Source: Candidatus Cloacimonadota bacterium | Lineage (GTDB): Bacteria; Cloacimonadota; Cloacimonadia; Cloacimonadales; TCS61 | DNA length: 47,341 nucleotides | Assembly: GCA_030592835.1 (NCBI GenBank) | Contig: JAUVIJ010000001.1 | Span: 1 to 47,341 of the forward strand | Reading direction: 5' to 3' | Part shown: piece by piece, positions 1-47,341 of the stretch | How positions within the stretch are numbered: position 1 is the stretch's first letter | Layout: every line of letters starts with the position of its first letter | Position numbers and translations under genes: made by a program | Notes under the pieces: generated by a model | The model's database searches: none | The model's input: the letters and a program-made list of their open reading frames with translations, nothing else | What the model was told of the DNA's origin: nothing

Positions 1-522
1 AATTTTTCTGATTTCTGCAATTGGAAATTTAGTCTAACCATGATATTTCTTCTTAATATTTTTATCGCTCCATTATTAAATATTTTTATGTTTCTCGGTG
101 AAGAAATTGGATGGCGGAGTTTTATGACACCCAGATTATTAAAGCTATATAAACCTTTTACAGCATTTTTAATAGCAGGTTTTGTCTGGGGAATTTGGCA
201 CGCCTTCGGAATTATTATGGGACTTAATTATCCGGGGTATCCGGTAATCGGAATTGTTATGATGATTTTATTAATGATTCCAATAGGAATTATATTGCAG
301 TATTTTTACTTAAAAAGTAAATCTGTTTTTGTTCCTGCGCTTGCTCACGGTGCATTAAACTGGACGGCATCAACCTATTTGATGTTTGTATTTAACAATG
401 ATAATTTTAATTCCTTGATTTATGGACCAACAGGAATAGTTGGGTTGATTGTTTGGTGGATTTTTGGAATATGGTTCTTACTAAAATTTAAAAATAATTA
501 TAGGATTAAAACTATTAAGTAA
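1..522 (+). CDS. CPBP-family (CAAX/Abi-like) intramembrane glutamic endopeptidase, 5' end outside the window
   Basis: Frame 1 is open from base 1 into the listed ATG at 40. Motifs EEIGWRSF (EExxxR), WGIWHAF and HGALNW are typical of CPBP proteases. Strongly hydrophobic multi-TM sequence. TAA stop at 520-522. Confidence 0.7.
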   Translation, partial: NFSDFCNWKFSLTMIFLLNIFIAPLLNIFMFLGEEIGWRSFMTPRLLKLYKPFTAFLIAGFVWGIWHAFGIIMGLNYPGYPVIGIVMMILLMIPIGIILQYFYLKSKSVFVPALAHGALNWTASTYLMFVFNNDNFNSLIYGPTGIVGLIVWWIFGIWFLLKFKNNYRIKTIK

Positions 523-547
523 TACAAACGGGACTTATCTTCTATGC

Positions 548-1009
548 TCAGTAGTGATATTTCTTTTTATGGATGATCGTGAATGCCCGGTATAATTGTT
601 CCAGGAACACCAGTCTGATCATCTGATGGGTCATGGTTAATTGCGACATACTTAAAATATGCTGACAGTTTTTAAGTAATTTTTCTGAGAAACCATAAAC
701 ACCACCGATGAAAAAAACACTTTTCCTGCTTCTAAAACCGTCAATAAATCGTGAAAATTCAATCGAGGTTATTTCCCTGCCTTTTTCATCCAGGGCAATA
801 TTGATATTATCCGGATTCAGATATTTCAACAATCTCTCGGATTCTTTATTCTTGACTTGCTGAATGCTGTCTGTATTTGCAATACTGACTTCCCGGACTG
901 TGATCAGTTCAATTTTCGAATATGCCTGCAATCGTTTCAGATATTCCTGAACTCCTTCCTTAATATAGTCCTGGCGGGTTTTACCGACCAAGACGATTGT
1001 GATCTTCAT
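548..1009 (-). CDS. rlmH: 23S rRNA (pseudouridine1915-N3)-methyltransferase RlmH (SPOUT family)
   Basis: 153 aa. End-to-end resemblance to RlmH (MKITIV.VGK...YL.R...; C-terminal HQMIRLVFLEQLYRAF). Lies 12 nt downstream of the preceding same-strand gene. Confidence 0.85.
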   Translation of the reverse strand: MKITIVLVGKTRQDYIKEGVQEYLKRLQAYSKIELITVREVSIANTDSIQQVKNKESERLLKYLNPDNINIALDEKGREITSIEFSRFIDGFRSRKSVFFIGGVYGFSEKLLKNCQHILSMSQLTMTHQMIRLVFLEQLYRAFTIIHKKKYHY

Positions 1010-1021
1010 TTTTAGAGGATC

Positions 1022-1918
1022 TCAGGCACAAATTATTCCCAGAGCCATCGACAGAAATTTTGTTTCAGCCGAATCAACCCTGGAAGCAATCAGAATTGGT
1101 ACTTTTGCACCCATGACCACATGAGCGACCCGGTAATGACAATAATAGGTTAAGGCTTTACCAAAAATATTCCCGGCCTCTATATTGGGAACTATCATGG
1201 TGTCGGCTGCACCAGCAATCTCGGATCTTATACCTTTATGTTCTGCTGCTTCTTTGCTGACAGCACTATCAAAAGCCATTGGACCATCAATGATACAACC
1301 TTTTATCTGCTTCCTTTCATTCATCTGGGAAATTATTGCTGCATCAACAGTAGATTGTATTTTAGGATTTACTATCTCTGTGTGAGTTAAAAGAGCTACT
1401 TTGGGAAGATTATTCACTAAAGCATGAGCAACTGTTGTGCAGTTTTTAATTATCGAGATCTTCTCTTTTAAATCGGGTAGAGGTAGAAAACCTCCATCTC
1501 CCATCAGAACCAATTTCTCTGGTGTTTCATAGACCATCACATCACTCATGGTCTCACCGGTTCGTAAGCCTTTTTCTTTGTTAAGAATAGCTTTCAACAA
1601 TGTGCTGGTGTCACATTTACCTTTAAGTATGATCTGGGCTTTGCCTTCATGAACAAGTTCTACAGCTTTTTCGGCTCCAGCGGTGAAACTTTCACCGGTA
1701 TCATAAATTTCAAAAGCATTCTTTAGATCCTTAGCCCGGGTTTGAAGATAATTATCAATGAATTCTTTGTTCCCGGTCATAATACACTCCGCCAGATTTT
1801 CCCTTTTAGCCATAATCGCCGCATCTACAGAAGTTTTTGTATCCGCTACAGCAATAACCACGGTTTTTGTGGGTCTGATCCTAACAGCTTCTACCAGTTC
1901 ATTAAAATTTTTTATCAT
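1022..1918 (-). CDS. ptb: Phosphate acyltransferase of the PTA/PTB family, likely phosphate butyryltransferase
   Basis: 298 aa. Size and sequence pattern match phosphate butyryl/acetyltransferases. AGGAGG about 5 nt upstream of the ATG on the minus strand. Confidence 0.7.
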   Translation of the reverse strand: MIKNFNELVEAVRIRPTKTVVIAVADTKTSVDAAIMAKRENLAECIMTGNKEFIDNYLQTRAKDLKNAFEIYDTGESFTAGAEKAVELVHEGKAQIILKGKCDTSTLLKAILNKEKGLRTGETMSDVMVYETPEKLVLMGDGGFLPLPDLKEKISIIKNCTTVAHALVNNLPKVALLTHTEIVNPKIQSTVDAAIISQMNERKQIKGCIIDGPMAFDSAVSKEAAEHKGIRSEIAGAADTMIVPNIEAGNIFGKALTYYCHYRVAHVVMGAKVPILIASRVDSAETKFLSMALGIICA

Positions 1919-2083
1919 TATTCCTCCTGATAGTCGTATAGGTTTTTAGCTGAGGACATTTATACTACTGGTCAAGGTTTTTTTCATCTTGATCGTTATT
2001 TTTCATCAATTCCAAGCCCTTGAAAAACCTTGACATCATTAATGATTAACCTTTTTTTTGTGTTTCGTTTAAAAAGGGGAGGT

Positions 2084-3022
2084 ATGGCTGTAATAAAGCG
2101 TTGGCACGTTTCAGTATCTACAACTGATTCATCAAAACCGATCAACATAACTTTATCTCATCGGCTTGGTTTAAGTATTCTTATCTTCACCTCCTTTCTT
2201 TTGCTGTTTTTCTTGATCTCGATCATCTTTATTACTTTAAACCATAATAAGATTATCGTCGCTGAACAAATAATTGTCGAAAACAAGCTTCTGAAAAATA
2301 AGATCGATTATCTCACTACCGAGATCGATTCGATATTAACCAAGCTGAAACTTATGGAAGAATGGGAAGACGAAATCCGGTCGGAAGAGAATTTCAAGTC
2401 GATTAATAAAGAAATACGAGAACTCGGTTTTGGTGGTTTGCCGCAGGTTGATACTACTTTTGCCTTCGTTAACGATATTCTTAACTTGGAATATAACCTC
2501 ACTCTCGGTAAACTAACCAGATTAAATAACAAGGTAGATTTTGATTTTGATTCACACCGTGAACTCCTTGATAATGTTAAACTAAAGGAACTGCTCTATC
2601 GCAGTACTCCTTCGATCTATCCCACCTATGGCAGAATTTCGGATGGGTTTGGCTGGAGAACTCACCCTATCACTAAGAAAAAATCGTTCCATTATGGTCT
2701 CGATTTCGGGAATAAACAGGGAACACCGGTTTATGCAACTGCCGATGGTGTCATTAAATATGCAGAATCCAAAAAAAATCTGGGTAAATATATCTCAATT
2801 CAACACAAATTTGGTTATCAGACAGTTTACGCTCACCTCTATAAATATCTGGTCAAGGTCGGCGATGAAGTAAAACGGGGACAGATTATAGCTCTTCTGG
2901 GAAATACCGGGCGATCAACAGGTGCCCATTTACATTACGAGATTCTGCGATATAACAAACATCGTAATCCCTATGATTATTTGAACAAATTGGAAGATGA
3001 TATAATTCTTTCTCAGAATTGA
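2084..3022 (+). CDS. M23 (LytM-type) murein endopeptidase with N-terminal TM segment and coiled coil (EnvC/MepM-like)
   Basis: Zinc-site motifs HYGLDF (HxxxD) and GAHLHYEI (HxH). Hydrophobic anchor LGLSILIFTSFLLLFFLISIIF followed by a heptad-like region. Start is uncertain: ATG 2084 is preceded by GGGGAGG at 2076-2082; ATG 2042 and TTG 2030 are alternatives. Confidence 0.85.
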   Translation: MAVIKRWHVSVSTTDSSKPINITLSHRLGLSILIFTSFLLLFFLISIIFITLNHNKIIVAEQIIVENKLLKNKIDYLTTEIDSILTKLKLMEEWEDEIRSEENFKSINKEIRELGFGGLPQVDTTFAFVNDILNLEYNLTLGKLTRLNNKVDFDFDSHRELLDNVKLKELLYRSTPSIYPTYGRISDGFGWRTHPITKKKSFHYGLDFGNKQGTPVYATADGVIKYAESKKNLGKYISIQHKFGYQTVYAHLYKYLVKVGDEVKRGQIIALLGNTGRSTGAHLHYEILRYNKHRNPYDYLNKLEDDIILSQN

Positions 3023-3123
3023 TAAACCCTACCTTCTGCAAAACCAAATATTTTACTTGCACCCACAACGGAATTATGTTATGAAGAATAGTTAAGAATA
3101 ATTTTATAAAAATTGAGAGAAAA

Positions 3124-3342
3124 ATGATTAAGAAAACAAAACTGGAAGATGCTATTAAAAGACTCGAAGAAATAGTGTCTCTACTGGAAAATGGAAATGA
3201 CGACCTGGAGAAAATAGTAGGTCTCTTTGAAGAAGGCTCTGATCTAGTGAAGGTTTGTCGTCAGAGACTGGAGGATTTTGAAAACAAGATAGAGATTATC
3301 TCCGGTAGTATTAATTCTAAAGATAATGACAATGAGGTATAG
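3124..3342 (+). CDS. xseB: Exodeoxyribonuclease VII small subunit
   Basis: 72 aa. LEDAIKRLEEIV..LE.G...LE..V.LFEEG..L...C...L is the XseB pattern. Classic xseB-ispA gene order. TAG stop at 3340-3342. Confidence 0.85.
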   Translation: MIKKTKLEDAIKRLEEIVSLLENGNDDLEKIVGLFEEGSDLVKVCRQRLEDFENKIEIISGSINSKDNDNEV

Positions 3343-4236
3343 ATGAGCAGTAATCGCATGTTGCTGAAAAAGGACCTGAAAGAGAAAAGAGAGCTTGTTA
3401 ATATAGAGGTAGACAGGTTCCTTCCCCGAAAAGATGAGTATCCTAAACAAATACACAAAGCAATTCGTCATACCCTTTTTGCAGGAGGTAAGCGTTTTCG
3501 TCCCTATCTTCTAATTAATACGTTTCTTCTTTTTGAGGAGGACATCAGAAAAACCCTTCTAATTGCAGGCGCAATAGAAATGCTCCACAGTTACACTCTG
3601 ATCCATGATGATCTTCCCGAAATAGATAATGATGATTATCGCCGCGGAAAGAAATCCTGCCACGTTGTATATGGTTCTGATATTGCTCTTTTAGCCGGAG
3701 ATGCACTTCTGGTGTACGCATTTGATGCGATCAATTCATCCGACATTGATGATCGTTTAAAACATATCTTTATCAAAGAAATGTCCTTTGAAGCCGGCCA
3801 CAATGGCCTGATCTCGGGTCAGATAGTTGATATATTAAGTGAAAACAAGAAAGTGGATGCCAATACTCTCAAGTTCATCCATAAAAACAAGACAGCACGT
3901 TTAATAAAACTCCCGATCCGCTTTGGCTGTCATCTGGCCGATGTCTCTCAGGAGCATCATGAACGTCTGGAAAAATTCGGAGAAAACCTGGGTTTGGCCT
4001 TTCAGATAGTTGACGACATCCTTGATATTGAAGGAGACAGGGAAATCCTGGGCAAAACTATTGGTAAGGACATTAAGAAAAGCAAGGCTACTTTTCCGGC
4101 TGTTTATGGTTTGGAGGAATCAAAAAAAATGGCTGCAGACCTGATTTCCAAAGCCAAGGAGCTTCTTGCTCCCTATGAAGAAAGAGCGGAATTGCTGCTC
4201 ATGCTCTGTGATTTCGTCCTTACAAGAAAATTCTAA
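3343..4236 (+). CDS. ispA: Short-chain (E)-polyprenyl diphosphate synthase, FPP-synthase-like
   Basis: First aspartate-rich motif (FARM) LIHDDLPEIDNDDYRRGK, second aspartate-rich motif (SARM) FQIVDDILD. An aromatic Tyr sits five residues before FARM (HSYTLIHDD), the position that limits product length to C15 in bacterial enzymes. Confidence 0.85.
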   Translation: MSSNRMLLKKDLKEKRELVNIEVDRFLPRKDEYPKQIHKAIRHTLFAGGKRFRPYLLINTFLLFEEDIRKTLLIAGAIEMLHSYTLIHDDLPEIDNDDYRRGKKSCHVVYGSDIALLAGDALLVYAFDAINSSDIDDRLKHIFIKEMSFEAGHNGLISGQIVDILSENKKVDANTLKFIHKNKTARLIKLPIRFGCHLADVSQEHHERLEKFGENLGLAFQIVDDILDIEGDREILGKTIGKDIKKSKATFPAVYGLEESKKMAADLISKAKELLAPYEERAELLLMLCDFVLTRKF

Positions 4237-4316
4237 CCTGATCCAACAAATAGATCATGAACAAAAATTGTGGAAACGATAGAGAATTCAATTCTAAATT
4301 ACATTAATAGAGAACA

Positions 4317-4757
4317 ATGCTAACAATAAAAGTAAAAAAACTGAATGATAAAGCCCATCTTCCCCGCCAGATGACAAATCTGGCAGCAGGATATGATCTC
4401 TATTCCTGCAATCGGGAGAATATTATTATTAAACCGGGAGGCGTGAAAATAATCCCTACCGGCATTGCCATATCTCTTCCACGGGGATTTGAAGCTCAAA
4501 TCAGACCCAGAAGTGGTCTGGCAGCTAAGAATCATATCGGGATCTTGAACTCGCCTGGTACTATTGATGCCGATTACAGAGGAGAAATCAAAGTGATCCT
4601 GTTTAATTTTGGTGATCATAATTTTCGGGTACTTCCCCAGATGAGGATTGCTCAGATGATAATTGCCCGGCACGAGGTCGTACAGTTTCAGGTAGGCGAA
4701 AAACTAACGGAAACTGATCGTGGAGAGAACGGTTTCGGTCATACGAAATCAGATTGA
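4317..4757 (+). CDS. dut: dUTP diphosphatase
   Basis: 146 aa. dUTPase motifs AGYDLYS, RPRSGLA, GTIDADYRGE and RGENGFGHT. Confidence 0.9.
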   Translation: MLTIKVKKLNDKAHLPRQMTNLAAGYDLYSCNRENIIIKPGGVKIIPTGIAISLPRGFEAQIRPRSGLAAKNHIGILNSPGTIDADYRGEIKVILFNFGDHNFRVLPQMRIAQMIIARHEVVQFQVGEKLTETDRGENGFGHTKSD

Positions 4758-4782
4758 CTGCGCCTGTTTTTTAACCAAGATA

Positions 4783-5403
4783 ATGCAAAAAGTCCCGGTT
4801 ACTCTTCCTTTTCAGAAAACAATCTATCAGACCAAGAACGGTCATTCCATAACCAGCGATACCGAAAACCTGGTAAAACTTGTATTAAAAGAGAATCGGG
4901 AGTCAGACCTGAAGGTTATTGATCTGGGAACAGGTTCAGGGATAATCATCGTTATGATCAAACATTACAGACCTTCATGGGATTGTACAGGTATCGACAT
5001 TCAACCCCATCTGATCGAGCTTGCCAGAGAAAACGCCCGGCAGGCAGAAGTCAGATTAAGAATGATCTCTGCTGATCTTAGAGATCACCCTTTCCGGGAA
5101 AAATACGACCTGGTCGTATCCAACCCTCCTTATCAAAAACTTAACCGTGGTAAAATCCCGCCTGACCGGGAACGAGCACTATCCAGACATGAAATTACCT
5201 GTACAATGAGTGATCTATTAATGGTTATTGACAGCATCCTGAATAATAAGGGGACAGCTTACGTAATTTACCCGGAATCCCGAACTGAAGAAATTGAAAA
5301 AATCACAAAAAACATTGACCTTAAGATACATGATAAATTTATTATAGCAGCTAAAAAAGATCGAAGTATTATCTTTAAATTGGAAAGAAAACAGAAATTA
5401 TAA
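4783..5403 (+). CDS. Class I SAM-dependent N6-adenine methyltransferase, TrmN6/YfiC-like (tRNA m6A37)
   Basis: SAM-binding VIDLGTGSGII and catalytic VVSNPPY (NPPY). Start moved to ATG 4783; the ORF-track GTG at 4720 overlaps dut by 38 nt. N-terminal length then matches YfiC-type proteins. Confidence 0.6.
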   Translation: MQKVPVTLPFQKTIYQTKNGHSITSDTENLVKLVLKENRESDLKVIDLGTGSGIIIVMIKHYRPSWDCTGIDIQPHLIELARENARQAEVRLRMISADLRDHPFREKYDLVVSNPPYQKLNRGKIPPDRERALSRHEITCTMSDLLMVIDSILNNKGTAYVIYPESRTEEIEKITKNIDLKIHDKFIIAAKKDRSIIFKLERKQKL

Positions 5404-5413
5404 AAGAAATAAT

Positions 5414-6031
5414 ATGCTGAATATCAATAATTATTCTCTCATCTGTAACAAAAAAGTGTTTATCTCTATCGAACAATTGCAGATTGTCGGTGGCAGTAAG
5501 GTCAATATTTTCGCTAATAACGATGCGGGAAAATCCCTTTTTCTCAGAAGTATCCATGGAGATTATCACAAGTATAAAGGTGAAATTAAAATTAAAGAGA
5601 AATCAGCTAAATTTTATTTGAAACGCAAGAAAACTATCTTATTGGAAAGTCTTCCCCACATTCTTCCCCAGGAAACTGTCTGGAAGAACATCGTCCTACC
5701 CTTACCTAATATCTCTCTCAGACAGAAACAGAAGATCACCGATCTCTGTAATATTGCCGGATTAACTGATAAAATCGCCGTCAAGACCAGGAATGTCTCT
5801 TATTCTGCTCTTAAATTCATAGAACTGATCAGAGCTGTTGTGCAGTTACCTTACTTGATCCTGCTGGACGACTTCGACACTTTTTTCGATCGCGGGAATT
5901 ATCTTAAAGCTCTGAATATCTTTGATTATGTCCTTGATAATGGCGCCATTGTTCTGGCAACATCTCGGGAGAAATTAAACAGTTTTGATGAATTCTACTC
6001 TATTCGATCAAATAAAATGGAGAAAGTGTGA
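5414..6031 (+). CDS. FtsE-like ABC ATPase-fold protein with degenerate catalytic motifs
   Basis: ABC fold recognisable: Walker A-like ANNDAGKS, Q-loop LPQET, signature-like VSYSA, Walker B LILLDD, switch LATSRE. Stop overlaps the start of a four-TM FtsX-like gene (GTGTGA). Confidence 0.55.
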   Translation: MLNINNYSLICNKKVFISIEQLQIVGGSKVNIFANNDAGKSLFLRSIHGDYHKYKGEIKIKEKSAKFYLKRKKTILLESLPHILPQETVWKNIVLPLPNISLRQKQKITDLCNIAGLTDKIAVKTRNVSYSALKFIELIRAVVQLPYLILLDDFDTFFDRGNYLKALNIFDYVLDNGAIVLATSREKLNSFDEFYSIRSNKMEKV

Positions 6032-6810
6032 AATTCGACAAAGTATTTCAATTTATCCTTATTCTTTGTCTTCTTCTGATCTGGAATGTTTTCCATATCG
6101 GCTATCTCTACCAGAAGGATAAATATCACAACTCCCTGTCACAAAACCCGGTATTGATCTTCTCCCGAAATAATGAAACTCTAGATTCCATTAACGTTAA
6201 AATAGCTTCCTTGGAATATATCAGGAAAACAATCGTCGAAACCGACAGTTTGATCTCTAACAAACTGATCGAAACCTACGACCTTTATTATGCCAGAAAT
6301 ATCCTGAAAAATTTTAAACTCCCAGGAGTAATGAAAATATATTTCCGGGGTGAACAATTTAATAACCAGGCACGAACTCATTTTGAAGTTATCCTGGAAC
6401 AATCAGGTTCGAATATTGAATATCATTTCGATGACAGTACCTGGAATTTTTACAGGAATCGACTTCAACTCTTAGATAACATCTATTTATACGGCAATTT
6501 AGTTTATCTAGTCTTTTTCCTTTTCATAACTGTCTTTCTCCGATTCCATTTTGAAATAAAGAACGATCATTACTGGAAAGTTTTCCTGCTTGCCGGCGGT
6601 CGATCCGGAACCAGGAGGAAATTCTTCCTGATCAATTCGGTGTTGATCTCTATTATCCCTTTCTTTCTGATTTTCCTGCTTGCTCATCTTGCTCATTTTT
6701 TCCAATATCTACATTTTTACGTTGACTTAAGAATATTCGCAATAGAATTTGCTGTTCTGATTGCTGGATGCGGGATTTCGGCACTGATTCTGGGAGAACG
6801 TACACGATGA
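6028..6810 (+). CDS. FtsX-like permease (4 TM with a large loop between TM1 and TM2)
   Basis: Topology: TM1 at about aa 6-27, soluble loop of about 120 aa, three C-terminal TMs. Translationally coupled to the FtsE-like gene. GGAG at 6019-6022 upstream of GTG 6028. Confidence 0.5.
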   Translation: MKFDKVFQFILILCLLLIWNVFHIGYLYQKDKYHNSLSQNPVLIFSRNNETLDSINVKIASLEYIRKTIVETDSLISNKLIETYDLYYARNILKNFKLPGVMKIYFRGEQFNNQARTHFEVILEQSGSNIEYHFDDSTWNFYRNRLQLLDNIYLYGNLVYLVFFLFITVFLRFHFEIKNDHYWKVFLLAGGRSGTRRKFFLINSVLISIIPFFLIFLLAHLAHFFQYLHFYVDLRIFAIEFAVLIAGCGISALILGERTR

Positions 6811-7379
6811 GAAAATATATTCCTAATGTGTTGACTATATGCCGCTTTTTTCTGGTTCCCGTGTTTATCTGGCTAATTTTTTTCAGTCAGAGCAAATATG
6901 GTGTAATCTGGGCAACGGGTGTTTTTATTATTGCCAGTATAACCGATTATCTGGACGGTCTTCTTGCTAGAAAATTTGCCTATATAACCAATTTTGGCAA
7001 ACTGATGGATCCCCTTGCAGACAAACTTCTGGTTATCGCAGCCGTATTGGCTCTCACTATCAGGTTTCAGTATGTGGATTCCTTAGCTATCGGGATCATA
7101 ATTTTCAGAGAGGTTATGGTTTCCATTTTCAGAGAGATCTTTGCATCTAGAAAGATATTCATCCCTGCTAATATCTGGGGAAAGATCAAAACAGTTTTGC
7201 AGATGTTCGGCATCATTGTTATCCTGCTCTATCACAGCCTTTTAATTCTAACTAATCAGGCTATAGATCCCAATGGTTATTTGAAATCCGGAATTAATTA
7301 TTTTTTCTGGTTCATCGCTATTGTTACTCTTCTATCGGGTTTCAGTTATGTCTTTACTGTTTTCAGGAGAAAATATTGA
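6807..7379 (+). CDS. pgsA: CDP-diacylglycerol--glycerol-3-phosphate 3-phosphatidyltransferase (CDP-alcohol phosphatidyltransferase family)
   Basis: Motif DYLDGLLARKF...GKLMDPLADKLL (D-G-x2-A-R...G-x3-D-x3-D). ATG 6807 overlaps the upstream TGA (ATGA). Multi-TM protein. Confidence 0.8.
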   Translation: MRKYIPNVLTICRFFLVPVFIWLIFFSQSKYGVIWATGVFIIASITDYLDGLLARKFAYITNFGKLMDPLADKLLVIAAVLALTIRFQYVDSLAIGIIIFREVMVSIFREIFASRKIFIPANIWGKIKTVLQMFGIIVILLYHSLLILTNQAIDPNGYLKSGINYFFWFIAIVTLLSGFSYVFTVFRRKY

Positions 7380-8419
7380 AAAGATTCTTCTTTTTTCTAC
7401 TGATCTTACTCATATTTAGTTGTTCTCAGAAAGGTTATAGTAAAAGAGCTAATTACGATCCCAATAAAACTATGGCTTGGGGAAGTGTTCAGAAGATTTG
7501 CATTTTTGCAGATGATAATATTTGGAAATATGCAGAGTCTTCCCTGAAAGCTAACCTCGAAAGATATTATTATACAACTGAAAACGAAACATTTTTTGAA
7601 ATTGAACATATCAATTTCGAAAAAATAGAACAGTTCTATAAATTCAACAATCTCATCTTTTATGCAGACATGGAATCGGAACAGGTCGTGTCCAGTTATG
7701 TTAAAGACTTGCTGGGTGAATCTATCAAAACTGAAATCGAAGAGAACTCTGTCGCCCTTTTTCCCAAGAACAATCTCTGGGCAAATAATCAGTTCGTAAT
7801 CTTTCTGGTTGGAAATAATGAAGAGAATCTTCTTAAACTGAATATTCTGCAATCCGACCGGATCTTTAATCTATTTAAAAATGAACTCTATAAAAAAAAG
7901 GCAGACCGGATCTATAAACAGGTTCTGCATAACAACAGACTTTATTCCCAATATCCATGGAAACTGGAATTGACTAAGAATTATGTTATTTACAAACAGG
8001 ATCCGCAAAATAATTTCGTCTCTTATCTTGCCCGTTTAAGAAATCATCCGGACAGATATCTGTCTGTTTACTATACTGAGATAGATAGTTCACAGTTCAC
8101 AAAAGAATGGTTGTATTCCACGAGGGCGGAACTTGCCTGGAAGTACTTCGACGAAGATGAAATGAATGAAAGTAATGTCAGATTCGAAAATTACAAGTTG
8201 GAAAATCATTCGGGATGGAAGCTGTCTGGTAAATGGCAAAATTATAAATATGCAGTTGGTGGTGCTTTTCAAAGCTTTGCTTTTTATCACAAGGAAAGTT
8301 CCTCCGCTTATATTATTGATAATTCAGTTTATTTCCCCGAAGGTTATAAATTATCCGCATTAATAGAACTTGAAATCATAGCCAATACACTGAAAATCGT
8401 TGGTTCGGGAAATAATTAA
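7376..8419 (+). CDS. Hypothetical lipoprotein
   Basis: Signal peptide plus lipobox (LLILLIFSCS). TTG start overlaps the pgsA stop (TTGA). 347-aa uninterrupted ORF. No family recognised with confidence. Confidence 0.55.
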   Translation: MKRFFFFLLILLIFSCSQKGYSKRANYDPNKTMAWGSVQKICIFADDNIWKYAESSLKANLERYYYTTENETFFEIEHINFEKIEQFYKFNNLIFYADMESEQVVSSYVKDLLGESIKTEIEENSVALFPKNNLWANNQFVIFLVGNNEENLLKLNILQSDRIFNLFKNELYKKKADRIYKQVLHNNRLYSQYPWKLELTKNYVIYKQDPQNNFVSYLARLRNHPDRYLSVYYTEIDSSQFTKEWLYSTRAELAWKYFDEDEMNESNVRFENYKLENHSGWKLSGKWQNYKYAVGGAFQSFAFYHKESSSAYIIDNSVYFPEGYKLSALIELEIIANTLKIVGSGNN

Positions 8420-8429
8420 GGAGTTAATA

Positions 8430-9191
8430 ATGAAAAAATTGATGGTGATTATTCCCTTATTGTTAGTTTGCGCTTCTGTTTTTCCCTATGAATTGAATAC
8501 CCTGATTAATTCACCAACCGCCGGTATTCTGCAGAGAGGAGAAGCCGAGATCAACGCTAAGATCTATAAAAACAACGGATTGATTTTAGGTGCCAAAGTC
8601 GGACTTTTCCGTAGATTTATGTTCGGATTCAGTTACGGTGCCGAACAAATAGTGGGAAATCAGGAACCCGACTGGCATGAACGGGTAGAATTTAATGCTA
8701 AATTCAGGATCTTTGATGAGACCTTTACTATCCCGGCTATTGCTATAGGATATGATTCTCAGGGACATGGGCACTATTATGGTGATGTTCGACGATATGA
8801 TATAAAATCCAAGGGTTTTTATCTTGCTACCAGCAAGAATTTCGCCTTCATGGGTAACCTTGGTGTTCATCTCGGAGCAAACTATAGCCTTGAAACCGAA
8901 GATAAAGATGAAGAGATCAGCTTCTTTGCCGGCATTGATAAATCAATCGGAGAAATGTTGGTCTTTATCTGTGATTACGACGTGGGATGGAATGATAATG
9001 ATGATTGGGACGAACAAAGTATGGATGAAACTATAAAAGGACTCGGACGTGGTTATTTCAATGCTTCGCTCGATGTCCATTTTACCGAACACCTGGTTCT
9101 GAAAATATCTTTGTATGACCTTCTGGAGAATCGAAAGGATACAATTGGTAGCGATCGTACAATATCATTATTGTATTACATGACCTTATAG
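8430..9191 (+). CDS. Hypothetical secreted beta-rich (possible outer-membrane) protein
   Basis: AAGGAG at 8418-8423 precedes ATG 8430. Signal peptide MKKLMVIIPLLLVCASVF. Alternating beta-strand-like pattern. TAG stop at 9189-9191. Confidence 0.55.
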   Translation: MKKLMVIIPLLLVCASVFPYELNTLINSPTAGILQRGEAEINAKIYKNNGLILGAKVGLFRRFMFGFSYGAEQIVGNQEPDWHERVEFNAKFRIFDETFTIPAIAIGYDSQGHGHYYGDVRRYDIKSKGFYLATSKNFAFMGNLGVHLGANYSLETEDKDEEISFFAGIDKSIGEMLVFICDYDVGWNDNDDWDEQSMDETIKGLGRGYFNASLDVHFTEHLVLKISLYDLLENRKDTIGSDRTISLLYYMTL

Positions 9192-9192
9192 A

Positions 9193-11085
9193 ATGAAAAT
9201 AATTTCCCTCTTTCTTTGCTCATTAGTATTAATGAGTTGTGCTGGTATTTCCCAGAACGATAAGCCCGGGACTGTCCAAGATTTTAACTCCAGGGCATTG
9301 TTTTATTATTCCCTGGCTGAAAGCTCAATTCAGATGAAAAACCTGCCAGATGCTATAATCCTGCTGAAAAAAGCCGAAATTGAAGATGAGAACAACCTGG
9401 AGATCAGGGAAAGACTGACAGAAGTCATGAGCATGGCATCTTTATACGAACTCGTTACTCAACAGGAAATTATCGCTCTCGGAGAAAAATATTACCGTCA
9501 GGATAAACATACGGCAAAAATCCTGAGATTCCTGGCAGAAGCCTACAGAAAAACCGAACAATTCGAAAACGCTGATAAATATTTAAAAATAGCCCTGCAA
9601 CTGGAATCTTCGCAGAGAAATTACTCTACCTATTATTTCTTTCAGAAGACCTACTTCAACAATACCGACACTTTGTTGCTGGAAAAGGCTCTGGCTTCTC
9701 CCTGGGAAAGAAAGGAAGATGTGGTCAGGATCGCTCATTATTACTCGGAGTTCAACCTTGATAGAGCAATAGAAATTCTAATCGAAGGATACGAAAAGTG
9801 GGACGATCTCACAACTCTATCGGCATTGCTTCAATACTATAATGATACTGGTGGAAGCAGCGAGATCATTGAACTTTTACAGAATCGAGTAGATCGAAAT
9901 CTGAAGCTTGCACCCAATATGCAGAATTACCTGATCGCTTATTACTTCAATACCTTTCAGAATGATAAGATCCTGTTAAATCAACAAATCTGTCTGGAAA
10001 GCGAATCAGAACAAATACTAAAATTTCTTTTCTTTGCCGGACTCAGTCAGAGTGATTACCAGGTGACCATCAAAGCCGGCCACTTGCTGGAAGATCTGGA
10101 TAACACAGATCCCGGATTTGACAATACCCTGAAAGGCTATCTTGGTTATTCTTATTTCAAGGAAAAACATGATAACATGGCTCTGGAATATTTTCTTGAA
10201 ACAGATAGTATCGATGTGATTATGGAGATTTTTCATGATCTGGCCTCTGATTCCCTCGAAACAGAAAGAACTATGCAATTACTTGATAATTATACTTTAA
10301 AACATCCTAATCATGATCTGACGAATTTAGTTTCGGGTTATACCTATGCACTTCTGGAAATGACAGCAGAAGCTGGTGAAAGACTGGATAGGATAAGCTT
10401 TGATTTTCTCGAGGAAAATGATTTTGTGTTGCCTGTCGCTCTTACTTATGTCGATAGACTGAATGATCCCGGAAAAGCCAGGGAACTCCTCTCGAAGAGA
10501 GAAAACCCGGATCCCTCTCTGGAAGAATTTTTCGCAATTTACTATTATGATTCCCGCCAGGATTCACTGGCTTACGAATACATTATCCAGGTTTTAATGG
10601 ATGAGAAAAAACCGGATGTAAGCATATATCTACTTTCATCATTTCTGGCAGAGAGAATGGATAAGGTCAGTGATATTTTACCATATTTGGAAAAAGGACC
10701 TCTTGATCATCCTGACAATCCCGAAATGATGAATATGCTGGGGTATCTGATCGCCAATAATGGAATTTCAGAAAAATACACTCTTGCGGAAGATTTGATC
10801 AAAGGTGCTTTGGAGATCTCGCCGGATAACGGTATGATCTGGGACAGTCTGGCCTGGTTGTATTATCAGAAAGAGCAATACGGAGAAGCCCTCGAGGCTA
10901 TGCAGATTCTACTGGATTCCCAGATAGAAAACAGTGAAATTGCCTATCACCTCGGTGCAATCTACTATTTCTTGGAAAATAAAGCTGAAGCTGTCAGGTA
11001 TTTGACCATGGCAGTTGAGCTGAAGAATGATGATAAAGCAGTAAAAAAAGCTATAGAATTTCTTGAATTGATATATTCAGAATAA
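9193..11085 (+). CDS. TPR-repeat lipoprotein
   Basis: Lipobox SLVLMSCAG. Repeated TPR-like A/Y/L helical pairs throughout 630 aa, for example AWLYYQKEQYGEALEAMQ and YHLGAIYYFLENKAEAVRYL. Confidence 0.6.
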   Translation: MKIISLFLCSLVLMSCAGISQNDKPGTVQDFNSRALFYYSLAESSIQMKNLPDAIILLKKAEIEDENNLEIRERLTEVMSMASLYELVTQQEIIALGEKYYRQDKHTAKILRFLAEAYRKTEQFENADKYLKIALQLESSQRNYSTYYFFQKTYFNNTDTLLLEKALASPWERKEDVVRIAHYYSEFNLDRAIEILIEGYEKWDDLTTLSALLQYYNDTGGSSEIIELLQNRVDRNLKLAPNMQNYLIAYYFNTFQNDKILLNQQICLESESEQILKFLFFAGLSQSDYQVTIKAGHLLEDLDNTDPGFDNTLKGYLGYSYFKEKHDNMALEYFLETDSIDVIMEIFHDLASDSLETERTMQLLDNYTLKHPNHDLTNLVSGYTYALLEMTAEAGERLDRISFDFLEENDFVLPVALTYVDRLNDPGKARELLSKRENPDPSLEEFFAIYYYDSRQDSLAYEYIIQVLMDEKKPDVSIYLLSSFLAERMDKVSDILPYLEKGPLDHPDNPEMMNMLGYLIANNGISEKYTLAEDLIKGALEISPDNGMIWDSLAWLYYQKEQYGEALEAMQILLDSQIENSEIAYHLGAIYYFLENKAEAVRYLTMAVELKNDDKAVKKAIEFLELIYSE

Positions 11086-11097
11086 AGTGAGGTCAAA

Positions 11098-11283
11098 ATG
11101 AAATTCGTTTTTACAAAGATCAATAAATTTTTGCTGGTAATCGGTATCCTGGTGACAATCGCTGGTTATATCATAATGAGCACCGGTGATAAAACCTTTT
11201 CTCCGATCCTGCTGGTTTTAGCATATGTTGTCATTTTCCCTGCGGCAATCCTGATCGGGACAAATAAAAAAACAGAAGAATAG
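11098..11283 (+). CDS. Small two-TM membrane protein (DUF3098-like)
   Basis: 61 aa with two hydrophobic helices flanking MSTGDK. GTGAGG upstream of the ATG. Pattern resembles DUF3098 proteins of Bacteroidota (from memory). Confidence 0.5.
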   Translation: MKFVFTKINKFLLVIGILVTIAGYIIMSTGDKTFSPILLVLAYVVIFPAAILIGTNKKTEE

Positions 11284-11290
11284 CACAACT

Positions 11291-12178
11291 ATGCAAAGTA
11301 AATTTCTTTCGGAAGAATTCATCGCCAAGATCGATAAATTCAATCTTCGGGCCAGATTGATAGTGGAGGGATTTATTGTCGGTCTGCATAAATCTCCCTA
11401 TCATGGGTTTAGTGTGGAATTTTCCGACCACAGGCAGTATATTCCCGGCGATCCGATCCGGAGAGTGGATTGGAAAGTTTACGCTAAAACAAATAAATAT
11501 TATATCAAGCGCTATGAAGAGGAAACCAATCTCAAATCCTATATAATCGTCGATCATAGCAATTCTATGGGTTATACTTCTGGTAAAATCAGTAAGCTCG
11601 AATATGCCAAAGCTCTGGCTTCGGCTCTGGGATATCTGATGCTCTCACAACAGGATGCTGTAGGATTACTTACCTATACCGACGTGATCACGAGTTATAT
11701 TCCCCCGAGATCGGTAAGATCTTATCTAAATATCATCTTCAAGGAACTCTTCAAATTGAAACCTCAGGACCGGACACAAACAGCGGACATCCTGCATTCA
11801 CTGGCAGACAGGATCAAGAAGAGAGGTCTGATCATCCTGATCTCCGATATGATCGACGATCCGGATAAAATCCTTCAGGGTTTACAACATTTCAGGCACC
11901 AAAAACACGAAGTGATCCTTTTTCATATTCAAGATCAGCAGGAATTGAGTTTTGATTTTAAAAGAGAAACCGAATTTATCGATGCCGAGACTAATGAGAA
12001 GATCGTAGTCAATCCCTGGCAGATAAGAAAAGACTACCAGGAATCATACCAGGAAGTCGTCAGATACCTGAAAACCAAATGTCACGAAGCCTTTATTGAA
12101 TACAATCCTATCTCTACATCGACACCTTTCGAACAGAGTTTGCTGCAGTACCTCGCCAAAAGATCAAAATTGATGTAA
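11291..12178 (+). CDS. DUF58 domain protein (vWA-like, MoxR-associated family)
   Basis: Hallmark F.DHRQYIPGDPIRRVDWKVYAKT followed by a vWA-like region (IVDHSNSMGY). Confidence 0.75.
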   Translation: MQSKFLSEEFIAKIDKFNLRARLIVEGFIVGLHKSPYHGFSVEFSDHRQYIPGDPIRRVDWKVYAKTNKYYIKRYEEETNLKSYIIVDHSNSMGYTSGKISKLEYAKALASALGYLMLSQQDAVGLLTYTDVITSYIPPRSVRSYLNIIFKELFKLKPQDRTQTADILHSLADRIKKRGLIILISDMIDDPDKILQGLQHFRHQKHEVILFHIQDQQELSFDFKRETEFIDAETNEKIVVNPWQIRKDYQESYQEVVRYLKTKCHEAFIEYNPISTSTPFEQSLLQYLAKRSKLM

Positions 12179-12190
12179 TCGCTTGGTGTG

Positions 12191-13396
12191 CTATCTCATT
12201 AAGATCATTTTCTTTGTGTCCGACGCTTTTTTTCCATGTAATTTATAAAGATAAATACCGGTGGGAACTTTGATATCCTGTTCATCACTTCCGTTCCAAA
12301 ATACTTCCCCACGTTCGTCCAACAGTAAAGATCTGATCAATTGACCTTTGATATTATAGATCTCTATCGTCCTACTACTTAGTCCCGAAACATCACATCG
12401 GATCCTCGTCGAACTAGAAAAGGGGTTCGGTTGATTATACAGAATAAGCTCCATTGCCAGGATCTGTTTTTTGTCTGATGATACTGTATAACCGGTTAGA
12501 ATATAGACACCATCATTTGTACAGGCAACAATATTATTACAGTTTATGAGGGGATTGTAGATGATATTATTTATCGTGAAATCCGGTAAACCCTCATTGT
12601 AATAGATCAACTCCCGGTTATCAGGAATATACATGGCAATACCCTGGGGATCTTCTTTCCAACCCACAAAAATGTTGTTCTCAAGATCGACCCAGACCGA
12701 ACTCATATCGGTATCCCAGAATTCGACACCCCAAGTCTGTCCGCCATTATCAGAAGACCATAGACCTGAAGAATAGGATCCATCGGGATAAATCCCATAA
12801 AGAGTGCCATTTTGATCGAAAATGACATCAGACAGGAAAATATAAGCCTCCGATTGTTCCCAGTTCAGCCCTCCGTCCTGGGAATAATAGGTGTCTGTTC
12901 CCGTTGTTACCACAAGATTTTCATTCCTGCAGGCTATAGCATAACAGTCCATTCCCTCAAAAAATGAAACTGGTTCCCAGGTCAGACCATCAGAAGAGCA
13001 GAGAAGCCCTTCTTCTCCCCCAGCATAGATGCATTCTCCCGTTTGGTAGTACTGAATAAATCGCGGGTTCATCAGCCAGTAAAGATTCAAGAATTCCTGA
13101 GTGCTGCAGGTAAAAAGGTAAATCCCGTCGGAATCAGAGCCATCACCCATGACAACTATCATCCCTTCCGGGTAGTCCGGAGTAGGAATCGCACCCCAGA
13201 CCGGTAGATTTCCATAAGAACATTCCACCCATTCTTCCCCATCGAAGAACATTACTCCCGTATCAATACAGATCAGTTCCATAGATCCATAGCAGACATT
13301 GTAAGCTGTGATACCCGATGGACTCATACTTTCCCAAAGGTAAGCGTTCAATAACAAGGGAAGGATCAGGAATAGAATTAGAATTGTCTTTTTCAT
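12191..13396 (-). CDS. Secreted BNR/Ycf48-like beta-propeller protein with T9SS C-terminal sorting domain
   Basis: BNR motifs SQDGGLNWE and SDNGGQTWG. C-terminal domain (CTD) NQPNPFSS...IEIYNIKGQLI...GIYLYKL. Start set to ATG 13396 (MKKTIL signal peptide, GGAGG 5 nt upstream) rather than the track TTG at 13408. Confidence 0.7.
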   Translation of the reverse strand: MKKTILILFLILPLLLNAYLWESMSPSGITAYNVCYGSMELICIDTGVMFFDGEEWVECSYGNLPVWGAIPTPDYPEGMIVVMGDGSDSDGIYLFTCSTQEFLNLYWLMNPRFIQYYQTGECIYAGGEEGLLCSSDGLTWEPVSFFEGMDCYAIACRNENLVVTTGTDTYYSQDGGLNWEQSEAYIFLSDVIFDQNGTLYGIYPDGSYSSGLWSSDNGGQTWGVEFWDTDMSSVWVDLENNIFVGWKEDPQGIAMYIPDNRELIYYNEGLPDFTINNIIYNPLINCNNIVACTNDGVYILTGYTVSSDKKQILAMELILYNQPNPFSSSTRIRCDVSGLSSRTIEIYNIKGQLIRSLLLDERGEVFWNGSDEQDIKVPTGIYLYKLHGKKASDTKKMILMR

Positions 13397-13483
13397 GATA
13401 ACCTCCAAATTTATATGGGTTAAACCCAGATATTGCAGTAGAACTATGCTTATAAATCTTTTATGTGTTAGTGATATTTCCTG

Positions 13484-14743
13484 TTATCTCATAAACAGGA
13501 TCTTTTTCAGTTGCGAATTCCTTTTGTCAATACTCAAACGGTACAGATAAACACCTGTATCAACCAGGTTGTTGCTACTGTCGGTCCCAGCCCAGGTAAA
13601 ATAGTTACCGTTGATATTTTCTTTAGAGATCTTTTTGACCAACTGCCCTTTTATATTATAGATGACGACATGATCGGCAGGATTTTCCCGATCTGAATTA
13701 TAGGTGAAGGTTACATGTGTGGATATTCCTGCAAATACAAAAGGATTGGGAAAACAGTTGAGTTCGATGGAATTATCCACCAGATTTTCGTCATTTGTGC
13801 TTACTTGATAATTATTCAACATATAAGCGCCGCCATTGGTACAGGCTATAATATTTACACAGTCGATCAGCGGGTGATAGGTAAGTTTATAAATATCAAG
13901 ATAAGGAAGTCCTTCGTTCATTTCTTCGATAGTATTTGTGACAGGATCCCAGATACCCACCCCGGTCTGGCGGTTGAATGTCTCCGGTCCCCAGCCTACG
14001 AACAGATTACCGTCAAAATTAGTGCTTATGCATCTCATTTCATAAGAATAATATAGTTGATACCAGGAAGCTCCATAATCCTGAGACATCCAGATCCCGG
14101 ATGTATCTAAATCCCCGGGAAATATTCCATACAGGGTTTCTCCTGTGAAAAAGATCATATCGGAAACATGGGGGGAAGTCTCACTTTCATACCAGGTCGC
14201 TCCGTAATCATCTGAATAATGAACACCATAAATGTTCCCGGTATTACCGACAACCAGATGTTCATTCAGATAGGCAAAAGTTGTGCAATATTTACCGTTA
14301 AAATATTCCACACCCTGCCAGTAAATGCCATCACTGGATTCCAGCAACCCATAATAGTATCCTGCGTAATATTTGCCGTTGGAAGAACAATAAGTTATAA
14401 AAGAGGGATAATAACACCAGTTCAAAACTTCAAACACGTGAGTGATTAAATTAAACTTATAAATTCCGTCTGACCAGCTTCCACCAGCCATGATCACCAA
14501 CACTTCATCCCCGCTTAGATCTTCAGCACTCAGAACCGGCAAATTCCCGTTGGAATAGTTATACCAACCGTCATTTTCATAGAGATAAAGCCCGTCCTCA
14601 GCACAGATCATCTCACAGAAAGTGCCGGTTTCATTGACGTAAAAATCATAAGTATCTATATATTGTGGACCAAAACTCGTCCAAGTATAGGGAAAGATCA
14701 TGATCGGAAAAATCATTAACAGAAATAAAGAAATATGTTTCAT
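13484..14743 (-). CDS. Secreted BNR/Ycf48-like beta-propeller protein with T9SS C-terminal sorting domain (tandem paralog)
   Basis: BNR motifs SDDYGATWY and SQDYGASWY. CTD CFPNPF...VVIYNIKGQLV...GVYLYRL. GGAGG upstream. Collinear with the neighbouring gene. Confidence 0.7.
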   Translation of the reverse strand: MKHISLFLLMIFPIMIFPYTWTSFGPQYIDTYDFYVNETGTFCEMICAEDGLYLYENDGWYNYSNGNLPVLSAEDLSGDEVLVIMAGGSWSDGIYKFNLITHVFEVLNWCYYPSFITYCSSNGKYYAGYYYGLLESSDGIYWQGVEYFNGKYCTTFAYLNEHLVVGNTGNIYGVHYSDDYGATWYESETSPHVSDMIFFTGETLYGIFPGDLDTSGIWMSQDYGASWYQLYYSYEMRCISTNFDGNLFVGWGPETFNRQTGVGIWDPVTNTIEEMNEGLPYLDIYKLTYHPLIDCVNIIACTNGGAYMLNNYQVSTNDENLVDNSIELNCFPNPFVFAGISTHVTFTYNSDRENPADHVVIYNIKGQLVKKISKENINGNYFTWAGTDSSNNLVDTGVYLYRLSIDKRNSQLKKILFMR

Positions 14744-15060
14744 CTAATCCTCCAAAATAAAATATTTGTTTATCTACTATAAGTATTACTTAATTCCCTG
14801 ATTATATAGAAATTATAGCAAAAAATATTCCAGGAGCAAATTTTTCTGGGTTTGGAATATGATTACTGTAGTAATGTTGTTTTTTAGGTGATCATGTTAA
14901 TCGTACTCTCGATATTAATGCTCACTGTAGTATTTAAAGGTCAATTTCGTTTACAGATTAAGGTTTATGTAATTCATCTAATAATCACCTCTAAAATATT
15001 TGACAAAGACCAGATAGTAAAAGGTATTGGCTTTGCTAATTATCACTAAGGGATGTTACT

Positions 15061-16257
15061 ATGAAGTTTGAGAAAGAATTGAAGATAATCCGCAAGGGTG
15101 TCACAGAGTTAATTACAGAAGCCGAATTGATAAAAAAATTAGAAAAGGCGGAGTCCTCCGGGAAACCATTACGAATAAAATACGGGATCGATCCTACCGG
15201 TTATGACGTGCATATCGGTCATCTCGTTCCCATTCGCAAAATGCGTGATTTCCAGGATCTGGGACATCTCGGCATCATCATCATCGGCGATTTTACCGCC
15301 ACGATCGGGGATCCTACTGGCAAGGATGAGTCCCGACCAACCCTGACCCCGGAGCAAGTGAAAATCAATGCAGAAAAATACATGGACCAGCTTTATACAG
15401 TGCTTGATCCTGATAAAACTGAAGTCCGCTGGCAAACGGAGTGGTTTGGACCAATGACAATGAAAGATGTGATCGGTCTCATGAGTAAATTCACCCTGGC
15501 TCAATTCATGGCTCACGAAACTTTCAGAAAAAGATATGAAGAAGGTCTACCGCTGGGAATGAATGAATTGATGTATCCGGTTTTGCAGGCGTACGATTCT
15601 TATGCAATCGAAGCGGATGTAGAGTTAGGCGCAACTGAGCAGAAATTCAATATCCTGTCAGGAAGGGATATGCAGAGATATTTTGGGATGGAGGAACAGA
15701 TCGCGATTTTAACTCCAATTTTGATGGGAACCGATGGTAAGGAGAAAATGAGCAAAAGTCTGAACAATTATATTGCTGTTTTCGATACTCCCGGGGATAA
15801 ATTCGGTAAAACCATGTCCATCCCTGATGATATGATCGTAAATTACTACAAATATGCGACCCAATTGAGTCTGGATGAGATCGAAAATATCAGTAAGCAA
15901 CTGCAGGAAAGCCATGTAAATCCCATGGTAATTAAAAAACGCCTAGCTTATGAAATCGTCAGGATCTACCATGGTGAAAAGGAAGCCGAGCAGGCACAAA
16001 GTGAGTTTGAACAGGTCTTCAGTAAAAAAGAACTGCCCGAGGATATGCCGGTCTACAAACTTCAGGAAAACAGTATCAGTATTATGGATGTACTTGTAAA
16101 AAACGGTGTCTGTACTTCCAATGGCGAAGTGAAACGACTGATTAAACAGAACGCCGTCAGTGTTGACGGCAATAAGATAAATGATATTTTCCTTGAAATA
16201 GATGGGGAAGTTATAATCAAAGTTGGTAAGAGAAGATTTTTGAAGATAGAGAAATAA
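15061..16257 (+). CDS. tyrS: Tyrosine--tRNA ligase
   Basis: Class I motifs HIGH (DVHIGHL) and KMSKS (KMSKSLNN). C-terminal S4-like domain (EVKRLIKQNAVSVDGNKI). 398 aa. Confidence 0.9.
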   Translation: MKFEKELKIIRKGVTELITEAELIKKLEKAESSGKPLRIKYGIDPTGYDVHIGHLVPIRKMRDFQDLGHLGIIIIGDFTATIGDPTGKDESRPTLTPEQVKINAEKYMDQLYTVLDPDKTEVRWQTEWFGPMTMKDVIGLMSKFTLAQFMAHETFRKRYEEGLPLGMNELMYPVLQAYDSYAIEADVELGATEQKFNILSGRDMQRYFGMEEQIAILTPILMGTDGKEKMSKSLNNYIAVFDTPGDKFGKTMSIPDDMIVNYYKYATQLSLDEIENISKQLQESHVNPMVIKKRLAYEIVRIYHGEKEAEQAQSEFEQVFSKKELPEDMPVYKLQENSISIMDVLVKNGVCTSNGEVKRLIKQNAVSVDGNKINDIFLEIDGEVIIKVGKRRFLKIEK

Positions 16258-16298
16258 GTTTACCCAATCTGAAGTAGGAATGTAATAAGGATGATAAA

Positions 16299-16949
16299 AT
16301 GACTTCATTTACAAATTTGTTAGTGCAACTGCCGATTCTTCTTTTCACTATAACCATACATGAATTCAGTCATGGCTATGTTGCCTATATGCTGGGAGAT
16401 GATACTGCAAAACGTGCTGGGAGGTTGACACTAAATCCGATCTCACACATAGACCCTATCGGTTTGATCATGCTCTTTATAGCCAGGTTCGGCTGGGCCA
16501 AGCCAGTTCCGATCAATCCGCACAATTTTCAGAATTACAAACGTGACATGGCTATTTCCGCTGCTGCCGGTCCTGCAGCCAATTTTATCATGGCTATTAT
16601 TCTTTCTCTGATATTTAACGCAATCAAAAATGCAAATCCGGAAATCCTCTACTACAGCAGCAATAGCACTCAATTCTGGTTAGGTATGCTCATATACGCT
16701 ATCCTGATCAACCTGGCTCTCGGTCTTTTCAATTTGATTCCCATTCCACCGATGGATGGTTCCAAAATACTCGGAGGTTTTCTTTCCGATGAAGCCTATT
16801 TTCGTTACACAGCCAAAGAAAGGCAGGGAGCACAGATTTTGATGATCATCATCGTAGTCTCAATCGTTTTCAGACTTAATCTTATCGGATCGATCATCAT
16901 GCCTCCTTTGAACTTCCTGCTTAATTTGTTAACCGGAATAACCCTTTAA
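16299..16949 (+). CDS. Site-2 protease family (M50) membrane metalloprotease
   Basis: HEFSHGYVA (HExxH) inside TM1 and a downstream LIPIPPMDGSKIL motif. Multi-TM, 216 aa. Confidence 0.8.
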   Translation: MTSFTNLLVQLPILLFTITIHEFSHGYVAYMLGDDTAKRAGRLTLNPISHIDPIGLIMLFIARFGWAKPVPINPHNFQNYKRDMAISAAAGPAANFIMAIILSLIFNAIKNANPEILYYSSNSTQFWLGMLIYAILINLALGLFNLIPIPPMDGSKILGGFLSDEAYFRYTAKERQGAQILMIIIVVSIVFRLNLIGSIIMPPLNFLLNLLTGITL

Positions 16950-16962
16950 AACTGGAGTTAAC

Positions 16963-18387
16963 ATGACCCTGGAAGAAGTAAAAAAACTGATCTCAGAAAA
17001 GAACATTAAATCCATAGACCTTAAATACCCCGACCTTGTCTGCAACTGGTATCATATATCCTTTCCTGTTCGCAGGCTGGATTATGTTATGCAGCAAGGT
17101 ATTCCCTTCGATGGTTCCAGTATTCCCGGCTTGAAATCTGTTGAATCGGGAGATATGATCCTGATACCCGATCTGAACACTGCTATTGTTGATCCTTTCC
17201 TGGAAACTCCTACCCTGAGAATGCTCTGTTATGTCTGCGATGCCGACTCCAGAATAGGAACGAAAAAGGATCCTCGCAGTGTTGCTAAACGTGCTCAGGA
17301 ATATTTGGAGAGTACTGGAATAGCTGATAAATCCTGCTGGATCCCCGAGTTTGAATTTTACCTGTTTAACGAGGCAATCATTAATAACGGCAGGTTCAGT
17401 GCCGGTTATAGTTTTACTTCCACTGAGAACAAGGAAGATCTTCCGGGAAGTTACAAAGACATTGATGGTACCGCTGTTGCCAACCGCAAGGGTTATCATA
17501 TAGATATACCTTTTGATAAATACGTTCATGTGAGAGAGCAGATGGTTCAACTGATCGAAGATATCGGTTGTCCGGTACGATATCATCATCACGAGGTAGG
17601 GTTGTCGGGACAGCAGGAGATCGAGACCGAAATGATCGATTTCGAAGATATCAGCGATAAAATGATGTATATTAAGGATATAATCCATAACTGCGCTCTT
17701 GAAAACGATCTCACTGCTACCTTCATGCCAAAACCTCTTTACGACGAACCCGGTAACGGTATGCATTTTCATATTCAGCTTCGTAAGAAAGGAAAGAATC
17801 TGTTCTACCAAAAAGGTGGCTATGCCGATCTTTCCGAGGAGGCATTGTTCTTTATCGGTGGTATTCTCAAGCACGGTCGCTCACTCACGGCATTTACAAA
17901 TCCAAGCACAAATTCATATAAAAGATTATTACCTGGTTTCGAAGCTCCGGTGAAACTGTTTTTCGGCCTGGCAAACCGCAGTGCCACTATCAGAATCCCG
18001 AAATATGCCACCAGTCCGGAAACAAAAAGAATCGAATTTCGCACGAGTGACGGCACCTGCAATTATTATCTTGCTATGAGTGCTTTACTGATGGCTGGTC
18101 TTGATGGGATAAAGAACCGGATCATGCCGACTCGGGAAAACGGATATGGACCCTATGATGATAATGTCTTTTCCTGGAGCGAAGAGCAACAATCCAAATT
18201 ACATGCTATTCCTACATCATTAGAAGAAGCCCTGCAGGCTCTTGAGGATGATCATCAATATCTTATCGCTGGTGATGTCTTTAACGAAGAGCTGATCTCA
18301 AGCTGGATAACAGAAAAGACCAAGGAAGTCCTGGCTGTCCGCAACCGACCTCATCCCTTCGAAATGAATCTATATTATAATATCTAG
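16963..18387 (+). CDS. glnA: Glutamine synthetase, type I
   Basis: 474 aa. GS beta-grasp and catalytic regions recognisable (FDGSSIPG, HHHEV, NGMHFH, NSYKRL, RIPK, EFRTSD). TAG stop at 18385-18387. Confidence 0.9.
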   Translation: MTLEEVKKLISEKNIKSIDLKYPDLVCNWYHISFPVRRLDYVMQQGIPFDGSSIPGLKSVESGDMILIPDLNTAIVDPFLETPTLRMLCYVCDADSRIGTKKDPRSVAKRAQEYLESTGIADKSCWIPEFEFYLFNEAIINNGRFSAGYSFTSTENKEDLPGSYKDIDGTAVANRKGYHIDIPFDKYVHVREQMVQLIEDIGCPVRYHHHEVGLSGQQEIETEMIDFEDISDKMMYIKDIIHNCALENDLTATFMPKPLYDEPGNGMHFHIQLRKKGKNLFYQKGGYADLSEEALFFIGGILKHGRSLTAFTNPSTNSYKRLLPGFEAPVKLFFGLANRSATIRIPKYATSPETKRIEFRTSDGTCNYYLAMSALLMAGLDGIKNRIMPTRENGYGPYDDNVFSWSEEQQSKLHAIPTSLEEALQALEDDHQYLIAGDVFNEELISSWITEKTKEVLAVRNRPHPFEMNLYYNI

Positions 18388-18505
18388 ACTTAGTGTTCGA
18401 TTTCACGGATTCTCTGAAAAACTCATAATCATATTGGGTCATGTATTGTTAAAAAAAGATAATGCAATAGAACTTTGCAAATAGTTATTGTATGCTGACT
18501 GATAA

Positions 18506-18577
18506 AACCTTCCGATCTTTATCTGAAAGCAGACTCACCATAAGAAAGATCGGAAGGTTATATTATCCCAGATAATA
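18506..18577. repeat. Two adjacent inverted repeats (potential hairpins) in the glnA 3' intergenic region
   Basis: AACCTTCCGATCTTT (18506-18520) is the exact reverse complement of AAAGATCGGAAGGTT (18545-18559), with a 24-nt loop. It is followed by TATTATC-CCA-GATAATA (18561-18577). No U-tract follows either. Confidence 0.6.
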
Positions 18578-18598
18578 CCTGGAAGTATCCGATTTTCT

Positions 18599-18637
18599 TT
18601 GACAAAATACTCTCCTTTTGTTAGACTTAATAAGTCT
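18599..18637 (+). promoter_or_regulatory. Putative sigma70-like promoter with overlapping palindromic operator
   Basis: TTGACA (18599-18604), 17-nt spacer, TAGACT (18622-18627). Perfect 7-1-7 palindrome AGACTTAaTAAGTCT (18623-18637) overlaps the -10. Lies 25 nt upstream of the lipoprotein ATG at 18662. Confidence 0.3.
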
Positions 18638-18661
18638 GATTTTCTAATTACAGGAGGTATT

Positions 18662-19288
18662 ATGTACAAATATCTGTTCATGATCATTATCCTGAGTTTT
18701 CTCTTATCCTGCGATAATCGCAATTCTTCCGGACCGGACTATGTTTTTGAAGAAGTGTTTACCGAACATTTCGATGAAGTCGGAGATTGGATACTTAATC
18801 CTGATTATACAACTATGCTTGGAGATACTGCCTGGGTTGTAGTTGATGACGGTCAACTGCAGATGGGTGCTTTGTATGGATGGAATGTTCCTTCTGCCGG
18901 TGCTTTTTATAACTATAATGATAGTCTTACCCAGATCTGGACTGAGAAGAACGTTCTGTTTGAAATCAAAGTCATAAATGCAGGTGTAAGTGAAGTCGGT
19001 GATGTCAGTTATCATCTCTTTTTCAATAACGACATAATCACTATCAGCTTCGATTCCTATGGTTTATTTGATTATTCTAATTATATTCTACACGTTGATT
19101 ACGAGCAGGAATATAACAGTGTTACTATTTTGGTAAACGGGATAGAGTTGAACAGTTACCAGATCAACGAACCGGGTGGGTTATTTCGTATAATGTTCGA
19201 CCTCTGGACCTCGAGTGCGAACGGTAATGGTTCTGCTCTCCTGAACATTGACTATGTAAAGATATTCACTTATTGTGAAGAGGAGTAA
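18662..19288 (+). CDS. Hypothetical lipoprotein
   Basis: AGGAGG at 18652-18657 precedes ATG 18662. Lipobox LSFLLSCDN. The track start at 18599 lies within the predicted promoter. Confidence 0.6.
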   Translation: MYKYLFMIIILSFLLSCDNRNSSGPDYVFEEVFTEHFDEVGDWILNPDYTTMLGDTAWVVVDDGQLQMGALYGWNVPSAGAFYNYNDSLTQIWTEKNVLFEIKVINAGVSEVGDVSYHLFFNNDIITISFDSYGLFDYSNYILHVDYEQEYNSVTILVNGIELNSYQINEPGGLFRIMFDLWTSSANGNGSALLNIDYVKIFTYCEEE

Positions 19289-19292
19289 TTCT

Positions 19293-19877
19293 CTATTTCA
19301 AATCAGAATAAAACTTATAAAGTATCCTTTCTATTGCTTCAGGAACCAATCCACTGATCTTTTCTCCACTAGCAATTTTTCTGCGAATATCTGTGGAAGA
19401 AATAGAAACCGGTTCCATCGTTATAAAGATGATTTTTGAATAATATTCCAATTTATCCAGCTTTTCATGTTTTTCTCCTGGTCTGGTAAAAACTACGAAC
19501 CGGACATTCTTCAGTAACCAGGTATAATTATTCCAACGAGGTAGTTCATCCACTATATCCATCCCTGCAAGAAAAGTAAAATCATGATCGGGAAACTTTT
19601 GAAACAGTTTTTTCAGGAGGATATCTGTAAAATTGAGGTTCTCCTGATCACTGTCCAATGTCGATGCCTTCATGCCAATTTCTGCAGAGAGGACTATTCC
19701 CAGCAATTTCATCCTCAGATCGAAAGGAAGTAACTTATGCTCCTTTTTCAGGGGGTGGTTCCCGACTGGTAAGAACCAGATCTCATCAAGGTCTAATTCT
19801 TTTAAGGCAGTTCTGGCTAAAGCCAGATGTCCGTTATGAACAGGATTAAAGGTTCCTCCCAACAGTCCGATTCTCAT
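19293..19877 (-). CDS. nadD: Nicotinate-nucleotide adenylyltransferase
   Basis: GGTFNPVHNGHL (HxGH nucleotidyltransferase motif) and C-terminal ISSTDIR. Starts 2 nt after the upstream KamA-family gene stop. Confidence 0.85.
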   Translation of the reverse strand: MRIGLLGGTFNPVHNGHLALARTALKELDLDEIWFLPVGNHPLKKEHKLLPFDLRMKLLGIVLSAEIGMKASTLDSDQENLNFTDILLKKLFQKFPDHDFTFLAGMDIVDELPRWNNYTWLLKNVRFVVFTRPGEKHEKLDKLEYYSKIIFITMEPVSISSTDIRRKIASGEKISGLVPEAIERILYKFYSDLK

Positions 19878-19879
19878 AA

Positions 19880-21169
19880 TTACCGACTATCTCTTTCATA
19901 GAAAAAATTCTTTTCTCCGAAAGCCGGGATCAGTTCATTTCTCCAGATAGCAGTCTCGTTGTATTCGGCAAAAAAAAGTTTATCGACCCAATCAGGATTT
20001 CTTGCCTGAATAAATTGAAGACATAACACCTTTTCTTTTCCAATATTGACAGGTCCTAATATCTGGATCTTACCAGGATCGGTTGACATTATCGGACCCC
20101 TGACCGTTCTACTCAATCCTGAGACATTCTTGTAAGCTTTCTTATAGATATCCCAGGCTTTAACGAGTGGTAAGGCAAAATATCTTTGAGCACCTGTATT
20201 TCTTGCTATAAACATATAATAAGGCACAATTCCCATTTCAACTTGCTTCGTCCATAATTTCTGCCATATTTCAGGGGAATCATTGATATTTTTGAGAATC
20301 GGAGCTTGTGAACGGATAATCGTACCAGTATCTAATATCCTGTCGACGGCTATTTTTACTTCCTGTGTTGACAACTCTTTTGGGTGGTTGAAGTGTGTCA
20401 TTAAAGCTAATCTTTTCCCTGAACGGTTCACTTTTCTGAACAACCTGAGCAGATCTCCGGCATCGTGACTATCTATAAATCTGTAAGGCCACCAGGATAA
20501 TGCTTTGGTACCAATCCTGATATTGATAAGATTTGGCAGTTTTGCTTTCAGTAGTTCATCAATGATATGTTTCAGAAATACTGTGCGCATGATCAAGGGA
20601 TCTCCACCTGTGATCAGGATGTCAGTAACATCAGGTTTTGTTTTCAAGTATTCAATCAGTTGTTTTACTTCCTGCATCACTAGTCTCAATTTTCTAATCC
20701 CGACAAATTGAGGCCAGCGAAAACAGAAAGAGCAGTAAGCATGACAGGTCTGTCCCCTGCTGGGAAAGAAAAGAACTGTTTCTCGATATTTATGCTGCAA
20801 ACCCCAGAGCTTTTTTCCATTTAATTCGGGAACATTCTTTTGAATCTGACTGGCAGGATGAGGGTTGAGTTGCATTCTGATCTTATTGGCCTCCCTGCGG
20901 ATGTCAGCAGAATCTGAATTTTTCTTCAACAAAGTAGACATTATTTGGAAATGTTCAGGATTGAGCATTTCTTTCTGTGGGAAAGTCATCAGGAAAACCG
21001 GATCGGTTTCGGTATTGTCCCAGTTTATCAATTTGTTTATTATATAGTTGTTCACTTTAAAAGGAAGGATATTACCGACAACCTCGATATTGAACTTAAG
21101 TTCGCTGCAAATTCGTTCAAAAAAGGGTATTTCTCTGAAATTTTTCAAGTTATAAGAAATATATTTCAT
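19880..21169 (-). CDS. KamA-family radical SAM protein (lysine 2,3-aminomutase-like)
   Basis: CHAYCSFCFR (CxxxCxxC) cluster. GGDPL, THFNHP and PYYMF motifs are collinear with KamA/EpmB enzymes. The N-terminal ~140 aa are divergent. Confidence 0.7.
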   Translation of the reverse strand: MKYISYNLKNFREIPFFERICSELKFNIEVVGNILPFKVNNYIINKLINWDNTETDPVFLMTFPQKEMLNPEHFQIMSTLLKKNSDSADIRREANKIRMQLNPHPASQIQKNVPELNGKKLWGLQHKYRETVLFFPSRGQTCHAYCSFCFRWPQFVGIRKLRLVMQEVKQLIEYLKTKPDVTDILITGGDPLIMRTVFLKHIIDELLKAKLPNLINIRIGTKALSWWPYRFIDSHDAGDLLRLFRKVNRSGKRLALMTHFNHPKELSTQEVKIAVDRILDTGTIIRSQAPILKNINDSPEIWQKLWTKQVEMGIVPYYMFIARNTGAQRYFALPLVKAWDIYKKAYKNVSGLSRTVRGPIMSTDPGKIQILGPVNIGKEKVLCLQFIQARNPDWVDKLFFAEYNETAIWRNELIPAFGEKNFFYERDSR

Positions 21170-21251
21170 AATGTCCTTATACTTAGGTATTCTATGATTT
21201 CCGAATTACGTATCTTTAAATAATATAATGATTTATAGTGGATTGGCGAAA

Positions 21252-21983
21252 TTATAATTTACTGATCAGACCGACGATTTTTTGAGTTTCTACAGCATCC
21301 GGGTATTTCACGGTTAATTTCTCCATGACCAGTTCCGCCATTGGTTTATTTGTTCGCCTGATATAGATCTTTGCCGAGTAATAAAGAGATTTTCTGTCTA
21401 TTTCATTGGTCATTCCGAGAGAGACAACTTCATTAAAATACATCAGGGCTGAACTGTAATCAAAGAGTTTGTAATAAGCATAGCCATTATAATATTTCTT
21501 CTCCGCGAATTTCTGCTCACATTTTGCAACATATTCGAAAGCCAAGGGTTTTCTTTCACTAAGTGGAAATTTTTCTATGAAACTCCTGAATGTATTCAGG
21601 GCCAGTTCGGTTTCTTCCTGAGTATAATGAGCACTCATGGATTCTTCGAAATAACAAATACCTATTCTGAAATAAGCTTTTTCGATACCTTCATAATTCT
21701 TGAACAATCTGATCATCTCTTCATATTCAAACCGGGCGTCCAAAAATTTATTCTGATTGAAATAGCTATCAGCCAGTTTTAACTGTGCTTCCGAAGTAAA
21801 GCCTGATTTTCTATCCAGAACAACTTCCAGATAATATGGGATGGCTTTATGGAATTTTTCGTTCTCGAAGTACTCATTTCCAATTCGCATTTTCTCCTCA
21901 ACAAGCATATCTTTCGAGATTCTGACATGACTGCAGGAAAACAGTAATAAAAACAATATTCCACAAACAATAAATCTTTTCAT
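21252..21983 (-). CDS. bamD: BamD/YfiO-like TPR outer-membrane assembly lipoprotein
   Basis: Lipobox LLLFSCS, 243 aa, TPR-like repeats (GNEYFENEKFHKAIPYYLEV; LADSYFNQNKFLDARFEYEEM). Confidence 0.6.
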   Translation of the reverse strand: MKRFIVCGILFLLLFSCSHVRISKDMLVEEKMRIGNEYFENEKFHKAIPYYLEVVLDRKSGFTSEAQLKLADSYFNQNKFLDARFEYEEMIRLFKNYEGIEKAYFRIGICYFEESMSAHYTQEETELALNTFRSFIEKFPLSERKPLAFEYVAKCEQKFAEKKYYNGYAYYKLFDYSSALMYFNEVVSLGMTNEIDRKSLYYSAKIYIRRTNKPMAELVMEKLTVKYPDAVETQKIVGLISKL

Positions 21984-22010
21984 ATCTACCTCAATTCTGT
22001 AAATAAAACA

Positions 22011-23435
22011 TCAGGTTTTTTGAAAAAAAGTCCTGTATGCTTTAAAAGTTGAATAAAGATCCGCCTTATTGCACAACTCATACAGAGAATGCATTCCCAG
22101 AAGACCGGGACCGCAGTCGATTACTTCGGCACCATATTCCGCCATGAATTTGGCAATTGTACCTCCACCACCTTCATCTACTTTACCCAGAGTTCCTATC
22201 TGCCAGTTAATTTTATCCTCATTGAAAATCCTGATTATTTTAGCATTAAATTCGGCATTGGCATCATTGGAACTGGATTTTCCCCTGCTACCTGTATATT
22301 TGGTAATGCTCACACCATAGCCAATATGAACAGCATTATCTTTTTCATGTACTCCTGGATAATTGGGGTTAATTCCTGCATTAACATCTGCTGAAAGAAT
22401 TTGAGTTTTAAGAAGCGTTTTTCTCAGATTTTCGCTATCGTTTTTTTCCCCATTACTTTTAAGGAGGTCGGCAATAAAATCGATAATGAATATTGATTTT
22501 GCCCCGGTATTACTTTCGCTTCCTATTTCTTCCTTATCAGCCAGAAAAACAATTGCTGTCCTATCCAAATCCTTTTTTGCTGCTTCAATCATGGCCATAA
22601 CCGAAGTATAAGCACAGATCCGGTCATCCTGACCATAACCCAGAACCATACTTTTATCGATACCAGCATCTCTGGCTTTACCTGCCGGTACAAGTTCCAA
22701 CTCAGCACTGAGAAGATCTTCTTCAACAATACCATATTTTTCATTCATGAGGACAAGAGCATTTAACTTCACAGCATTCTTAACTTCTTCTTCCTCATCA
22801 GATAGATATGGGATTGAATTGAAGATCACTTTCATATGTTCAGCCACAATGGCTTCCCCTATTTTTTTGCTATACTGTTCTTTCTGGGAAAGATGTGGCA
22901 GGAGATCAGGCATAATAAACACAGGATCATCCTTATCTTCACCGATAGATATCCTTATTAATTCCCCGCTTTTTTTAATAATTACCCCATGCAGGGCAAG
23001 AGGTGTAGACATCCACTGGTACTTCTTAATCCCACCATAATAATGGGTTTTCATGATCCCCAGACCGGTAGTGGCATCTTCTTCCAGGGGATTCTGTTTT
23101 AAATCCACCCTGGGCGCATCTATATGTGAAACTATCAAATTCACACCTTCACTGATCGGTTTTTCACCAATGACGGCAATAGCTACGTTTTTATCCCTGG
23201 CAACTTTATATAAATGTTTACTACTGTTACCTGATCCCATAATTTGGAAATTATTGCTCTGTAGAAAATCATTGAAGAAAGATACTGTTTCCCTTTCAGT
23301 CTTAGCCTGGTCAAGGAAACTTTTATAACCTTCAGCGAATTCAAAGGCTCTTTCTCTTTCTTTTTTAGATGATTTCTGCCAGAAATTTTTTCTCTCATAT
23401 GAAAGCTTCTTCAACAAAGTTTCGCTTTTTTTCAT
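22011..23435 (-). CDS. M18-family aminopeptidase (aminopeptidase 1-like)
   Basis: 474 aa. Overall resemblance to clostridial-type M18 aminopeptidase 1 (SHIDAPR, FLADKEEIGS, GGGGTIAKF, LGMHS). Confidence 0.7.
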   Translation of the reverse strand: MKKSETLLKKLSYERKNFWQKSSKKERERAFEFAEGYKSFLDQAKTERETVSFFNDFLQSNNFQIMGSGNSSKHLYKVARDKNVAIAVIGEKPISEGVNLIVSHIDAPRVDLKQNPLEEDATTGLGIMKTHYYGGIKKYQWMSTPLALHGVIIKKSGELIRISIGEDKDDPVFIMPDLLPHLSQKEQYSKKIGEAIVAEHMKVIFNSIPYLSDEEEEVKNAVKLNALVLMNEKYGIVEEDLLSAELELVPAGKARDAGIDKSMVLGYGQDDRICAYTSVMAMIEAAKKDLDRTAIVFLADKEEIGSESNTGAKSIFIIDFIADLLKSNGEKNDSENLRKTLLKTQILSADVNAGINPNYPGVHEKDNAVHIGYGVSITKYTGSRGKSSSNDANAEFNAKIIRIFNEDKINWQIGTLGKVDEGGGGTIAKFMAEYGAEVIDCGPGLLGMHSLYELCNKADLYSTFKAYRTFFQKT

Positions 23436-23444
23436 TTTAATCCT

Positions 23445-23915
23445 TTATTTTATCGACAGGAGTTCAAATTCCCTTTTTCCAATCGGTGCATGAACAACAA
23501 AATATTCTCCGATTTTTTTTCCGATCATGGCTTTTCCTATCGGAGATGCTACCGACATCCTTTCATACTCATTTTTTGTTTCAAAGACTTCATCTATTCC
23601 CACTAATCTTATCTTTTTTTCGATATCTGAGTTCAATTCCCGTATGATCACTCTCGCTCCAAATCTCACTGCGTCTTTAGGTATTGTATCGGTATCGACA
23701 ACTTTAAGCTTGGTTATACGTTTTTTGATATTGTTGAATTCTTTTTCCAGATATCTTTGTCTTTCTCTGGCAGCATGGTATTCCGCATTTTCACTCAGAT
23801 CACCCATCTCTCTGGCAGTAACGACCTGTTTTATGATACCGGGGCGTTCCTTGATCAGATCATTCATTCTTTTATGTAATTTCCGCATTCCTTCTTTTGT
23901 TATATAATCTGCCAT
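23445..23915 (-). CDS. greA: Transcription elongation factor GreA
   Basis: 156 aa. ITKEG...L...L......RP.I...V..ARE.GDLSENAEYHAARE is the GreA N-terminal coiled-coil signature. Confidence 0.9.
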   Translation of the reverse strand: MADYITKEGMRKLHKRMNDLIKERPGIIKQVVTAREMGDLSENAEYHAARERQRYLEKEFNNIKKRITKLKVVDTDTIPKDAVRFGARVIIRELNSDIEKKIRLVGIDEVFETKNEYERMSVASPIGKAMIGKKIGEYFVVHAPIGKREFELLSIK

Positions 23916-23926
23916 TGATGTCCCAT

Positions 23927-24736
23927 TTATTTCTTTTTCTTAAGTATTTTTTGAGCATGCAGCCCTATCTTTTTCAGATTGATATTACCGCTTTTTGACC
24001 AGAAATCAACCATTTCCTGAAGAGTTTTATTATAACAGCAGATGGCTCCGCTCAGGATTTCTGCAAAAATCGGGTTGCGAGTATTATGATAGTTTTCGTA
24101 GATCGACTTATAAAATTTTGGGTCTATTTTATAAATATCTTTCAATAATCCTGAATTTAGTTTTACCATATTAGCTGTTGCATATAACCAGGAAGTTTCC
24201 AATTTGGCAAAAATCAATTTTGTGATTCCTGGATCATTATTTATCAGTTTAGTGATCAGTTTCTGTACACTGATTGTTAAAACTCTGTTATCTTGTTTTA
24301 CCCAGCGAACTATAATATCGAGATTATCACCAGCATTTTTCTTGAACAGAGGAAATATTACTTTATCGATCACAAGATTACAGGTTTTCTGATCATCTGT
24401 ATGAAAAAGGAATTTCTCCAGATAATCAAGAAAAAAGGATGTTTCCCTCCTGACAGCCCTTGCCATAACATAGGCATATATTATTCTTCCGTTCTCTCCC
24501 TTATGTTCGAGAAGGAAATCGAAAAAGTCTAAATATTTATCAGCGTCTTTGTGCATTTTTGATCCCAGAGTTTTACCTACAAAGGTTATAACCGCTGTAG
24601 GTATTTTATTATCAATCCTCTGTGGATACGCATTATAGATGATATCTATATCATAATCACCCTGAGGTAATTTTCTTTCATAGAAATCTATTGTGTCTTT
24701 TTTCAGTCTTTCTTTCCAGTCTAAGGAAATCATCAT
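23927..24736 (-). CDS. Hypothetical helical protein (family not recognised)
   Basis: 269-aa ORF with AAGGAG upstream of ATGATG. Predicted all-alpha composition and Lys-rich C-terminus. Confidence 0.5.
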   Translation of the reverse strand: MMISLDWKERLKKDTIDFYERKLPQGDYDIDIIYNAYPQRIDNKIPTAVITFVGKTLGSKMHKDADKYLDFFDFLLEHKGENGRIIYAYVMARAVRRETSFFLDYLEKFLFHTDDQKTCNLVIDKVIFPLFKKNAGDNLDIIVRWVKQDNRVLTISVQKLITKLINNDPGITKLIFAKLETSWLYATANMVKLNSGLLKDIYKIDPKFYKSIYENYHNTRNPIFAEILSGAICCYNKTLQEMVDFWSKSGNINLKKIGLHAQKILKKKK

Positions 24737-24780
24737 CTATCTCCTTCAAATCTTTCAATCAGCATTCAATAAAATTATTA

Positions 24781-24803
24781 TTACCTGTTCTAGAACCAGG
24801 TAA
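24781..24803 (-). terminator. Weak hairpin 3 nt downstream of the S8 protease stop
   Basis: Minus-strand RNA UUACCUG-GUUCUAGAA-CAGGUAA followed by UAAUAAUUUUAUU. The stem is AU-rich. Confidence 0.25.
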
Positions 24804-24805
24804 GA

Positions 24806-27800
24806 TCAATAAATAATGGCAAATTTACCCTTCCGGTGGTCTTTATTCATTTCCACTACATAAAAATATATCCCCGACGCTACCCGATTTCCAGCGTTAT
24901 TCTTTCCATCCCAACTGTAAAAATTGTTCAATTCAGACTCAGTCAGAGGTCCGAGCCTATCCTTAAATACAAGATCCCCGGGCAAATCATAGATCCGGAT
25001 CGATCCTTCTATGCCCAGAGGAAGATTCACGAATCTAAGTTCTTGATATTCATCGGGATAGAAGGGATTCGGATAAACTTTCATATGCTTTAAATTCGTG
25101 ATATCTGTTAAGTTGAAACGGCTTTTATTCCCATTGTTGGATATTCTGTTTCCATTAAGGTCCTCAACATTCTCTATTTTCAGAAAATACTTTTTGGTAG
25201 AATACTCCAGATTCTTAATTAAGTAAAGGTTAACATAAAAGGAATCCATAACAGAATAATATTGAAGATCGATAATTCCATTGTCGGGATCATTAGAGGG
25301 TGGAATTAAAGTATAATTGGATAAATTCTCTGCCTGAAGTGTTTTAATAGGCTCAGAAAAATATACTTTTACATTTCCGTCATCCTCAACTCTGGAATAC
25401 AGGATCCTGGGAGCATCTACGTCCTCTTTATATAAAAATGGGTAACTCCCATCGGAAAAAGGTACTCCTGTTTTACCCTGAACTCCGGTTATCTGAATAC
25501 TGTATTCTTCTGCTGGAAGTATCCCGTTGTTGAATGTCAGGATAACACCTCTTTTCTCATTGATGAAATTTACCGATGCCGGCAAACCTACGCCATTATT
25601 GATTTCATAGTGCAAATTATTTATTGCACCGTTATTCAAAATCTGATCAAAATTCAATTCCAGAATGTTGGATGAGACCATGTCTATCAGAATAAGCAGC
25701 GGAATATAGCTCGGGATTACCTGCTTCCATAATGTGGGCTTGCTTTCCTGGGGAACAAACTCACCACATACTGCAGAAACCTGATAATAAAGAGTGTCTC
25801 CAGCAGACAGACCTGTTTCGGTAAACTCAAACTCCGTTGTTGTATCCAGAAGAATGATGTTGCTTCCAAACTTACGATAAATATTGAAGTAGTCATAAGG
25901 CAGACCTTCATAGTTCCACTGTAAATGGGATGTCTGTTCATTCAGAGGAGAACACAGGAAATTATAAGGTGTTATCGGACCAGTAAACAATTCTGACTTT
26001 GTTATAAGAATACTTTCCAACTGATCGGTCGTACCAGTATTCACAATGATATATGCTTCATTTTCGGGCGAATAGGAGTGGGCTGTAATGATATTCTGAT
26101 AGGTTTTTGTCGATTCTCCTTTCCACACTGGTATAATTTCTCCTCCCACATCATCGATCACATAAGAATTGGGTGGAAGAGAGAGGAATACTTCTTCATC
26201 TCCATCTCCATCCAGATCAGCGACAGCAATTGAGTTCTTACCCTCGACATGATCGAAGGCTGTATAACCGATCGAACCATATTGATCATCTTCTCCCAAC
26301 CAGGAATAATATTTGAAAAAGGAATAGGATTTGTTGGGATCGGCATAATTTCTCGTAAAACCACCGACACAGAATTCGGAAATCCCGTCACCGTTAAAAT
26401 CTACTAAAGTCGGATAATAGGCATCGGGTACAGGAAGACGATCCTGCCATTTCATTTCATACTCACTATTGATAGAATATAATTCATAGATAATGACATC
26501 TCCATCGGTATCGCTGGTAAGAACATCCATATTGCCATCCTGATCAAAATCAGCTACATGGATTTTGTTCACGAACTCATTTTTCAGATTTGTCTCGGTT
26601 TCATTATAAATCGTATATATTCTATTTATTGTATTACCAAATCTTTTATATATAGCCAGTATTCGTCTGGTGACCATTTCATCTGTTTCATTCTTAATGA
26701 TCGCGATTTCATCGATTCCATCATTATCAATATCGACAAAATTACCGCCATATACGTTGGTTTCCGACCAGAGTAATGTGCTGGGATACATTTCACCCTC
26801 TTCGGAAACATATAGCCTGGCAATATCGGCACTTAATCCCAAAAGGCTGATGTCTTCTTCTGAAGTAAAACCCAGGTCCTGAGGCCAAAGTTCAAAATCA
26901 AAGATATGTTTGGTGATCAAATTCCTGTTACTGACCTCAAATATCTTAAGTATTTTCTCATCTCCGACTATTTCCTGAGCCAGAAATTCCATGATTCCGT
27001 TACCATCGATATCCAAGTGTTTTCTAGTAGCAATGATCTCATTTCCAAGAGTTTGATATTCGAAAGAATTCACATCTAAAGAAATGAATTCATCTGGCAA
27101 GGGAATATTGTTTTCTTCCGGACTGTAAACCACTTCCAACCCACATTGATTTATCGCCCAAAGTTCGATTCCAGTATAATCAACTTCCGGTTCCGGTAAA
27201 TTAAACATCTGGATTTCATCGGTAATATTACTGAAAGCGACCAGATATTTGTTATTATTAATGTCAACATAGGAAGCCGAGAGTTGAACTGGTTCATCAT
27301 AAACCGTTTGCAAAAAATATTTTACATATTCATCATCATATCTCTTCATAATTCCGGTCAAGCTGAAATCCTGAACCGGGGGAGTCTGATCAAGAAATAT
27401 CGTTCGTCTTAATTCATAATGCCCATTCTCACAGGTCATTACCTCTACCCGGAGTTGATATTTATTGAATTCGGATGAAACACCTTCAAGATCAAAATGA
27501 CCCAGGATCCCGTTCTCTACCTGTTCATAATAATAGGTAGGTGTGTTCATATGAGGATAGTTAATGTCTTTCCAATCCCCTGGAAACGGCAGTTCTTCAT
27601 CCGTGTACATAATTGAATACTTGGAAAAATTATCGGCCATGACCGTTCCGATTATATCGAAACTCTGGTTCAATCCCTGAAAATCAGAAGGAAATTCGAT
27701 CAGAAAATCAGGATATTCTTCATTCGTTAAAAAAGCCTCTAGGTCCAGAACTCCATGACCATGTTCAATATCGTAGCCAGAATCTCCAATGTCCCGACAG

Positions 27801-29038
27801 GAACTTGTCAATCGTGTCTTTACCTGTTCAAAATTCAATCCTGGTTCTACCGAAAGAAGTAAACCGATTCCGGCTGAAACGAAGGGAGCGGACATGGAAG
27901 TTCCTGATTGTTCTTTATACAGATTATTTTCGGTAACATCGTACGAACTGATGATCTGAACACCGGGAGCTAACAGATCAAGTTGGGGTCCATAACTGGA
28001 GAAGTTTGCCCTGTTAAAGAAGCGATCTACCGAGCCGACAGCTATTGTAGTGGATAACTGTGCCGGATACATGATCCCGGGACCATAGGTATTGCCTGAA
28101 GACACTACGACGATACTGCCCAATTCGTAAGCATAATGGCAGGCATCGGCTATAATCTGGGAATAGTTTTGATCACCCCAACTGATGTTGATAACATCAG
28201 CTCCCATATCAGCAGCATAAATAATAGATGCAGCTGCATCGTCATCCTGGAGATATCCCAGACCCTCAATAGTTTTGAATCCGGCTCTGATGATCAGGAT
28301 ATCGATATTCCAACAGACACCGCATACACCCAGACCATTATTGGTATCAGCCCCGATTATACCTGCGAGATGGGTTCCATGATTAATATCATCCGTTGGA
28401 TCATTATCCTGTTCAGTGTAATCACCGAGTGCAATATCAGAAAGTTCGGGAGCATCGACGAAATCCCAACCTCTCCAATCATCGACATATCCGTTATTAT
28501 CATTATCAATACCATCATCTGGTATTTCAGCATCATTATAAAAAACATTATTCTGCACATCCGGATGATCGAAATGCAAACCGGAATCCACAAGACCAAT
28601 CAGGATCTGATCACTTCCAATCGTGTAATTCCAAGCCTCGGGTGCATTAGTATCATGATTGTTTTCCTGGTAAAGTCCCCAAAGTTCTCCGGTTACGAAA
28701 TAAGGATCATTTGGTAATTGGAACATCGTATTTATATAGTTAGGTTGAATATATTCTACACCCGCAAACTCAAGAGGTGCTATTTCTTCCCAGGAAATAT
28801 CATTGTTAAAAGTTATTACATAATACTGGTTATCATTTTTTTTTGTGATTGATTTAATACTTTTCAGTCCCTGAGACATCAGGAAACTATCGAAATCCTC
28901 AAGTCCAAAATTGCCCGAATCTACAGATCTGGTAGTGTTTGTCTTGACTATCAATTCCCGGGGGGAATATTCAAGACCATTTAAAAAAGAGATTATAATC
29001 AGCATTAGCAAGATGATAATCAATTTGGTCAATTTCAT
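24806..29038 (-). CDS. Giant secreted S8 (subtilisin-family) serine protease with I9-like propeptide, FG-GAP/VCBS-type repeats, Ig/FN3-like modules and T9SS C-terminal sorting domain
   Basis: Catalytic triad contexts VDSGLHFDHPD (Asp), HGTHLAGIIGA (His) and SGTSMSAPFVSAG (Ser), plus oxyanion SSGN. Repeats DIDGNGIMEF, DFDQDGNMDV, DFNGDGISEF and DLDGDGDEEV. CTD VYPNPFYPDE...IRIYDLPGDLV...GIYFYVV. GGGGGA upstream of the ATG. Confidence 0.85.
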   Translation of the reverse strand: MKLTKLIIILLMLIIISFLNGLEYSPRELIVKTNTTRSVDSGNFGLEDFDSFLMSQGLKSIKSITKKNDNQYYVITFNNDISWEEIAPLEFAGVEYIQPNYINTMFQLPNDPYFVTGELWGLYQENNHDTNAPEAWNYTIGSDQILIGLVDSGLHFDHPDVQNNVFYNDAEIPDDGIDNDNNGYVDDWRGWDFVDAPELSDIALGDYTEQDNDPTDDINHGTHLAGIIGADTNNGLGVCGVCWNIDILIIRAGFKTIEGLGYLQDDDAAASIIYAADMGADVINISWGDQNYSQIIADACHYAYELGSIVVVSSGNTYGPGIMYPAQLSTTIAVGSVDRFFNRANFSSYGPQLDLLAPGVQIISSYDVTENNLYKEQSGTSMSAPFVSAGIGLLLSVEPGLNFEQVKTRLTSSCRDIGDSGYDIEHGHGVLDLEAFLTNEEYPDFLIEFPSDFQGLNQSFDIIGTVMADNFSKYSIMYTDEELPFPGDWKDINYPHMNTPTYYYEQVENGILGHFDLEGVSSEFNKYQLRVEVMTCENGHYELRRTIFLDQTPPVQDFSLTGIMKRYDDEYVKYFLQTVYDEPVQLSASYVDINNNKYLVAFSNITDEIQMFNLPEPEVDYTGIELWAINQCGLEVVYSPEENNIPLPDEFISLDVNSFEYQTLGNEIIATRKHLDIDGNGIMEFLAQEIVGDEKILKIFEVSNRNLITKHIFDFELWPQDLGFTSEEDISLLGLSADIARLYVSEEGEMYPSTLLWSETNVYGGNFVDIDNDGIDEIAIIKNETDEMVTRRILAIYKRFGNTINRIYTIYNETETNLKNEFVNKIHVADFDQDGNMDVLTSDTDGDVIIYELYSINSEYEMKWQDRLPVPDAYYPTLVDFNGDGISEFCVGGFTRNYADPNKSYSFFKYYSWLGEDDQYGSIGYTAFDHVEGKNSIAVADLDGDGDEEVFLSLPPNSYVIDDVGGEIIPVWKGESTKTYQNIITAHSYSPENEAYIIVNTGTTDQLESILITKSELFTGPITPYNFLCSPLNEQTSHLQWNYEGLPYDYFNIYRKFGSNIILLDTTTEFEFTETGLSAGDTLYYQVSAVCGEFVPQESKPTLWKQVIPSYIPLLILIDMVSSNILELNFDQILNNGAINNLHYEINNGVGLPASVNFINEKRGVILTFNNGILPAEEYSIQITGVQGKTGVPFSDGSYPFLYKEDVDAPRILYSRVEDDGNVKVYFSEPIKTLQAENLSNYTLIPPSNDPDNGIIDLQYYSVMDSFYVNLYLIKNLEYSTKKYFLKIENVEDLNGNRISNNGNKSRFNLTDITNLKHMKVYPNPFYPDEYQELRFVNLPLGIEGSIRIYDLPGDLVFKDRLGPLTESELNNFYSWDGKNNAGNRVASGIYFYVVEMNKDHRKGKFAIIY

Positions 29039-29069
29039 AATTTTTCCCCCAGTTAATCTGTCTCAGCTA

Positions 29070-29966
29070 TTAGAATCTGTAACTCAAACCTATCATATGA
29101 ACATCATCTATCTCATAATCAAAAGGAAGATAGGTATAATCGATATAGAATCTCCTGATCTGAAATCCAACACCAACGCTGAAATCCTCGGCATCATAGT
29201 TTATTTTGTAACCAAGGCGCAAGGAAAACCGGTCGTAAAGGATAGCGTTTATTCCTACAGCACCTTTTATATTTTCATCATCTATGTTTTTCAGAGTTTT
29301 CAATTCCGCAAAGATCCGGTATACTTCTGTTTCAAACCCTTTAATCAAAGAAAATTCAAAGGATAGAGGAAGCGGTAATTTTTCTTTATCCATTTTCGTA
29401 GTGAATCCGAGATGTTTTACGGCTGCGGCAACCATTAATTCTTTTATCGGAGTAATGTAAGCATAGCCCAGGTCCAAAGACCCTCCCAAACTGGAGGAGT
29501 CATCGATTTTCTCATAAAGACCACTGATATTGATCGCGGCATAATGATCCGGGTTTATTCTGTATCCCCCGTGCAGGGTAAAAACAAGATCGAGGGGATG
29601 GAACTCACCGATAAGGTCACCGGTATCATCTCTTTCATCGATTTTACCATAATCAAGCTGTCTGAAAGCAACACCAAAGGATCTCTTTCCTGTAGATTTT
29701 ATATAGCCCAGTCCGGTCAGTGAAGTATCGAATATCCAGAATTTATGTGCAACTGAGATCATTTCTCCCCGATTGTACACCCCGGCAGCAGGATTGGCCA
29801 GAAAACTGAAACTGTCATAATTGGAAAAAGATCCTGTTCCTCCCTGAGCGGAAATACTGGTTCCAATATCGATCGTTAACATCTTGAATCCATATTCTCC
29901 ACCGGATTCTGCAAGCAGCAATCCGGCTAATTGTATGATCATGAGTATAATTACGAACTTTTTCAT
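29070..29966 (-). CDS. PorV/PorQ/FadL-superfamily outer-membrane beta-barrel protein
   Basis: Signal peptide, then N-terminal G.KMLTIDIGTSISAQGGTG...LANPAAG (the GG...NPA pattern of PorV/FadL barrels). Alternating beta pattern and terminal aromatic (SYRF). GGAGG upstream. Sandwiched between two T9SS cargo genes. Confidence 0.55.
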   Translation of the reverse strand: MKKFVIILMIIQLAGLLLAESGGEYGFKMLTIDIGTSISAQGGTGSFSNYDSFSFLANPAAGVYNRGEMISVAHKFWIFDTSLTGLGYIKSTGKRSFGVAFRQLDYGKIDERDDTGDLIGEFHPLDLVFTLHGGYRINPDHYAAINISGLYEKIDDSSSLGGSLDLGYAYITPIKELMVAAAVKHLGFTTKMDKEKLPLPLSFEFSLIKGFETEVYRIFAELKTLKNIDDENIKGAVGINAILYDRFSLRLGYKINYDAEDFSVGVGFQIRRFYIDYTYLPFDYEIDDVHMIGLSYRF

Positions 29967-30002
29967 TTATCCTCCGGAAATATTCTAGTTTAAAATATCT
30001 GC

Positions 30003-33000
30003 CTATTTTTCAATAGCAAATTTTCTTTTCAATACACTCCCTTTTGCTTTAATCATTGCGAAATACATTCCCGAAGCCAGATTTCTGGCATCCAACTGAA
30101 TCCCGTTACGGATATAAGCTTCACAATATGATTTTTTTGTGTAAATAATATTACCAGCAATGTCAAATATTTTTATTTCAACATTTGAATTTACCGACGT
30201 CATTATCCTTATCGTTACTGTCTGAGACCATTCCTGACCATTGTAAATACTACTGTTATATACCGAACTAAGGGGATTGGGATAGATATAAGTTTCTTCC
30301 ACAACAAAGACTCCCTGCTGCAGATAATTATTCTCAGGCAGGTTCCCCAGCCAGGACGCTGTTCGCTGTAAATTTCCATATTCACATGTCCAAGACGTTA
30401 AAGCTGGTGATTGTGTTAATTTTTTTCTGAAAATCGAGCCATTATCACTGGAGATATAAATAGTGCTGTCAGATTCCGATATTACCGGATATTGCCTACT
30501 TATATTGGCATAAGCAAGAGGATAATCTCTTCTAATTTCATAATCATTATTGAGGAGATTGTTCCAGACCGCCAGTCGATTTCTGGACATGTTACCGATA
30601 ATTTCCAGGTTCCCGTCATTCTCCAGATCAATCGCCATGATGCCAGCCGCTTGATAAAGTGAATCAGGGGCTGAAACAGGCTGGCTCGGTTTACTAATAG
30701 AACCGTCTTTATCTATTATAATAAAATCATTTTCTCCGCCAATCAGAATGTCAAGATATCCGTTCCTATCCACATCAGCCAGTGATGGCATGGAAAAGGA
30801 ATCCATTTCCAGTTCAACCGGGAAATTATCCAAAAGATTCAGATTCTGGTCCAGGACATAGACAAGGGTGTCGGGAAAAGATGTCAGAAAGATGATCTCA
30901 TTTTCTTCGTCATTATTAATGTCAGCCAGAAATGTGGAATGGATAATTGTTTCAGGATCCATTACGGAAATGCTTATTACAGTGTATTCACTAGTTTCAA
31001 GATCGGTTTCTATAAGTTTGAAAACCGATTCCGAATCCTGTCCAAAATGATATATAGTTCCATTTTTCAGCATTAAATTTGAAACTATTTTCAAGCCTTG
31101 GAATTCAATTGGCTGGTATAAAATATAATCCTGATCAAAAACCTGGATCCTGCTGGCAAATTGATCTGTTCTATTCAAGGGCAGAAGTAATCTAAAAGTG
31201 CTGTTCTGGTCGGGATTAACAACCGGAGGTCCGGCCCATTCGGTTGCGAAAAAGGGTGGAAAGTACTCATAAGCTTCTTCCCCATTCAGGAAAAACAGAC
31301 CTGCATAGACATTTCCAGGTGCCTTTGTTGGGATAATGAATGTTCCGGTTACTTCATCGAACGCATAAAAATCAGCCAGGGAATCACTGTTTACCGGGTA
31401 ACCTTCTACAAGTTCGAAATTATCCCAGAGATAGAAATTCCCGTCAGGCATCGGGTAGAAAATTTCATTGTCTCCATCCTGATCAAGATCTACTACGGCT
31501 GCTGGATAGGGGTTTTCTCCTTCATAACCGGTGTTTAAGTTCCATTTAAAACGGACGGATATATTCATCAGGGAATCAGAAGCGCTGATATTGTAAATCT
31601 CCAATTGATTCCCACCGTAATAACTGTCGGCTATCGGTAAATGCGGTCCACTTTCACCCTCGGGATACATTTTGCCAAAATAAGTGTTGTTACCTTCTCT
31701 AAAAGCATCGAAAGGTGATCCCAGACTGTAGATATTTGTAGTAAAATCCAGATGCTGGATCCCATCGGCTTCTTCCAGATCGACTCCCTTATGAGAAGCA
31801 TTGCCGTTTACGGAATTGGATTCAAAATCAGGATCAAAATTAGCGTTAATTATATTTTCATCAATATGCCAGATCAAAAGACCGGAACCATCCTCCGGCT
31901 CATTTGGTCCACCCAGACCCGGACAGTAGAAATCCCATTCACATCCTTCGTATGTGTTTTCCATGAAGTTGAATTTGGGTTGTCCCGCATTGGGATGCCC
32001 TGGAGGATAAACATCCTGTTCTCCTGGAGGTAAAAGATGGAAAGTGAATGAAGGTTCACCGTTTGCCATGCTCCCATCCGGATTTTGTTGTCTGTTTTCC
32101 AAAAGAAAGTATTCACTGTCGGATATCTTAACCTGAATGAGTTTCGGAGTTTCGGTATCTTCTGCCAGGGGAAAGACAAGTTGCTGTTCTTCGATATAAT
32201 TGTCGATCTCTACTAAAAAATTTTCTTCCCAACCGAGATAATACCTGGACCAGGCACAAGGCAGGGGCGGCACAAAACCGTTGGCATTCCAGACACCCGT
32301 ACCCATAAGACCAAAATTTCCTATCCCGAAAGAAGCACCGTTGTCAGAATTGTTATCAAAAAGTGTGGGTAGTCCGATGGCATGACCTACCTGATGGCAA
32401 TAAACACCATAGATTCCATATACCGTATCCCCTAAATTGTTGTCGGGCTGCCATTCTGTTTCCGGGCAAATGACAAAATTTGTCAGGATAATTCCATCAT
32501 CTGTCTCTATCCCAATGAATTCTTCATTCTCCGGATCTAATCCTGCATTAAGTGATCTTCTGGTTATGAAAGTACTCCAGAGCTCATCCTCATTATTGCC
32601 AGTGATATCTGCTTCCTGACCTGCTCCCGAGTGGATGATTATAATTTCATCATATTCCGTAAAATCAATAACCGGGTCGGATAACTCAACGACTTCCACC
32701 ACAAATTCTGCTATTCTTTCAGTCCAGTTGTCATCATCCCCATAATAACCCATCTCATTGTCAACAGTGAAAACATCATTCCAGACAGTAAAATCTTCTG
32801 CTGTGATATTGTATACTCCATGTGAGACATCTCTGAAATAACCAGCAACATGAAACATCATTCTTTCAAAGAAGGTTTTATCATGAGCCAAGGAGTCGGG
32901 GTAGTCAGCGATCAGATCAAAGCCGACATCTGGAAAATCTACTCGCAGAACTAAAATATCCTCTGGTAACTCTCTCACTTGGTTTCGGGATAAAGGCATA

Positions 33001-33125
33001 TATTCCCGCGAGATCTGGTGATAATACTGCATTTCAGAAATACTTTTTGCGGGTACAGGTGGAACGGCAAAGATGTTATTTAAGGCTACAAACAGGATCA
33101 GGATCGTGAAAAGAATTCTACCCAT
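30003..33125 (-). CDS. M6 (immune inhibitor A)-like metalloprotease-domain protein with HQxxH in place of HExxH, FG-GAP-type repeats and T9SS C-terminal sorting domain
   Basis: M6-like blocks VLRVDFPD, IIIHSGAGQEA and CHQVGHAIGLPTLFD. The Gln245 codon is CAG (plus strand 32391-32393). Repeats DLDQDGDNEIF, DINNDEENEIIF, DVDRNGYLDIL and DLENDGNLEII. CTD IYPNPLSS...VEIKIFDIAGNII...GMYFAMI. AAGGAG upstream. Confidence 0.7.
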   Translation of the reverse strand: MGRILFTILILFVALNNIFAVPPVPAKSISEMQYYHQISREYMPLSRNQVRELPEDILVLRVDFPDVGFDLIADYPDSLAHDKTFFERMMFHVAGYFRDVSHGVYNITAEDFTVWNDVFTVDNEMGYYGDDDNWTERIAEFVVEVVELSDPVIDFTEYDEIIIIHSGAGQEADITGNNEDELWSTFITRRSLNAGLDPENEEFIGIETDDGIILTNFVICPETEWQPDNNLGDTVYGIYGVYCHQVGHAIGLPTLFDNNSDNGASFGIGNFGLMGTGVWNANGFVPPLPCAWSRYYLGWEENFLVEIDNYIEEQQLVFPLAEDTETPKLIQVKISDSEYFLLENRQQNPDGSMANGEPSFTFHLLPPGEQDVYPPGHPNAGQPKFNFMENTYEGCEWDFYCPGLGGPNEPEDGSGLLIWHIDENIINANFDPDFESNSVNGNASHKGVDLEEADGIQHLDFTTNIYSLGSPFDAFREGNNTYFGKMYPEGESGPHLPIADSYYGGNQLEIYNISASDSLMNISVRFKWNLNTGYEGENPYPAAVVDLDQDGDNEIFYPMPDGNFYLWDNFELVEGYPVNSDSLADFYAFDEVTGTFIIPTKAPGNVYAGLFFLNGEEAYEYFPPFFATEWAGPPVVNPDQNSTFRLLLPLNRTDQFASRIQVFDQDYILYQPIEFQGLKIVSNLMLKNGTIYHFGQDSESVFKLIETDLETSEYTVISISVMDPETIIHSTFLADINNDEENEIIFLTSFPDTLVYVLDQNLNLLDNFPVELEMDSFSMPSLADVDRNGYLDILIGGENDFIIIDKDGSISKPSQPVSAPDSLYQAAGIMAIDLENDGNLEIIGNMSRNRLAVWNNLLNNDYEIRRDYPLAYANISRQYPVISESDSTIYISSDNGSIFRKKLTQSPALTSWTCEYGNLQRTASWLGNLPENNYLQQGVFVVEETYIYPNPLSSVYNSSIYNGQEWSQTVTIRIMTSVNSNVEIKIFDIAGNIIYTKKSYCEAYIRNGIQLDARNLASGMYFAMIKAKGSVLKRKFAIEK

Positions 33126-33150
33126 AAATTCTCCTTTTTATACGGAAACA

Positions 33151-33172
33151 CCCTCTTACTATGATAAGAGGG
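33151..33172 (-). terminator. Hairpin between the zinc-ribbon gene and the M6-like gene (possible terminator or attenuator)
   Basis: CCCTCTTA (33151-33158) and TAAGAGGG (33165-33172) form an 8-bp stem with a 6-nt loop. On the minus-strand RNA it is followed by UGUUUCC, only a weak U-tract. Confidence 0.3.
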
Positions 33173-33203
33173 CTTCCAGTTCAAGACCAGGTATAGATAA
33201 TTG

Positions 33204-33410
33204 CTATATCTTCCCTGACAATATTTCTTTTTCATTACATTTGCATATACTCACAAAATCATACTTGGGAGACCAACCCCCAGCTTTAGATTTTTTACTA
33301 CGTACAAGTTTGATTTTTTTGATTTCAGAATTACATTTCGGGCAGATAACCTTTCCTTCGTCACTGGTTTCATGAGCTAGTTTGGCTGCGAACGATCTTG
33401 CTTTTGGCAT
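33204..33410 (-). CDS. Small basic zinc-ribbon protein (hypothetical)
   Basis: 68 aa with CPKC...CKC (four Cys) and Lys-rich sequence. AAGGAG 7 nt upstream of the ATG. Lies 30 nt downstream of efp on the same strand. Confidence 0.6.
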   Translation of the reverse strand: MPKARSFAAKLAHETSDEGKVICPKCNSEIKKIKLVRSKKSKAGGWSPKYDFVSICKCNEKEILSGKI

Positions 33411-33440
33411 TTCTTCTCCTTTATGGATTCAACTATTATT

Positions 33441-34001
33441 TTACGTTCTTTCTATGTATTCACCGGATCTGGTGTCGATCTTTATTTTATTACCGACCTC
33501 TACAAAAAAAGGAACTGTAATATTCAGTCCTTTATCAGTAACTGCTTTTTTACCGCTTACAGAAGCCGAATTCCCTTTTACATTAGGCTCACATTCAACT
33601 ATTTCCTGAATAACTGTTGTTGGTAACTCTAATTCTACTATCTGACCCTGAGGGTCCATTTTCATGGTGACTTCCATGTTTTCCACCATAAACTTATCTA
33701 AATCTCCCACAACATCACGAGGTACATTGATCTGCTCGTAGTTGTTGCTGTCCATGAAAACATAAAATTCACCGTCGAAATAGAGATATTCCTTTTTATG
33801 TTTTTCGATTCTTATCTCTGTTAAACGTTCACTGGTCCTGAAAGTATTGTCAATGACTTTGCCGGATTTTACATTCTTCAGTTTTGTTCTTATGAAAGCA
33901 GCACCTTTTCCGGGTTTTACATGCTGAAACTCAACAATTTCATAAAGATCATTTTTAAACTCGATGATCATCCCATTCCTGATATCAGATGTCGATGCCA
34001 T
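33441..34001 (-). CDS. efp: Translation elongation factor P
   Basis: 186 aa. N-terminal DIRNGMII.F...LYEIVEFQHVKPGKGAAFIRTKLKN with the conserved modifiable Lys in KPGKG. AAGGAG upstream. Confidence 0.92.
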   Translation of the reverse strand: MASTSDIRNGMIIEFKNDLYEIVEFQHVKPGKGAAFIRTKLKNVKSGKVIDNTFRTSERLTEIRIEKHKKEYLYFDGEFYVFMDSNNYEQINVPRDVVGDLDKFMVENMEVTMKMDPQGQIVELELPTTVIQEIVECEPNVKGNSASVSGKKAVTDKGLNITVPFFVEVGNKIKIDTRSGEYIERT

Positions 34002-34353
34002 AATTACTCCTTGTTGCTTAATTCAGCGTGTATACACTAACATAGTAACTCTTACACAAACTATCAAAAATTTGAAGAGTTCATATTCTGGCAAGGAAAA
34101 AATATTTGCGATCATGATAGATCCTGCATCAAGTGCCGTTTCCGGTTTAATAGCCTCTGGTCGCTGATTGAAACTCATTTTCTTCAAAATGCCAATTATT
34201 CAGTGTAATTCTATTTTTTAAGCATCATTTTTCCATAATTAATTGAATTTTTATATTTGACATAATTACTCAAAATAAAGTAGCTTGCCGAAGTATTACT
34301 TATCATATTTTTTAATCTTTTTTTCCATCATAAAACCCGAAAGGAGAGTACAA

Positions 34354-35664
34354 ATGCTTACGGGAAAGTTAAAAAATTCTGCCGGATTCAGAATAATCAT
34401 CATTTTTATTATTACACTTGTAATGCTTATTCCCGCTCAGATGATACGTTCTCTCATCCGTGAAAGAGAATCCCGGCAGATAGAGGTTGTTAGCGAAATA
34501 TCAAAAAAATGGGGAGAACAACAGATTTTTATCGGTCCGATCCTGACCATACCCTATAAAAAACATCATAAAACTACTGATAATCCTTCATCTTACAGCA
34601 ACCACTACCTGTATATCCTTCCCGATATCCTCAATATTTCCGGTATTCTGGCTCCTGAGGTCAGGCATCGTGGTATATACGAAGCTGTGTTATACAGGGC
34701 AGATCTTGTCTTCGAGGGTGATTTTGATTTAAGTGATCTTCATCAGTATAATCTGGAAGAACAAGATCTGATCCTGGACAAAGCCTTTATTACTATAGGT
34801 ATTTCGGACCTGAAGGGTATCAAAAACAACCCTGTTTTAACCTGGGGAGATACTCAATTTGAAGGAGAGCCGGGTGTATATCAATTTTCACCTCTTGCAT
34901 CAGGTATTACTATCGGTCTTGAAAATTTGAATATAAAAGATAAGATCGAATATTCTTTTTCTCTAACCTTAAACGGCAGCAGGCAATTTAAGCTTGCTCC
35001 TTTAGGAAAACTCACTACGGTCGATCTTTCATCGTCCTGGAAAAATCCCAGCTTTTCCGGAAGTTTTTTGCCTGATAAGCATGATTTTGATTCCGGAGGA
35101 TTTCATGCAAGTTGGAAAATCCTGCATTACAATCGCAACTATCCCCAGAAATGGACAGATATTAATCAGGCTGATAAAATTGAACTTTCTGCCTTTGGGG
35201 TGGAACTGATTTTGCCGGTTGATCACTATCAGAAAACCATGAGAACCATCAAATACTGTTTTCTATTTATTGGATTAACCTTTACAGCTTTCTTCATGCT
35301 GGAAATCCTTACCAAGAAAATATTACATCCACTGCAATATATTCTGATCGGGTTCGGTCTTGTTCTTTTTTACTCCCTACTCTTATCGTTAACAGAACAT
35401 CTTGGATTCAATCTGGCTTACCTTTTGGCTTGTATTTTTATCATCTCCTTGATTTCCATCTATAGTAAGTGGATCATAAAAAGAAAATATCTATCCCTTA
35501 TTATTGCCATGGTCATGTCTATTCTATATGGTTTTCTCTTCATTCTACTGCAGCTTCAGGATTATTCTCTTCTGATAGGCAGCCTTGGACTACTATTTAT
35601 TCTTGGTCTGATTATGTATATTACCAGAAAAATTGACTGGTTTGATATAAATCCGGATGCTTAA
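34354..35664 (+). CDS. creD: CreD-family cell envelope integrity inner-membrane protein
   Basis: AAGGAG at 34341-34346 precedes ATG 34354. N-terminal TM plus RSLIRERESRQ, a large periplasmic region, then five to six C-terminal TMs, as in CreD. Confidence 0.7.
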   Translation: MLTGKLKNSAGFRIIIIFIITLVMLIPAQMIRSLIRERESRQIEVVSEISKKWGEQQIFIGPILTIPYKKHHKTTDNPSSYSNHYLYILPDILNISGILAPEVRHRGIYEAVLYRADLVFEGDFDLSDLHQYNLEEQDLILDKAFITIGISDLKGIKNNPVLTWGDTQFEGEPGVYQFSPLASGITIGLENLNIKDKIEYSFSLTLNGSRQFKLAPLGKLTTVDLSSSWKNPSFSGSFLPDKHDFDSGGFHASWKILHYNRNYPQKWTDINQADKIELSAFGVELILPVDHYQKTMRTIKYCFLFIGLTFTAFFMLEILTKKILHPLQYILIGFGLVLFYSLLLSLTEHLGFNLAYLLACIFIISLISIYSKWIIKRKYLSLIIAMVMSILYGFLFILLQLQDYSLLIGSLGLLFILGLIMYITRKIDWFDINPDA

Positions 35665-35984
35665 GATCTTAAATCGTATTTTAATCTCCATTATCCTTCT
35701 GGATATAGTTATCAGAATAAAAATTACTCCGGGGTAAAGACAAAGAGAAGAAGATAAGAAATGTGGATTCTAAGCTGGACATAATATTCTTGAATAGTGT
35801 CTTTTATGGCATATCTGTGTTATTAAATATCTTTCTTGCCACGGAGTTGTTATGATTTGCCGGTCGTACAGCACTGCTCTTTTCCCTGTTATCTGGAGTT
35901 TGGCCCGGTAATTGCACCCCAAAGTTTAACTCAGATAATGCAGTAGAGGATTGTTGAAGAATAGTAATATTTAAGAGGAAAATT

Positions 35985-36707
35985 ATGAAAACCAGTATTC
36001 CAACCATATCTGTAAAACAGATGAGAGAACTTGATCGATTAATGATCGATTATTATCGTATTTCTCTCGTTCAAATGATGGAAAATGCCGCTATCCATCT
36101 ATCCCGGCTTGCCATTAAAAGGTTTCTCAGGGGTAAAAACTTCGATAAGAAAATCTTCATCTTTGCGGGAAAAGGTTGTAATGGGGGAGGTGTTCTAGCC
36201 TGTGCCCGTCATCTTTCAAACAAAGGCGTACAGTTAGAAGTTTTTCTATCTGCTCCAGCTAATGAATTCAAAGGCATCCCTCTTCATCAGCTTCATATCC
36301 TGAACAAACTTGGCGTTATCGTAAAGACCGGATTACCGGAACACTATGAAGCAGATCTGATCATTGATGGTCTTATAGGATATGGACTTAAGGGTAACCC
36401 TACCGGTCTGACAGCCAAACAGATCAAATGGTGTCATGGCGCCGGGATTCCTATTTTATCGCTTGATATTCCTTCCGGAATGGACGGTGATACGGGGAAA
36501 GTTCTACCTCCTGCAATCAGAGCTTCAGCAACGATGACACTTGCTCTGCCTAAAACAGGTCTATTCGAAGAAGTAGCCATTCTTCAAGTCGGAGATCTAT
36601 TCCTCGCAGATATCAGTATTCCACCGCAATTATATAAAAAAATCGGCTTAATGGATGAAAAAGTAAGGTTTCTTTTTAAAGAAAAAAGTCTATTCCAGAT
36701 TTTCTGA
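35985..36707 (+). CDS. nnrE: NAD(P)H-hydrate epimerase (stand-alone YjeF N-terminal domain)
   Basis: 240 aa. YjeF_N pattern: MRELDR...MENAA, GKGCNGGGVLACARHL, DGLIGYGL and SLDIPSG. Confidence 0.75.
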   Translation: MKTSIPTISVKQMRELDRLMIDYYRISLVQMMENAAIHLSRLAIKRFLRGKNFDKKIFIFAGKGCNGGGVLACARHLSNKGVQLEVFLSAPANEFKGIPLHQLHILNKLGVIVKTGLPEHYEADLIIDGLIGYGLKGNPTGLTAKQIKWCHGAGIPILSLDIPSGMDGDTGKVLPPAIRASATMTLALPKTGLFEEVAILQVGDLFLADISIPPQLYKKIGLMDEKVRFLFKEKSLFQIF

Positions 36708-36795
36708 TTCGGTAGTTTTATCGGAAAATATTAACTTGACCGATTATTCCATTCAAACCTTTATCCATTTTTAAAACTCAAGTCGGGAGGTTAAC

Positions 36796-38328
36796 ATGAA
36801 AATTTTTAAATATTACAACCTTTTCCTGTTGGTATTTTTTCTTACCCCTATTTTCATTCCTGCACTGATCGCTCAGGATTTCACTTTCTATTCTACTGCT
36901 GATATGAGGATATATGCCGGTTCCGGAATATATGATACTTCCAGTTATTTTCGCGGTGTCTGTGAAGCTATCGCTGATCTAGGGTCTGGAGATTTTATGA
37001 TTATTAATGGCGATCTTGATCCTCCTGAAGGAGTTAGTTGGACAATTGAGCAATATCTTGGTTCGGATTACGTCTGGTATCCTGTTACTGGAAATCATGA
37101 AGCAGAAACACCGGAAGATATGGTATGGATGAGAAACATCAATTCAGGAGGTAATTCTCTACCTAACGTCGTCAATATTGGTCCTCCGGGATGTGTTGAA
37201 ACAACCTTCTCTTTTGATTATAATAACTGCCATTTTATAATACTGAATCAGTATTTTGACGGAACCAGCGATGTCGGCACCAATGGTGATGTTGTCGATG
37301 CTCTTTATAACTGGCTGGTGCAGGATTTAGCACAAACAGAGAAGGAGCTGATATTCGTTATCGGTCATGAACCGGCCTACCCTCAACCGGATGAATTCAA
37401 CGGACGCGAAAGACATATGGATGACAGCCTTAATCAGCACCCAACCAATCGTGACAGGTTCTGGCAATTACTTTCATCTTCAGGAGTATATGCATATTTT
37501 TGCGGTCATACCCATAATTACAGTTCATATTACCGGGATGGGGTCTGGCAAATAGATGCAGGTCATGCACGGGGAATCGGTGATACCGGAGCACCCAGTA
37601 CTTTCATCAGAGTCAATATATCTGGCAATGATGTCTCAATGACTGTCTATCGTGATATACATGACGGTATTTATGATTACGATGATATAACAGAAGATAT
37701 CGCTCTTGCGGTCGAGATGTCAAGTTTAACCGCTGGTATGGATGGGAGTTTGCCCTATTTAAGCTGGACTACACAAAGCGAAACCAATAATATCGGTTGG
37801 TATATTTACAGGGAAGAGAGTGACCTTTTCCTTTCAAGTTTACAGTTGAACAATGAACTGATCCCTGGAGCTGGAACCACTTCCCAGCCAACAAACTATC
37901 TCTATTATGATCCTGCTGAGACCTTTATTGGTCAGACCTACTGGTATTGGATAGAAAGCCTTGCAAATGACGGACAGACAGGTTTATTCGGTCCTGTTTC
38001 TTTAATCATTGGAGATGATCAGCCTTACGAGGATCCACCTTTAGTCCCTGTTGAATACGGTCTGTTACAGAATAGTCCAAATCCCTTTAATCCGGAGACA
38101 ATGATATACTATCGACTGGAAGTGGAAGATGATGTCATGGTCGAGATCTACAATGTGAAAGGTGAACGGGTCCGTATATTTACAGAGGGAGCAATGCTTC
38201 CCGGCCTACATAACCTCTCCTGGAATGGTGATGCCATGGATGGTAATCCAGTTGACAGCGGAATATACTTTTGTTATCTGAGAGTTAGAGATTATACCAA
38301 TTCAATGAAAATGTTGCTGCTCAAATGA
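36796..38328 (+). CDS. Secreted calcineurin-like metallophosphoesterase with T9SS C-terminal sorting domain
   Basis: Metallophosphoesterase motifs GDLD, GNHE (PVTGNHEAE), GHEP and GHTHNY. CTD QNSPNPFNPET...VEIYNVKGERV...GIYFCYLRV. GGGAGG upstream. Confidence 0.75.
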   Translation: MKIFKYYNLFLLVFFLTPIFIPALIAQDFTFYSTADMRIYAGSGIYDTSSYFRGVCEAIADLGSGDFMIINGDLDPPEGVSWTIEQYLGSDYVWYPVTGNHEAETPEDMVWMRNINSGGNSLPNVVNIGPPGCVETTFSFDYNNCHFIILNQYFDGTSDVGTNGDVVDALYNWLVQDLAQTEKELIFVIGHEPAYPQPDEFNGRERHMDDSLNQHPTNRDRFWQLLSSSGVYAYFCGHTHNYSSYYRDGVWQIDAGHARGIGDTGAPSTFIRVNISGNDVSMTVYRDIHDGIYDYDDITEDIALAVEMSSLTAGMDGSLPYLSWTTQSETNNIGWYIYREESDLFLSSLQLNNELIPGAGTTSQPTNYLYYDPAETFIGQTYWYWIESLANDGQTGLFGPVSLIIGDDQPYEDPPLVPVEYGLLQNSPNPFNPETMIYYRLEVEDDVMVEIYNVKGERVRIFTEGAMLPGLHNLSWNGDAMDGNPVDSGIYFCYLRVRDYTNSMKMLLLK

Positions 38329-38510
38329 AATGTTAAATTCATAAAAAGACCGGAGTTTAACCAATTATATTAAGAGTGAAATCTACTGCAAATTGCCCGC
38401 AAAGAAATTGTTAAGTTTAACTTAAAATTGACAAGGGATGTATCCATATTTTTTTTGTTAGTTTCGATAAATATTATTCAGTATTGATTAGGATAAATGG
38501 GGAGTTGAAC

Positions 38511-39716
38511 ATGAGAATATTAATTGTATTACTACTGGTTCTGGGTTCAGTATCATTGTGGACTAATTCTATTTTTTCCTTCGAAGGTATGCCTATTCAA
38601 TATTACGGAAATGATGTTTATGGAATGGGAATGGGCGAGACAGGTCTGGGTGATCTGCACAGAATCAATACAAACTATTCCAATCCGGCAAATATTGTAA
38701 CAGCTAATAAGGTCATATTCTCCACCGCTCTGGGAATGGGTTATATGTGGTATCTTGACGAATATGATAGAGGATACCGTGATGATGGACTATGTTTACC
38801 TTACTTTAGCATTGTAGTACCCATCGGAAATCATAAATTTGCCTTCAGTTTTAACTCAACATTATCGGGAAATGTGGAAAACCAGCAGTTACGCCAATGG
38901 GAAGACATAAACTATACTGAAATAAACAGGATCAGTTCAGAAATATATAAAGCTGGTATTATCTATGGTCTTAAAAATAAATATTTGAATTTTGGATTAA
39001 GCATTGATTATTATATTGGTCACCGAATCCACTACTGGATGCTTGATTTTGACGGTATTTATCTTATCGATACCAAATATGAAATTGATAAATCCTTTAA
39101 TAATCCTGGCTTTTCACTGGGGGTTAATAAAAAAATCGGGGCTTTTTCCTTTGGTTTAACCTACTCTTCAAAAGTTGATCTTAGTGGAGATACCGAGTTC
39201 AAATATGGTCATCCTCCCTATACTGATACCCTATCAACCGATGTGGAGGACTTGTTTCAAATACCGGAACAGGTAGGATTTGGAGCCAGTCTTGAAATTC
39301 TCGAAAGATACAAAACTTCTCTTGATCTAATTTATGAAAACTGGAAAGATACTGATCTTTATGATAAAAGTACTATCAAAGTTGCGTTGGGGATTTCTTA
39401 TGATCCACTGAGCGGATACGGAAAATGGTATGAACAAATTCCTATACGGGCTGGCGGTTATCTCCGTGAACTGCCTTTTGAGAAGAATAACAAACCAATT
39501 TACGAAAAAGCTGTTACTCTGGGAACTTCTATTCCTTTGAAAACTCCTAGTAAAAAAATCGACCTCGGTTTCAAATACCTATACCGAGGGAACTTGAATG
39601 ATAATGGTGTTAGAGATAAAAGTATAATGTTCTATATTGGAATAACCGGTTTTGATATTTTTGCCAAAAGACTGAAAAAGATAGATCATCGGGATATTCC
39701 TGAGGCAGAAAAATAA
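38511..39716 (+). CDS. PorV/FadL-superfamily-like outer-membrane beta-barrel protein (hypothetical)
   Basis: GGGGAG precedes ATG 38511. Signal peptide. N-terminal YGMGMGETGLGDL....YSNPANIV (GG...NPA pattern). About 400 aa with alternating beta pattern. Follows a T9SS cargo gene. Confidence 0.5.
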   Translation: MRILIVLLLVLGSVSLWTNSIFSFEGMPIQYYGNDVYGMGMGETGLGDLHRINTNYSNPANIVTANKVIFSTALGMGYMWYLDEYDRGYRDDGLCLPYFSIVVPIGNHKFAFSFNSTLSGNVENQQLRQWEDINYTEINRISSEIYKAGIIYGLKNKYLNFGLSIDYYIGHRIHYWMLDFDGIYLIDTKYEIDKSFNNPGFSLGVNKKIGAFSFGLTYSSKVDLSGDTEFKYGHPPYTDTLSTDVEDLFQIPEQVGFGASLEILERYKTSLDLIYENWKDTDLYDKSTIKVALGISYDPLSGYGKWYEQIPIRAGGYLRELPFEKNNKPIYEKAVTLGTSIPLKTPSKKIDLGFKYLYRGNLNDNGVRDKSIMFYIGITGFDIFAKRLKKIDHRDIPEAEK

Positions 39717-39723
39717 TATTTAT

Positions 39724-41280
39724 ATGAATTTCAAATGGCAGATATTCGAAAAATCAGATCTGACAATATTCGAACAGATCAAGACAGGAAGACGAATTAC
39801 AGAAGATTTTCTTAAATCCTCCTTTTCTGATCTTCCCGACACATTCCTGATGACGGATCTGGACCTGGCTTAGACGAGGATCATCCAAGCAGTTAAGAAT
39901 AATGAGAAAATCATCATTTTCGGTCACGATGATCTCGATGGGATCACTTCCACATATATTCTCTTCGATTTTTTGAATAAAATAGGCTCCCAGAAACATT
40001 TTTATTACATCCCTAATCGTATAATTGACAATCATGGTATGCAGAAAAATTTCGTTAAAAGAGTAACCAAAGAGAGTTTTGATCTGGTCATAACTGTTGA
40101 TGGGGGTATTTCAGATTTTTCCGCAGTCAATAAAATAAACTCTTTTGATTGTGATATAATAATTACAGATCATCATCTGGTTCAGACTCATGTCCCCGAT
40201 GCCTTTGCAGTTGTCAATCCCAAGCAGAAAGAATGTAGCTATCCATATAAAATGCTGGCTGGTGTTGGTGTTGTTTATATGCTAATAATCAATCTGGCGG
40301 AAAAGCTCTCTATCGAAATCGATAAAAATTACCTGTTCTGGGTAACAATTGGCAGTGTTGCCGATAAAGTACCGATGACAGGAGTCAACAGAATATTGAT
40401 AAAGAAAGTTCTGGATGAGTGGTTTAGCTTTAATGACAGTACTTTGAAAATCATTATCAATCAGAATCTCTATCCAATAAACCATACTACCCGGATGGGG
40501 ATCATCAGACATACTATAAGGCTTCTTTCTAACGGAAGAAAACCAGATGGAGAAAATCTGATTCTGGAATTACTATTAAAACCGATCGGAGAGAAAGAAA
40601 AGATTTTCCAGAAATTATATAAAAACCTCAACCTTTCTGAAAGACGGATCAATAAACTACGAACAGTTTTGAATGAAATTGCTGCTTCAATCGATTCCAA
40701 TTATTATCTTTATTACGATAACTCCGGGAAAATTCCTTCCGATCTTCTTGGATTCAGCGCCTCATATTTATCCAGCTATCTTAAGATACCCGTTATCATG
40801 CTTGTTGACAAGAGGGAGATTGTAACCTGTGAGGCTCGTTGTACAGACGGTTTTAATCTGATAAATGCCTTTGAATATTGCGGCGAGACATTGATTCAAT
40901 ATGGTGGTCATACAAAAGCAGCAGGTTTCACGATTAAACCAGAAAATGTGCCACAATTTAAAAAGAAATTTACCGATTTCGTGGCTCTGAACGCTCAGAG
41001 CATCACCGATAATAGAAAAATCCATGTCGATGCTGTTTTATATCCGGAAAATTTAGATTCTTTTATCGATTTTCTCCAAACTGACTTCCATTTTATGCAG
41101 CCTTATGGAGAAGAGAATCCATCTCCTCATTACCTTTTAAGAAATTACTCTAAGGATACTTTCACGGAAAATCTGAAAATAGAAAATTTGAATCTACTGT
41201 CAGAAAATTCCAATTATGATCTAATCCTTAAATTCAACGGGTCCTGTCTGCATATTGTTGACTATAATTTGATTCAATAA
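39724..41280 (+). pseudogene. recJ: Single-stranded-DNA-specific exonuclease RecJ interrupted by one in-frame TAG (39871-39873): pseudogene, assembly error or read-through candidate
   Basis: Hand translation from ATG 39724 gives MNFKWQ...FSDLPDTFLMTDLDLA-TAG-TRIIQAVKNNEKIIIFGHDDLDGITS... in one frame (39724 and the track ORF at 39973 share a frame). DHH motif I (GHDDLDG, 39922-39942) lies after the TAG but before the first canonical restart codon (TTG 39973). Downstream motifs ITDHH and GGHTKAAGF (DHHA1) are intact. Confidence 0.75.
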
Positions 41281-41292
41281 TCCGGAGTAAAA

Positions 41293-41463
41293 ATGATTAT
41301 CAATAGAGATCTTTGCGATATTTGTGGTTCTTGTGTAGCAGTTTGCCCTGCCGATGCAATTGAAATCTCTGAATTCAAAGTAACTATCCTGGATGAAGTT
41401 TGTATCAATTGTCTGAAATGTATACAGGTATGTCCGATAAAAGCGATCAAAGAGGGGAATTAA
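41293..41463 (+). CDS. 2x[4Fe-4S] ferredoxin (56 aa, not in the ORF track)
   Basis: Hand translation: MIINRDLCDICGSCVAVCPADAIEISEFKVTILDEVCINCLKCIQVCPIKAIKEGN. Contains two CxxCxxCxxxCP motifs. GGAG upstream. Stop TAA at 41461-41463, 2 nt before the next ATG. Confidence 0.85.
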   Translation: MIINRDLCDICGSCVAVCPADAIEISEFKVTILDEVCINCLKCIQVCPIKAIKEGN

Positions 41464-41465
41464 TA

Positions 41466-42653
41466 ATGATATCCTCTAAATATGATGTTGTTGTTATCGG
41501 TTCCGGACCGACTGGTAGTGTGACCGCCAGATATGCGGCAGAGAATGGGGCTTCGGTTTTAATTCTGGAAAGAGATCGTGAACCTGGAATCCCTGTAAGA
41601 TGCGCAGAAGGAGTTTCACACAATGGAATCGCTCCTTTTATAGATATTGATCAACGCTGGATAGCTTCCCGGATTGAAACCGCTAAACTGACAGCTCCTA
41701 ACGGTGAATCTGCTTATCTCTACAATAATGGTATCGGTTACGTTCTGGAAAGACGTCTTTTTGATAATGCTTTAGCCGAACTTGCTTGCAGGAATGGAGC
41801 TCAGTTGCTTACCAAAGCAAATGCTACTGGATTAGTCTGGAAAAATAACAGAATAAGCGGCGTTAAATATACACATCTCGGACAGAAAAAAGAAGTTCTT
41901 TGTGATCTGGTTATTGGTGCAGATGGTGTGGAATCACGGGTTGGTCGCTGGGCCGGGATCAAGACAGACGTTGCCTTAAAAGATATAGATACTTGTGTTC
42001 AATACACAATGGTAGATATAAAAGTAGAAAAGGATACGATTGAATTCTTTTTTGGAACTGACATTTCACCGGGCGGATATGTCTGGATCTTCCCTAAATC
42101 AGAAGATACTGCGAATGTCGGAATCGGGATATCAGGACACATGGCAACTGAGAAAGGCCCGAAATATTATCTGGACAATTTCGTGGAAAGACATTTCCCA
42201 AAAGGTAAAATAACATGCAGGGTTTATGGTGGAGTAACCACGGCAAAAACGCTTAAGAAAATAGTGAAAAATAATATAATGCTTGTCGGTGATGCCGCCC
42301 GGCAGGTAAATCCTCTGACCGGTGGTGGTATTGCCCAGGGCATGCATGCAGCAAGTATTGCAGGAAAAATAGCTGCTGAAGCAGTAAAAAGGGAAGATTT
42401 CAGCTCCCAATTTCTTAAAAAATATCGAAAAGAATGGGACATCCGACTGGGCAATATTCAAAATACCATGTACTCCATGAAAGAAAAGGTCATAAATATG
42501 TCCAACGATCGTTTCAACAGGTTAGTCAAGGTGTGCCAGGGTATCCCACGAGATGAATTTAGCCTGAAGAAATTGTTCACTGAAGCTGTTAAGGGAGACC
42601 CAAAACTGATTTTAGACATTGCCAAAGCCTTTGTTGTATATAAAATGAAATAA
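41466..42653 (+). CDS. Geranylgeranyl reductase family flavoprotein, archaeal digeranylgeranylglycerophospholipid-reductase-like
   Basis: FAD fingerprint YDVVVIGSGPTGS, conserved catalytic-site PVRCAEG (Cys46), YVLER, GADGVESRVGRWAG, PGGYVWIFPK...ANVGIG and LVGDAARQVNPLTGGGI. Start at ATG 41466 (the track start at 41400 overlaps the ferredoxin gene). Confidence 0.85.
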   Translation: MISSKYDVVVIGSGPTGSVTARYAAENGASVLILERDREPGIPVRCAEGVSHNGIAPFIDIDQRWIASRIETAKLTAPNGESAYLYNNGIGYVLERRLFDNALAELACRNGAQLLTKANATGLVWKNNRISGVKYTHLGQKKEVLCDLVIGADGVESRVGRWAGIKTDVALKDIDTCVQYTMVDIKVEKDTIEFFFGTDISPGGYVWIFPKSEDTANVGIGISGHMATEKGPKYYLDNFVERHFPKGKITCRVYGGVTTAKTLKKIVKNNIMLVGDAARQVNPLTGGGIAQGMHAASIAGKIAAEAVKREDFSSQFLKKYRKEWDIRLGNIQNTMYSMKEKVINMSNDRFNRLVKVCQGIPRDEFSLKKLFTEAVKGDPKLILDIAKAFVVYKMK

Positions 42654-43280
42654 ATGGAAATGCATAAAAAGGAAATTGCCAGGAAATCTATTCATCTCAG
42701 TTCTTTCTTAATTCCTCTATCCTACCGATATTTACTTCCTTTGCTATTTACCGGATCAATAAAATCCATACCAACGAGAACTCACCAGAAAATCGCAGTG
42801 CTGGTATTATCCTTATTAGCAGTTATCTCTCTAATTATAGAAATACTGAGAACGGAGAATAACTCTTTCAGAAAACTGTTTGAGAAAACCTTGGGAAAGA
42901 TGATGAGAGTTCATGAAAAAAAAAACATCACCGGGGCAACTTTTCTTCTGGTCTCTTCTATTGTCTGCATCTCTTTTTTTCCTTACAATATTGCTTTTGT
43001 CTGCCTTAGTTTTCTGGTTATAGGGGATACAATGGCAGCCATTATCGGAATGTCTGTGGGTAAAAGGAAGATTGTGGGAACTGATAAAAGCGTGGAGGGA
43101 AGTCTTGCCTGTTTTATCAGCACGTTTATATTTTCACTTTTTTTTCTGAATCCAATCCTGGCTTTAACCGGGTCTTTCACAGCCACTCTGGCTGAATTAA
43201 CCTCACTCGGTATTGATGATAATTTTAAAATTCCCGTTATTTCCGGCGCAACTATGTCGGTAGCCAGTATGTTTATTTAA
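42654..43280 (+). CDS. Polyprenol kinase family membrane protein (COG0170: dolichol kinase SEC59 / phytol kinase VTE5-like, CTP-dependent)
   Basis: 208 aa, about 6 TM. IGDTMAAIIGMSVGKRK, DKSVEGSLACF and C-terminal GIDDNFKIPV match the dolichol/phytol kinase branch of the CTP-transferase superfamily rather than CdsA or CarS. The ATG directly abuts the upstream TAA. Confidence 0.65.
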   Translation: MEMHKKEIARKSIHLSSFLIPLSYRYLLPLLFTGSIKSIPTRTHQKIAVLVLSLLAVISLIIEILRTENNSFRKLFEKTLGKMMRVHEKKNITGATFLLVSSIVCISFFPYNIAFVCLSFLVIGDTMAAIIGMSVGKRKIVGTDKSVEGSLACFISTFIFSLFFLNPILALTGSFTATLAELTSLGIDDNFKIPVISGATMSVASMFI

Positions 43281-43294
43281 GAAGGGAGCGAAAT

Positions 43295-44227
43295 ATGAAA
43301 TTAAGCTTTGTAATCCCTGTATATAATGAAGAAGAGAGCCTGGATATTCTTCACCGGGAAATCCTGGCAAATATAAGCTCTTCAGATTATGAGATCATTT
43401 TTATAGACGATGGCAGTACCGATAACAGTTTTTCCATTCTTAAAGAACTTTCTGATAAAGATAAAAATGTGAAAGTTGTGAAGTTCAGAAAAAATTTTGG
43501 GAAAGCCGCTGGTTTACAGACCGGGTTCGAAATAGCATCCGGAGATTACATTTTCACTCTGGATGGAGACTTACAGGACAACCCTTCCGAAATACCCCGT
43601 TTTCTGAAGAAACTGGGCGAAGGTTATGATCTGGTCATCGGTTGGAAGAAGAAAAGGAAGGATCCTATATCTAAAACAATTCCATCCAAACTTTTTAACA
43701 TAATTACCTCTATAGTATTCAAACTGAAACTCCATGATTATAATAGCGGTTTCAAAGCATACAGAAAGGAAGTAATCAAGGAATTGGATATCTATGGCGA
43801 GATGCACAGATATATACCGGCATTGGCAAAAGCAAAGGGATTTCGGGTTACAGAGATACCTGTAGAACACAGAATCAGGAAATATGGAAGATCTAAATAT
43901 GGAAAGGAAAGATATCTGCGAGGATTTCTGGATCTCCTGACCGTTAAACTGGTCACAGGCTATATCCACAGTCCTCTTTATCTATTCGGAAGGATCGGCA
44001 TTTTTTTCTCTTTGGTCGGTTTTATTCTGGGAGTTTATCTCTCAGTGATGAAATTTGTGTATAATCACCCTTTAGCTAATCGCCCACTCTTATTTCTTGC
44101 CGTGCTTTTGATCATGGTCGGGCTTCAGTTCTTTTCTATTGGACTTCTGGGTGAATTGATAACAAATCAAAATCGGAAAGCTAATCGAAATACAAATATT
44201 TCTATTACCAAGACAATAAACACATAG
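43295..44227 (+). CDS. GT2 polyprenyl-phosphate hexosyltransferase (GtrB/ArnC/DPM1-like) with two C-terminal TM helices
   Basis: SFVIPVYNEEESL, IFIDDGSTDNS and TLDGDLQD (DxD). Interface helices, then two TMs (LYLFGRIGIFFSLVGFILGVYL; LLFLAVLLIMVGLQFFSIGLLGE), the hallmark architecture of polyisoprenyl-phosphate glycosyltransferases. AGGGAG upstream. Confidence 0.8.
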   Translation: MKLSFVIPVYNEEESLDILHREILANISSSDYEIIFIDDGSTDNSFSILKELSDKDKNVKVVKFRKNFGKAAGLQTGFEIASGDYIFTLDGDLQDNPSEIPRFLKKLGEGYDLVIGWKKKRKDPISKTIPSKLFNIITSIVFKLKLHDYNSGFKAYRKEVIKELDIYGEMHRYIPALAKAKGFRVTEIPVEHRIRKYGRSKYGKERYLRGFLDLLTVKLVTGYIHSPLYLFGRIGIFFSLVGFILGVYLSVMKFVYNHPLANRPLLFLAVLLIMVGLQFFSIGLLGELITNQNRKANRNTNISITKTINT

Positions 44228-44243
44228 TAATAAAAAGGGCTTT

Positions 44244-45608
44244 ATGGAATACCTGTCTCAGTTTCAGAATATGATGAAAGCAGCAGGGATGAGCGAACTT
44301 GTTATCAAATCTTTTTTTCAATACTATCTTCAAGTTCGGGAAGGAAAATTCGGTTTTATCCCTGAAAACGATATCATGTTACCCGATACTGATAATATTT
44401 TTAGTTATGAAAAACTCAGCCCGGGAACCAACAGCCATCTGGACAAGCTGGCCGTGATCAAGCTCAATGGTGGTTTGGGAACCAGCATGGGTTTAAAAAA
44501 AGCCAAGTCTCTACTTATGGTTAAGGATGGTTTAAATTTTCTGGATATAATCAGTAAACAGATCCTTTATTTAAGAGATCGTACCAGGATTAATATCCCT
44601 CTGATTTTCATGCATAGCTTCAATACCCGGGAAGATTCCTTACAACATCTTTCCCAATATGAAAACTTGAAAATCAAAGATCTGCCCTTCGATTTTGTTC
44701 AGAATAAATTCCCCAGAATATATCAGAAAGACCTCTCTCCAGTGATGATGAAAGATTCCACTCTTAACTGGAGCCCTCCCGGACATGGAGAAATATATCT
44801 GGTTCTACATTTAAGTGGAATTCTTAATCTCCTTCTTGATCACGGTATTGAATACCTGTTCATCTCCAATTCAGATAATCTGGGAGCAGTCGTAGACAGG
44901 CGAATACTTGACTTTATTATTTCCAGGAAAATCCCTTTCCTGATGGAAGTTTGTAAACGTACTGAGCAGGATAAAAAGGGGGGACATCTTGCCCAAAATG
45001 GAAGCGGTCAGTTGATTTTAAGAGAAGTGGCTCAGTGCCAAAGCGAAGATCTTGCTGCATTCCAGGATATAAAAAAATACAAGTATTTTAATACTAATAA
45101 TCTCTGGATAAACCTGAAAGTTTTGAAACAATCTCTTGTAAATTATAATTATCTGTTGCCACTACCACTTATACTTAATGCTAAAACCGTTGGAACTGGG
45201 AAAGTGTTCCAGATTGAATCAGCAATGGGTGCTGCCATCGGTATATTCCCGGGTTCTAAAGCACTGGTTGTGGATAGAAATCGTTTTATCCCTGTAAAAA
45301 AAACCGACGACCTTCTTTTAATAAGATCTGATGCCTATTCCCTATCCGACAATTCATCCCTGAAATTGCATCCGGATCTTACAACCCCACCCTTGGTAAA
45401 ACTCGATCCTGAATATTACAATACTCTTGAACAACTGGAAGAACATTTTGCGGAAGGTGTTCCTTCTCTAATAAAATGTCAACAATTGGAAATTCAGGGT
45501 GATGTATCTTTCGGTAAAAATATTCAATTCCATGGTAACGTGAAATTGAACACTAAAAACCCACTCCTACTGGAAAATCAAATTATATCCGGATCACTTG
45601 AGCTATAG
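44244..45608 (+). CDS. UTP--glucose-1-phosphate uridylyltransferase of the eukaryote-type UDPGP family
   Basis: 454 aa. VIKLNGGLGTSMGLKKAKSLL...DGLNFLD matches the UGPase-type signature (LNGGLGTSMG) rather than bacterial GalU or the UAP (GGQGTRLG) type. SNSDNLGA, KGGHL and FNTNNLW blocks follow. Confidence 0.75.
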   Translation: MEYLSQFQNMMKAAGMSELVIKSFFQYYLQVREGKFGFIPENDIMLPDTDNIFSYEKLSPGTNSHLDKLAVIKLNGGLGTSMGLKKAKSLLMVKDGLNFLDIISKQILYLRDRTRINIPLIFMHSFNTREDSLQHLSQYENLKIKDLPFDFVQNKFPRIYQKDLSPVMMKDSTLNWSPPGHGEIYLVLHLSGILNLLLDHGIEYLFISNSDNLGAVVDRRILDFIISRKIPFLMEVCKRTEQDKKGGHLAQNGSGQLILREVAQCQSEDLAAFQDIKKYKYFNTNNLWINLKVLKQSLVNYNYLLPLPLILNAKTVGTGKVFQIESAMGAAIGIFPGSKALVVDRNRFIPVKKTDDLLLIRSDAYSLSDNSSLKLHPDLTTPPLVKLDPEYYNTLEQLEEHFAEGVPSLIKCQQLEIQGDVSFGKNIQFHGNVKLNTKNPLLLENQIISGSLEL

Positions 45609-45856
45609 AAAGTTATTCTCATAACTTCTTTGTTATTGAACCTAGATAATACGATAGAACTGTGTAAATGCGTCAATAAGCCTTAGGTTTATAAATCTTT
45701 TATATGTGAGTGATTCACAAAATTATTATCTGAATATCTTTATGATATGCACATTCCGAATGCTTTCGAAATTAAACCATCCCCCTATAAAATATTACTG
45801 CTCTTCAATATACCTTTATTGCATTATCTGGGTTGAGCATAATAAACAAATTTTTA

Positions 45857-45885
45857 TTGACTTTACACAATTACAATTTTATTTT
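45857..45885 (+). promoter_or_regulatory. Putative sigma70-like promoter for the sensor kinase gene
   Basis: TTGACT (45857-45862), 17-nt spacer, TATTTT (45880-45885), 35 nt upstream of ATG 45921. Confidence 0.3.
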
Positions 45886-45920
45886 TTTCTTAATCGCGTG
45901 TTCCATAAAGGGAGTCGATT

Positions 45921-47341
45921 ATGAACAAGACAATATTTATAGCCGAAGATGATATTGAATTACTCATGAGTTATAAGCTGATCTTTCAACAATACAACTC
46001 ACTGGCATCTGATGAAGAACCCTACAATGTTGAACTTTTTGAGGATGGGGATATTTTATACAATGCTTTTCGTAAGGTATATAAAGAAGAGAGACAGGTC
46101 CCTTTATGTATTCTGGATATAAGGATGCCGAATTTAAGCGGATTCGATACAGCGGAAAAAATCAGAAAAATAGATCCCAAAGTCATCGTAATCTTTGTTA
46201 CTGGCTTCAATGATAAATCTCCCCGGGAAATCAGGGAATCTTTACAGCACGACTATTACTATATTAGAAAACCCTTTATGAAGGATGAAATTTTATCAAT
46301 AACAGATTCTCTTATTAAAAACTGGAACAAAACGGAAGAGTTAATCAGATATAATGATGAGATACAGCAAAGAACTACCGAACTCAATAAAAGCCGTGAA
46401 AAATTCAAGCATTTGACCGATAATCTGAAAAAAAATTACTTTTTCTATACTCATGACACTGAAAGAAAATATCTTTATGTCAGTCCTTCTGTAAAAAATG
46501 TTCTGGGTTATGAAATAAAAGAATATAAAACAAAAATTCCCGATTGCTTTACAGATAACCCGATTAACAAAACTGGCTTAAAGTTGACTGATTTGTCAAT
46601 TAAGGGAAAGCAACAACCTACTTTCGAGGTGGAAATATATCATAAAAATGGAGAAATACGTAATCTGGAAATTTCAGAATTCCCTATTTTTAACGCTGAT
46701 GGAAATGTCACTGTGATCGAAGGAATGGCTCATGATGTTACCTTCCAGAAACAGGCAGAAAAGCTGCAGGCTGTTCTTTACAAGATTTCCAATGCAGTAA
46801 ACACGATAGCAGATGTGGAAGAATTATTCCTTTATATCCAGACATCCCTCGGGGAGATTATAGACACCAAAAACTTCTACATTGCTTTATATAATGAAGA
46901 GGAAAATACAATTTCACTGCCATACCTAGTTGATGAAAAAGATAAGTTCAAGTCCATACCGATCAGAAATACTTTCACCAGTTATGTTATCAAAACCGGA
47001 CAATCATTACTGGCAAACAGGGAAACCATGAAAAAACTTATCGCATCCGGGGAAACGGGACGGGTAGGAACTCCTGCTGAAATCTGGTTGGGAGTACCTT
47101 TGAAAACAAGGGGAGAAATTATTGGAGTCGTTGCTGTTCAGAGTTATGATAATCCCGACCTTTATGATGACAAAGACAAAAGCCTCCTTGAATTTGTTTC
47201 AGATCAGGTTGCCCTGGTAATCGAACGAAAAAAAAATGAAATTGAGTTGAAAGAAGCAAAAGAAGCCGCAGAGGATGCGGCTCGTGCAAAAGCTAATTTC
47301 CTGGCTTCTATGAGTCATGAGATTAGAACCCCAATGAATGG
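45921..47341 (+). CDS. Hybrid sensor histidine kinase, N-terminal receiver (REC)-PAS-GAF-HisKA, 3' end outside the window (not in the ORF track)
   Basis: Hand translation from ATG 45921 (AGGGAG at 45909-45914) is open to the window end. REC: [34 protein letters not shown]-like: [14 protein letters not shown]...GMAHDVT. GAF-like: [22 protein letters not shown]. HisKA H-box [14 protein letters not shown] (His codon 47316-47318). Confidence 0.85.

Follow-up and report, generated by a model that had tools for sequence, protein, structure and literature searches.

What a euryarchaeal-type geranylgeranyl reductase (GGR) does in a bacterium, next to a kinase-type membrane protein, a glycosyltransferase, and a eukaryote-type UGPase, is the question raised by a five-gene locus of Candidatus Cloacimonadota. 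The locus occupies positions 41293-45608, on one strand, of the window, which is the whole 47,341-nt stretch of DNA that was analyzed. Its genes are:

41293 to 41463, + strand: ferredoxin (Fd), 56 aa, 2x[4Fe-4S], stop codon TAA
41466 to 42653, + strand: GGR-family flavoprotein (GGR), 395 aa, euryarchaeal type, ATG at 41466 and TAA at 42651-42653
42654 to 43280, + strand: polytopic membrane protein (KIN), 208 aa, CTP-dependent lipid-alcohol kinase-like, ATG at 42654
43295 to 44227, + strand: polyprenyl-phosphate glycosyltransferase (GT2), 310 aa, ArnC/GtrB/DPMS type
44244 to 45608, + strand: eukaryote-type UTP-glucose-1-phosphate uridylyltransferase (UGPase), 454 aa, UDPGP family

The spacers are, in order, 2, 0, 14, and 16 nt, so that the GGR stop abuts the KIN start. 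These reading frames, borders, and gaps are those given by a sequence-only reading of the same DNA, which had also deduced an operon from the spacing. Within 41293-45608, the + strand has no terminator-like site; promoter-like matches in the region are not above their frequency in shuffled sequence. However, the run extends upstream past the ferredoxin. The 3' end of recJ (full frame 39724-41280, with an in-frame TAG at 39871) lies 12 nt upstream of the ferredoxin gene, and recJ starts 7 nt past an outer-membrane protein gene (38484-39716). As the tight same-strand run begins before the ferredoxin, spacing alone cannot delimit a pathway module.

Conservation of gene order lies far above chance. 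Fd, GGR, KIN, and GT2 occur in identical order in all 19 close Cloacimonadota loci, whose GGRs are 61-71% identical to that of the window, and UGPase follows GT2, 16 nt downstream, in each of the 17 whose contig extends far enough. The order, on which the sequence-only reading had staked its proposal, persists in a deep relative as well (L001; GGR 43%, KIN 50%, and GT2 65% identical), although UGPase is missing from that version of the cluster. The five-gene order persists despite a differing upstream context (L021, L025) or downstream context (this window). However, the conserved tight block also includes unrelated genes, namely the outer-membrane protein gene and recJ upstream and sigma-70, rsmG, and parAB downstream. 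Thus, synteny in Cloacimonadota is partly mere conserved genome order.

Within this block, the firm units are two tight pairs, Fd-GGR and KIN-GT2, which are less firmly tied to each other, because archaeal relatives share Fd-GGR alone and a thiamine operon splits the pairs in a Black Sea lineage. Fd immediately precedes GGR at every Cloacimonadota locus and at the Thermoplasmata and Methanomicrobia loci (L027-L029); in the archaea, neither a kinase nor a GT2 gene neighbors the pair. KIN and GT2 are adjacent in every lineage seen (the 19 close loci, L001, and the Black Sea locus L039), even though in L039, where KIN is 37% and GT2 64% identical to those of the window, four thiamine genes (3.8 kb) sit between Fd-GGR and KIN-GT2. 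In most lineages, KIN directly follows GGR or overlaps it (by 4 nt in L006). In phyla other than Cloacimonadota, neither GGR nor GT2 adjoins the kinase homologues at the loci examined.

The first pair resembles the archaeal membrane-lipid reductases, with which it shares the Fd-GGR gene order. The ferredoxin (Pfam Fer4_10, 6e-14) carries two CxxCxxCxxxCP motifs, at residues 8 and 37, and is presumed to be the electron donor for GGR; the M. acetivorans GGR requires its adjacent ferredoxin (Isobe 2014, as cited in PMC7852524). GGR matches PF22578 (GGR_cat, 2.5e-29) and passes TIGR02032 (227 bits against a cut-off of 158.8), and the motifs GSGPTG, PVRCAEG, YVWIFP, LVGDAA, and TGGGI are present. 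Its best PDB match is the Thermoplasma DGGGPL reductase 3OZ2 (1.6e-75, residues 5-366). It is 39% identical over its full length to TaGGR of T. acidophilum (Ta0516/3OZ2) and has the catalytic Cys, YxWxFP, and LxGD. The GGR family assignment first proposed from the sequence is upheld by TIGR02032 and 3OZ2. Unlike the archaeal enzymes, this one has a bacterial host, and it scores 283 bits with its best NCBIfam model, the Thermoplasmatales DGGGPL reductase, below the equivalog cut-off of 780.

A GGR and a VTE5-type kinase also work together in the phytol metabolism of plants and cyanobacteria, in which ChlP acts with the SEC59/DGK1/VTE5-family CTP kinase VTE5 and with VTE6, and JGI labels some KIN homologues 'phytol kinase'. 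A quinone or pigment function, either MenJ-like reduction of menaquinone side chains or ChlP/BchP-like phytyl formation with phytol salvage, is nevertheless highly improbable. GGR falls below the cut-offs of MenJ (73 bits against 700), ChlP (74 against 505), and BchP-ChlP (138 against 343), the families whose match had been named in advance as a refutation. Additionally, a second, VTE6-type kinase is absent, no quinone or pigment genes, such as those for chlorophyll or tocopherol, occur in the window or related loci, and the linked GT2 and UGPase would go unexplained.

A different assignment has already been published for the GGR of Cloacimonadota, namely saturation of ether lipids (PMC7852524). 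Activity was shown for the GGGPS and DGGGPS of Cloacimonetes, and the euryarchaeal-type GGR was assigned to lipid saturation (Villanueva 2021, PMC7852524). Fd-GGR could thus saturate archaeal-type (DGGGP-derived) ether lipids, with KIN-GT2-UGPase forming a separate, ordinary undecaprenyl-P-glucose module that has a lipid or undecaprenol kinase and shares only the neighborhood. The active GGGP and DGGGP synthases need a reductase, and the GGR of NIOZ-UU1 and that of the window (47-53% identity) fall in one bacterial clade. The DGGGPL reductase as nearest structural relative, the archaeal Fd-GGR arrangement, the thiamine operon of L039, and the equal synteny of recJ and other unrelated genes also favor such a division. 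However, it leaves unexplained why a prenol-kinase-type gene always precedes GT2, and GGR and KIN stay together despite changed flanks. GGGPS or DGGGPS adjoining GGR was never seen in the loci examined. GGGPS and DGGGPS were placed with TACK archaea and GGR with Euryarchaeota (Villanueva 2021, PMC7852524), and their histories therefore differ. Taken together, the division is rather unlikely, although it is the main rival to the reading favored below. Where covered here, that paper treats GGR solely as the lipid-saturation step, and those parts of its text and supplements hold no discussion of the ferredoxin pairing or the kinase-GT2-UGPase neighbors; the literature searched contained no account of the operon context of GGR.

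The sequence-only reading took KIN for a COG0170 kinase, which holds in part. No Pfam or NCBIfam model matches the window protein directly, but 10 of its 34 homologues match PF01148, with the L039 orthologue above the gathering score (28.3 against 24). KIN also has the dolichol-kinase CTP motif found in DOLK, D125xxAxxxGxxxGx8KSxEG149 (PMC13586052), and 32 of 34 homologues retain its C-terminal E181...DDN..P motif. Database names in this large, mostly bacterial family include dolichol kinase, phytol kinase, and SEC59/DGK1/VTE5. These motifs and the names given by other pipelines weakly suggest that KIN may be an SEC59/DGK1/VTE5-type member of the CdsA superfamily. Kinases of this type yield lipid monophosphates, for example dolichyl-P or phytyl-P.

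The profile of KIN and its AF2 model (pLDDT 94.9) match only TmCdsA, older NCBI names of homologues read phosphatidate cytidylyltransferase, and Bacteroidota-like homologues directly follow ftsH. CarS was not found in Black Sea MAGs, and a CdsA/CarS analogue making CDP-archaeol, not a kinase, would fill this Cloacimonetes gap. Such a cytidylyltransferase is very improbable. Motif inspection of KIN found no CdsA PROSITE signature, HGG, or DRxD, in whose place the conserved E...DDN..P stands, so that KIN does not prove to be the CdsA ortholog that would have undercut the kinase proposal. Furthermore, the Foldseek TM-score to CdsA is just 0.33-0.39, KIN has no PF01864 (CarS) or CarS structure match, and one Cloacimonetes MAG already has a canonical 272-aa cdsA.

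GT2 (PF00535, 2.5e-37) aligns over its full length with ArnC (2e-49, residues 2-290), GtrB sll0501 (1e-29), and Pyrococcus DPMS (1e-23), as expected of the GtrB/DPM1-type enzyme originally proposed. Its NCBIfam scores (ArnC 194 bits, PgfS 168, AglJ 98) are each under the equivalog cut-off, which is 529 for ArnC. It has a D90-G-D92 motif and a C-terminal TM hairpin (segments 227-256 and 259-290), and it shares the architecture of a GT-A domain and two-helix hairpin with the undecaprenyl-phosphate-sugar systems (GtrB/GtrA/GtrC, CsbB-YfhO, ArnC-ArnT). Unlike the window cluster, those systems use fully unsaturated undecaprenyl-P, are unlinked to a reductase or CTP-type kinase, and have GtrA or GT-C partners. 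No flippase or GT-C consumer occurs in the window; one Cloacimonetes MAG has a GtrA-family flippase-like gene (PF04138, 2.7e-26). UGPase (PF01704, 8.6e-132) has an LNGGLGTSMG loop at residue 74 and matches trypanosomatid, yeast, plant, and human UGPases at 9e-104 to 6e-79 as opposed to 1e-5 for UDP-GlcNAc pyrophosphorylases (UAP), which bears out its eukaryotic type; no NCBIfam model matches it.

The acceptor of all the closest solved or curated relatives of GT2 is polyprenyl or dolichyl phosphate, a monophosphate, and in none is it a glycerolipid. This argues against a scheme in which a DGK1-like kinase would make (arch)phosphatidic acid, GT2 would glucosylate the lipid phosphate or the free diol, and GGR would saturate the chains of a glucose-bearing ether glycolipid or phosphoglycolipid. 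The kinase family does include yeast DGK1, a CTP-dependent diacylglycerol kinase, archaetidic acid, a lipid phosphate monoester, resembles the usual GT2 acceptors in this respect, the best relative of GGR binds glycerophospholipid-type substrates, and the Black Sea MAGs lack CarS. However, we know of no such glucose-bearing product, and the scheme is improbable.

We tentatively favor a lipid-carrier module made of the two conserved gene pairs and a sugar-nucleotide supplier, at a little under an even chance. At the family level, the genes are identified, their order is conserved, and the product type of the kinase family agrees with the acceptor type of the GT2 family, both being lipid monophosphates. 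Possibly, though just short of probably, an isoprenoid alcohol that is saturated, at least in part, receives a phosphate and then glucose from UDP-glucose. We infer the individual steps, including all substrates, the sugar, and the sharing of one lipid by GGR, KIN, and GT2, from the protein families and the linkage of their genes. Ferredoxin-driven GGR would saturate at least one double bond of an isoprenoid alcohol or precursor; candidates are a C20 chain and a C55-type polyprenol, the latter of which would yield a dolichol-like lipid. KIN would convert the free alcohol to its monophosphate with CTP. GT2 would then move glucose from UDP-glucose, supplied by the adjacent UGPase, to the lipid phosphate. 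The resulting glucosyl-phospho-isoprenoid would be flipped across the membrane as an extracytoplasmic glucose donor for enzymes encoded elsewhere.

The closest parallel is the eukaryotic dolichyl-phosphate-glucose route, in which the polyprenol reductase SRD5A3/DFG10 is followed by Sec59/DOLK and the UGPase-fed GT2 ALG5. As predicted from its genes, the module would follow the same sequence of saturation, CTP-dependent phosphorylation, and glucosylation of the lipid phosphate from UDP-glucose, and its UGPase is likewise of the eukaryotic UDPGP family. In contrast to the eukaryotic route, the reductase is a FAD/ferredoxin enzyme of the GGR family and not of the steroid-5-alpha-reductase type, the kinase is minimal (208 aa), GT2 is nearest to bacterial ArnC/GtrB, and an oligosaccharyltransferase context was not seen in this bacterial host. 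A GGR-family precedent for reduction of a glycan-carrier lipid is Haloferax volcanii HVO_1799, which reduces the omega isoprene of dolichyl phosphate (Naparstek 2012, as cited in PMC5088576). According to the same source, the archaeal alpha-reduction and dolichol kinase steps are still unaccounted for (PMC5088576).

The pathway of the sequence-only reading thus survives in its gene identities and conserved order and came through three computational tests; its chain of reactions is purely inferential, and its kinase call is weak. Its description of the module as the archaeal and eukaryotic way is half correct, as GT2 is nearest to bacterial enzymes and the kinase family is mostly bacterial. These findings suggest, without proving, that Cloacimonadota may produce a saturated carrier lipid for glucose that resembles dolichol.

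The five same-strand genes lie between 41293 and 45608, exactly where the sequence-only reading had placed them, and all of its coordinates and gaps are reproduced.

Features of the window and, in the last line, of a comparison contig
41293-41463, + strand: ferredoxin (Fd), Fer4_10, two CxxCxxCxxxCP motifs
41466-42653, + strand: geranylgeranyl reductase family flavoprotein (GGR), TIGR02032 / PF22578
42654-43280, + strand: 208-aa kinase-type membrane protein (KIN), identified by motifs and homologue profile
43295-44227, + strand: glycosyltransferase (GT2), PF00535, with ArnC, GtrB and DPMS alignments
44244-45608, + strand: eukaryote-type UTP-glucose-1-phosphate uridylyltransferase (UGPase), PF01704
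29070-29966: PorP/SprF-like gene
6665-13455 of Black Sea contig L039 (JACKQG010002491.1): thiE-thi4-thiC-thiD operon inserted between Fd-GGR and KIN-GT2

Successive genes of the cluster are separated by 2, 0, 14, and 16 nt. A promoter and terminator scan finds no terminator-like site on the + strand within the cluster, and promoter-like matches there do not rise above background. GC content (~38%) is the same as in the remaining window and is nothing unusual. The tight packing, previously taken to imply one transcript, is real, but spacing alone cannot delimit a pathway unit because the tight run begins upstream and already includes recJ and an outer-membrane protein gene. recJ, aligned to its orthologue, spans 39724-41280, ending 12 nt 5' of Fd and starting 7 nt past the outer-membrane protein gene (38484-39716). 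Over an alignment of 515 residues (55% identity), an in-frame TAG at 39871-39873 replaces an Ala of the orthologue in comparison locus L006, and the mechanical recJ ORF therefore begins only at 39973. A sequencing error, a pseudogene, or a readthrough site could each account for this TAG. The outer-membrane β-barrel gene is conserved 5' of recJ in most Cloacimonadota loci; its product weakly matches BamG (PDB 9N2D_B, E 0.006) and MtrB/PioB, and its counterpart in the deep relative L001 weakly matches FadL/Toluene_X.

Elsewhere in the window (12191-14743, 24806-33125, and 36796-38328) are genes for numerous proteins with the C-terminal sorting domains of type IX secretion cargo; these include a subtilase of family S8 (1410 aa), an M6-like peptidase (1040 aa), a metallophosphoesterase, and two more. 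The window contains no tRNA or Rfam match.

Comparison loci come from a scan of a single genome for each species and a subsequent tblastn search. The order Fd-GGR-KIN-GT2 is identical in 19/19 loci, whose GGRs are 61-71% identical to that of the window, and UGPase comes next in all 17 assessable loci; the five-gene order is thus kept in relatives, a point that the sequence-only reading had left to a synteny check. Upstream, most loci have the outer-membrane protein gene and recJ in common as well, and downstream sigma-70, MerR, M23, rsmG, and parAB. Because the region is generally syntenic and origin-proximal, functional inference from gene order is weakened. The five genes nonetheless remain together despite altered flanks (L021, L025, and the window) and insertions (L021 and L022). 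The inserted genes, a 382-aa product between GT2 and UGPase that is ankyrin-repeat-like by eye (L021, 12940-14088) and a 77-aa ORF between GGR and KIN (L022, 11547-11780), are unrelated and uninformative for function. The window itself has a 312-nt gap after UGPase (45609-45920), followed by a hybrid sensor kinase gene (45921-47341; receiver, PAS, and GAF domains and the beginning of HisKA) that extends past the window end and occupies the position of the downstream genes of most relatives.

On its 2.2-Mb contig, the deep relative L001 retains Fd-GGR-KIN-GT2 and lacks UGPase; its GGR is 43% identical to that of the window and sister to the window GGR's clade. Loci from Thermoplasmata and Methanomicrobia hold the Fd-GGR pair only, with no kinase or GT2 nearby, and archaeal GGRs are 34-41% identical to the window GGR, with a maximum of 45% in the best local segment. 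In the MAG JAOZPK01, two contigs (loci L012 and L015) each hold a complete recJ-Fd-GGR-KIN-GT2-UGPase block, which suggests a strain mixture or duplication in the bin.

The assignment of the reductase to the GGR family stands, with 227.3 bits for TIGR02032 (cut-off 158.8) and 101 bits against 27 for PF22578 (E 2.5e-29). Its closest solved relative is the Thermoplasma acidophilum DGGGPL reductase 3OZ2 (1.6e-75, residues 5-366 aligned). All GGR motifs (FAD GxGxxG, Cys, YxWxFP, LxGD, and GGG) align with this structure, as GSGPTG at residue 12, PVRCAEG at 43 (the catalytic-Cys region), YVWIFP at 205, LVGDAA at 273, and TGGGI at 285. Among curated models, that of the Thermoplasmatales DGGGPL reductase ranks first with 283 bits, under its equivalog cut-off; none of the archaeal DGGGPL reductase equivalogs NF041160, NF041080, and NF041385 is reached (283/780, 185/580, and 114/700 bits). 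By these scores, archaeal DGGGPL reductases are the closest family, of which GGR is not an equivalog. Identity with MenJ, ChlP, or BchP is rejected, as the protein falls outside these models by score (MenJ 73 vs 700, ChlP 74 vs 505, and BchP-ChlP 138 vs 343). With MenJ and ChlP scores so far under the cut-offs, it is most improbable that GGR reduces a quinone or pigment.

The ferredoxin matches Fer4_10 at 6e-14. The position of this 2x[4Fe-4S] ferredoxin gene directly 5' of GGR, on the same strand with a 2-nt gap, is a pairing of the M. acetivorans type, and archaeal loci L027-L029 as well as every Cloacimonadota locus have this pair.

KIN is the weak point in assigning the cluster. The protein matches nothing in Pfam or NCBIfam, even at E<=10, and it was classified from a profile of 34 sequences, from motifs, and from an AF2 model. 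PF01148 is matched by 10 of the 34 homologues (best 4.2e-6), although not by KIN of the window; the L039 orthologue, at 28.3 bits, passes the gathering score (24). The CTP-binding motif of dolichol kinase is DXXAXXXGXXXGX8KKTXEG (Shridas and Waechter 2006, as quoted in PMC13586052). KIN has D125-TMA-AIIG-MSVG-x8-KSVEG149, with a spacer shorter by one residue and another residue in place of the first K, and a relaxed form of the motif is found in 34/34 homologues. As CdsA has this motif too, it assigns KIN to the superfamily only. Against the PDB, the homologue profile matches TmCdsA alone (E 0.004), across the DxxAxxxGxxxG...KSxEG region, and Foldseek with the AF2 model (pLDDT 94.9) likewise gives CdsA only, as a distant match (probability 0.99, TM-score 0.33-0.39). 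The fold could not tell kinase from transferase because the PDB library searched yielded CdsA and no kinase-branch structure.

Several features set KIN apart from CdsA orthologues, an identity that would have undone the proposed chain. A motif search finds neither the C-terminal CdsA PROSITE signature PS01315, S-x-[LIVMF]-K-R-x4-K-D-...-H-G-G-x-D-R-x-D, nor HGG or DRxD in KIN; where CdsA has HGG/DRxD, KIN has a conserved E...DDN..P, a C-terminal motif that may resemble that of DOLK. A separate canonical cdsA (272 aa) is present in a Cloacimonetes MAG. A CarS-like cytidylyltransferase is an improbable identity for KIN, given that none of the 34 homologues matches PF01864 and that CarS is absent from the PDB-profile and Foldseek matches. 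Database names vary, from 'dolichol kinase' or 'phytol kinase' at JGI to 'SEC59/DGK1/VTE5 family' at NCBI, with 'phosphatidate cytidylyltransferase' in older records. With moderate confidence, KIN is placed among the kinase-type proteins of the CdsA superfamily, as a predicted CTP-dependent lipid-alcohol kinase.

The KIN family is large, with 13,923 representatives at E<=1e-3 in a representative-library search. In the neighborhoods examined from other phyla, no GGR or GT2 adjoins the homologue. Bacteroidota-like homologues lie right after tilS-hpt-ftsH in two separate lineages (the L003/L004 8001-8684 region and L033 6001-6615); canonical cdsA sits after tilS-hpt-ftsH in some Bacteroidetes. 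A Treponema homologue adjoins an EPSP-synthase-fold gene, and further ones lie beside unrelated genes.

The remaining two enzymes bear out the earlier assignments to a GtrB/DPM1-type GT2 and a UDPGP-type UGPase. GT2 (PF00535, 128.8 bits) consists of a GT-A domain with D90-G-D92 and a C-terminal transmembrane hairpin (segments 227-256 and 259-290). It aligns to ArnC across residues 2-290 (2e-49), to GtrB sll0501 (1e-29), and to Pyrococcus DPMS (1e-23); the ArnC equivalog NF007986 is not reached (194 bits, cut-off 529). The sugar acceptor of all close curated or solved relatives is a polyprenyl or dolichyl monophosphate, and it is very unlikely that the cluster instead acts on glycerolipids. UGPase scores 440 bits against 22 for PF01704 (E 8.6e-132), and carries LNGGLGTSMG at residue 74, which fits the nucleotide-binding loop L(N/K)GGLGT(S/T)MG. 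Its E-values are 1e-104 to 1e-79 with UGPases of trypanosomatids, yeast, plants, and humans, compared with 1e-5 for UDP-GlcNAc pyrophosphorylases (UAP). UDP-glucose is proposed as the GT2 donor solely because UGPase adjoins.

These activities can be joined because the product of the KIN family and the acceptor of the GT2 family are both lipid monophosphates. GGR and Fd would saturate an isoprenoid lipid, and KIN would convert the free alcohol to the monophosphate, the acceptor type of the GT2 family. UGPase would provide UDP-glucose, from which GT2 would put glucose on the lipid monophosphate, giving a glucosyl-phospho-(partly saturated) isoprenoid. This is the most economical reading of the cluster; we infer it in every step and consider it plausible, if a little short of probable. 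A kinase would be required only if the lipid passes a free-alcohol stage, as eukaryotic dolichol does. In Haloferax, a GGR homologue reduces dolichyl phosphate (as cited in PMC5088576). A more specific and more doubtful version is that Cloacimonadota make dolichol-like (α- and/or ω-saturated) polyprenyl-phosphate-glucose, with the Fd-dependent GGR as putative polyprenol reductase and KIN as a minimal CTP-dependent polyprenol kinase. Such a bacterial dolichol pathway, put together from archaeal, bacterial, and eukaryote-type parts, is likewise a tentative proposal. In the loci searched downstream, no flippase or GT-C gene lies 3' of UGPase, only the housekeeping genes that most relatives share.

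The only local prenyl synthase (3343-4236), described earlier as FPP-type, is indeed so by its FARM (DDLPEID) with Tyr at position -5. This IspA-like short-chain prenyl diphosphate synthase and a CDP-alcohol phosphatidyltransferase (6768-7379) lie ~35-38 kb 5' of the cluster. UppS, GGGPS, and DGGGPS are absent from the window, and the latter two also from every comparison locus retrieved.

Cloacimonetes MAGs encode active GGGP and DGGGP synthases, and their Euryarchaeota-like GGR has been ascribed to ether-lipid saturation (Villanueva et al., PMC7852524). Fd-GGR may accordingly serve ether lipids and KIN-GT2-UGPase form an ordinary undecaprenyl-P-glucose module; this is the main rival reading, possible though less likely than the glucosyl-phosphate carrier chain. 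The Black Sea lineage bears on this alternative. The NIOZ-UU1 GGR, which shares a bacterial clade with the window GGR (47-53% identity), lies on a contig (L038) that reads gcvPAB-Fd-HicB-HicA-GGR and stops 282 nt beyond GGR; the HicB-HicA-like pair between Fd and GGR is annotated by RAST as a UPF0150 protein and a YcfA family protein. L039, a sister contig, reads Fd-GGR-thiE-thi4-thiC-thiD-KIN-GT2. As L039 and NIOZ-UU1 share an assembly, this lineage has cluster components alongside ether-lipid genes. The firm units are thus two pairs, Fd-GGR and KIN-GT2, and the link between them is looser in the Black Sea lineage. Saturation of a glucosyl-phosphate carrier and saturation of ether lipids could both take place, since a single GGR might serve the two. 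In the Table S5 entry of Villanueva et al. (PMC7852524), NIOZ-UU1 NODE_10677 gene 7271-6840 is labelled 'dolichol-phosphate mannosyltransferase homolog'; it is GtrA-family, and its product is a membrane protein matching PF04138 at 2.7e-26. By family, it is possibly a flippase for a lipid-phosphate sugar.

The logic of the proposed glucosyl-phosphate carrier chain is like that of the eukaryotic dolichyl-P-glucose route. However, the reductase is an archaeal-type flavoprotein with its own ferredoxin, KIN is a minimal bacterial kinase-type protein, and GT2 is bacterial and ArnC/GtrB-like, while UGPase is eukaryote-type. GGR itself is already published, and its linkage to these neighbors appears new. 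The literature searched yielded no paper tying the Cloacimonadota GGR to KIN-GT2-UGPase neighbors or dolichol-like carriers to this phylum.

What we infer here is coherent, well conserved, and directly testable, and it bears on the 'lipid divide' and on archaeal dolichol steps. If true, it would modify the published view of the Cloacimonetes GGR as an enzyme only for saturating archaeal-like ether lipids and would offer tractable candidate enzymes for two archaeal dolichol steps without an assigned enzyme, α-reduction and phosphorylation. If GGR serves ether lipids instead, its ferredoxin partner would have been identified, which is relevant to rebuilding saturated archaeal lipids in bacteria. 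Dolichols, as saturated carrier lipids, are regarded as an archaeal and eukaryotic hallmark and fully unsaturated undecaprenol as a bacterial one. This second 'lipid divide' would become less sharp with a conserved bacterial operon in which an archaeal-type reductase is combined with an enzyme of the prenol-kinase type and a glucosyltransferase for lipid phosphates.

Follow-up and report, generated by a model that had tools for sequence, protein, structure and literature searches.

The window analysed here, a stretch of 47,341 nucleotides at positions 1 to 47,341 of contig JAUVIJ010000001.1 from a Candidatus Cloacimonadota bacterium, carries a gene for a geranylgeranyl reductase (GGR), and directly in front of it lies a small open reading frame with the cysteine motifs of a ferredoxin. 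The initial annotation saw an archaeal-style redox pair in this arrangement. The locus raises the questions of whether the small reading frame is a gene, whether it forms a unit with the GGR gene, where such a unit came from, and which lipid it might act on. The features that bear on these questions are as follows.

39724..41280, + strand: RecJ-like DHH/DHHA1 gene, the upstream edge of the insertion site (Pfam DHH/DHHA1; TIGR00644 recJ, E=3e-68)
41284..41287, + strand: GGAG Shine-Dalgarno-like site, read directly, 5 nt before the ferredoxin ATG
41293..41463, + strand: ferredoxin gene, 56 aa, ATG start, two CxxCxxCxxxCP motifs (Pfam, conservation, pN/pS)
41400..41465, + strand: spurious N-terminal extension of GGR (from TTG 41400), in a different frame from the ferredoxin gene that it overlaps
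41452..41457, + strand: GAGGGG Shine-Dalgarno-like site for GGR, within the last ferredoxin codons and 8 nt before ATG 41466
41466..42653, + strand: GGR, 395 aa (PF22578, TIGR02032, match to structure 3OZ2)
42654..43280, + strand: 208-aa polytopic membrane protein, candidate SEC59/DGK1/VTE5 type, its ATG right after the GGR stop
43295..44227, + strand: GT2 glycosyltransferase of the polyprenyl-phosphate sugar synthase type, ArnC/PgfS/AglJ-like (PF00535, E=2.5e-37)
44244..45608, + strand: UDP-sugar pyrophosphorylase of the UDPGP family, 454 aa (PF01704, E=8.6e-132)

A ferredoxin gene upstream of the reductase

Translation of 41293..41463 gives MIINRDLCDICGSCVAVCPADAIEISEFKVTILDEVCINCLKCIQVCPIKAIKEGN, in which cysteines 8, 11, 14 and 18 are followed by Pro19 and cysteines 37, 40, 43 and 47 by Pro48; the stop codon, TAA, occupies 41461-41463. 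The product matches Pfam Fer4_10 (E=6e-14, 52 bits; cut-off 25.5) and Fer4 (2e-13), and a profile of its family aligns over the full length of the clostridial ferredoxins 1CLF, 1FCA and 1FDN, which have 55 aa (E=1e-12 to 5e-11). The same profile also matches repeats of methanogen polyferredoxins; the window protein itself is a stand-alone protein of 56 aa without a further domain. All eight cysteines and the cluster-motif prolines are invariant in an alignment of 14 sequences, three of them archaeal, and a GGAG occurs at comparable spacing 5' of the gene in most orthologous loci. The reading frame is under purifying selection (pN/pS 0.17, with synonymous sites close to saturation): 54 of its 56 codons vary at the third position and 18 at the second, and the alternative frames are riddled with stops.

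Judged by its sequence and by this pattern of substitution, 41293..41463 is a genuine, selected ferredoxin gene, and its product is a clostridial-type ferredoxin with two predicted [4Fe-4S] clusters. The initial annotation had recognised the reading frame by its two CxxCxxCxxxCP motifs and the GGAG site, and direct reading, Pfam and conservation all bear it out. It had also called the gene unannotated. This holds for an ORF track with a 60-aa cut-off only, since gene callers do call the 56-aa protein, and the exact protein is already present in the public protein collection (P0121), predicted from the NCBI record for the window contig. Sequence comparison revealed no feature marking the ferredoxin as GGR-specific; it is of the ordinary clostridial type.

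The reductase and its start site

GGR scores well above the family cut-offs of PF22578 GGR_cat (E=2.5e-29, 101.4 bits; cut-off 27) and TIGR02032 (227.3 bits; cut-off 158.8). Its best match among solved structures is the Thermoplasma acidophilum enzyme 3OZ2 (E=1.6e-75, 39% identity over 361 aligned residues), with which the FAD-fold motif VVVIGSGPTGS (GxGxxG), the GYVWIFPK..ANVGIG segment (YxWxFPx7-8GxG, GYVWIFPKSEDTANVGIG) and the LVGDAARQVNPLTGGGI block (GDAAR..TGGGI) all align. The catalytic cysteine stands in the context PVRCAEG, compared with PVRCGEG in 3OZ2, so that the two motifs singled out earlier, PVRCAEG and GDAA...TGGGI, are confirmed by the alignment. Scores fall far below the equivalog cut-offs of the digeranylgeranylglyceryl-phosphate (DGGGP) lipid reductases NF041160, NF041080 and NF041385 (283.5 against 780, 185.1 against 580 and 113.9 against 700, respectively); with 283 bits against the 780 of the Thermoplasmatales equivalog, the protein is therefore a family member and not an equivalog. 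On this sequence evidence it is best called an archaeal-type GGR-family protein, a predicted flavoprotein of the digeranylgeranylglycerophospholipid-reductase type.

In the window the GGR frame stays free of stops over the 23 codons that precede the ATG at 41466, and the ORF track begins the gene at TTG 41400. In 18 of 18 orthologous loci, a stop 0-6 codons 5' of the ATG closes this frame. Homologues are mostly 395-397 aa long, and the public collection holds the window GGR as a protein of 395 aa starting at ATG 41466 (P0001). These observations rule out a start at TTG 41400, which the initial annotation had called an artefact.

The two genes form one conserved module

The ferredoxin TAA is separated from the GGR ATG by a 2-nt spacer, as first described, and the GAGGGG site that presumably serves GGR lies within the ferredoxin gene. 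Orthologues have GAGGAAGGTGA at this site, encoded by a conserved ferredoxin C-terminus, ...EEGE. Among 18 related loci from GTDB species representatives, all have a ferredoxin with its eight cysteines directly upstream of GGR, and the stop of the ferredoxin gene either runs into the GGR start or is at most 2 nt away, TAATG being the commonest arrangement. At two more divergent loci (L029 and L030, 56-60% GGR identity) the ferredoxin abuts or overlaps the GGR start as well. The adjacency in related bacteria, put forward at the outset as a check, is thus found at 20/20 related GGR loci, with the small reading frame conserved. For Cloacimonadota as such, the pairs number more than 100.

A scan of 38300-47341 for promoters and terminators found no more sites than chance predicts (promoter-like: 29, with 31.7 expected; terminator-like: six, with 6.5 expected) and is uninformative about operon boundaries; no signal above chance was seen between ferredoxin and GGR. 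From the arrangement of their stop and start codons, we regard the two genes as one translationally coupled module, and they are presumably cotranscribed.

Four other Cloacimonadota loci (L031-L034) show an unchanged order of RecJ-like, kinase-type and GT2 genes, with gaps of 6-31 nt between the RecJ-like and kinase-type genes, and tblastn found neither ferredoxin nor GGR at any of them. Both genes are absent at these four loci and both are present at the 20 related GGR loci. Since Cloacimonadota loci that lack GGR also lack the ferredoxin and are otherwise identical, the two genes behave as a single two-gene module; in genomes without it, the kinase-type gene follows directly 3' of the RecJ-like gene. 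The RecJ-like gene of the window has an in-frame TAG at 39871-39873, and its alignment to full-length orthologues runs through this stop.

The same bacterial flanks, BamG-like and RecJ-like genes upstream and the kinase-type and GT2 genes downstream, recur in about 20 independent assemblies. GC content is 0.41-0.42 over GGR and about 0.36 in the flanks, within a range of 0.32-0.43 for the window as a whole, and composition gives no clear signature of foreign DNA. Across the whole window, searches for Rfam families and for tRNAs returned no matches.

Archaeal relatives of the module

A ferredoxin gene that is probably homologous to that of the window lies directly upstream of a homologous GGR gene in Thermoplasmata, in Methanofastidiosia-like archaea (among them a Methanofastidiosum locus) and in Methanobacterium lacus, and the description of the pairing as archaeal-style is well founded even in the strict sense. 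The window ferredoxin shares 36-46% identity and all eight cysteines with the GGR-adjacent ferredoxins of these groups and of an unclassified archaeon, a comparison that is with uncharacterised GGR-linked proteins in a family whose short members are not easily distinguished. The bacterial and archaeal loci have no genes in common besides ferredoxin and GGR.

In a neighbour-joining tree the Cloacimonadota GGRs form a clade beside those of Thermoplasmata and within the euryarchaeal GGRs, with modest support (57-73%); the methanogen sequences sampled are farther from the window GGR than are those of Thermoplasmata. The best 120 matches to the archaeal GGR of locus L021 come from Methanofastidiosia, Theionarchaea and Methanobacteriales, and Methanosarcina is not among them. 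A lineage of Cloacimonadota most likely acquired the ferredoxin-GGR module from a Thermoplasmata-like member of the Euryarchaeota, as far as gene order and this phylogeny indicate.

Known ferredoxin-GGR systems

Two archaeal systems provide precedents, and in both the literature identifies such a ferredoxin as the specific donor of electrons to GGR. The GGR of Methanosarcina acetivorans (MA1484) saturates lipid in Escherichia coli only together with the ferredoxin encoded upstream of it, MA1485, a finding of Isobe et al. 2014 that we take from summaries in PMC4244643, PMC10821996 and PMC12042123; full saturation of the archaeal diether lipid requires this ferredoxin. The precedent had been named when the pair was first proposed, and these summaries confirm it. 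The locus resembles that of the window in having a small ferredoxin gene directly 5' of an FAD-dependent GGR of the same family (PF22578, TIGR02032) on the same strand. The likeness is one of gene order and family, and the window pair differs in belonging to a bacterium and in being known from its genes alone.

The second and better documented case is that of Thermococcus kodakarensis, in which ferredoxin Fd-2 (TK1087) is encoded immediately upstream of GGR (TK1088) and cotranscribed with it (Burkhart et al. 2019, PMC6401487). Of the three ferredoxins, Fd-2 alone copurifies with GGR, and its gene could not be deleted (PMC6401487). We take this system, with its ferredoxin gene immediately 5' of GGR, as the model for a proposed dedicated ferredoxin channel into lipid saturation. 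It differs in that T. kodakarensis, a hyperthermophilic archaeon, relies on GGR for its entire membrane, whereas in Cloacimonadota archaeal-type lipids would be at most one component beside fatty-acid lipids (PMC7852524). By analogy with both systems, the window GGR would depend on its ferredoxin.

A third comparison is with T. acidophilum, whose GGR (3OZ2) shares GxGxxG, PVRC(G/A)EG, YxWxFP and GDAAR..TGGGI with the window enzyme, and whose GGR locus also contains a gene for a 4Fe-4S protein, placed downstream of GGR in one passage of a review. It differs from the proposed pair in that the enzyme is reported to use NADPH.

A proposed route to saturated ether lipids

An archaeal-type GGR in Cloacimonadota has already been published (Villanueva et al. 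2021, PMC7852524; a 2025 survey of the phylum, PMC12590816), and these reports concern the same phylum and the same GGR as that of the window. The novelty of the locus is for this reason smaller than the heading of the initial annotation suggests. The Cloacimonadota synthases of geranylgeranylglyceryl phosphate (GGGP) and DGGGP work in E. coli and yield an unsaturated archaeol-type lipid without GGR (PMC7852524). The strain of Villanueva et al., which combines them with crtE and araM, makes PG-archaeol with 8 double bonds, and the lack of saturation is due to the absence of a reductase system from it. In the survey of 40 genomes, GGR (K17830) and DGGGP synthase were each found in 18 of 19 members of clade B, and both were absent from the other clade (PMC12590816). 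The accessible text of the two papers, with the searchable part of their supplementary text, makes no mention of the GGR-adjacent ferredoxin, of the insertion site or of the linked kinase, GT2 and UDPGP genes. What the locus adds to the bacterial 'archaeal lipid' pathway reported earlier is a likely electron donor; it does not amount to a system of a new kind. No gene for GGGP synthase or for a UbiA-type DGGGP synthase lies within the window, and a direct physical link to ether-lipid genes is accordingly rejected for this contig.

Taken together, we consider it probable that the locus contains a coupled ferredoxin-GGR module of euryarchaeal origin in which the ferredoxin feeds electrons to GGR and ether lipids are the likeliest substrate. 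The module would have been inserted between the RecJ-like gene and an operon of candidate lipid-kinase and glycosyltransferase genes. The ferredoxin would be reduced in the fermentative metabolism of the anaerobic host, for instance by pyruvate:ferredoxin oxidoreductase, and single low-potential electrons may then pass from it to the FAD in GGR. The reduced flavin and the conserved cysteine of PVRCAEG would hydrogenate geranylgeranyl chains at their C=C bonds. Ether lipids are the likeliest substrates, probably of the digeranylgeranylglyceryl-phosphate type made by the GGGP and DGGGP synthases of the phylum.

Downstream genes and alternative explanations

The order ferredoxin, GGR, kinase-type gene and GT2 gene is found in 20/20 related loci, with spacers of 0-16 nt in the window, and the UDPGP gene follows in the window and in 19 of the 20 related loci, L029 being the one exception among loci whose DNA extends that far. 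These tightly linked downstream genes point to a lipid context other than that of ether lipids.

The 208-aa protein is difficult to assign. Neither Pfam nor NCBIfam gave a match for the window copy, and its orthologue in L001 matches PF01148 weakly (E=6.6e-4). A profile search of the PDB gave CdsA at E=0.38, and in a Foldseek search with the AF2 model (pLDDT 93) the sole fold match was CdsA (4Q2G; probability 0.98, TM 0.33). Homologues are variously named in their sources as dolichol kinase, phytol kinase, SEC59/DGK1/VTE5 family protein and phosphatidate cytidylyltransferase. The conserved motif is GDTxAAxxGxxxGKxK..KSxEG..AE..DDNxKxP, the core of which, GDTxAAxxG..GKxK..KSxEG..DDN, we take to fit VTE5/SEC59. 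A role as a CTP-dependent isoprenoid-alcohol or diacylglycerol kinase is weakly indicated. We also considered the protein as the 'missing' CDP-archaeol synthase and rejected this, as there is no CarS match by sequence or fold and the similarity to CdsA is weak. For the GT2 protein the NCBIfam matches are ArnC (E=2.2e-57), PgfS (2.1e-49) and AglJ (5.3e-28), all below the equivalog cut-offs.

These genes suggest the alternative that the same redox pair acts on another substrate, such as a free isoprenoid alcohol, a dolichol-like polyprenyl carrier or a diether alcohol. In such a five-gene pathway to a saturated glycosyl-phospho-isoprenoid, the SEC59/VTE5-type CTP-dependent kinase would phosphorylate the product and the ArnC/AglJ-like GT2 enzyme would glycosylate it with a UDP-sugar supplied by the UDPGP enzyme. 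The constant gene order, the best matches of GT2 to polyprenyl-phosphate sugar synthases, the strong match of the UDPGP protein to its family and the naming of 208-aa homologues as dolichol or phytol kinases are consistent with this, as are reports that archaeal GGR-family enzymes reduce isoprene units of dolichol phosphate and that GGRs are promiscuous, accepting GGPP, geranylgeraniol and farnesol. However, the kinase-type and GT2 genes occupy the same place in genomes without ferredoxin and GGR, and the adjacency may simply reflect the insertion site. Furthermore, the phyletic pattern of GGR tracks that of DGGGP synthase, the archaeal ferredoxin-GGR loci lack kinase-type, GT2 and UDPGP neighbours, and the kinase assignment is weak. 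We regard this alternative as unlikely. About as unlikely is a related scenario in which the archaeal module came to stand in front of an operon of kinase, GT2 and (mostly) UDPGP genes that was already there, and now feeds the phosphorylation and glycosylation of a saturated glycosyl-phospho-isoprenoid or diether alcohol.

A further explanation is that the ferredoxin is a general housekeeping carrier that merely sits beside GGR or was carried along with it, with GGR using NAD(P)H or any available reductant. The generic clostridial-type sequence would suit such a role, T. acidophilum GGR, the closest solved relative, has NADPH as its reported reductant, the Sulfolobus acidocaldarius GGR is active in E. 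coli without a specific cognate ferredoxin, and the bacterial GGR homologue at L023 is preceded by a cupin gene and not by a ferredoxin. A housekeeping ferredoxin would nevertheless be expected to remain where GGR is missing, and the ferredoxin is missing at exactly those loci, which are otherwise syntenic. Lineages so diverged that their synonymous sites are nearly saturated still retain the stop/start overlap, and the same arrangement recurs in several archaeal orders, with specificity shown experimentally in two archaea. We consider a housekeeping role improbable.

Finally, a spurious small reading frame with GGR starting at TTG 41400, or archaeal DNA mis-assembled into a bacterial contig, is scarcely credible: the 23 open codons and the slightly higher GC over GGR could be read that way, but the upstream extension is stopped in every one of the 18 orthologues, the ferredoxin frame is under purifying selection, GC lies within the range of the window, and mis-assembly is refuted by the bacterial flanks shared across the independent assemblies.

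Implications for the Cloacimonadota

For genome annotation, the locus illustrates that some gene callers overlook ferredoxins of 50-60 aa and that naive ORF tracks put a false N-terminal extension of GGR in their place. The clean presence or absence of the two-gene module at a fixed chromosomal slot makes it a handy marker with which to date the entry of archaeal genes into the phylum.

If the module does feed the downstream operon, the locus would represent a ferredoxin-driven bacterial analogue of the archaeal and eukaryotic route in which carrier lipids are reduced, phosphorylated and glycosylated, and the saturated product would be dolichol- or phytanyl-like. For the preferred reading, a ferredoxin-fed GGR acting on ether lipids, the implications bear on the 'lipid divide', as the Cloacimonadota are the best-supported bacteria able to make archaeal-type ether lipids. 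The co-inheritance of GGR with its own ferredoxin indicates what to co-express anaerobically when the synthesis of saturated archaeol-type lipids is tested, and it predicts that lipid saturation in the fermentative Cloacimonadota would draw on their pool of low-potential ferredoxin.

Identification of a dicluster ferredoxin gene upstream of GGR

A small open reading frame (ORF) lies directly upstream of the geranylgeranyl reductase (GGR) gene, and its position and those of the associated signals are as follows.

Features of the ferredoxin–GGR junction
41284-41287, + strand: GGAG, 5 nt ahead of the ferredoxin ATG
41293..41463, + strand: ferredoxin ORF, ATG start, 56 residues, MIINRDLCDICGSCVAVCPADAIEISEFKVTILDEVCINCLKCIQVCPIKAIKEGN
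41452-41457, + strand: GAGGGG, within the last ferredoxin codons, 8 nt ahead of the ATG at 41466

The ferredoxin TAA (41461-41463) is separated from the next ATG (41466) by a 2-nt spacer, and the 56-aa protein contains two CxxCxxCxxxCP motifs (Cys 8/11/14/18 and Cys 37/40/43/47). Pfam identifies a 4Fe-4S dicluster domain (Fer4_10, E=6e-14; Fer4, E=2e-13), in agreement with the initial annotation, which had described the ORF, both cysteine motifs, the GGAG and the spacer. Its description of the gene as unannotated holds for the 60-aa ORF track but not for public gene calling, as gene prediction on the NCBI record for the same contig has already placed the exact 56-aa protein (P0121) and the 395-aa GGR (P0001) in a public protein collection. 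Small GGR-linked ferredoxins are nonetheless under-annotated in some public gene calls; 55–57-aa ferredoxin ORFs are intact yet uncalled at 7831-8004 of one compared locus (L029) and in L025, a Logan copy of the Methanobacterium lacus locus.

The 395-aa downstream protein matches the Pfam family GGR_cat (PF22578, E=2.5e-29), scores 227 bits on TIGR02032 (cut-off 158.8), and aligns over nearly its full length with the structure of Thermoplasma acidophilum digeranylgeranylglycerophospholipid reductase (3OZ2, E=1.6e-75). The motifs PVRCAEG, GYVWIFPK...ANVGIG, and LVGDAARQVNPLTGGGI agree with those of 3OZ2, and the alignment bears out the catalytic-site Cys context (PVRCAEG) and GDAA...TGGGI block recognized initially. 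The ORF track offers an alternative start, TTG at 41400, which is in the GGR frame and overlaps the ferredoxin ORF out of frame. A stop 0–6 codons upstream of the ATG closes the GGR frame in 18/18 orthologous loci and homologues are mostly 395–397 aa long; the longer reading from TTG 41400 thus arises by chance in this one sequence, and was correctly dismissed as an artefact.

Conservation of the ferredoxin gene

GGR relatives were searched for in one-genome-per-species GTDB contigs and a large protein collection. The closest share 64–72% identity and are almost all from Candidatus Cloacimonadota, such as Ca. Tenebribacter and Ca. Stygibacter. The ferredoxin–GGR adjacency recurs in related bacterial metagenome-assembled genomes (MAGs): GGR is immediately preceded by a ferredoxin ORF containing the two Cys motifs in all 18 related loci, and also in two more divergent ones (56–60% GGR identity), in one of which it is uncalled by the assembly's gene caller. 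The stop codon of the ferredoxin gene runs into the GGR ATG in most orthologues, most commonly as TAATG, and the genes overlap or are separated by ≤2 nt in all of them.

Selection was estimated using 16 orthologues, each exactly 56 codons long and all distinct in nucleotide sequence. They average 0.71 for pS and 0.118 for pN (ratio 0.17), and 54/56 third codon positions are variable vs 18/56 second positions. The other two frames of the orthologues contain 4–11 stops, and none of the eight cysteines is substituted in an alignment with three archaeal members.

Two different contigs of one MAG, JAOZPK01 (L005 and L008), each carry a complete ferredoxin-GGR-kinase-GT2 cluster, suggesting either a mixed-strain bin or a duplication. 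A locus labelled Armatimonadota (L014) has a Cloacimonadota-type cluster (ferredoxin, GGR, kinase-type gene, GT2, UDPGP) with 67% GGR identity, and a protein labelled Bacteroidetes (P0057) is a GGR of 66% identity; both phylum labels likely reflect mis-binning or mislabelling rather than independent transfers.

The ferredoxin and GGR genes are present or absent together

Gene order is the same in 18/18 loci: BamG-like, RecJ-like (DHH), ferredoxin, GGR, 208-aa membrane protein, and GT2, with UDPGP next wherever the sequence extends far enough. Using homologues of the 208-aa protein we found Cloacimonadota genomes without GGR, including a 2.27-Mb contig (GCA_900198705.1). In these loci (L031 4468-7555; L032-L034) the BamG-like, RecJ-like, 195/196-aa kinase-type and GT2 genes are in identical order, with only 6–31 nt between the RecJ-like and membrane-protein genes, and tblastn revealed no trace of a ferredoxin or GGR gene. 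The pair is thus a clean two-gene indel in a fixed slot, with both genes present or both absent.

MacB/FtsX ABC genes follow GT2 in L031-L034 in place of UDPGP, so that an adjacent UDPGP seems to go with the GGR-bearing lineage, with the exception of L029, which has the pair and no adjacent UDPGP.

Relationship to archaeal ferredoxin–GGR pairs

The nearest GGR relatives recovered outside the Cloacimonadota are archaeal (34–45% identity), from Thermoplasmata, a Methanofastidiosia-like 'Methanomicrobia' MAG, and an unclassified archaeon. Where upstream sequence is available, a small two-cluster ferredoxin gene overlaps the GGR start or ends ≤11 nt from it. In the cultured methanogen M. lacus a 55-aa Fer4 gene lies 24 nt upstream of GGR, and in Ca. 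Methanofastidiosum one overlaps GGR by 4 nt. The archaeal-style pairing initially proposed is found as apparently homologous ferredoxins upstream of homologous GGRs in Thermoplasmata, Methanofastidiosia-like archaea and M. lacus. Alignment with these archaeal ferredoxins, methanogens included, gave 36–46% identity to the window protein with all eight cysteines invariant. Ferredoxin and GGR are the only genes common to the window cluster and the archaeal loci. A UbiA-family prenyltransferase gene adjoins the M. lacus pair on the opposite strand (L026 4347-5210; CP002551.1), whereas the bacterial loci have no such neighbour; as a candidate DGGGP (digeranylgeranylglyceryl-phosphate) synthase, the M. 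lacus neighbour is consistent with the archaeal pair acting on membrane lipids. A neighbour-joining tree places the Cloacimonadota GGRs beside T. acidophilum and Thermoplasmata, within the euryarchaeal GGRs, with modest bootstrap values (57–73%). Placed with them is one uncultured-bacterium GGR, and a cupin gene, not a ferredoxin, lies upstream of it.

As the precedent invoked initially had it, published summaries report that M. acetivorans GGR saturates the diether lipid in E. coli only with the co-expressed upstream ferredoxin gene (PMC4244643, PMC10821996, PMC12042123), and that production with this GGR is mainly anaerobic; Sulfolobus acidocaldarius GGR is described there as not needing ferredoxin in E. 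coli. Thermococcus kodakarensis provides a second case: Fd-2 (TK1087) is immediately upstream of and cotranscribed with GGR (TK1088), it alone among three ferredoxins copurifies with GGR, and its deletion was impossible (PMC6401487). A review notes 4Fe-4S genes adjoining the Archaeoglobus fulgidus and T. acidophilum GGRs. No mention of a ferredoxin beside a bacterial GGR was found in this archaeal literature, the Cloacimonadota papers (PMC7852524, PMC12590816), a searchable supplement, or targeted full-text searches.

Genomic context

The remaining window genes are those of an ordinary bacterial chromosome of FCB-group type, encoding BamG-like and T9SS-tail proteins, PorP/SprF, EF-P, GreA, TyrRS, glutamine synthetase, pgsA and an FPP/GGPP-synthase-family protein. 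Neither a geranylgeranylglyceryl-phosphate (GGGP) synthase nor a UbiA-type DGGGP synthase is encoded in the 47,341 bp. The short-chain prenyl diphosphate synthase (3343-4236) scores 315 bits on the FPP synthase subfamily model NF045485 (cut-off 275), falls short of the cut-off for CrtE GGPP synthase with 291 bits, and is followed by a pgsA-type CDP-alcohol phosphatidyltransferase (6768-7379); the two might contribute to making isoprenoids or ether lipids, and lie ∼35 kb from GGR.

Two very large ORFs of 1410 and 1040 aa on the − strand (24806-29038 and 30003-33125), on either side of the PorP/SprF-like gene, are probably T9SS-related surface proteins. The RecJ-like DHH/DHHA1 gene (39724-41280) aligns in one frame from 39724 with full-length 508–533-aa orthologues, and has an in-frame TAG (39871-39873) where orthologues have a sense codon; the ORF track therefore opens it only at TTG 39973 (435 aa). 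The TAG could be a nonsense mutation or mark a pseudogene, or be a sequencing error. The last 1.6 kb (45700-47341) has low GC (0.32–0.34), with no complete ORF of at least 100 aa, tRNA or Rfam match, and may hold a gene running off the window end.

Proposed function and substrate

By sequence comparison, the ferredoxin is a real, selected, clostridial-type gene with two putative [4Fe-4S]-binding motifs, apparently translationally coupled to an archaeal-type GGR, and co-inherited with it as a module; GGR, and apparently the ferredoxin too, is homologous to its counterpart in archaeal pairs. We propose that fermentative ferredoxin-reducing enzymes of these anaerobes would reduce the ferredoxin (38 of 40 genomes are reported to encode pyruvate:ferredoxin/flavodoxin oxidoreductase; PMC12590816), which would pass electrons to the GGR FAD for hydrogenation of geranylgeranyl double bonds. 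Provided that the pair is functional, we consider DGGGP-type ether lipids the likelier substrate, at somewhat better than even chances, because GGR distribution follows that of DGGGP synthase (in a 2025 survey one clade has each of them in 18/19 genomes and the other has neither; PMC12590816) and the kinase-GT2 genes occur with or without GGR.

Ranked second, and rather unlikely, is a route in which the ferredoxin–GGR pair, kinase-type protein, GT2 and UDPGP reduce, phosphorylate and glycosylate an isoprenoid lipid. The last three together point this way, and GGR-family enzymes are described as promiscuous and, in archaea, as reducing dolichol phosphate units. GT2 has its best matches among polyprenyl-phosphate sugar synthases (ArnC, 2e-57; PgfS, 2e-49; AglJ, 5e-28) and is followed by a UDP-sugar pyrophosphorylase (PF01704, 8.6e-132). 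The 208-aa protein gene begins immediately after the GGR stop, and the window copy has no Pfam or NCBIfam match; one orthologue weakly matches CTP_transf_1 (E=6.6e-4), homologues are named dolichol kinase, phytol kinase, SEC59/DGK1/VTE5 family or phosphatidate cytidylyltransferase, and the motif GDTxAAxxG..GKxK..KSxEG..AE..DDNxKxP is conserved. The sole match of its AF2 model (pLDDT 93) is CdsA, with probability 0.98 but TM 0.33. However, the kinase-GT2 backbone is older than, or outlasts, the ferredoxin–GGR insertion, so adjacency may only mark where the module landed.

That a housekeeping ferredoxin merely adjoins GGR is very improbable given the conserved stop/start overlap and the joint presence and absence of the two genes, the latter being the strongest in silico case for a ferredoxin tied to GGR and against one of general use. 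A spurious ORF is ruled out by the GGR-frame stops in 18/18 loci and purifying selection on the ferredoxin frame, and a chimeric assembly by conserved gene order in related loci.

The pair first noticed here is real and, to the extent that sequence analysis can judge, its reading as a redox unit is supported. The archaeal two-gene redox unit is already known, and an archaeal-type GGR has been published in Cloacimonadota; added here are the ferredoxin partner, its strict linkage and module-like indel, and the conserved neighbourhood, which make testable both bacterial saturation of archaeal-type lipids and its electron source.
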